A stretch of 34,129 bases of DNA from Planctomycetota bacterium (GTDB taxonomy: Bacteria > Planctomycetota > Planctomycetia > Pirellulales > UBA1268): positions 1 to 34,129 of the forward strand of contig QWPO01000096.1 of assembly GCA_003669255.1 (NCBI GenBank), given 5' to 3'. The position numbers were made by a program, and so were the translations under genes. This document shows positions 1 to 34,129 of the stretch, piece after piece; position 1 is the first letter of the stretch, and every line of letters begins with the position of its first letter. The notes under the pieces were generated by a model. It was not told the origin of the DNA. It saw nothing but the letters and a program-made list of their open reading frames with translations, and did no database searches.

Positions 1-1
1 C

Positions 2-2590
2 GAAGGGATGCTCTTCTACAACATCCCGATGCGGTCGAGCGAGTTGGCTCGCGTGATCTCCGACTGCTACCAGACACTCGGACGGCGCAAGACGATCGAC
101 CTGCTTGATGACATGAACCGCGTCGGCTTCGGTTGGAGCACGAAGAGCGGCCTGTCGTTTGCCACCGACGATCTCATCACTCCCACGAGCAAGACTCGGA
201 TCATCGGCGACGCCGAGAAGGAAGTGATGAAGATCCTCAAGCGTTACCAGAAGGGTGTGATCACCGACGGCGAGCGGTACAACTCGGTGCTTGACGCCTG
301 GACGCATGCCCGCGAGCAGATCACCAAGGAAATGATGGCGGAGCTTGAGCAGGATACGGACGCCAAGCCGACCCGCCGGCCCGGTTACGTCAACCCGATC
401 CATCTGATGGCCCACTCCGGTGCCCGAGGTGGTGTCGAACAGATCCGTCAGCTCGCCGGTATGCGTGGCCTGATGGCGAAGCCGTCGGGCAAGATCATCG
501 AGACGCCGATCAAGGCGAACTTCCGCGAAGGTCTGACGGTGCTCGAGTACTTCAGCTCGACGCACGGTGCCCGTAAGGGTCTCGCCGATACGGCCCTCAA
601 GACGGCCGACTCGGGATACCTCACCCGTAAGCTTGCCGACGTGGCGCAGAACGTAGTCGTGACGATGCACGACTGTGGCACGACGCAGGGGATCACCAAG
701 GGGGTGATTTACCGCGGCGAGAAGGTCGAAGTGAGCCTCGCCGACGGTATTCGCGGCCGTGTCAGCCGGTCCGACATCCGCAATCCGATCAGCGACGAGG
801 TGATCGTCCACGAGGACGACCTGATCACGCCGACGATGGCGCGGCAGGTCGAGGAACTCGGCCTCGAGAAGATCCAGGTTCGCAGTCCGCTGACGTGCGA
901 GGCACCGCTCGGCGTCTGCAGGCTCTGCTACGGCATGGACCTTTCCACGGGCTCGCTCGTGGAAGAGGGCATGGCGGTGGGCATCATCGCCGCACAGAGC
1001 ATCGGCGAGCCGGGAACGCAGTTGACGATGCGAACCTTCCACATCGGTGGCGTGGGTCAGCGTGCCATCGAGGAGAGCGAGAGCAAGGCGAAGCGGGCTG
1101 GTACGGTGAAGTTCACCCGGCTTCGCACCGTGACCAACGAGCAGGGCGAGGCCGTCGTGCTCGCTCGCAACGGCGAGATCGCGATCTTCGACGCCAAGGG
1201 CCGCGAACTGGAAAAGTTCGAGATTCCGGCGGGTGCGATTCTGAAGGTCAAGGACAACGACGAGGTCAAGGCTGGCACGGTGCTCGTGCAGTGGGATCCG
1301 CACTCGATCCCGATTCTCTCCGAGGTGGCCGGCAAGGTCCGCTACGAAGACGTGATCGAGAACGAGACGCTCCGCCTCGAGAAGGACCCCAGCGGTCACT
1401 TGCGGCGCATGATCATGGAGCACAAGGGTGTGTACCACCCGCAGGTCGTGCTCGAGGACGAGTCGGGCAAGATCCTCGACTTCTACTATCTGCCGGAGAA
1501 GGCCTACATCGAGGTGTCGCCGGGCGAGATGGTCGCTGCTGGTCACATTCTCGCCAAGACGCCCCGCGAAGCGTCGGGCACGCAGGACATCACCGGTGGT
1601 CTGCCGCGAGTCACGGAGATCTTCGAGGCCCGCAAGCCCAAGGATCCGGCGATCATGGCCGAGATCGACGGCAAGGTGGAACTCCTCGGCGAGAAGCGCC
1701 GAGGCAAGCGGATGATCGTGGTCAAGAACGAGAGCGGCATCGAGCGGGAGCACCTGGTGACGCACGGCAAGCATCTCCGCGTGCACGCCGGCGACATCGT
1801 CAAGGCCGGCGAGGCGCTCGTCGATGGTCCGCTGGTGCCGCACGACATCCTCCGGATCTCGGGCGAGGAGGCGGTGCAGCAGTACCTCACCCGTGAGATC
1901 CAAAACGTCTACCGCAGCCAGCGGGTGGACATCGACGACAAGCACATTGAGATCATCGTTTCGCAGATGCTGCGGAAGGTGAAGATCGAGACCGTCGGCG
2001 ATACGACGCTGCTGCCTGGCAGCGTGATGGACAAGTTCGAGTTCCGAACCGCCAACGACCGGGTCACCGAGTGCCTGCGGATTACCGACAAGGGCGACAG
2101 CGAGTTTGAGGTCGGGGCGATTGTGCCGAAGGACGTGCTCGCGCAGGCGAACGCCCAGATCGAGACACTCGGCGGAGCCGCCGCAAAGGGGGCAAAGCCG
2201 AAGCCGGCCACGGCGAGCACGCAGTTGCTCGGAATCACCAAGGCCAGCGTTCAGAGTTCGAGCTTCATCTCGGCGGCCAGTTTCCAGGAAACCACGAAGG
2301 TGCTGACCGAAGCCGCTCTTGCGGGGAAGGTCGACAACCTCGTGGGGCTCAAGGAGAACGTCATCCTCGGGCACTTGATCCCTGCCGGTACGGGCTTCAA
2401 CACGTTCCAGTCCGCCGAGGTCCGCGTGCGGCCGGAGGCTCTGGAGTCGCTGCGGATGGATCGGGAGAACGTTCTGGCCCGGCAGTTCCCACTGCTCGAG
2501 GCGGCCGCTTCAAGTGACGTCGGTGCCGAAGGCACCGCCCAGACTGGTGACGCGAGCGTCGCCACGCTGGATGCCGGCGGCAACGAGTAA
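2..2590 (+). CDS. rpoC: DNA-directed RNA polymerase subunit beta' (3' portion; 5' end lies outside the window)
   Basis: The open frame runs from the window edge. Diagnostic beta' motifs are present: [21 protein letters not shown] (trigger loop), [31 protein letters not shown] and [16 protein letters not shown]. About 190 aa are inserted between the two trigger-loop halves. Confidence 0.97.
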
Positions 2591-2622
2591 CCCACGCGGA
2601 CATCACGGAACGACGCGACCAT

Positions 2623-2660
2623 ACGGGCGTGGCCTACGGCGGAAGCCGGGCCACGCCCGT
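2623..2660 (+). terminator. Very stable stem-loop 33 nt after the rpoC stop
   Basis: ACGGGCGTGGCC (2623-2634) is the perfect reverse complement of GGCCACGCCCGT (2649-2660). The inner CGGC/GCCG helix is capped by a GGAA tetraloop. No clean T-tract follows. Confidence 0.45.
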
Positions 2661-2676
2661 CGTCATATTCGGTGCG

Positions 2677-2705
2677 GCCCTCAGGATCGGGCCCTGAGGC
2701 GTTTT
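2677..2705 (+). terminator. Rho-independent-like terminator (second hairpin after rpoC)
   Basis: A 7-bp stem CCTCAGG (2679-2685) / CCTGAGG (2693-2699) has a 7-nt loop and is followed by GTTTTG (T-run 2702-2705). Confidence 0.5.
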
Positions 2706-2771
2706 GCGGTTGGTTCCGCGCCGAAGTAGTGTCAGAGGTGGGCGGTCATCGCCGCCCGCGAGGACGACTCC

Positions 2772-3653
2772 ATGACACCCGCATCCTGCAACCTTTCTCT
2801 CCTGATCGTCGCCGTCTGGGCATCGGTCGCGCTCGGACAGGCCGCCCCGTACAACCCCTACGCCGACGCACAAGATTCCCCGCCACCGCTCGCGGCGGAC
2901 GGCACGATCCACTGGGGGACGTTCTACAAGTCGGCGAAGCTCCAGCAGTCTTACGAGCGGCTTTGGAACCTGGGGGCGTGCCGCGGTTCGAACAAGGCCA
3001 TCACCGTGCCCGTCGCCGAGAACAAACTCGTCATCGACCGACTGCCGGAGGCTGAGTTCACGGGGGTTGTGCGGGCAGTGGTCGGCCAGGCCGCCGGCGG
3101 CATGGTCGCCTTTGACGAGTCGGATTCCACGGGAGGCGATCCCGAGCCGCTCGTCGCCCAGTTCCACCCGGCTGGCGTGACTCGGTTTCAGATCGGGGGT
3201 CGGGCACCGGCTTCCATCCTGACGACAGGGATGGTCATCAGGCTCCGCGCGGAAGTGGATGGCAAGGGGCATGTGATTCGGCCCGTCTCGAGTTTCGAGA
3301 TCGTGACGCCGCCCGCGGGCTTCGTTCCCGACGCCGTTCGCCCGGACCAGCTTGAGACGATCGTCGGGACCGTCGTGAGCGTCCACAAGAACGTCGTCGG
3401 GCTCCGGGTGGACGCCGGCAAGGTGCGGCGGATCAGGCTGCAACTCGACCCGGATGCCATCGCGACGATCGACGCGGCCCGCCTCGACCTCGTCTCAACG
3501 GGCGACGAAATCAAGGTCAAGGGCCGCCTCTGGACGGGCGAGGGAGCCATGGGGGCCGGGACGATCTTCGTTTCTGACGTGGTCGTTTCGAAGCGTCCGC
3601 TGGCGGACACCGCTGTGGCCCAGCCAGGGCCACAAACCGTCGGCGCCCGCTGA
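2772..3653 (+). CDS. Secreted hypothetical protein (N-terminal signal peptide)
   Basis: The 293-aa ORF has good GC3 bias. The hydrophobic N-terminus LSLLIVAVWASVALGQA resembles a Sec signal. I recognise no family motif. Confidence 0.6.
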   Translation: MTPASCNLSLLIVAVWASVALGQAAPYNPYADAQDSPPPLAADGTIHWGTFYKSAKLQQSYERLWNLGACRGSNKAITVPVAENKLVIDRLPEAEFTGVVRAVVGQAAGGMVAFDESDSTGGDPEPLVAQFHPAGVTRFQIGGRAPASILTTGMVIRLRAEVDGKGHVIRPVSSFEIVTPPAGFVPDAVRPDQLETIVGTVVSVHKNVVGLRVDAGKVRRIRLQLDPDAIATIDAARLDLVSTGDEIKVKGRLWTGEGAMGAGTIFVSDVVVSKRPLADTAVAQPGPQTVGAR

Positions 3654-3735
3654 GCCACTTCTGCGGATGGATGCTGGAACGCAGGCTGTACGGCCCGTAC
3701 AGTGATGCGGTGGGCCGGAACGCCGGCCCCCTCCC

Positions 3736-4683
3736 GTGAAACCCGGTAGTGATGTTCCGATGGCGTCGCGAACCGTTCGAGCGGCTCATGCAGCAGCGGC
3801 CGGAGTCGTCGCCAGCCGGTCCCTCCAGCAGCGGCTTGCGACCGTGGCGCGGGCGGTAGCCGCCGTGGCCACAGGAAACCCGCGGGCGGAGGCCGTGCAT
3901 CGCCTGCGGATTTCCGCCCGGCGTGCGACCGCCGCCATCACCGCCTTCCAGCCGTTCGTGCCACGGCGGCAGCGCCGGTGGTTCAAAAAATCGCTCCGCC
4001 GGATTCGCCGTGCGGCCGGAGAAGCCCGCGATCTCGACGTGCTCACCAGCCGTTGCAGGGCGGCGGCAGCGGCACGGCAATCCGCCGCCGCTGGAGTGGC
4101 CCGGCAGCGGCTTGCGGAGATGCTGGCGAAGAAAAGGCCGCAGACGCGACGCGGACTCGAGGACGAGATCACCCGCGTGCAGGGCTGTGGTTGGAAGAAG
4201 CAGACCGCCGCGCTGCTCGTGGCCGTCGAGTCGGCGGCGATGACCGAGACGATCGACTCGTACGCCCACCGGCGGTCGCGACGGCTTGTCAGGCGGTTTT
4301 TGGACCACCTCGACGACCGCTTCCGCGACGATCGCGAGATCCACCGGATGCGAATTGCTACGAAGAAGCTCCGGTATGCACTGGAAGTGTTTGCCGCCGC
4401 GGCACCGACGGCGGAGATCGCCGCCTGCGTTCGGGCCCTTCGTCGACTGCAGTCGCGGCTGGGCGAGTTCACCGACCATGTGGCCGCTGCCGAGCGACTC
4501 AAACTCTGGTCGCTGCGGGAAGCGGACGATCATGCCCGTCGGGCGTTCGCCCACGCGAGCCGACAGGAGTCGGTCTCGGCGAAGCGGGCCCGTCGCACGT
4601 GTATCCGCTGGTGGACAGCATCGCGTCGAGAGACGCTCGCACGACAACTGAAGCGCATCCTCCGGGGGAAGAAGACTGCATGA
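3736..4683 (+). CDS. CHAD domain-containing protein
   Basis: The protein is helical and Arg-rich, with CHAD-type repeats VHRLRISARRATAAITAF and IHRMRIATKKLRYALEVF. The start is GTG 3736 or ATG 3760. The stop overlaps the next start (ATGA). Confidence 0.75.
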   Translation: MKPGSDVPMASRTVRAAHAAAAGVVASRSLQQRLATVARAVAAVATGNPRAEAVHRLRISARRATAAITAFQPFVPRRQRRWFKKSLRRIRRAAGEARDLDVLTSRCRAAAAARQSAAAGVARQRLAEMLAKKRPQTRRGLEDEITRVQGCGWKKQTAALLVAVESAAMTETIDSYAHRRSRRLVRRFLDHLDDRFRDDREIHRMRIATKKLRYALEVFAAAAPTAEIAACVRALRRLQSRLGEFTDHVAAAERLKLWSLREADDHARRAFAHASRQESVSAKRARRTCIRWWTASRRETLARQLKRILRGKKTA

Positions 4684-5825
4684 CCGCGGCACGACAGGAA
4701 CCAAGGCACACGACGAAGCATCGCGGGGCGTGGTGGCGTTTGCTGTGGTTGCTGCCAGTGCTCCTTGCCGTGGGCGTATGGCTGGCCGGACGGCCGCAAC
4801 GCGAAACCACCGCAGCGCAGAGCCCCTTCGGGCCGACCGTCGTGGGGAGCCGAGCGTCGGCTGAGTCACCGCCGGGAATGGTCTGGGTGCCTGGCGGTGA
4901 GTTCTCGATGGGCTGCGCTGATCCCCGTGGTCTACCGTTCGGTGGGGCTGATCCCATGAAGGACGCGCGGCCAGTGCATCGCGTGAAGGTGGACGGCTAC
5001 TGGATGGATGCGCACGAGGTCACCAATGACCAGTTCGCCGAGTTCGTGAAGGCGACCGGGTATGCGACCGTGGCGGAGCGGCCGCCTCGGGCTGAGGACT
5101 TCCCGGGCGCGCTGCCTGAGAATCTCGTCGCCGGATCGATCGTGTTCACGCCACCGGCCGAGCAAGTGCCGCTGAGGGATGCCACCGGGATGGCGCATCT
5201 CCGCTGGTGGGCCTATGTTCCCGGCGCCTGCTGGAAGCATCCAGAGGGCCCCGACAGCGACCTCACCGGCAAGGGTGACCAGCCGGTGGTCCACGTGGCC
5301 TTCGAGGACGCCGAAGCCTACGCGGCGTGGGCAGGCAAGCGGCTGCCCACGGAGGCGGAATGGGAGTGTGCGGCGCGTGGCGGGCTTGCCGGTGCGACCT
5401 ATCCATGGGGCGACGAGTTCAAGCCCGGCGGCCGCTGCATGGCGAACACCTGGCAAGGACGATTTCCAGGTGAGAACACCGCAGACGACGGCTTCCCGAG
5501 CATCGCACCAGTGGGCCGCTATCCCGCCAACGCGTACGGACTCCACGACATGTCGGGGAACGTCTGGGAATGGTGCAGCGACTGGTATCGCCCCGACACG
5601 TACGCCCGGGATGCCGGGGAGGGCGTCTCGGTCAACCCACGAGGGCCGACCGACAGCCACGACCCCGCGGAGCCGGGGCAGCCCAAGCGGATCCAACGGG
5701 GCGGATCGTTCCTGTGCAGCGACCAGTATTGTTCCCGTTACATCGTCGGCACCCGTGGGAAAGGTGAGGTGTCGAGTGCGACGAACCACTGCGGCTTCCG
5801 CTGCGTGAAGTCGCCGGATCGGTGA
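4680..5825 (+). CDS. Formylglycine-generating enzyme (SUMF1/FGE) family protein, N-terminally membrane-anchored
   Basis: The ATG at 4680 is in frame with track ORF 3978..5825. A TM anchor WWRLLWLLPVLLAVGVWLAG is present. FGE motifs are MVWVPGGEFSMG, HRVKVDGYWMDAHEVTN, LPTEAEWECAARGG, GNVWEWCSDWY and RGGSFLCSDQYCSRY (both catalytic Cys). Confidence 0.9.
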   Translation: MTAARQEPRHTTKHRGAWWRLLWLLPVLLAVGVWLAGRPQRETTAAQSPFGPTVVGSRASAESPPGMVWVPGGEFSMGCADPRGLPFGGADPMKDARPVHRVKVDGYWMDAHEVTNDQFAEFVKATGYATVAERPPRAEDFPGALPENLVAGSIVFTPPAEQVPLRDATGMAHLRWWAYVPGACWKHPEGPDSDLTGKGDQPVVHVAFEDAEAYAAWAGKRLPTEAEWECAARGGLAGATYPWGDEFKPGGRCMANTWQGRFPGENTADDGFPSIAPVGRYPANAYGLHDMSGNVWEWCSDWYRPDTYARDAGEGVSVNPRGPTDSHDPAEPGQPKRIQRGGSFLCSDQYCSRYIVGTRGKGEVSSATNHCGFRCVKSPDR

Positions 5826-5881
5826 ACGGTTCTCCTACGGGTTACGCATGATCCTTGCGAGTCTGTTTGTCCAAGCCCAAC

Positions 5882-5949
5882 GCCGTGAGGCGCGGGGTGA
5901 ACCGCCCACAGACGCCGTGTCCAGCGTTGTTCGCCCGCGGCCTCACGGC
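5882..5949. terminator. Long imperfect inverted repeat between convergent genes (possible bidirectional terminator)
   Basis: GCCGTGAGGCGCGGG (5882-5896) pairs with CCCGCGGCCTCACGGC (5934-5949), giving 15 bp with one bulge and a ~37-nt loop. It lies between the FGE stop (5825) and the PolX stop (6005). There is no T-tract. Confidence 0.3.
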
Positions 5950-6004
5950 CGGTCGGCTTTCGCTCGCCACGAACTCGACGCGCGAGGATCAAGTGTGCTC
6001 CGTA

Positions 6005-7783
6005 TCAACTCTTCTTCGCCATCAGCCGGCGGAGATCGGCCAGCGATCGCGTGTTGGCAACGTGGCTTTTCTCGAGGCCGGCACGACGGGCCTGGAGGAT
6101 ACCGCACCGCATGACGTCGAGGCCGCGGATCGAGTGGGCGTCGGTCGAGATGACAACTGGTACTCCGGCCTGCCGAGCCGCGGCGGCGTGACGGTCATCG
6201 AGGTCGAGCCTCCACGGGTTGGCGTTGATCTCGAGAAAGGTGCCCGTCCGGGCGGCCGCCTGGATGACGGCATTGATGTCGACGTCGTAGGCGGGGCGTC
6301 GGTTGATCAGTCGCCCCGTCGGATGGCCGATCACCCGAACGAACGGATTCTCGATCGCCTCGATGATCCGCGCCGTGATCCGGTCGCGGGGTTGCTGCTG
6401 TCCGTAGTGCAGGCTGGCCACGACCCAGTCGGCCCGGGTGAGGACCTCGTCAGGAAGGTCAAGACCACCCTTCTCGAGCATGTCGACCTCGATCCCCTTG
6501 AGCACCGTGATCGGGGGCGGGCCGTCGGTAGCGAGCGACTCATTGAGCCGGTCAATTTCCTCCCACTGCCTCAGCAGTCGTGTGCGGTCGAGTCCGCGTG
6601 CCATCGTCACCCGCTGGCCATGGTCGGTGATCGCTATGTATTCGAGGCCGCGGCCAATCGCCGCCCGGACCATGTCGGCGAGCGTATCCTCGCCGTCGGT
6701 CGCGGTCGTGTGCATGTGGAGATCGCCGCGGATATCGGCGAGTTCGACGAGCGTCGGCAACGCGCCCCGTTCGGCACGTTCAAACTCGTCGCTCCCTTCG
6801 CGGAGCTCGGGTGGGATCCAAGGCAGTCCCACGGCCTCATAGACCTCGGCCTCGGAACGACCGGCGAGCACGTCGCCGCGGGTGTGGTGGCCATCGGCGG
6901 AGGCATTGAGCTTGTGCACCCCGTATTCGTTGATTGTCAGGCCGCGGTCCCTGGCCCGCGACCGGAGCTTGACGTTGTGCTCCTTCGAGCCGGTGAAGTA
7001 CTGCAGCGCCGCCCCAAACGAGTCCTCCGCCACCACGCGGAGATCGATCTGGATGTCCCGCGGGCCGCGGATGCTCGTCTTGGTGTCGCCGCGTTGCAGC
7101 ACCGCGGCCATGCCGTGCCATCGCTCCAGGTGGTCCATCACGGCGGCGGCCGCCCGGCTATCGACCACCACGTCGAGGTCGCCCACCGTTTCGCGGCCCC
7201 GCCGCCAGCTCCCTGCTCCCTCGACCTGCCGAGCCTCCGGGCACTGCCGCATCCAGCCGAGCACGTCTTGGACGATGGCGTCGGCGTCATTCCAGAGCAT
7301 CCGGGCGTGGGCCGGATCCTTGGCGAAGGCGATGTTGTCGAGAATTGCCGCCTGCGTTTTGGCGCCGAAGCCTTTCACCGACTCGACCCGCTTCTCGCGG
7401 CAGGCCTGTTCGAGAGCTTCCAGCGAGTCGATTCCCAGCGACTCCACGAGTTGCTTCACCTTCTTCGGGCCAAGCCCTGGCACCCGCATCAGTTCGAAGG
7501 CGGCCGCGGGCACCTGGCTCTTGAGTTCCTCGAGCAGGGGAAGTCTGCCGGTATCGAGAAGCCCCTCGATTTTTCCGGCGAGGTCGTCGCCGATGCCGTC
7601 GAGATCCGTCAGGGCTCGGTTCGTATCGGCACGAACAGTGGCCAACGGTTCGACCAGCCCGCCGATGGTGTGGGCCGCGTTGCGGTAGGCACGCACGCGA
7701 AACACGTTGCCACCCTGGTATTCGAGCAGGTCCGCGACGTGGTCGAAGACGGCGGCGATTTCAGAGTTGGTCACGGACCGCAT
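6005..7783 (-). CDS. polX: DNA polymerase X family protein with C-terminal PHP phosphoesterase domain
   Basis: The N-terminus NSEIAAVFDHVADLLEYQGGNVFRVRAYRNAA is a PolX 8-kDa/HhH domain, followed by GSWRRGRETVGDLDVVV. The C-terminal half has the PHP motifs GDLHMHTTATDGE, IAITDH and ISTDAH. Confidence 0.93.
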   Translation of the reverse strand: MRSVTNSEIAAVFDHVADLLEYQGGNVFRVRAYRNAAHTIGGLVEPLATVRADTNRALTDLDGIGDDLAGKIEGLLDTGRLPLLEELKSQVPAAAFELMRVPGLGPKKVKQLVESLGIDSLEALEQACREKRVESVKGFGAKTQAAILDNIAFAKDPAHARMLWNDADAIVQDVLGWMRQCPEARQVEGAGSWRRGRETVGDLDVVVDSRAAAAVMDHLERWHGMAAVLQRGDTKTSIRGPRDIQIDLRVVAEDSFGAALQYFTGSKEHNVKLRSRARDRGLTINEYGVHKLNASADGHHTRGDVLAGRSEAEVYEAVGLPWIPPELREGSDEFERAERGALPTLVELADIRGDLHMHTTATDGEDTLADMVRAAIGRGLEYIAITDHGQRVTMARGLDRTRLLRQWEEIDRLNESLATDGPPPITVLKGIEVDMLEKGGLDLPDEVLTRADWVVASLHYGQQQPRDRITARIIEAIENPFVRVIGHPTGRLINRRPAYDVDINAVIQAAARTGTFLEINANPWRLDLDDRHAAAARQAGVPVVISTDAHSIRGLDVMRCGILQARRAGLEKSHVANTRSLADLRRLMAKKS

Positions 7784-7875
7784 GGCTCCAGGGGCCGGGC
7801 GACTGGAGCCCGACCACCGGAAGTGTTAGCGGAACGGCCTGCGGCGGCAAGCGGCTTGCCCGCCGCGGCTCGCGG

Positions 7876-9024
7876 TCACTGCTGGAGTCGAGCCGGCAGC
7901 GCGGCGGTCGGGTAACCGGGCCGTCTCCCATTGGGGAGCGGGTCGAGCATGGCTGGCTGCCACGAGGTGGTGTGGCTCGTCGGTTCAAGGAGACGGGGAA
8001 AGGCATTCGTGGAAGCCTTCGGCCCCTGGCCGGGAAGGACCGGCATGCCCAGCGGCGCTGCTGAGGGAGCCGCTCCGGCGGCAGGACTGGCCGCACCGGG
8101 GATGGTGAAACCGTTGATGCCCGTGGCCGGCTGTGGCACGGTGGTGGTGCCGGTGGGAGCCGGAGTCGCGAACGGTGGAAGGGTAGGGGTGGCAGAGCCC
8201 GCTGGGGGTGCCACGGGGATCGCGGCCGATTTGGGCAGTTCCGGAATGGGCTTCAGCGACGGTGCCGGCGCCACCGACGGGGTTGGCGAGAGGGGCTGCG
8301 GCTGCGTCGGCTGCGGCTGGATGCCGGCTTGCGGAGCCACGGGAATCGCATATCCGCTCTGGGGTGTGATTGGCTGCTGATAGGTTTGCGGCACGGAAGC
8401 AGGCGGCGCTGAGCCAGGGACCAGCTGCTGCGGAATGTCGGCACCGGCGGCACCCCAGCCCTGCGGCGCTGTCTGGACCGGAGCGGTGAACGGGCTGACG
8501 GCCGGAGCAGAGACGGCTGGTGCTGGAGCAGCCATGCCGGGAGGGGCCATGGCAGGCTGGGCCGCCGGATAGCCGCCACCGTAGCCTGGCTGCATCTGTA
8601 CGTACTTCGTCGTGGTGACGGCGCGATACTGCGTCACGGGCACGTTCACCGCCTGCTGGACGTACTGGGTGACAGGCTGCATGCATTCCCGGGTGCAGCC
8701 CGTGCACGGATCGACCTCGCAGGAAGGCTTGTAGGTGGTGACCGGCACGTTTTGGTACTGCGTGCGGTAGGTCGTTTCAGGCACGTAGCTCGTCTGCTGG
8801 ACGGGCACCATCACGGGGGGCGGAGGCGCCGCGATTGGAGCGGCGATGGGTGCGACCATCGGTGCGGCCACCGGGGCAACAGCGTAGACGGGCGCCTTCT
8901 TGAAGCACGCTCCGCAGCCTGCAAAGAGGTCGTTGAAGCAGCATTGGGCCCGGGCATCAAGGCCGCCCATGACCTGAAAGCCGACTGCAGCCACGAGGGC
9001 CACGGACATCCGACGCATCGTCAT
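7876..9024 (-). CDS. Secreted Cys-motif / Pro-rich low-complexity protein
   Basis: The ATG at 9024 is preceded by GGAGGA 7 nt upstream. The signal peptide is MTMRRMSVALVAAVGFQVMGGLDARA. A Cys cluster CCFNDLFAGCGAC follows, then repeated VPVT(T/Q)Y motifs and a ~230-aa P/A/Q-rich tail. Confidence 0.7.
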   Translation of the reverse strand: MTMRRMSVALVAAVGFQVMGGLDARAQCCFNDLFAGCGACFKKAPVYAVAPVAAPMVAPIAAPIAAPPPPVMVPVQQTSYVPETTYRTQYQNVPVTTYKPSCEVDPCTGCTRECMQPVTQYVQQAVNVPVTQYRAVTTTKYVQMQPGYGGGYPAAQPAMAPPGMAAPAPAVSAPAVSPFTAPVQTAPQGWGAAGADIPQQLVPGSAPPASVPQTYQQPITPQSGYAIPVAPQAGIQPQPTQPQPLSPTPSVAPAPSLKPIPELPKSAAIPVAPPAGSATPTLPPFATPAPTGTTTVPQPATGINGFTIPGAASPAAGAAPSAAPLGMPVLPGQGPKASTNAFPRLLEPTSHTTSWQPAMLDPLPNGRRPGYPTAALPARLQQ

Positions 9025-9228
9025 CACACGTTCCTCCGCTGGCCGTCGCTGTGGGGGAATGCCCGCAGAACCGACGGCAACACGCAAACGTAGGTTGCGC
9101 GGCTGTCGCGACGTGACGAAAAACCAGCCGATGGATCGTGAATTTTGCTCAGCGGCGTCGCACAATCGGCGCGTCCCTCATGACCGCCATATTCGGCCTG
9201 CCCGGCGTCGGATCGAAGCGGACGTGCG

Positions 9229-9861
9229 TCAGGGCCGCCGCTCCTCGAAGCGGTCATACAGCGCTGCCAGCGTGTCGCGGACATTGCCCCGATGGCATCG
9301 AAAAGCCTGCTCGACGTCGTCCGGCAGGATCGAGCCGTGGTGATCGGGCAGCCGTTCGATGATCGCGGCCACCAACGCCGGTGACGACTCGTGGCGGGCG
9401 AGCACGGGAAGGCCGATCGGTCGATGGGCCGTTGTGATCAGGGCCGTTCGCCGCCAGCGTGCCATGGCGACGATCAACACGCCAACTCCCCAGGGGAGTT
9501 GTTCCCAGCCGTCCACAGCCACGATGTGGCCGGACCCGGCCGTCGCCACGGAACTCAGGGCGGGCCATGCATCGGCCCAGGACCGCACCTGCACGAACGA
9601 CGTGGCACGACCCGCGGCGGCGGCGGCGGCGATCAGGGCATGCACCAGGGTGGTCTTGCCGCGGCCGTGTGGGCCTTCGATAACCCAGCAGCCGTCATGG
9701 ATGCGGTCGAGCAATCGTCCCACATCGAGCGGTCGGCCGCTCGCGTCGAGGGGAGGCACGGCCCCCGGCCTTGTGTAGCGGGTCGAGAATGGATTCGCGG
9801 ACGTCAGTCGGGACGCCGTCGGCACCGCGTTGTGCGCACCAGGAGCAACAGGAGCGGGCAT
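9229..9861 (-). CDS. Small P-loop NTPase (AAA-like), family unassigned
   Basis: The ATG at 9861 shares one nucleotide with the upstream stop (TGATG). Walker A is GPHGRGKTTL and the Walker B-like motif is HIVAVDGWEQL. The product is 210 aa with no signal peptide. Confidence 0.75.
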   Translation of the reverse strand: MPAPVAPGAHNAVPTASRLTSANPFSTRYTRPGAVPPLDASGRPLDVGRLLDRIHDGCWVIEGPHGRGKTTLVHALIAAAAAAGRATSFVQVRSWADAWPALSSVATAGSGHIVAVDGWEQLPWGVGVLIVAMARWRRTALITTAHRPIGLPVLARHESSPALVAAIIERLPDHHGSILPDDVEQAFRCHRGNVRDTLAALYDRFEERRP

Positions 9862-10289
9862 CACGGGATGGTCATCAGCGGGCGGGCGGGCGGGAGAAGG
9901 CCGACGGTGAACTCGTGCTCGGAGACATAGTCTCGGCCGCTGTCGAAAAAGAATCGGATGCGAACACACCAGCGAATCTTGACGACCACTCCCTCGTAGG
10001 AGAGCGGGCTGTGGGGCAGGCGGCAGGAGAACTGGCCCATGGGGGCGTTCGGCGGCAGGCGTTCGGGTGCGACAACCCGCTCGAAGAAGTGTACGCCGAG
10101 ATCCTCCTCTCCCTTGCCCTCGGTAAACCACAGCACGGAATGCTCAACGGCCCGCGGTGGCTCGTCGTCGAGACCCTCGACCTCGTACCGCACCTCGACC
10201 GGGTCGAGGGGCTCGTAGTGGCGGTCGCCATGCGAGAATAGTGCGACCACGCGAGGTGTTGGCCGGAGGCCCTCTTGAGCAGTACTCAC
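9861..10289 (-). CDS. Small soluble beta-rich protein, paralogous to the C-terminal domain of the upstream membrane protein (arrestin/Spo0M-like pattern, tentative)
   Basis: The GTG at 10289 overlaps the upstream stop (GTGA), and GGGAGG lies 9 nt upstream. The motif LPHSPLSYEGVVVKIRWCVRIRF parallels IPHDAMHSFASQHNAVRWSIAVH in the neighbouring protein. Confidence 0.65.
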   Translation of the reverse strand: MSTAQEGLRPTPRVVALFSHGDRHYEPLDPVEVRYEVEGLDDEPPRAVEHSVLWFTEGKGEEDLGVHFFERVVAPERLPPNAPMGQFSCRLPHSPLSYEGVVVKIRWCVRIRFFFDSGRDYVSEHEFTVGLLPPARPLMTIP

Positions 10290-11626
10290 GGGAAAGCCTC
10301 CCGCCGCAGACCTCCGTGGTCGATCGTCGGCTCTGCCGGAAAGACCACGAGCGGGAACGTGCGGACAAACCCCGGCCAGCCCGCGGGCTGGCCATGCACG
10401 GCAATACTCCACCGGACCGCATTGTGCTGGGATGCGAACGAATGCATCGCATCGTGGGGAATCGTGAACGCCTCTCGGGCTTCGAACCGTGCGCCGGGCG
10501 TGAGCTGCAGGTCGACCCAGGTCCGAATGTCGCAGGCCCAGACGGTCATTCGTTCCGTGCGGGTGTCGGTGCCCTGCGTGAAGGTGGCCTGCTCTTCGAG
10601 GGTCAGCGCGAGCCGCAGCGAATCGAGCGTCCCGGAACCACCCTGAGCCAGCAGCACCTCGTACCTGCCGCCTGGGCGGAGCGGCTGGGCGGAGATCTCG
10701 AGCTGCGTCGGTCCCACGGCCGTGGTGAGCAGGCCTCGCCTGATGAATAGCACCAGGCTGGCGATGCCAACGGCAGCGAACGGAACAAGCAGTGTGAGCA
10801 GGAGCCAGTCGATCTTCCCGCGGACGAGGTCCACGACGGCCCCGACGCCGAGCACCGCCAGCACCGAGTTCCAGAGGAAGGCAAACAGACCGAAGCCGAG
10901 TAGCGTCCAGTTCTCGGGGCTCTCGATTGGGAGACGGTAGGGGAGAACAGTGCCCGGCGAGTTCACGAGGTCATCGCAGGCCGGAACGCCCGGATGCTCA
11001 GCCGCCTGCCGCGGGCCGGCGGCGAGCGGGTCGAGGAGATCGGAGAATCGTGAGGGGACTGCGCACCGCTCCTCCGACCGTCCCCACCGCCGGATCGCAC
11101 GGGCCAGACCCATTCCGCCAAACGAGATCAGCGCGCCGGGCAACAGCAGCGTGAGCAGCCACATCCACCAGTTGTAGCCCCGCTCCAGGACGACCGTGGC
11201 GGGAGCCGTAGGGTCGTACCATCCCGGGACGGTGTCGCCGAGCTTCCAGGCCGACAGCGCGGCGACCGCCTTTGCTCGGTCGCTCGCCGTGGTGCTGCGC
11301 GAGGGAGTGCTCCACGACTCTGTAGGGCTGCCGGCCACGTCGTAGCGGACGCGGAGGCACGGCTGCCACGTGAAGGAACTGCTACGGTCGGCAGCGACGA
11401 CGGTGCGTCGCACGAGTCCCTTGCCCAGGACCGTACAGTCGGTTGCCAGGAAGTGCTGGTTGATCCGCCACTCCGGAACCGCCACACCGGAGAGGAGTAG
11501 GCCTGAAAAGACGATCCCTGCGGCAAGCAAGGCCGCATGGAATGCGGCATCGCCGAGCGAGGCCCAGGCCTGAGAGCCGGTCCGGCGATGGCCGCGCTTC
11601 TTGCCGAAAAACCGCGGAAATCTCAC
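10286..11626 (-). CDS. Four-TM membrane protein: DUF3592-like ectodomain plus C-terminal cytoplasmic beta-rich domain
   Basis: The GTG start at 11626 has GGAGGCGAGGAG upstream. TM1 is ~27-49. A beta-rich segment ending KLGDTVPGWYDPTAPATVVLERG follows the DUF3592-like pattern. TM2 is ~152-173 and the TM3/TM4 pair ~241-295. A ~125-aa soluble C-terminal domain follows. Confidence 0.8.
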   Translation of the reverse strand: MRFPRFFGKKRGHRRTGSQAWASLGDAAFHAALLAAGIVFSGLLLSGVAVPEWRINQHFLATDCTVLGKGLVRRTVVAADRSSSFTWQPCLRVRYDVAGSPTESWSTPSRSTTASDRAKAVAALSAWKLGDTVPGWYDPTAPATVVLERGYNWWMWLLTLLLPGALISFGGMGLARAIRRWGRSEERCAVPSRFSDLLDPLAAGPRQAAEHPGVPACDDLVNSPGTVLPYRLPIESPENWTLLGFGLFAFLWNSVLAVLGVGAVVDLVRGKIDWLLLTLLVPFAAVGIASLVLFIRRGLLTTAVGPTQLEISAQPLRPGGRYEVLLAQGGSGTLDSLRLALTLEEQATFTQGTDTRTERMTVWACDIRTWVDLQLTPGARFEAREAFTIPHDAMHSFASQHNAVRWSIAVHGQPAGWPGFVRTFPLVVFPAEPTIDHGGLRREAFP

Positions 11627-11659
11627 TCGCGAACTCCTCGCCTCCTTGGCGGGAGCCGG

Positions 11660-11962
11660 TCAGATGCAGCGGGCCGCCGCCTCCGGCTGCCGTACGCCCA
11701 GCTCGCCCGAGGATGACTGCACACGGAAGAAACCGATCTTCTCCAGAGATTTGTAGACCTCTTCGAGCGTCTTCTCGCCGAAGTTCGAGATCGACAGCAG
11801 ATCAGCCCGCGTGCAGTTAAGGAGGTCGTGGACGGTAAAGATGCCCTTCTCCTCGAGGCAGTTCGTCGTGCGGACGGAGAGGCCGATCTCGGCCGTGCTC
11901 ATTTCGAGCTTCTCCGCCATTTCGTCGGACTGCATCATGTTTTTGTATGGCACTCGCGGCAT
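11660..11962 (-). CDS. Stand-alone RNA polymerase alpha-subunit C-terminal-domain (alpha-CTD) protein
   Basis: The ATG at 11962 has GGGAGGGA upstream. LEMSTAEIGLSVRTTNCLEEKGIFTVHDLLNCTRADLLSISNFGEKTLEEVYKSLEKIG matches the alpha-CTD HhH signature. The product is only 100 aa and has no alpha-NTD. Confidence 0.85.
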   Translation of the reverse strand: MPRVPYKNMMQSDEMAEKLEMSTAEIGLSVRTTNCLEEKGIFTVHDLLNCTRADLLSISNFGEKTLEEVYKSLEKIGFFRVQSSSGELGVRQPEAAARCI

Positions 11963-12110
11963 GGGGTCCCTCCCGTGCGAATCGACGTAGTGGTTTGGCC
12001 GCCCGGGCGTGAGGCCCAGCGAGCAGGCAATGAATATACTCCAATTGGCTGAGAATCGACTACATCGCCTCAGCAGGACCACCCGCGTGGGCCTCGCCTC
12101 GTGCTGAATT

Positions 12111-14516
12111 GTGCCGTTCCAGACCGTGACAGCATCATCTTTCGCCTCCCTGAACGAGTCTCAGCGCCGTGCTGCGAGCCACGTCGAGGGCCCGCTCTTG
12201 GTGCTAGCAGGCCCTGGCAGCGGCAAGACCCGCGTGGTCACTCACCGGATTGCGCACCTGATCGCAGAGGGGGTGCCGCCCGAGCGGATCGTGGCCCTGA
12301 CCTTCACCAACAAGGCAGCCGACGAAATGCGGCACCGCGTGGCCAACCTCGTGGGGCCGCAGCCGGTGGAGATGGGCACCTTCCACCGATTCGCGGCCCG
12401 GCTGATCCGTCGCCACGCTCGGCTCGTCGGGCTGACGAGCGACTACTCCATCCTCGACCCCGATGATGCGGCCGCCACGCTGAAGCGGGCCGTGAAATCG
12501 ATTGGCCTTGCCGCCACGCACACGCCGGTCGACCGGATTGCCGGGATCATCTCCCGGGCGAAAAACGACCTGCTCACGCCGGCCACCTTCGAGCCCGGCT
12601 GGGGAAAACCCGCCGAGGATCTGGCGCTGCGGGTCTGGCCGATCTACCAGCAGATGCTCGTGCGGGCCAACGCGGTCGATTTCGATGACCTGCTCGTGCA
12701 CGTGGCCACGGTTCTCGCGGAGAACCCCGACCTCCGCCGCGAACTCGATGCCCGGCACCGCTTCATCCTCGTAGACGAATACCAGGACACCAACGCCGTT
12801 CAGTATGCGATCCTCCGTGGCCTGTCGATCGAACACCCGCATCTCGCCGTGACCGGCGATCCCGATCAGGCGATCTATGGATGGCGGGGCGCGAGCATTC
12901 GCAACATCCTCGAGTTCGAGCGGGACTATCCCACCGCGCAGGTCGTGAAACTGGAGGACAACTACCGGAGCACGGCGAATATTCTGGGGACGGCCGACCG
13001 CCTGATCGCCCACAACTCCAGGCGGAAGCACAAACGACTCGTCACCACTGCAGGGCCTGGCGCGCCGGTGCGGATCGTGCTCGATGGCTCGGGACTCGAG
13101 GAGGCCGAGCGTATCGCTTCCGAGATCGCCACGTCGGTGCTCGCTGGCCGCCGGGCGCCGCGGGACTTCGCGATTCTCTTCCGCGCCAACGCGCTCTCCC
13201 GCTCCTTCGAACTCGCCCTGCGGACCAGGGGCGTGTCCTACCAACTCGTTCGCGGCCTCGAGTTCTTCAAGCGACGCGAGATTCGCGACGTTGTCGCGTG
13301 GCTACGATTGCTCCGCAACCCGCGGGACGACGAGGCTCTGCTCCGCGTGGTCAACGTGCCGCCCCGGGGGATCGGCCGCCAGTCACTCGACCGGCTCGCA
13401 GCCTGGGCCGAGGATCACGGGGCTACCCGGCTCGACGCCGTGGCGAACGCCGCCGCGATTCCCGGCATGCCCAAACGGGCGGCGATCGCGTGTGCCGGTT
13501 TTGCGAGGCTCGTGGCCGAACTGACGGCCGTGGCCGGAAAGGAATCGTCGGTTGCCGCGATTCTTGAGGCGGTGCTTGAGCGGACGGGCTACCGCGCGAT
13601 GCTCGCGGAGGAGCAGGACGAGGACGAAGAGGGACAGGACCGACTCTCCAACGTCGAAGAACTCGTGACCGCGGCCCGGCAGTTCGACGATGGTTTCACG
13701 GCTCCCGTAGACGACCCGTCTGCCGTCGATCCGCTCGGCGGATTTCTTGAGACGACAGCACTCGTCGCCGATGCCGATGCGTGGGACGCCTCGGCCGACC
13801 GGGTGGCGTTGATGACGCTCCATGCGGCTAAGGGCTTGGAGTTTCCGGTTGTTTACATCGTCGCCATGGAGGACGGCATCCTTCCGCACGAGCGGAGCCT
13901 CGACCGTCCGGAGCACCTCGAGGAGGAGCGGCGGCTGGTGTTTGTGGGGATCACTCGGGGCCGCGAGGAGGTCCACGCGAGTTGCGCCCGCATGCGAGAC
14001 TACCGGGGCACGCGACGGATCTCGGCGCCGAGTCTGTTCCTCGCCGAGATGCAGGGTTCTGAAACGGTGGTGGTGGGCACCGAGGCGCCGAGGGATACCG
14101 ACTTCGATCCCTTCGGCGATGCTGCGGCGCGGCAGAGCGAGGATTTCGACGACTTCGCGCAGGATGAACCGCGGCCCCGATCCTCATCACTGGTACGCCG
14201 TGATGGACTCACGGTCGATCTCGAAGACTCGCAGGATGACTCGCCGCCGCCCCCACCGCCGCCACGAAGGCGGCGGGGCGTTGACGCGGCGATCGAGCGG
14301 GCCACCGATCTGGCGATGCGGATGGCCGGTGAAGGAAAGCCGCGGCGCGAGTATGCGAAGGGCCAGCGGGTGAGGCACGAAGAATACGGCGAGGGAGTGA
14401 TCGCCGGCATCAGTGGCAGCGGCCCACGCTCGATCGGCACGGTGATCTTCGACGGCCCGGCCGGCACGAGGAAGTTCATCCTCGGCCACGGTGCGCTCGA
14501 GCCCGTCGAGGAGTGA
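12111..14516 (+). CDS. ATP-dependent DNA helicase, UvrD/PcrA/Rep family
   Basis: The start is GTG at 12111. SF1 motifs are LNESQRRAA, LVLAGPGSGKT, ILVDEYQDTN, NYRS, TLHAAKGLEFPVV and VGITRG. The C-terminal Tudor-like tail is GQRVRHEEYGEGVI. Confidence 0.95.
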   Translation: MPFQTVTASSFASLNESQRRAASHVEGPLLVLAGPGSGKTRVVTHRIAHLIAEGVPPERIVALTFTNKAADEMRHRVANLVGPQPVEMGTFHRFAARLIRRHARLVGLTSDYSILDPDDAAATLKRAVKSIGLAATHTPVDRIAGIISRAKNDLLTPATFEPGWGKPAEDLALRVWPIYQQMLVRANAVDFDDLLVHVATVLAENPDLRRELDARHRFILVDEYQDTNAVQYAILRGLSIEHPHLAVTGDPDQAIYGWRGASIRNILEFERDYPTAQVVKLEDNYRSTANILGTADRLIAHNSRRKHKRLVTTAGPGAPVRIVLDGSGLEEAERIASEIATSVLAGRRAPRDFAILFRANALSRSFELALRTRGVSYQLVRGLEFFKRREIRDVVAWLRLLRNPRDDEALLRVVNVPPRGIGRQSLDRLAAWAEDHGATRLDAVANAAAIPGMPKRAAIACAGFARLVAELTAVAGKESSVAAILEAVLERTGYRAMLAEEQDEDEEGQDRLSNVEELVTAARQFDDGFTAPVDDPSAVDPLGGFLETTALVADADAWDASADRVALMTLHAAKGLEFPVVYIVAMEDGILPHERSLDRPEHLEEERRLVFVGITRGREEVHASCARMRDYRGTRRISAPSLFLAEMQGSETVVVGTEAPRDTDFDPFGDAAARQSEDFDDFAQDEPRPRSSSLVRRDGLTVDLEDSQDDSPPPPPPPRRRRGVDAAIERATDLAMRMAGEGKPRREYAKGQRVRHEEYGEGVIAGISGSGPRSIGTVIFDGPAGTRKFILGHGALEPVEE

Positions 14517-14553
14517 TCCGTATCGTGGCTCGACGGAGCACGGCGGCTTCGGG

Positions 14554-15501
14554 TCAGGACCGGCCGTGGGCTCGCCACCACTCGACGGTGGTCTTCAGGC
14601 CGGCGTCGAAGTCCTGCTTGGGCGTCCATCCGAGCAGCGATTTCGCGCGGGAGATGTCGAGGCCGCGGCGGGGCTGACCGTCGGGCTTCGTGGTGTCCCA
14701 CACGACTCGACCGCGGTAATCGCAGGCCGCGGCGATCTTCGTGACGAGGTCACGGATCGCGATCTCGATGCCGCCACCGAGGTTGATCGGTACGGGTTCG
14801 TCCATCACCTCGGCGGCGCGGACGATCCCCTCAGCGGCGTCATCCACGTAGAGGAACTCCCGGGTGGCCGATCCGGTACCCCAGCAGACCACTTCCGGGG
14901 CATCGGCCAACCGGGCCTCCTCGCACTTGCGGATCAGGGCCGGGATCACGTGGCTTGACGCCGGATCGAAGTTGTCGGCCGGACCGTAGAGGTTCACCGG
15001 TACGACGACGGTGCTGGCCAGGCCGTACTCGCGGCGGTAGCCGTCGAGCATCACGAAGATGGCCTTCTTGGCGACGCCGTAGGGGGCATTCGTCTCCTCC
15101 GGGTAGCCGTTCCAGATGTCGTCTTCCTGGAACGGGACGGGGCAGTACTTGGGGTACGCGCACACGGTACCCGTGTGAACGAACTTCTTCAGGCCGACGC
15201 GGCGGGCGTGCTCCACGAGGTGCATGCCCATCGCCATGTTGGCGTAGAAGAACCTTCCGGGGTGGGCCATGTTGGCTCCGATGCCCCCCACCTCCGCCGC
15301 GAGGTGGATCACCACGTCAGGCTGAGCCATGTCGTACAGTCGGGCGACGTCACCCTCGACCGTGAGGTCGAAGTCGCGGCGCCGGGGCACGACGATGTTG
15401 GCGTCGGGCACGCCCCGCTCGCGGAGCACGTGAGTCACGGCCTTTCCCAGAAAGCCTGCTCCACCGGTGACGACGATCCGCTGGCTCGCGAGTTTCATCA
15501 T
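14554..15501 (-). CDS. fcl: GDP-L-fucose synthase (GDP-4-keto-6-deoxy-D-mannose 3,5-epimerase/4-reductase)
   Basis: The SDR Rossmann motif is VVTGGAGFLGKA. NAPYGVAKK (YxxxK) and VVPVNLYGPADNF are present. The gene lies directly downstream of gmd. Confidence 0.9.
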   Translation of the reverse strand: MMKLASQRIVVTGGAGFLGKAVTHVLRERGVPDANIVVPRRRDFDLTVEGDVARLYDMAQPDVVIHLAAEVGGIGANMAHPGRFFYANMAMGMHLVEHARRVGLKKFVHTGTVCAYPKYCPVPFQEDDIWNGYPEETNAPYGVAKKAIFVMLDGYRREYGLASTVVVPVNLYGPADNFDPASSHVIPALIRKCEEARLADAPEVVCWGTGSATREFLYVDDAAEGIVRAAEVMDEPVPINLGGGIEIAIRDLVTKIAAACDYRGRVVWDTTKPDGQPRRGLDISRAKSLLGWTPKQDFDAGLKTTVEWWRAHGRS

Positions 15502-15528
15502 GGGGCGTGGTCCTGCCGGTGCCTTCCG

Positions 15529-16581
<1,053 letters not shown>

Positions 16582-16701
16582 GTGATTCTCACTTCCAGGT
16601 GATGTCCGCCCTGTCCAGCGCGGGCCGCGAACAGGAGAGATTATCCGCGACGGCGGAACACCCCAAGGGTTACCGTGATAAACCGCCCGGGGGCGACAGT
16701 C

Positions 16702-17493
16702 TCAGCCCCCAGCGGCAGACTCAGGTGCACCGGCGGCGGGCGTTTCCGGCTGGTTGCCCTCGGCCGGTGGGCTCGTGGCTGCAGGTTCGTCGCCAGAGCC
16801 CCGAATCGCCGTGTCCAGCATGGGCAATAGCTGAGAGATGAAATCCTCGCACTCCACCATCGCCTGGGAACTGGTCAGTCGCGTTTCATCAACGATGGCG
16901 TAGAGCTTGTAGACGGCGGGTTCATGAACGAGTGCGATGCGGGCAATCTGCGGCGCGACCCAACTGCGGCTGGCCGTCACGTCCTCCTTGTCGATCTCGG
17001 CCTCGTCGCGGATGCCATACGTCCAGAAGATGCGGAGCGTCTGGCCGGTCTTGCGGAACGTGCCGGTGAAGGTCTCCGCCTCGCGGCCGTCGGCGAGCTG
17101 CATCTTTTGGCGATGCTCGGCCTCACCGATCTCGAACCCGGCGCCGGGATAGCAGCGGTCGGGAGTGTGGCCAGAGGCGTCGTGGGGACGGGCGCAGACG
17201 ACGAAGGCCGAGACTCGTGCCTTTGTTCGCGTGTTGCGGTAGAGCCGCGAGATGTAGCCCACCGCACCGGCGCGCTCGAGTTCCTTCGGATCAGCCTCGA
17301 GTTCCCGCTCGACTTCCCAGCCACCGAAGGACTTGGGGAACCGCTCCTCGAGGAGTGTGGCGGCCTCCTGGAGATCCTTGGAGACGCTCTTGTCTTTCCA
17401 GCGTTCCGTCAGAAAACCCTGGGCGACCGTGACGCCGAGCACCAGCGCCACCGTGCCGGCCAGCGTGAGCATTCCCGAAGCCGGAGACTTCAT
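16702..17493 (-). CDS. Exosortase-associated EpsI-family protein (DUF3485-like)
   Basis: It has an N-terminal anchor, the motif GHTPDRCYPGAGF typical of EpsI, a P/A/E-rich tail, and sits in the exosortase operon. Confidence 0.7.
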   Translation of the reverse strand: MKSPASGMLTLAGTVALVLGVTVAQGFLTERWKDKSVSKDLQEAATLLEERFPKSFGGWEVERELEADPKELERAGAVGYISRLYRNTRTKARVSAFVVCARPHDASGHTPDRCYPGAGFEIGEAEHRQKMQLADGREAETFTGTFRKTGQTLRIFWTYGIRDEAEIDKEDVTASRSWVAPQIARIALVHEPAVYKLYAIVDETRLTSSQAMVECEDFISQLLPMLDTAIRGSGDEPAATSPPAEGNQPETPAAGAPESAAGG

Positions 17494-17574
17494 GGCGATT
17501 CAGGTTCCTATGGCAAGCGATTCGGAGCCCCTAGGCGGGGCAAACGAGGCGAGGCAAACGGGTCAAGGCAACAA

Positions 17575-19827
17575 TCAGACCGGAGCGGGCGAAGCGTAGA
17601 GCCGCCGAGGCGCGGAGTCGGACACGCCATTGACCACCGTGCCCAGAACACGAATGCCGACCGAGCGGAGCCGATCGACGGCGCTGTTGACCTGCGGAAC
17701 GCGGCTCACGTCGCGCATCGTCGCCACGATGGCAAGATCGCTCAGTTGGCCAAGGAGGAGCACGTCGGCAAACGCGAGCACCGGACCGGCATCGATCACA
17801 ATGGTATCGAACGACTCGCGAAAGCCCTTGATGATGGCTGCCGACTCAGGGCGGGAGAGCGCGGTGATGGCGGCGTAGTCGCACGCGCCGCCGGTGACCG
17901 CGAACAGGCCGTCGATCGCGGTGGGCTGTACCACTTCATCGGCCGAAATCTCACCACGAAGCAACTCCGGAAGGCCCGCCCGCAGATCGAGGCCAAGGGC
18001 GAGGTGGACGTTCGGGTGACGCAGATCGCCGTCGAGTAGCAGCGTCCGCTTCCCGGAGCGTGCGAGGCTCGCGGCGAGTTGGGCCGCGAACGTGGTCTTG
18101 CCTTCGTGCTCGACGGCACTGGTGACGAGAATCGCCTTCGGAGACTCGCGGCCGGTCTGGCTGACCACGGCGCGGATGCCGTCGACACACTCGGCCACGT
18201 GTCCATCGTTCGGACGCCGGCGCGAACGCGAAATCCGCGGCAAGGTGCCGATCACCCGCAGGCCGACCCGCTGGGAGACTTCCTCGGGGACGCTGAGCCG
18301 GTCCCGGAGATATTCAAAGAGCACAACAGTGCCGCCGCCGAGAACAAGGCCTGCGAGCGCCGCGAGGCCTGAGAGCATCGTGCGGAACAGATCATCACTT
18401 CCCTCTGGCACGCTCGCTTCCTCGATCAACTCCACGCGATTCGGCATGTTGACGTCGATCTCGGTCGCATTGAGCTGCACGCCCATCTGGTCGGTGACCT
18501 TCATGAGCTGCTCAATCTCCTGCTTGCGGGACATCAGGTCCGCATTGGCGGCTCCCAGAGCCTTCACCTCGGTGGCGACGCGATCAAAATCCTTCGTCGT
18601 CTGCTCGAGCTGCTGGGAGAGGATTTCCCGCCGCATCCGCAGGACGATGGGGCTCTCGGCCGCGGCACCGGTGCGGCGGGTGGACGAATCCATGGCGAGC
18701 TGAGCGACGATCTGCGGCCGGAGATCTTCCTTGCGATCCTCGAGTCGCTTGACCATCGCGTCTCGCATCGCCTCGAGCCGCTTGACGGCTGGATCGTTGC
18801 CGCCGCGGGCGCTCCGCCCGGTCTGATACGACATCGACTCCTCGATGGCAGACAGCCGCTCGCGGAGTTCGGCGAACTCAGGGTCGCGGAGAAGCAACGC
18901 GTCGACGGTCTCTTCCGGAACTGACTGCTCCAGCGAAATCTCACCGCGGTCCTTGGCATCCATGATCGCCAGTTCCGCGTCGATGAGCGTCAGGTCGCGC
19001 TGCGTTTGATTGAGCTGTGCTCGCAGGGTGCCGAGGTGATCGAGCAGGAGGCTTCGCTGCGTGGCTACTTCCGCACTGTCGATGGTGCCGAGCGACTTGG
19101 CGAGATTGTTATAGGTGTCGAGGCTGGCCCGCACCTCCGCCATGTTTTCCTTGTACTTCCGCTCGAGGGTGTCGCGCCGCTGGAGCCGCTCCGACTTCTC
19201 CTTGTTGACGACGTCGGTGAGGTAGGCGTTGGTCACCGCGTTGACGATTTGCGTCACCTCTTTGGCATTCTCGCCGCGCATCCGCACCTGAACGACTTCC
19301 GACTCCATCGGAGCCGAAACCTGCACGTTGCGCACCAGGTAGCCGACCGGATCCTCCTCTTCAGTCAGCGTTGCGAGTGCCGAAATACCCGGGCGACGGA
19401 TGGCGGAGGTGAGCACAAAAGGGCTCTTGATCAGCTGCACCTGCGTCTTTCGGTAGGCCTCGTATTCCGCATTGTCGCGGCCGCCACCAACGCCGTACAT
19501 GCCCGACTTGTCACGAACGCGAAGCCATGCCACGGCCTCGTATCCGCGGGGCAGGAACAAAAAGGTGAGCAGGCCGGCGAGCGTGCCGAGCGTGAGCGCC
19601 AGGGCGGTTGCCGGCAACCAGCGGCGGCGGAACGCATGCCACACCCGCCGATAATCAATGCCGCCCGAGAGCGGATCGGCGACTCCACCATACGGCCCCG
19701 CGGACGACGGAGGCCCAAGGGGCGAGAGCACCGTATCGCGGATCGGCGCGAGCATACCCGCACCCGCACCTACGGTGGCAGTTGCCGCGGAAGATGATCC
19801 GTCCATGGGTGTACCGGACTCGCTCAT
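17575..19827 (-). CDS. Polysaccharide co-polymerase (Wzz/GumC-like) fused to BY-type tyrosine autokinase domain
   Basis: Two TM segments flank a long coiled-coil periplasmic region. The C-terminal P-loop domain has Walker A VEHEGKTT, Walker A' LLLDGDLRHP and Walker B TIVIDAGPV. Confidence 0.88.
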   Translation of the reverse strand: MSESGTPMDGSSSAATATVGAGAGMLAPIRDTVLSPLGPPSSAGPYGGVADPLSGGIDYRRVWHAFRRRWLPATALALTLGTLAGLLTFLFLPRGYEAVAWLRVRDKSGMYGVGGGRDNAEYEAYRKTQVQLIKSPFVLTSAIRRPGISALATLTEEEDPVGYLVRNVQVSAPMESEVVQVRMRGENAKEVTQIVNAVTNAYLTDVVNKEKSERLQRRDTLERKYKENMAEVRASLDTYNNLAKSLGTIDSAEVATQRSLLLDHLGTLRAQLNQTQRDLTLIDAELAIMDAKDRGEISLEQSVPEETVDALLLRDPEFAELRERLSAIEESMSYQTGRSARGGNDPAVKRLEAMRDAMVKRLEDRKEDLRPQIVAQLAMDSSTRRTGAAAESPIVLRMRREILSQQLEQTTKDFDRVATEVKALGAANADLMSRKQEIEQLMKVTDQMGVQLNATEIDVNMPNRVELIEEASVPEGSDDLFRTMLSGLAALAGLVLGGGTVVLFEYLRDRLSVPEEVSQRVGLRVIGTLPRISRSRRRPNDGHVAECVDGIRAVVSQTGRESPKAILVTSAVEHEGKTTFAAQLAASLARSGKRTLLLDGDLRHPNVHLALGLDLRAGLPELLRGEISADEVVQPTAIDGLFAVTGGACDYAAITALSRPESAAIIKGFRESFDTIVIDAGPVLAFADVLLLGQLSDLAIVATMRDVSRVPQVNSAVDRLRSVGIRVLGTVVNGVSDSAPRRLYASPAPV

Positions 19828-19912
19828 AAGGTTTGGCTACTCACTGCTGATACACGGCCCGTTGACCGAATCCCCAAGGGGTTGCTTCGGCCCAACTGAA
19901 CATTCCTTAAGA

Positions 19913-21124
19913 TTACCCCAACTTTTCGTCGCCATCACGGGGCGGCGAAATCGGCCTCGACTCCGTAAGATTTCCCGAAGGAATCGAGGGAAACGCCCCT
20001 GTTTGCCGAGACGCCGCGGGCGGCGCCATGGGCCTCGGACCTGCCGTCAAGGGCTGGAAGGCCGAGCCCGTTCGTGCCGGCAGCGGGGCCGATGTCCGCT
20101 GGCCCGACGTCATCATCGTCGGCGCCATATCCTCCGTGACCACGAGGTACGAAAGGATCTTCATCTCCAAGACGAGAAATCCCACGGCCAGGAGCATCAT
20201 GAGCATCGCCGCCGGAGTGCTGTCGTGAAAGTGCTCGGCGATCGACATCTTGTAGTTGTACATCACGCCCACGGTCGTGATCCGGAAGGCGTTGCAGATC
20301 AGGGCGATCGGGATCGCGCTGGCCGCGATCGCAAGGTTCTCCCACCACTCGAGACCACCAACCAGCATCAGCATGGCCGCTAGCCAGACGAAGATCGTGA
20401 GCATCTTCAGGCCACTGCAGGCGTCAACCACGCCGAGCACCTGTCCATCGCCAAGGATGATCCGATTGCCGTCCCGGTACGCGTCGAGCCCGATCGTCTG
20501 CAGTGTGTAGGTGCTGACGATCGTGGCCACGGTCTGCAGCGGACCGAGCAGGTAGCGGGTTGCCTCGTCGGGCAGTGGGTACATGAAAATCAGGCTGGCC
20601 AGCGGGGCCCATGACCAGCGGAACATGCTCCAGCCACCGGCCAGCAGGAACACGCCCATCAGCGCCGGCACGAACGTGTACATGTCGATCGTCACGATGC
20701 GGTAACTGGCGCAGAACAGCCGCAGCGCGAAACTCGCCACGAGCAGGCCGATGCCCGCAGCGCGTGCCGTCGGCGTGATTGGCCCCACTGGTTTTCGCCA
20801 CCAGAAGAGCAGGAGGCACGTGAACACCGGCACGATCCAGCCGTGCTGGTACTGCGGATTGTCCCAGAAAGAAGGCAACTGAACGAGACTCGGCCAGTAG
20901 CTGTAAAAGAGCAGCGCCGTCAGGACGCCGACCACGACCAACGGCAGCCGCTGATCGGGCAATCGCATGTCGGCCACGAACGCTCGGCCTCGCCGGATGG
21001 CCCCTTGAAGCAGGCCCTCGTCTTCCGTCACCGTGGTGACCGCCGCCTGCTGTGCAGCGACGTCCGGTGACGACTGCGGAAGAGGTGACCGCTTGGCCGG
21101 CAGAATTGGAGAGGGAAAAGACAT
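19913..21124 (-). CDS. Exosortase family protein (EpsH/Xrt-like)
   Basis: The protein is polytopic. Exosortase signatures are VVDACSGLKM (catalytic Cys region) and ALICNAFRITTVG (Asn/Arg). A ~75-aa Pro-rich C-terminal tail follows. Confidence 0.85.
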   Translation of the reverse strand: MSFPSPILPAKRSPLPQSSPDVAAQQAAVTTVTEDEGLLQGAIRRGRAFVADMRLPDQRLPLVVVGVLTALLFYSYWPSLVQLPSFWDNPQYQHGWIVPVFTCLLLFWWRKPVGPITPTARAAGIGLLVASFALRLFCASYRIVTIDMYTFVPALMGVFLLAGGWSMFRWSWAPLASLIFMYPLPDEATRYLLGPLQTVATIVSTYTLQTIGLDAYRDGNRIILGDGQVLGVVDACSGLKMLTIFVWLAAMLMLVGGLEWWENLAIAASAIPIALICNAFRITTVGVMYNYKMSIAEHFHDSTPAAMLMMLLAVGFLVLEMKILSYLVVTEDMAPTMMTSGQRTSAPLPARTGSAFQPLTAGPRPMAPPAASRQTGAFPSIPSGNLTESRPISPPRDGDEKLG

Positions 21125-21211
21125 ACGGTTTCAGCGCGCCCCGGCGGAACCCTTGAACTATACACACCGCTTGGCGCGAAATCATGTAGCCGGAACGGTG
21201 GGGTGCAAAAA

Positions 21212-22219
21212 TTACCCTCGCACCAGATTCTGCCAGCATTCCGCCCAGGCTCGCCCGAGCGGTGTCCAGGCCGCGAAAAAGCCAGCGGACACGGCGGCTG
21301 GGGTGGCTGCGGCCACCGCCCGCGTGACCATTCCCTGGGGCCTCATCAGGGCGATAGGAACTCGTATCGCCATCGTCACGACCATCACGACCACTACAGC
21401 CTGCCATCCGGCTGCCGCCCCAAAGGCCGCGAGGCCACAGCGGTCTCCGGGCAGGGCGGTGATCGCCCCCGCGAGTCTCCCCGCCACCGCACCCAGGCAG
21501 GAGGCGACAAACGCCGCCTGCCAACCGTGCAGGGGCCCAGGCCAACCGCCGTCGATCAAGAAGCCAGGGGGACCGACCGCGGGGACGGCTGTCACGGTCG
21601 CGATCACGGCAGCCACCAGCGGCGCGGCCGCGTGGCACCCATCGGCGGCGTGGCCGCGCGCCGCCGCCCGTTCACCAACACCCGTGGCCATGCAGGCCGT
21701 GAGGCTCCACGCCAGCATCGCCACTGGGATCACGGTGTGTACGGCCCATGCCAATGCGATCTGCCAGTCGCCGGAAAGCAGGCGGTCGATGCCTGGCCGG
21801 GTGGCGGTCAGCAGCGGCGACCCTGTGCCTGCAAGTTCCGCGGTTGCGATGATCGCCGCGATCACACCACATCCGGCTTCGACGGCCGGATAGCCGGCGG
21901 AGATCGACGCGCCACAGTCGCGGCAGCGTCCCCCGAGGAGCAGCCACCCGAGTACTGGAATGTTGTCGTGGGGGCGGATGGCGGCGCTGCACGCCGGGCA
22001 CCGCGACCCATGCGTCACGACCGATTCTTTCCGCGGCACACGGTGAATCACCACATTGACGAAACTGCCGAGAATTGACCCCCACGCGAATGCCATCGCG
22101 ATCAGGACCAGTTCCGCTCCTGGAAAGCCGGACGACCAGTGGACCATCGGGGCTGCCGAACACGCGTGGGGCTGAATGACGATTTCGTGTAGGGTACCCG
22201 TCCCGGCGGCCGGAATCAT
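21212..22219 (-). CDS. Prepilin peptidase (A24)-like membrane protein, divergent
   Basis: The N-terminal DiS-P-DiS-type motif is FVNVVIHRVPRKESVVTHGSRCPACSAAIRPHDNIPVLGWLLLGGRCRDCGASI. Later LPGDRCGLAAFGAAAGW aligns by eye with the canonical GxGDxKLLAxLGAxxGW. The start is ambiguous (22219 or 22147). Confidence 0.7.
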   Translation of the reverse strand: MIPAAGTGTLHEIVIQPHACSAAPMVHWSSGFPGAELVLIAMAFAWGSILGSFVNVVIHRVPRKESVVTHGSRCPACSAAIRPHDNIPVLGWLLLGGRCRDCGASISAGYPAVEAGCGVIAAIIATAELAGTGSPLLTATRPGIDRLLSGDWQIALAWAVHTVIPVAMLAWSLTACMATGVGERAAARGHAADGCHAAAPLVAAVIATVTAVPAVGPPGFLIDGGWPGPLHGWQAAFVASCLGAVAGRLAGAITALPGDRCGLAAFGAAAGWQAVVVVMVVTMAIRVPIALMRPQGMVTRAVAAATPAAVSAGFFAAWTPLGRAWAECWQNLVRG

Positions 22220-22257
22220 CTTCCCGCCGCGTTCATGTGCCACGCCCGCGGTCACGC

Positions 22258-23250
22258 ATGCACGACACACCCGATACCACGCCGCCGTCGAATCGCCGTC
22301 GTCCGATGCCGCCCTGGCTCAACCTCGTGTTGCGGCTGGTCTTCACGGTGGCTCTGCTTGCTTACGCGCTACGGGGAGTCGAATGGCCGAGCTTCAAGGC
22401 GCTGCTCCTGCAGGCCGATTGGCGGTGGTGGGCTGCCGGCATGGTGACGGCGGTGCTCGTCCAGGCGGTGGCCGGGGTTCGCTGGGCCGCCCTCGCGAAG
22501 CCGTTGGGCTTCGACTTCCCGCGGCGGTTCTTTGTCTGGCGGTTTTTTGAAGGCATGTTCTTCAACCTCTGCCTGCCAGGGTCTATCAGCGGAGACGTGA
22601 TCAAGGCGTATCGCGTCGGCGACACCACGTCTCGGCGGTTACTGGCGGGGTGTTCCGTGCTCGCCGACCGTCTCACCGGCCTCTCGGCGCTTGCGGTGCT
22701 CGGTGGCGCGGCCCTCGCGGCGCGGAAGTACGACCTCTCGCTGCCCGTCACCCTCGTGGTGGCGGCCGCCCTGCTCGCCGTCGTCCTGGTGGTGTTTCTT
22801 GTCGCCGTTTCCTTCCTCGACCGGATCGTGGCGCTCGTTCCGGAAGGGAGCCCGGGCCGTGGCGTCCTCTCCCAACTCCTGCCGTATCAGCAGCGGCCAA
22901 GCGTGATCGCCAAGGCGGTTGCCTGGTCGTTTGTCGTGCAGGCGGGAGGGGCCGTGGGCGTGGCCCTTTCGGCGCGGGCTCTGGGCGTGGATCAGCCGCT
23001 CTCGGTGTGGTTCTCGGTGGTGCCGCTCGTAGCCCTGTTGATGGTGCTGCCGGTCAATATCGGCGGCTTCGGCGTCCGTGAGGAGTCGATGAAGTTCCTG
23101 CTATCGCAGGAGGGGGTGCCGAGCGACCGCGCCGTCGGCGTGGCCCTCTTGTGGGGCCTCAGCACGATCATCATCGGGCTGGTCGGTGGCGTGCTCTTCC
23201 TGCTTGATCGTGAACCGACGACAACGGCGGCGAAGCTGCCCGAGGATTGA
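22258..23250 (+). CDS. Lysylphosphatidylglycerol-synthase-TM-region-like (flippase-like, UPF0104) membrane protein
   Basis: It has about 8 TM segments. PGSISGDVIKAYRV is the characteristic motif. The start is ATG 22258, with alternatives GTG 22237 and ATG 22306. Confidence 0.7.
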   Translation: MHDTPDTTPPSNRRRPMPPWLNLVLRLVFTVALLAYALRGVEWPSFKALLLQADWRWWAAGMVTAVLVQAVAGVRWAALAKPLGFDFPRRFFVWRFFEGMFFNLCLPGSISGDVIKAYRVGDTTSRRLLAGCSVLADRLTGLSALAVLGGAALAARKYDLSLPVTLVVAAALLAVVLVVFLVAVSFLDRIVALVPEGSPGRGVLSQLLPYQQRPSVIAKAVAWSFVVQAGGAVGVALSARALGVDQPLSVWFSVVPLVALLMVLPVNIGGFGVREESMKFLLSQEGVPSDRAVGVALLWGLSTIIIGLVGGVLFLLDREPTTTAAKLPED

Positions 23251-23257
23251 GCCGGCG

Positions 23258-23794
23258 TCATCGGCGGCCGGTGCGGCGGGCATCAACCAGCAGGATGCCG
23301 GTGATCGTCTTGGCGTCTTCGATGCGGCCGTCGAGGCACATCGCCACCGCCTCGTTCCAGGGGACGACCCGCGTGGTTATCTGTTCGCCCGGCTCGAGGG
23401 CCTGCGGGCCTGCCTCGAGGTCGCTCGCCACGAACAGATGCATCCGCTCGCGGAGGATGCCCGGCGACATCCAGAAGGAGCCGGCATCCTCGATCCGGCC
23501 GGCCCGATAGCCGGTCTCCTCGAGGAGTTCGCGGCGCGCCGCGTCGACGAGCGACTCCTCGCGGTCGAGCGTACCGGCGGGGAGTTCGAGGAGCGTCGCG
23601 CCGATCGCCGTGCGGACGACGTCGATCAGGCACACGTGGTCGGCCGCGAGGAGTGGCACCACCACGACGCTTCCCGGATGGAGCACGACCTCTCGGACCC
23701 TGGCCGTGCCGCCGGCAAGCGGCTGTCGCCGGCGGACCACCGTGAAGCGGCTCGCTTCGAGAAGGGTTTCGTCGCCGTCGACCCAGCCATCCAT
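23258..23794 (-). CDS. NUDIX hydrolase (ADP-ribose pyrophosphatase-like)
   Basis: The ATG at 23794 lies 2 nt after the upstream stop, with GGAGG upstream. The Nudix box is GTLDREESLVDAARRELLEETG. Confidence 0.88.
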   Translation of the reverse strand: MDGWVDGDETLLEASRFTVVRRRQPLAGGTARVREVVLHPGSVVVVPLLAADHVCLIDVVRTAIGATLLELPAGTLDREESLVDAARRELLEETGYRAGRIEDAGSFWMSPGILRERMHLFVASDLEAGPQALEPGEQITTRVVPWNEAVAMCLDGRIEDAKTITGILLVDARRTGRR

Positions 23795-23796
23795 CG

Positions 23797-24774
23797 TCAG
23801 GCCTCCGTGGACTTCTCCCGATTCACGATCCGCGCCGCGCGGTCGGCGACAGTCAGCGTGGCTCCTGGCTCGAAGCCGCGGCGGTGGACGATCGCCAGGC
23901 CGCACACCCCCAGCCGCGGCGACGCGCACGACGACGTGAGCGTGCCTACGTCTTCTCCGCCGCACGACACGACGGCGCCCGGACGCGGCACGTCGTCACC
24001 CTCGACGGCGACGAGCACGAGCGTGCGGTTCACGTGTCCGAGCGCGTCGATCCTGGCCACGGTCTCCTGGCCGAGGTAGCAGCCCTTCGTGAACGAGATC
24101 GCGCGGGCGGTGCGATCCAGTTCCTGCGGGAGCGTCTTCTCGGGGATGTCTTGAGCTAGGGGAAACCGTTGCTCGATCCGCAGCGCGTCGAGGGCGGCCG
24201 CATCGCCACGAGGAAGCCCTTCGGCCGCGAGCCATTCGTGGAGTGCCGAGAGATCGTCCGCCGGCACGCGGACGAGAAAGCCCTCCGCTCCGAACCAGTC
24301 GACGGCGACGATGATTGCGTCGGTCCTGCCACAGCGGAGCGAGCGGTGGCGAAGCGGCGTCGTGGGCACGTCGCTCGTGAGGCGATCCGCCAGCCATTGT
24401 GCCGCCCCGGGCCCGACGATGGCCACGCACCGCTCGTCGTGTGATGCATCGACGAGGACGACGTCCTCGCGGATGTGATAGTGCTCGAGATGGTCGCGAA
24501 GCGTGGCGGCGACGGCGGCGTCGCAGTCGATCAGCAGGCCGTCCTCCGTGCGGAGGATCGCAGCCAGGGCGATCACCCACCCCCGCACGTCGGTGAACAT
24601 CCCTTCTGTTCCGTCGCCCGGTGCCAGCGTTCCCACCGCCGCCGTCGTGAACTTGTCGACAAACGTGGCGGCGGCCCCCCCGGTAGCCCGGACGGTGCCG
24701 CGCGAGACGAGGTCGGCCCATGATGCGGCCGTGAAAAGGGGTGGGCGACCGTGGGGGTCGAAGGCGGGCTGCAT
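23797..24774 (-). CDS. ygfZ: Folate-binding YgfZ / GcvT-family protein
   Basis: KGCYLGQETVARIDALGHVNR is the YgfZ-type KGCYxGQE signature. The N-terminal region is GcvT-like. Confidence 0.8.
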   Translation of the reverse strand: MQPAFDPHGRPPLFTAASWADLVSRGTVRATGGAAATFVDKFTTAAVGTLAPGDGTEGMFTDVRGWVIALAAILRTEDGLLIDCDAAVAATLRDHLEHYHIREDVVLVDASHDERCVAIVGPGAAQWLADRLTSDVPTTPLRHRSLRCGRTDAIIVAVDWFGAEGFLVRVPADDLSALHEWLAAEGLPRGDAAALDALRIEQRFPLAQDIPEKTLPQELDRTARAISFTKGCYLGQETVARIDALGHVNRTLVLVAVEGDDVPRPGAVVSCGGEDVGTLTSSCASPRLGVCGLAIVHRRGFEPGATLTVADRAARIVNREKSTEA

Positions 24775-24950
24775 GCCCCCACCCTACCACGTCAGCCCGT
24801 TCCGCCCCGGGGAACCCAGCAGCCGCCGGATTTTTTCGGGCCTGCGCGAACGACCCCGCGGCGACCTGCGTAGTTCATTTCACCGCGGCGACATGGATGC
24901 CATGAGGGTCGCGGCCCCGCCACTTGGTCAGAAGGTCAGGAGAACGAATC

Positions 24951-25577
24951 ATGGCCACCGTGCATTACGACCGGGAATGCCGCGACGATTATGACGATTC
25001 CAATTCCCGCTATGGCGACGACCCACTCGCGGTGGCCGACACCGAACACTCCGACGCGGCCCGTGCCGAGTTTGAGTATTCCAATGCTCTGCCCCGGCCT
25101 TCGTCTCGTGAGGCCAAGCAACTTCATCGGATCGCGGAGGTGCGGCAGCGTCAGGGCGTGACCCTCCGCAACGTGGCCCGTCGGCTCGGGATGGCTCTGC
25201 CTCAGGCGCGGCGACAGGAGCAGCCCGATAGCGATCTGCGGATCACCGATCTGCACCGCTGGCAAGAAGTGCTCGAGGTGCCCGTCGCCGAGTTGCTCGT
25301 TGAGGGCGACGGACAGCTATCAGGACCGGTGCTCGAGCGGTCGAGAATGGTGAAGCTCATGAAGACCGCCGCCGCGATCCGCGAGCGCACGGAAGGTCAG
25401 CCCGTCGGCCGGATGGTGACAATGCTGATCGAGCAGATCCTCGAAATCATGCCGGAACTCTCAGACGTCACCCCGTGGCATACCGTGGGCCAGCGGCGGA
25501 CGCTCGACGACATCGGCCGGGCCGGTCGGATGCTTGTGCCCGAGGAGGTCTTCCGGCGGCCCGCGCCGGGGGGCTGA
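24951..25577 (+). CDS. XRE-type helix-turn-helix domain protein
   Basis: AGGAGA lies 7 nt before the ATG at 24951. The HTH segment is GVTLRNVARRLGMALPQARRQEQ...ITDLHRWQEVLEVPVAELL. The protein has an acidic N-terminus and a helical C-terminus. Confidence 0.65.
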   Translation: MATVHYDRECRDDYDDSNSRYGDDPLAVADTEHSDAARAEFEYSNALPRPSSREAKQLHRIAEVRQRQGVTLRNVARRLGMALPQARRQEQPDSDLRITDLHRWQEVLEVPVAELLVEGDGQLSGPVLERSRMVKLMKTAAAIRERTEGQPVGRMVTMLIEQILEIMPELSDVTPWHTVGQRRTLDDIGRAGRMLVPEEVFRRPAPGG

Positions 25578-25681
25578 GGGGGGCGTCGCGAACTGTCTTG
25601 TGGGGCCGCGGACTCCCGTCTACCATCCCGCCATCGCGGCGTGGGGTTGTCCTATGCCGTACCGAGGTCGGAGTTTGGGAG

Positions 25682-26146
25682 TCAGCCGTGTCGTCGTTCG
25701 TCGGTGTTCTGGGTATCGCACTCGTTTTGTTTCTGGTCGTGGCAGTGACCGGCCGCGCCATCCTCGGCCGCTGACGCGGCCCGCGCCATGCCCAGCGCAA
25801 GCGCCGCCAGAAATCCGCCGAGCACCCCGATCAGGGTGACCCAGGCCGCAATGGCGAGGCCGAGGTAGTCGCGGAGCCAGACCAGTTCGGGTGGTTCGGC
25901 GCTCTTCGGCACCTTTCGTTGCACCGGACCGTCCCGATCCGATTGCTGTCGCATGTCGGCGCGGAAGGCATCCCATTCCGCCTGGGCTTCGGGGCTGGCG
26001 ACCTCCGCCAGCCGGCGTTCGCGCCAGGCAACGAGCGTGAGCGGAGGCGCGGCCACCGCGGCGAGCCAGCAGGCGATCACCAGCGCCGCGAACGTCCTCG
26101 TCCACGCTGCGTTTCGTCGTCGTCGAGGAGTGTTGCCTGCCGCCAT
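25682..26146 (-). CDS. Hypothetical two-TM membrane protein
   Basis: The start is ATG at 26146 (MAAGNTPRRRRN). The TM segments are FAALVIACWLAAVAAPPLTLVAW and LGLAIAAWVTLIGVLGGFLAALALG. The last ~30 codons are polar and antisense to a candidate micro-ORF, so the 3' end is uncertain. Confidence 0.5.
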   Translation of the reverse strand: MAAGNTPRRRRNAAWTRTFAALVIACWLAAVAAPPLTLVAWRERRLAEVASPEAQAEWDAFRADMRQQSDRDGPVQRKVPKSAEPPELVWLRDYLGLAIAAWVTLIGVLGGFLAALALGMARAASAAEDGAAGHCHDQKQNECDTQNTDERRHG

Positions 26147-26322
26147 GCCGAGTCCCTGCCAGGTGTCGCCAGAGTCCGCCGTCGCCACACAGTGCCCTGT
26201 TTTCCCAGGGTGTTCCAGTCTGGCATCACCCGGGCCGGCCTGCTACCGTCCCGGCCCGATTGAGGTTCGCCACCGGCGGCGGACCGGCCCCGCCACGACG
26301 GTGATGACGAGGAGTTCCAGCA

Positions 26323-27498
26323 GTGCGCCGTTGCCTCTTCGACCCTGTGATCCGGAGCGTGTTCATCGCGGCCGCGGTGCTGGCCTTATCTGCGCCACGG
26401 CCGACGTTCGCCCAAAGCGGCTGGCTGCCGACCACCTGGTTCACCGGTGGCGATGTCGACCCGAAGGCGATGTTTCCGTTGGCTGAGAAGGACGGCCCCT
26501 GGCTCGTGCTGGCCATGACCTTTCGCGGCGAGGGAGCCCGGGAGGACGCGAGGAAGCTCGTTCAGGAGCTTCGCGGCAGCCATCGGCTCACGGCGTTTAC
26601 CCACGAGAAGGCGTTCGACTACACGGGCGAGCAGCGAGGCATGGGGCTCAACCCCGACGGCACACCGAAGCGCATGCGTTATGCCAACGAGGGGCATGTG
26701 GTGGAGGTGGCCGTGCTGGTCGGCGACTTCGCGTCGGCGGAGGATCCGCGGGCACAGAAGATGCTGCAGAAGGTCAAGCAGCTCCGGCCGCAGTCGCTCG
26801 AAGGCACGAAGGCGAATCGGCTTGAAAACGACTTCATCCAGGCCAATCGCGATCATGTGGGTGGTGCCGGAGCAGCGAAGCCGCCGCTCCACACCGCACT
26901 TCTCATTCCCAATCCGCTCCTTCCGGCCGACTACTTCTCGCGTCAGCAGATCGACGAGTTCGTGATGGAGATGAATGCGGACGTGACTCACAGCCTCCTC
27001 GACTGCCCGGGACGCTACACCGTTCGCGTCGCCACCTTCACAGGTGCCGGCACGTTCAATACCGGCTCCGGCCAGACCGAGCCTGAGCCCGAGGACGACA
27101 GCCTCGTGGACGTCAACCGGTTCGTCGATTTTCTCAAGGGCAACGGCTGGAAGGATCCCCAACTCCGGGGCGTCGAGGAGGAGAGTCGACTCGTGGACGC
27201 TGCCGACAAGGCTCATCGCCTCACCGAGGCGCTCCGTCGCAACGGCTGGCCGGCGTGGGAGTTTCACGACCGCGATTCGAGCATCGTCTGCGTGGGGAAC
27301 ATCGATCAGCTCAGCGTTCCTGGGCCGGGGGGCCGGAAGGCGCCCCATCCCGAGGTGGCGAGGATCGTGGCGTCGCTCGGTCCTGACCCCGCCGCACTCG
27401 CCCGGGGGCAGATCATGCCCAGGGCGTTTGACGGCATCATGCTCGACGTCCAGCCGCGGCCGATCGACGTGCCCCGACAGCCGGCCGGTCGGCGGTGA
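26323..27498 (+). CDS. Secreted hypothetical protein, possibly with two SPOR-like (beta-alpha-beta-beta) units
   Basis: The GTG start has GGAG upstream. The signal peptide is VFIAAAVLALSAPRPTFAQ. The segments WLVLAMTFRGEGAREDARKLVQELR...VAVLVGDF and YTVRVATFTG...AHRLTEALRRNGWPAWEF...IVCVGN resemble the SPOR pattern by eye. Confidence 0.6.
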   Translation: MRRCLFDPVIRSVFIAAAVLALSAPRPTFAQSGWLPTTWFTGGDVDPKAMFPLAEKDGPWLVLAMTFRGEGAREDARKLVQELRGSHRLTAFTHEKAFDYTGEQRGMGLNPDGTPKRMRYANEGHVVEVAVLVGDFASAEDPRAQKMLQKVKQLRPQSLEGTKANRLENDFIQANRDHVGGAGAAKPPLHTALLIPNPLLPADYFSRQQIDEFVMEMNADVTHSLLDCPGRYTVRVATFTGAGTFNTGSGQTEPEPEDDSLVDVNRFVDFLKGNGWKDPQLRGVEEESRLVDAADKAHRLTEALRRNGWPAWEFHDRDSSIVCVGNIDQLSVPGPGGRKAPHPEVARIVASLGPDPAALARGQIMPRAFDGIMLDVQPRPIDVPRQPAGRR

Positions 27499-27502
27499 AC
27501 CC

Positions 27503-28123
27503 ATGCTCGTGCTCGGCACCACCAATCACGGCAAACTCCGCGAACTCCTGGAGTTGCTCGAGCCTCATGGCATTGGCTGCACGTGCCTTGCCGGCTTCGC
27601 AGCCGCGGTCGATGTCGACGAGACCGGGGCGACGTTTGCGGAAAATGCCGAACTGAAGGCGATCTCCCAGGCGGTGGCCCTCGGTCGCTGGGTGCTGGCT
27701 GAGGACAGCGGCCTCGTGGTGCCCGCGCTGGGCGGGGCCCCCGGCGTGCTCTCGGCTCGGTTCTCAGGACCGGCAGAAGCCGCTGATCGTGAAACCGTCG
27801 ACCGGCGGAATAGCGCGCTGTTACTGGAGCGGCTCGCGGGTCACAGTGGTCGCGAGCGGTCGGCCCACTACGCCTGTCATGCGGCGCTCGCCGATCCCGG
27901 TGGACGCGTCGTTGCGGTCGCTGTGGGAACATGCCACGGACGGATTGCGGAGTCCCCGGCGGGCTCCGGAGGCTTCGGCTACGACCCGCTGTTCATCGTG
28001 TCGGAGTATCACCGCACGTTTGGCGAACTGCCTCCGGCGGTCAAGAGCGTGATCAGCCACCGGGCACGTGCGATGCGGGCGATGCTTCCGCTGATCGTAC
28101 AGGCGCTTGGCGGCGGTGACTGA
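27503..28123 (+). CDS. rdgB: Non-canonical purine NTP pyrophosphatase (dITP/XTP pyrophosphatase, RdgB/HAM1 family)
   Basis: The ATG at 27503 lies 4 nt after the upstream stop. Motifs are LVLGTTNHGKLRE, ETGATFAENAELKA, LAEDSGLVVPALGGAPGVLSARF, GSGGFGYDPLF and KSVISHRARA. Confidence 0.92.
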   Translation: MLVLGTTNHGKLRELLELLEPHGIGCTCLAGFAAAVDVDETGATFAENAELKAISQAVALGRWVLAEDSGLVVPALGGAPGVLSARFSGPAEAADRETVDRRNSALLLERLAGHSGRERSAHYACHAALADPGGRVVAVAVGTCHGRIAESPAGSGGFGYDPLFIVSEYHRTFGELPPAVKSVISHRARAMRAMLPLIVQALGGGD

Positions 28124-28128
28124 GGGCC

Positions 28129-29349
28129 TCAGGCCGGCCATGGGTTTTCCAGGCGGTGGCGGATCACCCGAAGCACGTCGTCGGTGCCGTCCATCCGTCC
28201 GGCGACGGCCGCCAGCGGCGCGGCGAACCGGTCGAGGCCATCGACGAAGGCTCGCACGACACCGGGCGTCACTTCCTCGAGCAGGCAGAAGTCGCCGCAG
28301 CCCATCGACCGGAGAAAGTGGCTGTTCATCATCTGTTCGGAGTGCGCCCGCTCGGGCAGGACGAGCAGCGGCTTGCCGAGATGAAGGGCCTCGCCGATGA
28401 GTTGGTTGCCGGCGGCCGACACGAGCCCGCGACAGGCCGTGAGATCGGCGACAAAGGCACGCTCGTCGATCGCGTGGAACGACACCTGCCCCACTGCGTC
28501 GCGCTGGCCCAGGCCGTAGACCCGCACCGGCATGCCACAGTCGGCCAACGCCTCGATCGCCGAGAAGGGCGTGTGACGCCGGAGGTAACTGAGAATGAAG
28601 CCATCGTCGCGGGGCGTGGCATCGAGGATCTCGCGGCGGAGGAGCGGCCCGACCTGCACCACATGCTCCCAGCCACGGCGGAGCGGCGGCCTGAAGAACG
28701 CCGACACCACCGTGTCGGAAGCCTCCATCACATACATCCAGACTGCATGGCTCATGAACCATGCGTTCCACTGCAGCGATCGGGGGAGCGAATCGAGGTC
28801 GTAGGTGAGGAGGAAGTGCTGGTGATCGACACTCACGAGCGGAATACCCATGCGGCCCGCCGCCCGGGGCAGCGCCGGCTCAAAGTCGGCGATGGCAAGG
28901 TCGGCACCGAAGGTCTCGAGTTCGCGAAGCATCTGGTCCACAAGCGGGCCCAGCAGTCGCGCCTGGTAGTCGAGGCCGGCGGCGATCGACTTCATGACGT
29001 CGAGGCGTCCGCCGCTGTACTCAAAGACGACCCCTGGAACCTCCTCGATCCTCACTCGCGGGTGGCCCGTGGCGAACTGCTGACGGAGGAAGGTGAGGGC
29101 GTCGGCGGAGGTCCAGACGAGCACATCGTGGTCAGCCTCCAGGCGACCAACGAGCGTGCTCACCCGGGTCGCGTGGCCGCGGCCCTCACCGCACAGACTG
29201 ATGGCAATCCGGGACACGGTAGGACGGCCGAGGACGGCGGGGCACGCCGATATGGCGGCCCTCACCGCGTGGGATTGTCGCCGGAGGAGCGTGGTTTCGC
29301 CAGCGGCCCCGGGGCGGTGCTTCTGGACCGTCCATCGGTCGCGTACCAT
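28129..29349 (-). CDS. Glycosyltransferase, GT-B fold (MurG/MGT/GT28-like, MJ1255-type)
   Basis: The N-terminal motif is IAISLCGEGRGHATRV. The C-terminal motif GLVSAAGNQLIGEALHLGKPLLVLP is a nucleotide-sugar binding pattern. The true start may be GTG 29217, because the long form leaves only 26 nt to the divergent gene. Confidence 0.75.
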   Translation of the reverse strand: MVRDRWTVQKHRPGAAGETTLLRRQSHAVRAAISACPAVLGRPTVSRIAISLCGEGRGHATRVSTLVGRLEADHDVLVWTSADALTFLRQQFATGHPRVRIEEVPGVVFEYSGGRLDVMKSIAAGLDYQARLLGPLVDQMLRELETFGADLAIADFEPALPRAAGRMGIPLVSVDHQHFLLTYDLDSLPRSLQWNAWFMSHAVWMYVMEASDTVVSAFFRPPLRRGWEHVVQVGPLLRREILDATPRDDGFILSYLRRHTPFSAIEALADCGMPVRVYGLGQRDAVGQVSFHAIDERAFVADLTACRGLVSAAGNQLIGEALHLGKPLLVLPERAHSEQMMNSHFLRSMGCGDFCLLEEVTPGVVRAFVDGLDRFAAPLAAVAGRMDGTDDVLRVIRHRLENPWPA

Positions 29350-29375
29350 GCGGGGGAAGTGCGGCAGGAGATGGC

Positions 29376-30413
29376 ATGATCAGACTTCACACAGCGACCG
29401 GTCGGTGGCGTCGGCCTTGTGCAGCGGCGTCGCTCGTGATGCTGGCTGCAGCGGTTTTGGGGACGGCCTCCAGGGCGGATGACACACCCGCCGAGAAGAG
29501 CCCGCCCGTCGCGTTCGTGGGCGACACACCGATTGATGGGGCGGCGATCGAACGCGTGATCCGGAGGCTGCATCCGGTGTCGAAGCCGTCCGGTGAGCAG
29601 CGCAAGCAGATCGAGGTGATGGTGCTCGAGCAACTCGTCGACGAGGCATTGCTCCGCGCCGAACTCGCGACTCAGCTTGTCGAGGTTGCCGATGGCGAGA
29701 TTCAGGCTGGGTTCGAGCGTCTCCGCGGGCAGTTGGCATCGCGGGGCGTCCCGCTGGAGGCGTTTATGGCCGAGTCGGGCCGCGACGAGCAGGGGATCCG
29801 CGATCAGATCAGGCTCGAGCTTGCCCTCGATAAGTACATCAGGCCGCGGATGACCGCCGACAAGGTGAGCAGCTTCTTCGAGCAGAACCGGCGCGAGTTC
29901 GACGGCACGCGGCTGCGGGTCAGTCACATCGTGCTGCGGCCGGACATCGTTGACACCGAGGGCGTCGATCGTCAGGTGCGCCAGGCGGAGGCAATTCGCC
30001 GCGATGTCCTCCAAGGGAAGATCGTGTTCGACGAGGCGGCGCGACGGTTCTCAGCCGGTCCCAGCCGCCACAAGGGGGGCGACATTGGCTGGATCACTCG
30101 ATCCGGCCCAATGGTCGAGGCTTTCACCAAGCCGGTGTTCGCGCTTGCCAAAGGAAACATGTCGAAGCCGATCATGACGCCATTTGGTGTCCACCTGGTG
30201 AAGGTGATCGACGTGGAGCCCGGCCGCATCGGACTCGATGCCGTCCGGCCAGCTCTCGAGAAAATGATGGCCGCGCAACTCGTCCGCGATCTGTTGGCCA
30301 CGGCCCGAGCCTCAACCCCGGTGACCTACTCACCAGGCGTCTCGCACTTCGACCCGGCTACGCCGGCCGACGGTCCCGATCCCAGGCGGATCGTCGTCGA
30401 GGGCGGCCAGTAG
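29376..30413 (+). CDS. Peptidyl-prolyl cis-trans isomerase, parvulin (PpiC/SurA-like), secreted
   Basis: It has a signal peptide and a SurA-like N-terminal helical region. The parvulin domain is RVSHIVLRP...GGDIGWITRSGPMVEAFTKPVFALAKGNMSKPIMTPFGVHLVKV. Confidence 0.88.
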   Translation: MIRLHTATGRWRRPCAAASLVMLAAAVLGTASRADDTPAEKSPPVAFVGDTPIDGAAIERVIRRLHPVSKPSGEQRKQIEVMVLEQLVDEALLRAELATQLVEVADGEIQAGFERLRGQLASRGVPLEAFMAESGRDEQGIRDQIRLELALDKYIRPRMTADKVSSFFEQNRREFDGTRLRVSHIVLRPDIVDTEGVDRQVRQAEAIRRDVLQGKIVFDEAARRFSAGPSRHKGGDIGWITRSGPMVEAFTKPVFALAKGNMSKPIMTPFGVHLVKVIDVEPGRIGLDAVRPALEKMMAAQLVRDLLATARASTPVTYSPGVSHFDPATPADGPDPRRIVVEGGQ

Positions 30414-30558
30414 CGATGCGGGGGCTTGGAGACGGTGAAAACCATTCTCTCCGTCGTGCCTCCCTTGCGTAGTCTCCGCTTTCGGCGGGGTTTCCCGGTT
30501 GCCGCCTCGACGCTTGGCCGCTAGCCTCCCCGCCCCGCGTTGAGGCCTCGCATCCTGC

Positions 30559-31104
30559 ATGAAGTTCCGATCCGCACTCCTGGTGGCGTTCATGGTTGCC
30601 GTTCCCGCGGCGGCCATGTTTTCGCACCGCATTCCCGCCGAAGTCCGTCGCTCGATCCGCGACCAAATGGCTCGGCTTACTGCGGCATTGTCGCCGGCGA
30701 AGCCTGCCGAGGCTGGCGGTCGAACGGCGGGCAGGACGGAACCACCGATCGTGGAAGGGCCCGTGGTCGCCGCGGCCGCCGGCACGGCGCCCGGCCCCGC
30801 CGCGCCGCCAGTCGCTGCCGCGGAGACGGATCCCAGCGACGTCTTGGGGCGGCTCGCTCGGCTTGGGGCCATCGGTTTCGAGTGCCGCCCGATTGCCGGC
30901 GGCAGCGGGGAGCACGTCGCGAGTTGTAGTGTGCCGCTCGATGGCTCAGGGCAACTGCTGCGGGTGTTCCACGTCACCGGGAGCGACGCCCGCTCCGCGG
31001 CGATCGCCTTGCTGGACGACGTTGCGGCCTGGAGGGATCGCGCTGGCCTGCACCGGGCGGCGGCCGAGCCGGCTCGTGCCGGCGAACAGCCGCTGCGGTT
31101 CTGA
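30559..31104 (+). CDS. Hypothetical secreted protein
   Basis: It has the signal-like N-terminus MKFRSALLVAFMVAVPAAAMF, an A/P-rich linker and good GC3 bias. I recognise no family motif. Confidence 0.5.
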   Translation: MKFRSALLVAFMVAVPAAAMFSHRIPAEVRRSIRDQMARLTAALSPAKPAEAGGRTAGRTEPPIVEGPVVAAAAGTAPGPAAPPVAAAETDPSDVLGRLARLGAIGFECRPIAGGSGEHVASCSVPLDGSGQLLRVFHVTGSDARSAAIALLDDVAAWRDRAGLHRAAAEPARAGEQPLRF

Positions 31105-31120
31105 TACCGATCGTTATTCC

Positions 31121-31855
31121 ATGAACCCGTTCTCGACGCATGGCCGACGCGGCAGAACGCAGACGCTCGCCACGTGCCTTGCGGCTCCGGGGGCGGGAGC
31201 GTTGGCGAAGGACCTGCCTGCGGGCCGCCGGTGGTGGCTGCTCGGCGACCGGACGAGCAAGGCGGTCGATGAGCACCAGTCGCTCGGGCAGCACGTGCGG
31301 GCTGACGAACTGGCCCGGCTCGAAGCAGCCATGTTCCTGGCCCGCGAGCCCTTGACGACCCGCCGACTCGCGAAACTTGCACGGCTGCCAGATGGCACGC
31401 GGGCGCGGGTGCTTCTCCGGGAACTGCGTCGGCTGCACGACGCCTCCGGCGCGGCGTTTCGCGTTGAGCACATTGCCGGTGGATACCAGCTGCTCACCCG
31501 CGGTCCATTCGGCCCCTGGGTGCGCCGGCTCCTCGACCAGCCCTCCGCCAGTCGCTTGTCCGGAGCGGCCCTCGAAACGCTCGCGATCGTGGCCTACCGA
31601 CAGCCGGTCACCCGGGCCGAGATCGAGGCGATCCGTGGGGTTGGGAGCGAGGAGATGCTCCGGCATCTCCTGGAACGCGATTTCGTCGCGGTTGGGGGGC
31701 GTGCCGAGGAACTCGGCCGGCCCAACGTTTACGTCACCACGCGGCGGTTTCTGGGGGCTTTTGGGCTCGCCAGGATCGAGGATCTGCCCGCCGTGGAGGC
31801 GGCTCCCAGCAGTGCCGAGGGCCAGGGCGGCGCGACGGGGGCTGGCGGCGGCTGA
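31121..31855 (+). CDS. scpB: Segregation and condensation protein B (SMC-ScpAB kleisin partner)
   Basis: Motifs are LEAAMFLAREPLTTRRLAKL, GGYQLLT, LSGAALETLAIVAYRQPVTRAEIEAIRGV, LLERDFV and GRPNVYVTTRRFLGAFGL. The start is ATG 31121, with GTG 31295 as an alternative. Confidence 0.88.
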   Translation: MNPFSTHGRRGRTQTLATCLAAPGAGALAKDLPAGRRWWLLGDRTSKAVDEHQSLGQHVRADELARLEAAMFLAREPLTTRRLAKLARLPDGTRARVLLRELRRLHDASGAAFRVEHIAGGYQLLTRGPFGPWVRRLLDQPSASRLSGAALETLAIVAYRQPVTRAEIEAIRGVGSEEMLRHLLERDFVAVGGRAEELGRPNVYVTTRRFLGAFGLARIEDLPAVEAAPSSAEGQGGATGAGGG

Positions 31856-31894
31856 ATCCCCGGGCTCGTGACTTGCACGCCCCGCGGGCGGTGG

Positions 31895-31949
31895 ACACAC
31901 TGTCTGCCTCGCCGGACCCCCCGCAGCCTTTCAAAGACAGGTGTTTTTT
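31895..31949 (+). terminator. Terminator-like hairpin with T6 tract after scpB
   Basis: ACACACTGTCT (31895-31905) pairs with AGACAGGTGT (31935-31944) with one bulge. It is followed immediately by TTTTTT (31944-31949), which is a rare T-run in this GC-rich DNA. Confidence 0.45.
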
Positions 31950-32036
31950 CGCCTGCCGATTGGACGATGCAGGAGCGATCAGGTAGAGAAATGTCCTGTG
32001 GTGTCGTTGTCGATCAGATTTCAGGAGGTTTTCGCC

Positions 32037-32504
32037 GTGACGATCGCTGCAAGTAGCCGTGAGCATCGAGACGCTCGTGATGCCGACGTCTTCTCGTGGA
32101 ACGAACTCCCCGAGTTGCTCGCCGCGGAGGACCTGTTCGACGCCTGCGGGACGGCGTGCGAACGCGGTACTGCACTGTGCGTTAATGAGTTGAAGTTCGG
32201 CGACGACAGCGTTGTCGTAGTCAGCGACGAGGATGACGATTACGACGACGACGAAGATGATGAGGACGATGAGGACGAAGACGACGACCTCGAGGACGAT
32301 GAGGACGACGAGGAAGAAGACGAAGACGAAGAGGAGTGGGAGGAGGTCGAGGACGAAGACGAAGAGGACGACGAAGAAGAGGAAGAGGACGAGGAAGAGG
32401 ACGAGGATGAAGAGGAAGAGGATGACGAGGACTGGGAAGACGACGACGAGGATTGGGAAGATGAGGACGACGATGAGGAAGATGACGACGACGATGATGA
32501 TTGA
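32037..32504 (+). CDS. Hyper-acidic protein with a ~90-residue Asp/Glu tract
   Basis: AGGAGG lies 8 nt before the GTG at 32037. The ~60-aa N-terminal region has 3 Cys. From SDEDDDYDDDEDD to the C-terminus the sequence is almost only D/E, with isolated Y, L, W and V. Confidence 0.6.
   Translation: MTIAASSREHRDARDADVFSWNELPELLAAEDLFDACGTACERGTALCVNELKFGDDSVVVVSDEDDDYDDDEDDEDDEDEDDDLEDDEDDEEEDEDEEEWEEVEDEDEEDDEEEEEDEEEDEDEEEEDDEDWEDDDEDWEDEDDDEEDDDDDDD
32226..32501 (+). repeat. (GAN)n purine-rich low-complexity coding repeat
   Basis: The stretch is about 276 nt of GAC/GAG/GAT/GAA codons. All three antisense and shifted frames are also open (poly-Ser, and Arg/Pro/His-rich), which is typical of a triplet repeat. 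Confidence 0.9.
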
Positions 32505-32647
32505 TCGTCGTCACCTGTGACTGCCTGTGGTGGTTCCAGGAAGCTCGCAGGCACGATCCTGATGCGATCCGGGCCCAGACTTGGGTCCGATGCTTTTCCG
32601 CTCAGCGGGGCCACCGGTCCCGCTCGCTGGCGCCCACTCGCTCGTGA

Positions 32648-33991
32648 TCAGTGGGCCGCGTTGTGGACTTCCAGGCGGGTGACGTGCCCCCGGCGTTCGA
32701 CGTCGATCACTGCCGTCGAGCCAGCGGCCTTCAATCGCTCAAGCATGTCGTCGTGCGACGAGATCCTGGCGTCGTCGATCGTCAGGATTCGGTCGCCGGG
32801 CATCATGCCGGCACGACTCGCAGGAGAATCGCGCCATACGCGAATGATCACCGGGGCATCGGGCTCTCCCGAATCGTTTCGGGTGCCGATCCCCCAGCGG
32901 CCGCGAGGGCTGCCGTCGGTATCAGGGATCGCGGCTTCGAGCCGGTTGCGGGTGGTGTTCGATTCGGTTCGGCACTCGCCACGAAACGGCGGCATGGGCG
33001 AGGGGTCGTTGGCGACGGCCGCCACGAACCCGAGGGCGAGTCGCGTCACCGGTTCGATGCCCGGCAGGTTCACCAGGTGCACGTCGTCGCTGGGGCGGTG
33101 GTAGTGGTCATGCAGGCCCGTGTGGAACATCACCGTCGGGATGCGGGCGGCGATGAACGGGTAGTGGTCGGAGTCTTCTTCGATGTCCCAGACGAACGAC
33201 AAGTCGAGTCCGGCAGCATGGGACGGGCGGTTATTCGCCTGGAGGACCGTCTCCCGGAGGCCGTGCGCCGTCCGGGTGCCGTAGACCTCCAACCGGTTGC
33301 CCCGCAGGCGGCCGATCATGTCGAGGTTGACCGACAGGACAACACGACGGCCAGCCATCCCCTGGGGCGCGACCCGGAGGAAGTGGTAGGAGCCAAGGAG
33401 TCCCTTCTCCTCGCCGTCCCAGAAGGCGATCAGGATCGACCGCCGCGGCTTTTCAGGGAGATGTCCGAGCGCCTCGACGATCTCCAGCAGGCCTGCCACT
33501 CCCGAGGCATTGTCATCGGCGCCGTTGTGGACGTAGCCGAAGGGGCCATAGCTGTTGTCGGCGTTGCCATAGCCAACGTGGTCGTAGTGGGCCCCGATGA
33601 CGATCACCTCCTTCGCCAACTCCGGATCGCTCCCCTCGATGAGCGCGAGGATGTTGCGCATGCCGCCGAATGGCTGGTAATACGTGCCGGCGTCGCCCGC
33701 CGGAGGGATGCCGAGTTTTGTGAGTTGCTCGACGATGTAGGTGGCCGCGGCACGGCCCCCCCGGCTGCCCCCTTCTCGACCCTCGAATGAGTCATCGGCC
33801 AGTACTCCCACGTGGCGGCCCGCGTCCGTAGCCCGGATCGAGGCGTGGGCGGCCGACATCATCTCCGCGGCCGTGGACACCGCGGGAGTGGCGGCCGTGA
33901 GGCCCAGAGCGAGCGTGGCCCAGGCGAGCGCCCAGGCGATCACACGGGTCGGCCGGGGTGCGGTACCGGGTGAAGTGGGTGTGTGCGACAC
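32648..33991 (-). CDS. M28-family metallopeptidase with C-terminal PDZ domain, secreted
   Basis: The start is GTG at 33991 and a signal peptide is present. M28 motifs are GAHYDHVGYG, NGADDNASGVAGLLE and FWDGEEKGLLGSYHF. The PDZ-like segment is SPASRAGMMPGDRILTIDDARI. Confidence 0.88.
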   Translation of the reverse strand: MSHTPTSPGTAPRPTRVIAWALAWATLALGLTAATPAVSTAAEMMSAAHASIRATDAGRHVGVLADDSFEGREGGSRGGRAAATYIVEQLTKLGIPPAGDAGTYYQPFGGMRNILALIEGSDPELAKEVIVIGAHYDHVGYGNADNSYGPFGYVHNGADDNASGVAGLLEIVEALGHLPEKPRRSILIAFWDGEEKGLLGSYHFLRVAPQGMAGRRVVLSVNLDMIGRLRGNRLEVYGTRTAHGLRETVLQANNRPSHAAGLDLSFVWDIEEDSDHYPFIAARIPTVMFHTGLHDHYHRPSDDVHLVNLPGIEPVTRLALGFVAAVANDPSPMPPFRGECRTESNTTRNRLEAAIPDTDGSPRGRWGIGTRNDSGEPDAPVIIRVWRDSPASRAGMMPGDRILTIDDARISSHDDMLERLKAAGSTAVIDVERRGHVTRLEVHNAAH

Positions 33992-34129
33992 GGTTCGGCG
34001 CTGCCTCCTTGCGGGACGCCAGAGTGGCGTCCAGAATAGTCGGCGAAGGATTTCCCCGGACCACGGGGTTTCTTCCCGGTTCCGTCGGCTGAGTTCGGGG
34101 CGACCTTCCCGTCTGGGAAGGGCGCGTCG

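Follow-up and report, generated by a model that had tools for sequence, protein, structure and literature searches.

Arrestin-like proteins in bacteria and the locus analysed

Arrestins act as adaptors close to membranes, where they bind the short peptide tails, often phosphorylated, of membrane proteins. The eukaryotic members carry an N and a C lobe in one chain. In prokaryotes, Spo0M is the sole described arrestin-clan family, recorded from Cyanobacteria, Actinobacteria, Proteobacteria, Firmicutes and haloarchaea, with Planctomycetota not among the phyla listed (PMC2515105). Its Bacillus subtilis representative (PDB 5cl2; Pfam Spo0M, arrestin N-like clan CL0135) is a beta-sandwich protein of the cytoplasm whose mechanism is unclear. 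It is a single soluble protein, lacking the membrane anchor, partner lobe, ATPase and alpha-CTD neighbour that accompany the arrestin-like proteins of the locus described here. One further comparison, by description, is offered by Sms1 of fission yeast, a eukaryotic, soluble hemi-arrestin that is reported to serve as a MAPK signalling scaffold (PMC13144348).

The locus lies in a window, the whole stretch of DNA analysed, of 34,129 nt, where its neighbourhood is of housekeeping type (rpoC, uvrD, polX, scpB and an exosortase locus). ORF reading gives a minus-strand operon of four genes (g1 to g4) spanning 11962-9229:

11660..11962, minus strand: g1, free-standing RNA polymerase alpha C-terminal domain (alpha-CTD) protein by profile match, 100 aa from ATG
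11627..11659, minus strand: g1-g2 spacer, 33 nt, with AAGGAGG and GAGGAG Shine-Dalgarno-like motifs inside
10286..11626, minus strand: g2, predicted four-TM membrane protein, 446 aa, GTG start
9861..10289, minus strand: g3, predicted soluble single arrestin-fold lobe, 142 aa, GTG start
9229..9861, minus strand: g4, putative orphan P-loop ATPase, 210 aa

The g2/g3 junction is a 4-nt GTGA overlap, and g3 and g4 share a TGATG stop/start overlap when g4 is read from its ATG. An in-frame GTG at 9864, directly 5' of that ATG, is an alternative start that would give g3/g4 the 4-nt overlap type (ATGA/GTGA) of most relatives. These junctions and the 33-nt spacer, re-derived from the ORFs, agree with the first-pass annotation, as do the Shine-Dalgarno motifs that it had called strong: on sequence reading, GGAGG-type motifs lie upstream of g1, g2 and g3, and none of this type precedes the g4 start. 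All four genes are real and under purifying selection, as indicated by dN/dS values of 0.07-0.24 against close relatives together with a high GC3 (0.78-0.84). The least constrained is g4 (dN/dS 0.23-0.24 against the two closest relatives), and the most conserved is g1, which keeps 66-98% identity where g2 keeps 38-94%. The operon core is best explained as a translationally coupled trio, g2-g3-g4.

A membrane protein with a DUF3592 domain

The g2 protein consists of a basic N-tail, TM1, a DUF3592 domain, TM2, a conserved loop, a TM3/TM4 hairpin and an arrestin-like lobe. This layout and its topology, proposed in the first-pass annotation as four TM segments with a basic N-tail, a DUF3592-like segment between TM1 and TM2 and a soluble C-terminal beta domain, are borne out by Pfam, AF2 and positive-inside analysis. 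The segments are as follows:

11558..11626, minus strand: g2 residues 1-23, conserved basic tail, predicted cytoplasmic, sequence FFGKKRGHRRTGS
11171..11479, minus strand: g2 residues 50-152, DUF3592 beta domain between TM1 and TM2, predicted periplasmic
10910..11092, minus strand: g2 residues 179-239, TM2-TM3 loop, predicted cytoplasmic and disordered, RWGRSEE ... PGVPxCDDLVNSPGTxLRYRLPIESPExW
10337..10714, minus strand: g2 residues 305-430, predicted arrestin-fold lobe (hemi-arrestin), cytoplasmic, single lobe

Pfam PF12158 matches residues 73-151 above threshold (5.7e-9, 37 bits against a cutoff of 25.3), AF2 places strands at 60-146 (pLDDT 77-93), and the domain is predicted to lie outside on the basis of the positive-inside rule. 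Typical DUF3592 proteins span about 150-240 aa, with the second TM segment at their end; g2 has the same TM-beta domain-TM layout and adds the conserved loop, the TM hairpin and the arrestin-like lobe. No function of DUF3592 is described in the literature, where the family is mentioned merely in passing. The g2 family is large: an exhaustive profile search gathered 4375 cluster representatives at E<=1e-3, of which 535 reached E<=1e-30. It includes a shorter variant of 340-380 aa from which the DUF3592 domain is absent.

The N-tail holds seven K/R residues and no D/E, and AF2 gives it pLDDT <50. Its residues K9, K10, R11, G12, H13, R14, R15, T16, G17 and S18 are nearly invariant (alignment A3), and the motif is still present in representatives at 30-40% identity. 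Within the TM2-TM3 loop, residues 181-238 likewise fall below pLDDT 50, and the invariant positions include S184, E186, P215, C217, S223, P224, G225, T226, R231, L232 and P233.

Two single arrestin-fold lobes

Residues 307-426 of g2 are modelled by AF2 as a seven-strand beta sandwich (pLDDT 75-93), and Foldseek searches of the PDB with g2 return the ARRDC3 N-lobe (1.6e-9), the TXNIP N-domain (1.1e-8) and Spo0M (2.9e-8). Since the output gives no query ranges, the match was placed on the C-terminal lobe by alignment length, the alignments of 128-159 columns being longer than the DUF3592 domain of about 87 residues. The g3 protein drew no match in Pfam, NCBIfam or PADLOC searches; its family is marked by an invariant W-x-TEGKGEED hairpin and by the motif LPxSPLSYEGxxVKxRWCxRxR. 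Its AF2 model, also of seven strands (pLDDT 82.4, pTM 0.76), yields the same top matches as the g2 C-terminus, namely the ARRDC3 N-lobe (3.5e-6), the TXNIP N-domain (1.2e-5) and Spo0M (1.4e-5), followed by beta-arrestin and VPS26. Weak and independent sequence matches to Arrestin_N or Arrestin_C occur in both families, including 3 of 22 divergent g2 members; the Spo0M Pfam model gave no sequence-level match in the g2 and g3 searches. As judged from these models, the g2 C-terminal domain and g3 are each a single arrestin-fold lobe, with g3, like Spo0M, a cytoplasmic beta sandwich.

The first-pass annotation had described gene 3 as a soluble copy of the domain type at the end of gene 2. The shared fold is upheld by Foldseek, and no similarity is detectable between the sequence profiles: hhalign of the g2-lobe and g3 profiles gives a probability of 1%. 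The word "paralogous" was therefore an overstatement, and for the same reason neither a common origin nor a pairing of the two lobes is demonstrated. The arrestin-lobe identity of the shared beta domain was absent from that annotation.

The best structural matches of both lobes are thus the eukaryotic alpha-arrestins TXNIP and ARRDC3, the beta-arrestins and VPS26, at sequence identities of only 10-18%, and whether the relation is one of homology or of sandwich convergence is not established. Unlike eukaryotic arrestins, g2 and g3 contribute one lobe each, that of g2 being tethered to four TM segments, and no counterparts of the PPxY, clathrin or retromer partners exist for them. As with the peptide tails that arrestins bind, conserved Ser/Thr-containing basic tails and loops lie beside the two lobes.

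A small P-loop ATPase

The g4 protein had been annotated at first pass as a small P-loop NTPase with Walker A GPHGRGKT and a Walker B-like VAVDGWE, and both motifs are present and conserved in relatives. Its conserved segments are:

9745..9795, minus strand: g4 residues 23-39, conserved N-terminal peptide, NPF-x-TR-x-T-x-PG-x(3)-P-x-D
9652..9675, minus strand: g4 residues 63-70, Walker A GPHGRGKT; H65, G66, G68 and K69 invariant, G63 and P64 nearly so
9502..9525, minus strand: g4 residues 113-120, Walker B-like strand IVAVDGWE; D117 invariant, W119 nearly so
9244..9288, minus strand: g4 residues 192-206, C-terminal motif G-N-[LVI]-R-[DE]-x-L-x(2)-L-Y-D; R195, L201, Y202 and D203 invariant

In the N-terminal peptide, N23, P24, F25, R28 and G33 are invariant, and the motif is kept at loci where g2 identity is 27-40%; the C-terminal motif is likewise retained in divergent loci. 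The Walker B-like strand reads DGWE as against the canonical DE, and most members carry an acidic +3 residue, giving DGWE, DGYE or DGFD. Minimal AAA+/STAND NTPases (AAA_16, NACHT, nSTAND) share with g4 the P-loop GPxGxGK[ST], a hydrophobic strand ending in D-G-[WYF]-[ED], an hhhT-[ST]-H strand and the C-terminal G-N-[LVI]-R-x-x-L motif. The C-terminal arginine is inferred to be a candidate sensor-2 arginine from the resemblance of G-N-[LVI]-R-x-x-L to the clamp-loader/Cdc6 motif G-[DS]-x-R-x-A-L.

These families also give the most consistent Pfam matches (AAA_16 in 31 of 36 members, nSTAND_NTPase5 in 24 of 36, NACHT in 13 of 36), every score lying under its curated cutoff, and sequence matches in the PDB are confined to the P-loop. 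From its motifs, g4 is a minimal orphan P-loop ATPase of AAA+/STAND-like character; since it passes no family threshold in Pfam or NCBIfam, its class and catalytic competence are uncertain. At 210 aa it is too small for the winged-helix and sensor modules of STAND NTPases.

A free-standing alpha-CTD

The g1 protein is a clear member of PF03118, as is the C-terminal domain of E. coli RpoA (249-329): it matches Pfam RNA_pol_A_CTD at 1.6e-19 (69.9 bits against a cutoff of 23.8), whereas the NCBIfam rpoA equivalog models score far under their cutoffs. BLASTP aligns it with RpoA residues 259-312 at 35% identity; the two share R265, N268, C269, G296 and K298, and T stands in place of S299. By this alignment, g1 is a stand-alone alpha-CTD that retains the DNA-binding "265 determinant", and the CAP-contacting 287 determinant residues are not kept. 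In contrast to RpoA, it lacks the alpha N-terminal assembly domain and so cannot be a polymerase subunit.

Conservation of the unit and alternative readings

Gene order is kept in 72 related MAG loci. The 4-nt g2/g3 overlap is present in 65 of 69 related loci, g3 and g4 overlap or lie <=3 nt apart in most, and the g1-g2 gap measures 18-322 nt in 68 of 69, the exception (L067) having an artefactual start call that overlaps g1 and puts it outside this range. Eight loci at about 38-40% g2 identity retain g2-g3-g4 with overlaps and have changed downstream genes (lipase, Na/H exchanger, GH106 and others). At 27-29% identity, L165/L166 and L167 retain alpha-CTD-g2-g3-g4, with uvrD and polX both absent nearby. 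The four genes therefore form a unit that is conserved beyond local synteny. The first-pass annotation had named neighbourhood in related genomes as one point on which its cassette could fail, and the trio stays together in the divergent loci. Its parts are not strictly obligate, given one locus with the alpha-CTD gene and g2 but without g3 and g4, and the g2-family variant without DUF3592. Two in-frame g2-g3 fusion proteins (P0258 and P0511) also speak for the unit but are possible artefacts, as one wrong base in the 4-nt overlap suffices to produce them.

The alpha-CTD gene stands directly upstream of the trio in nearly all loci, a link that is strong but not absolute. Three loci depart from it: in L073 the gene lies 4.7 kb from the trio and is still beside uvrD, in L077 there is none within 6 kb, and in L162 a different gene precedes g2. 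The functional unit could accordingly be g2-g3-g4 only, with the alpha-CTD gene belonging to the divergently transcribed uvrD, for example in transcription-coupled repair, and standing beside g2 through ancient synteny. The trio would then be a membrane-protein adaptor or quality-control device and not a transcription-linked sensor. It might, for instance, deliver membrane proteins to a protease in the manner of an arrestin-like adaptor, much as eukaryotic alpha-arrestins pass cargo to ubiquitin ligases. Such a division fits the position of uvrD next to the alpha-CTD gene, seen in every one of the 69 close loci that carry the latter and in 7 of 8 mid-distance loci, an adjacency that outlasts the L073 insertion. 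It also fits the variable g1-g2 spacer, set against the overlaps within the trio, which suggests that g1 may be a separately regulated neighbour, and the far slower evolution of g1, like that of a protein with a separate housekeeping partner. Yet in the most divergent loci, where uvrD is absent, the alpha-CTD gene is still immediately 5' of g2 and co-directional, at 9 nt (L163), 51 nt (L165/L166) and 470 nt (L167); the gap is just 18-45 nt in many loci, and no terminator-like site was found between g1 and g2 in the window. On balance this separation is considered unlikely, while still deserving serious weight.

The same flanks raise the question of DNA metabolism or nucleoid-membrane tethering, in which g1, as a DNA-binding HhH protein, and g4, as a DnaA/Hda-like AAA+ protein, would be anchored to the membrane by g2 and g3 and work with UvrD helicase and PolX. 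The block uvrD / alpha-CTD-g2-g3-g4 / ... polX recurs in the close loci without exception and in 4 of the 8 mid-distance ones, and g1 retains the DNA-contact residues. The best NCBIfam match of g4 is indeed the DnaA inactivator Hda (3e-4), but its score of 20 bits lies well under the cutoff of 195, and the match is limited to the P-loop region. Moreover, gene content between g4 and polX varies among loci, and the most divergent cassette-bearing loci lack both uvrD and polX, which makes such a role quite improbable.

An anti-phage or abortive-infection system, with a STAND/AAA-like NTPase sensing infection and the four-TM protein disrupting the membrane, is suggested by weak g4 matches to nSTAND3, nSTAND_NTPase5, NACHT and AAA_16 and, in PADLOC, to the mad8, Hhe, SspC and PtuA models (E 3e-4 to 0.04). 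A weak match of g1 to an alpha-CTD-like segment of BREX PglW and, in L165/L166, a type IIG-like N6-methyltransferase/Eco57I gene overlapping the g4 end point the same way. The PADLOC matches, however, all fall within the P-loop, and none reaches significance for a system. The cassette carries no nuclease, protease, TIR, SIR2 or other effector domain, and the sensor repeats by which STAND proteins are defined are missing from g4. Gene order is the same in 87 of 87 loci examined, dN/dS is low, and the housekeeping flanks shared by close relatives and most mid-distance loci are the opposite of a patchy, island-borne defence distribution. Given this neighbourhood and PADLOC matches at P-loop noise level, the cassette is not mobile or defence-like, and a defence role is highly improbable.

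A possible split-arrestin complex

On the reading preferred here, g2 would sit in the cytoplasmic membrane, its DUF3592 domain on the periplasmic side and its hemi-arrestin lobe on the cytoplasmic side. Docking of g3 onto that lobe would complete an arrestin-like clamp of two lobes at the membrane, here called a "split arrestin". As ligands, the lobes would likely bind the g2 N-tail (KKRGxRRTGS) and TM2-TM3 loop, both of which are conserved and predicted by AF2 to be disordered, and the g4 N-terminal NPF..RPG peptide, probably by strand addition, as in arrestin-peptide complexes. Through ATP binding and hydrolysis, g4 may drive assembly of the complex or its resetting. Output would most likely run through the alpha-CTD protein: held or released by the complex, it could, once free, act by binding A/T-rich DNA or by competing with RNA polymerase alpha. 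The signal could be the envelope state or a periplasmic ligand. The proteins would form a membrane-anchored adaptor or sensor complex, possibly stoichiometric, with g2 as a possible sensor.

The first-pass annotation could not map the cassette to any secretion, defence, toxin-antitoxin or signalling system with a name, and profile searches of Pfam, NCBIfam and PADLOC, together with the literature, likewise place this architecture in none. With a combination of membrane and soluble arrestin half-domains, an orphan ATPase and a free alpha-CTD that matches no described bacterial system, the cassette is read, with moderate confidence, as a vertically inherited chromosomal operon of Pirellulales-type Planctomycetota that would encode a split-arrestin complex with an ATPase switch and the alpha-CTD as its possible transcriptional output.

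Gene organization and coding status

The four-gene cassette is real, conserved and cannot be assigned to a known kind of system; it is new as a system and is built from known folds. It comprises genes for a free RNA polymerase alpha C-terminal domain (alpha-CTD; g1), a membrane protein (g2), a soluble single-lobe protein (g3) and a P-loop NTPase (g4). The window is ordinary chromosome of about 67% GC, carrying the 3' part of rpoC, polX, uvrD, a GDP-mannose dehydratase gene, an exosortase locus and scpB, and about 9 kb separate the cassette from the core RNA polymerase genes of this genome. The cassette genes, as established from the ORF table and the reverse-strand sequence, and their neighbours are as follows.

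8-2590, plus strand: 3' part of rpoC (RNA polymerase beta-prime domains 3-5); the window begins inside the gene
6005-7783, minus strand: PolX (HHH_8, pol-beta thumb and PHP domains), downstream of the cassette
7876-9024, minus strand: 382-aa protein, about 200 nt downstream of g4
9861-9229, minus strand: g4, 210 aa
10289-9861, minus strand: g3, 142 aa, GTG start
11626-10286, minus strand: g2, 446 aa, GTG start
11962-11660, minus strand: g1, 100 aa counted from ATG
12111-14516, plus strand: UvrD/PcrA-type helicase, divergent from g1
16702-21124, minus strand: exosortase-type locus encoding a DUF3485 (EpsI-like) protein, a 750-aa protein whose C-terminal part is a CbiA/ParA-type P-loop domain, and exosortase EpsH
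21212-22270: prepilin-peptidase N-terminal-domain protein

The layout is translationally coupled. The g1-g2 spacer is 33 nt long and contains AAGGAGG and GAGGAG, g2 and g3 share a 4-nt GTGA overlap, and g3 and g4 meet in a TGATG overlap, all three junctions being those reported by the first-pass annotation, which had also placed Shine-Dalgarno motifs before the first three genes; GGAGG-type motifs indeed stand 5' of g1, g2 and g3, with none 5' of g4. An in-frame GTG lies immediately 5' of the g4 ATG and, if used as the start, would create the 4-nt overlap typical of most relatives. Because GC3 is 0.78-0.84 across the four frames and dN/dS is 0.07-0.24 against the two closest relatives, for which dS is unsaturated, g1 to g4 are real genes under purifying selection; in the same comparison, constraint is strongest on g1 and weakest on g4. 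A promoter and terminator scan of 8900-12300 was uninformative, returning no promoter-like site and a single terminator-like site within g2, fewer than expected by chance. The window also contains many long antisense ORFs, for example at 5855-7915 (plus strand; 686 aa opposite polX) and 12204-13244 (minus strand), which are artefacts usual for a 67% GC genome and not genes.

Conservation of the cassette

A genome scan recovered 72 loci with the four genes in the same order, all in Planctomycetota metagenome-assembled genomes (MAGs) mostly labelled Pirellulales, the phyletic range resting on record titles (Pirellulales, Thermoguttaceae, Planctomycetia); a few records with odd labels (Kuenenia, Chitinophagaceae, Nealsonbacteria) appear to be misassigned MAGs. 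Among close loci, the 4-nt g2/g3 overlap is present in 65 of 69, g3 and g4 overlap or lie at most 3 nt apart in most, and the g1-g2 gap ranges from 18 to 322 nt. A metagenome scan with a g3 profile found no deep diversity, the 80 retained loci all being close relatives with at least 55% identity. Two of these, L079 (Ga0114973_10000666) and L080, are freshwater-lake metagenome contigs whose g3 is 99% identical to that of the window and which probably belong to the same species.

The flanks of close loci are also alike, with uvrD divergent upstream and a proline-rich secreted protein and polX downstream, so that conservation among close relatives alone could reflect plain synteny. Whole-block synteny as the sole cause of linkage is rejected, since the trio (g2-g3-g4) or the quartet (the trio with its alpha-CTD gene) survives differing flanks (L074-L077, L165-L167). 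All eight loci at about 38-40% g2 identity (L073-L077, L159-L161) retain overlapping g2, g3 and g4, with different downstream genes. Orthology of g3 and g4 in these loci is supported by HMM E-values of 1e-39 to 1e-48, apart from g4 of L077 (7721-8331), which falls into two ORFs, one of 103 and one of 100 aa, that lie in different frames (1.3e-30 and 3e-17) through either a frameshift, pseudogenisation or an assembly error. At 27-29% identity (L165/L166 and L167), the quartet is intact in wholly different surroundings that lack uvrD and polX. The trio is thus a robust functional unit.

The alpha-CTD gene joins it very often, though not obligatorily, as a fourth member. It lies directly upstream of g2 in six of the eight mid-distance loci; in L077 there is none within 6 kb, and in L073 it still adjoins uvrD but three genes have been inserted between it and g2. 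A divergent g2 in L163 (172-1830; 28.6% identity), devoid of the N-terminal KKRGxRRTGS tail, begins 9 nt after an alpha-CTD gene and is followed by two unrelated minus-strand genes instead of g3 and g4. L162 carries a short g2 variant followed by g3, again with a 4-nt overlap, and g4, and the upstream alpha-CTD gene is missing. It is possible, although somewhat unlikely, that the alpha-CTD gene belongs with uvrD and that the trio functions separately as an adaptor or in quality control. The arrangement in L073, the variable g1-g2 spacer and the slow evolution of g1 are consistent with such a division, but in L163, L165 and L167 uvrD is gone and the alpha-CTD gene remains.

The block running from uvrD through the quartet to polX is found repeatedly at g2 identities as low as about 38% and is lost in the most divergent loci. 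These recurrent neighbours, together with an NCBIfam match of g4 to Hda (3e-4), would fit a role in DNA metabolism or as a nucleoid tether; this role is quite improbable, however, as both uvrD and polX are dispensable in the most divergent loci.

The 382-aa protein downstream of g4 has a signal-peptide-like N-terminus, a Cys-rich stretch CCFNDLFAGCGAC, a long Pro/Ala/Gln-rich low-complexity sequence and no Pfam match. It follows g4 in every close locus that reaches far enough and in several mid-distance loci (L073, L075, L159), and in L077 it is displaced along with polX. This protein may act with the cassette in the periplasm or may simply be a syntenic neighbour.

Two database proteins related to g2, P0258 (591 aa) and P0511 (501 aa), are in-frame g2-g3 fusions in which a g2-type C-terminal region runs into a full g3 domain. 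They are either natural fusions, which would constitute Rosetta-stone evidence for interaction, or artefacts of one-base errors at the 4-nt overlap.

Membrane protein g2 and its DUF3592 domain

The DUF3592 model (PF12158) matches g2 residues 73-151 with 37 bits against a cutoff of 25.3, flanked by transmembrane (TM) helices on both sides, which makes g2 a member of this family; the domain is also matched in 17 of 22 divergent g2 members. Hydropathy and AF2 modelling agree on the segments listed below, and the positive-inside rule predicts the DUF3592 domain outside and the C-terminal sandwich inside, in line with the first-pass annotation.

Predicted architecture of g2 (residues, segment), from hydropathy and AF2
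1-23: basic N-terminal tail, 7 K/R and zero acidic residues
about 24-49: TM1
about 50-152: beta domain
153-178: TM2
179-239: loop
240-304: TM3/TM4 hairpin
307-426: seven-strand beta sandwich, pLDDT 75-93

The tail motif KKRGxRRTGS and the TM2-TM3 loop motif PGVPxCDDLVNSPGTxLRYRLP are strongly conserved and predicted by AF2 to be disordered. An exhaustive profile search yielded 4375 cluster representatives (50% identity) at E<=1e-3 and 535 at E<=1e-30, with full-length members extending to about 28-30% identity. A shorter variant of 340-380 aa (P0242, P0299, P0311, P0343 and others; L162:1458-2486) is devoid of the DUF3592 beta domain and retains the basic tail, first TM helix, loop, TM hairpin and arrestin-like lobe. 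A literature search on DUF3592 found no function described for the family.

Arrestin-fold lobes of g3 and g2

The AF2 model of g3, built from a 54-sequence alignment (pLDDT 82, pTM 0.76), is a single seven-strand sandwich of 142 aa. Foldseek searches of the PDB returned nearly the same top lists for g3 and g2, consisting throughout of arrestin-clan lobes at probability 1.00, with beta-arrestins and VPS26 ranking next after the matches tabulated below; target-normalised TM-scores of 0.55-0.69 are moderate.

Foldseek E-values of top matches
ARRDC3 N-lobe: g3 3.5e-6, g2 1.6e-9
TXNIP/VDUP-1 N-domain: g3 1.2e-5, g2 1.1e-8
B. subtilis Spo0M: g3 1.4e-5, g2 2.9e-8

Foldseek prints no query ranges, and the g2 matches are assigned to the C-terminal sandwich (g2C) because the alignments span 128-159 columns, exceeding the DUF3592 domain of about 87 residues. 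In these models, both g3 and g2 307-426 have the seven-strand sandwich of the arrestin clan (CL0135). Both domains also carry an arrestin-like motif, P-x(3,4)-S-[FY]-x(2,5)-[VI]-[KR]-W-x-[VI]-x-[VI], located ahead of strand 6.

Sequence models miss this relationship. No window protein matches the CL0135 models Arrestin_N, Arrestin_C, Vps26 or Spo0M at E<=1; g3 has no match in Pfam, NCBIfam or PADLOC, g2 has none in NCBIfam or PADLOC, and a PDB sequence search with the g3 profile gave insignificant matches only. Sub-threshold Arrestin_C or Arrestin_N matches (E 0.012-0.035) occur in 3 of 41 g3 members and 3 of 22 g2 members, and one weak precomputed Arrestin_C match is on record for g3 of L076. 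According to the structural models, g2C and g3 are arrestin-fold lobes representing two new families that sequence profiles do not detect. The first-pass annotation had described them as paralogous copies of one domain type; the shared type holds at the level of fold, whereas paralogy was dropped on an hhalign probability of 1% between the g3 and g2 profiles.

The arrestin clan therefore provides the closest structural relatives of both lobes, with membership by fold and not by sequence model. Arrestins place two lobes in one chain, whereas g3 is one sandwich and g2 carries one sandwich after TM4, so that a two-lobed unit would require pairing of g2C with g3. Spo0M, the only described prokaryotic arrestin-clan family, is soluble, solitary and not listed for Planctomycetota in PMC2515105, in contrast to the membrane-fused lobe of g2 and the free lobe of g3 encoded beside an ATPase gene.

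The alpha-CTD protein and the predicted orphan ATPase

The g1 product consists of an RNA polymerase alpha C-terminal domain standing alone, which PF03118 recognises at 1.6e-19 (69.9 bits; cutoff 23.8). It aligns with E. coli RpoA 259-312 and matches it at R265, N268, C269, G296 and K298, with T in place of S299; these six residues form the DNA-binding 265 determinant, of which g1 thus preserves five exactly and one conservatively. At 100 aa, g1 is devoid of the N-terminal domain through which alpha dimerises and assembles. Of the rpoA equivalog models only the C-terminal part is matched, far under cutoff (TIGR02027: 62 bits against 227.8, model positions 224-292, the C-terminal 70 or so), so g1 shares a domain with RpoA and is not a polymerase subunit.

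The g4 family has a conserved N-terminal peptide, NPFxTRxTxPG...P.D, followed by an AAA+-type Walker A motif (GPHGRGKT in g4, GPHGxGK[ST] in the family) with invariant H65, G66, G68 and K69. A hydrophobic strand ending in D-G-[WYF]-[ED] (hhhhDGWE) is a candidate, non-canonical Walker B, which the first-pass annotation had called Walker B-like, and a VTSHR strand and a C-terminal GN[LVI]RExLxxLYD motif with an invariant arginine are also conserved. No AAA model in Pfam or NCBIfam attains its cutoff on g4; weak Pfam matches under cutoff involve AAA_16 (31/36 members), nSTAND_NTPase5 (24/36) and NACHT (13/36), and the nSTAND3, nSTAND5 and NACHT matches span about 25-60 residues at the P-loop. In the PDB, sequence searches with g4, its profile and its C-terminal half gave matches that end after the P-loop or are insignificant. 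The 210 aa of g4 do not include the helical modules, winged-helix modules or C-terminal repeats with sensor function that accompany the NTPase domain of STAND proteins; g4 reaches no family threshold. Judged by its motifs, g4 may be a minimal AAA+/STAND-like switch ATPase.

An anti-phage function would be consistent with the weak STAND and defence P-loop matches of g4 and with one adjacent methyltransferase gene. The latter, a 603-aa N6_Mtase/Eco57I/TaqI_C (type IIG-like) gene overlapping the g4 end by 8 nt in the quartet that diverges most (L165:5363-7174, L166:2974-4785), is the only defence-like neighbour seen. Such a function is nevertheless very unlikely: the position of the cassette is core-genomic and uniform. 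PADLOC-DB v2 gave no significant match of g1 to g4 to any anti-phage system model, the recorded ones being g1 to PglW (4.3e-5, confined to the HhH segment) and P-loop matches of g4 at E 3e-4 or higher. Pfam, NCBIfam and PADLOC profiles place the cassette in no described system, in line with the original impression, and literature searches covering DUF3592, Spo0M, PF03118 and bacterial arrestin gave no account of it. The supplementary data of the essential-gene study in Planctopirus limnophila list neither a DUF3592 nor an RNA_pol_A_CTD entry.

A split-arrestin model and its significance

We infer that the products of g2, g3, g4 and g1 form a membrane complex, whose function, including the role of the alpha-CTD protein, may be pictured as follows. 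The g2C and g3 lobes would pair as a two-lobed "split arrestin" on the inner face of the membrane, with the g2 tail KKRGxRRTGS, the g2 TM2-TM3 loop and the g4 N-terminal peptide as candidate ligands. Peptide ligands are proposed because such conserved segments typically fold on a partner and arrestin lobes bind peptides by strand addition. For the clan's binding of (phospho)peptide tails of membrane proteins, the conserved g2 tail and the SPGTxLRYRLP part of the g2 loop, both predicted to be disordered, offer indirect evidence. Nucleotide binding or turnover by g4 might drive assembly or reset of the complex, input would come from the periplasmic DUF3592 domain, and output would pass via the alpha-CTD protein to DNA or RNA polymerase. 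The combined model, with complex, g4 switch and alpha-CTD output, is given about even weight, and a conserved operon encoding a membrane-anchored arrestin-fold and ATPase module is rated much higher than these signalling details.

The invariant acidic hairpin of g3, TEGKGEED, is complementary in charge to the basic g2 tail, and in the single case of L167 both are degenerate (KKRGxRR to RRGIGR in the tail, EED to NAD in the g3 loop), which hints at an association. A link between loss of the basic tail and loss of g3 and g4, suggested by L163, was rejected, as L167 has a degenerate tail and retains both genes.

A bolder form of the split-arrestin model, considered unlikely, is that planctomycetes own a bacterial counterpart of receptor-arrestin signalling made up of all four products. 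Here, g2 would be a membrane receptor with its own arrestin lobe that recruits the soluble lobe g3, the Ser/Thr-rich basic tail or loop would act as a regulated ligand, possibly via phosphorylation, g4 would be a dedicated mini-ATPase resetting the complex, and the free alpha-CTD protein would bind UP-element-like DNA or compete with RNA polymerase alpha. If true, this would represent a new class of transmembrane signal transduction and provide a prokaryotic context for the origin of two-lobed arrestin architecture.

In eukaryotes, membrane signalling and trafficking rely on arrestin-fold proteins as central adaptors. The novelty here lies in one arrestin-fold family fused to a membrane protein and another free, in overlapping genes with an orphan ATPase. 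The cassette places DUF3592, a widespread domain, in a functional context for the first time and gives a tractable, testable entry to its biology and to that of bacterial arrestin folds, and it allows one to ask how bacteria use arrestin lobes and whether two-lobed arrestins arose from hemi-arrestin pairs. The free alpha-CTD protein, which evolves very slowly, may represent a novel kind of transcription regulator. Since the cassette belongs to the core genome of a large order that is abundant in the environment, it likely has a role in basic planctomycete cell biology.
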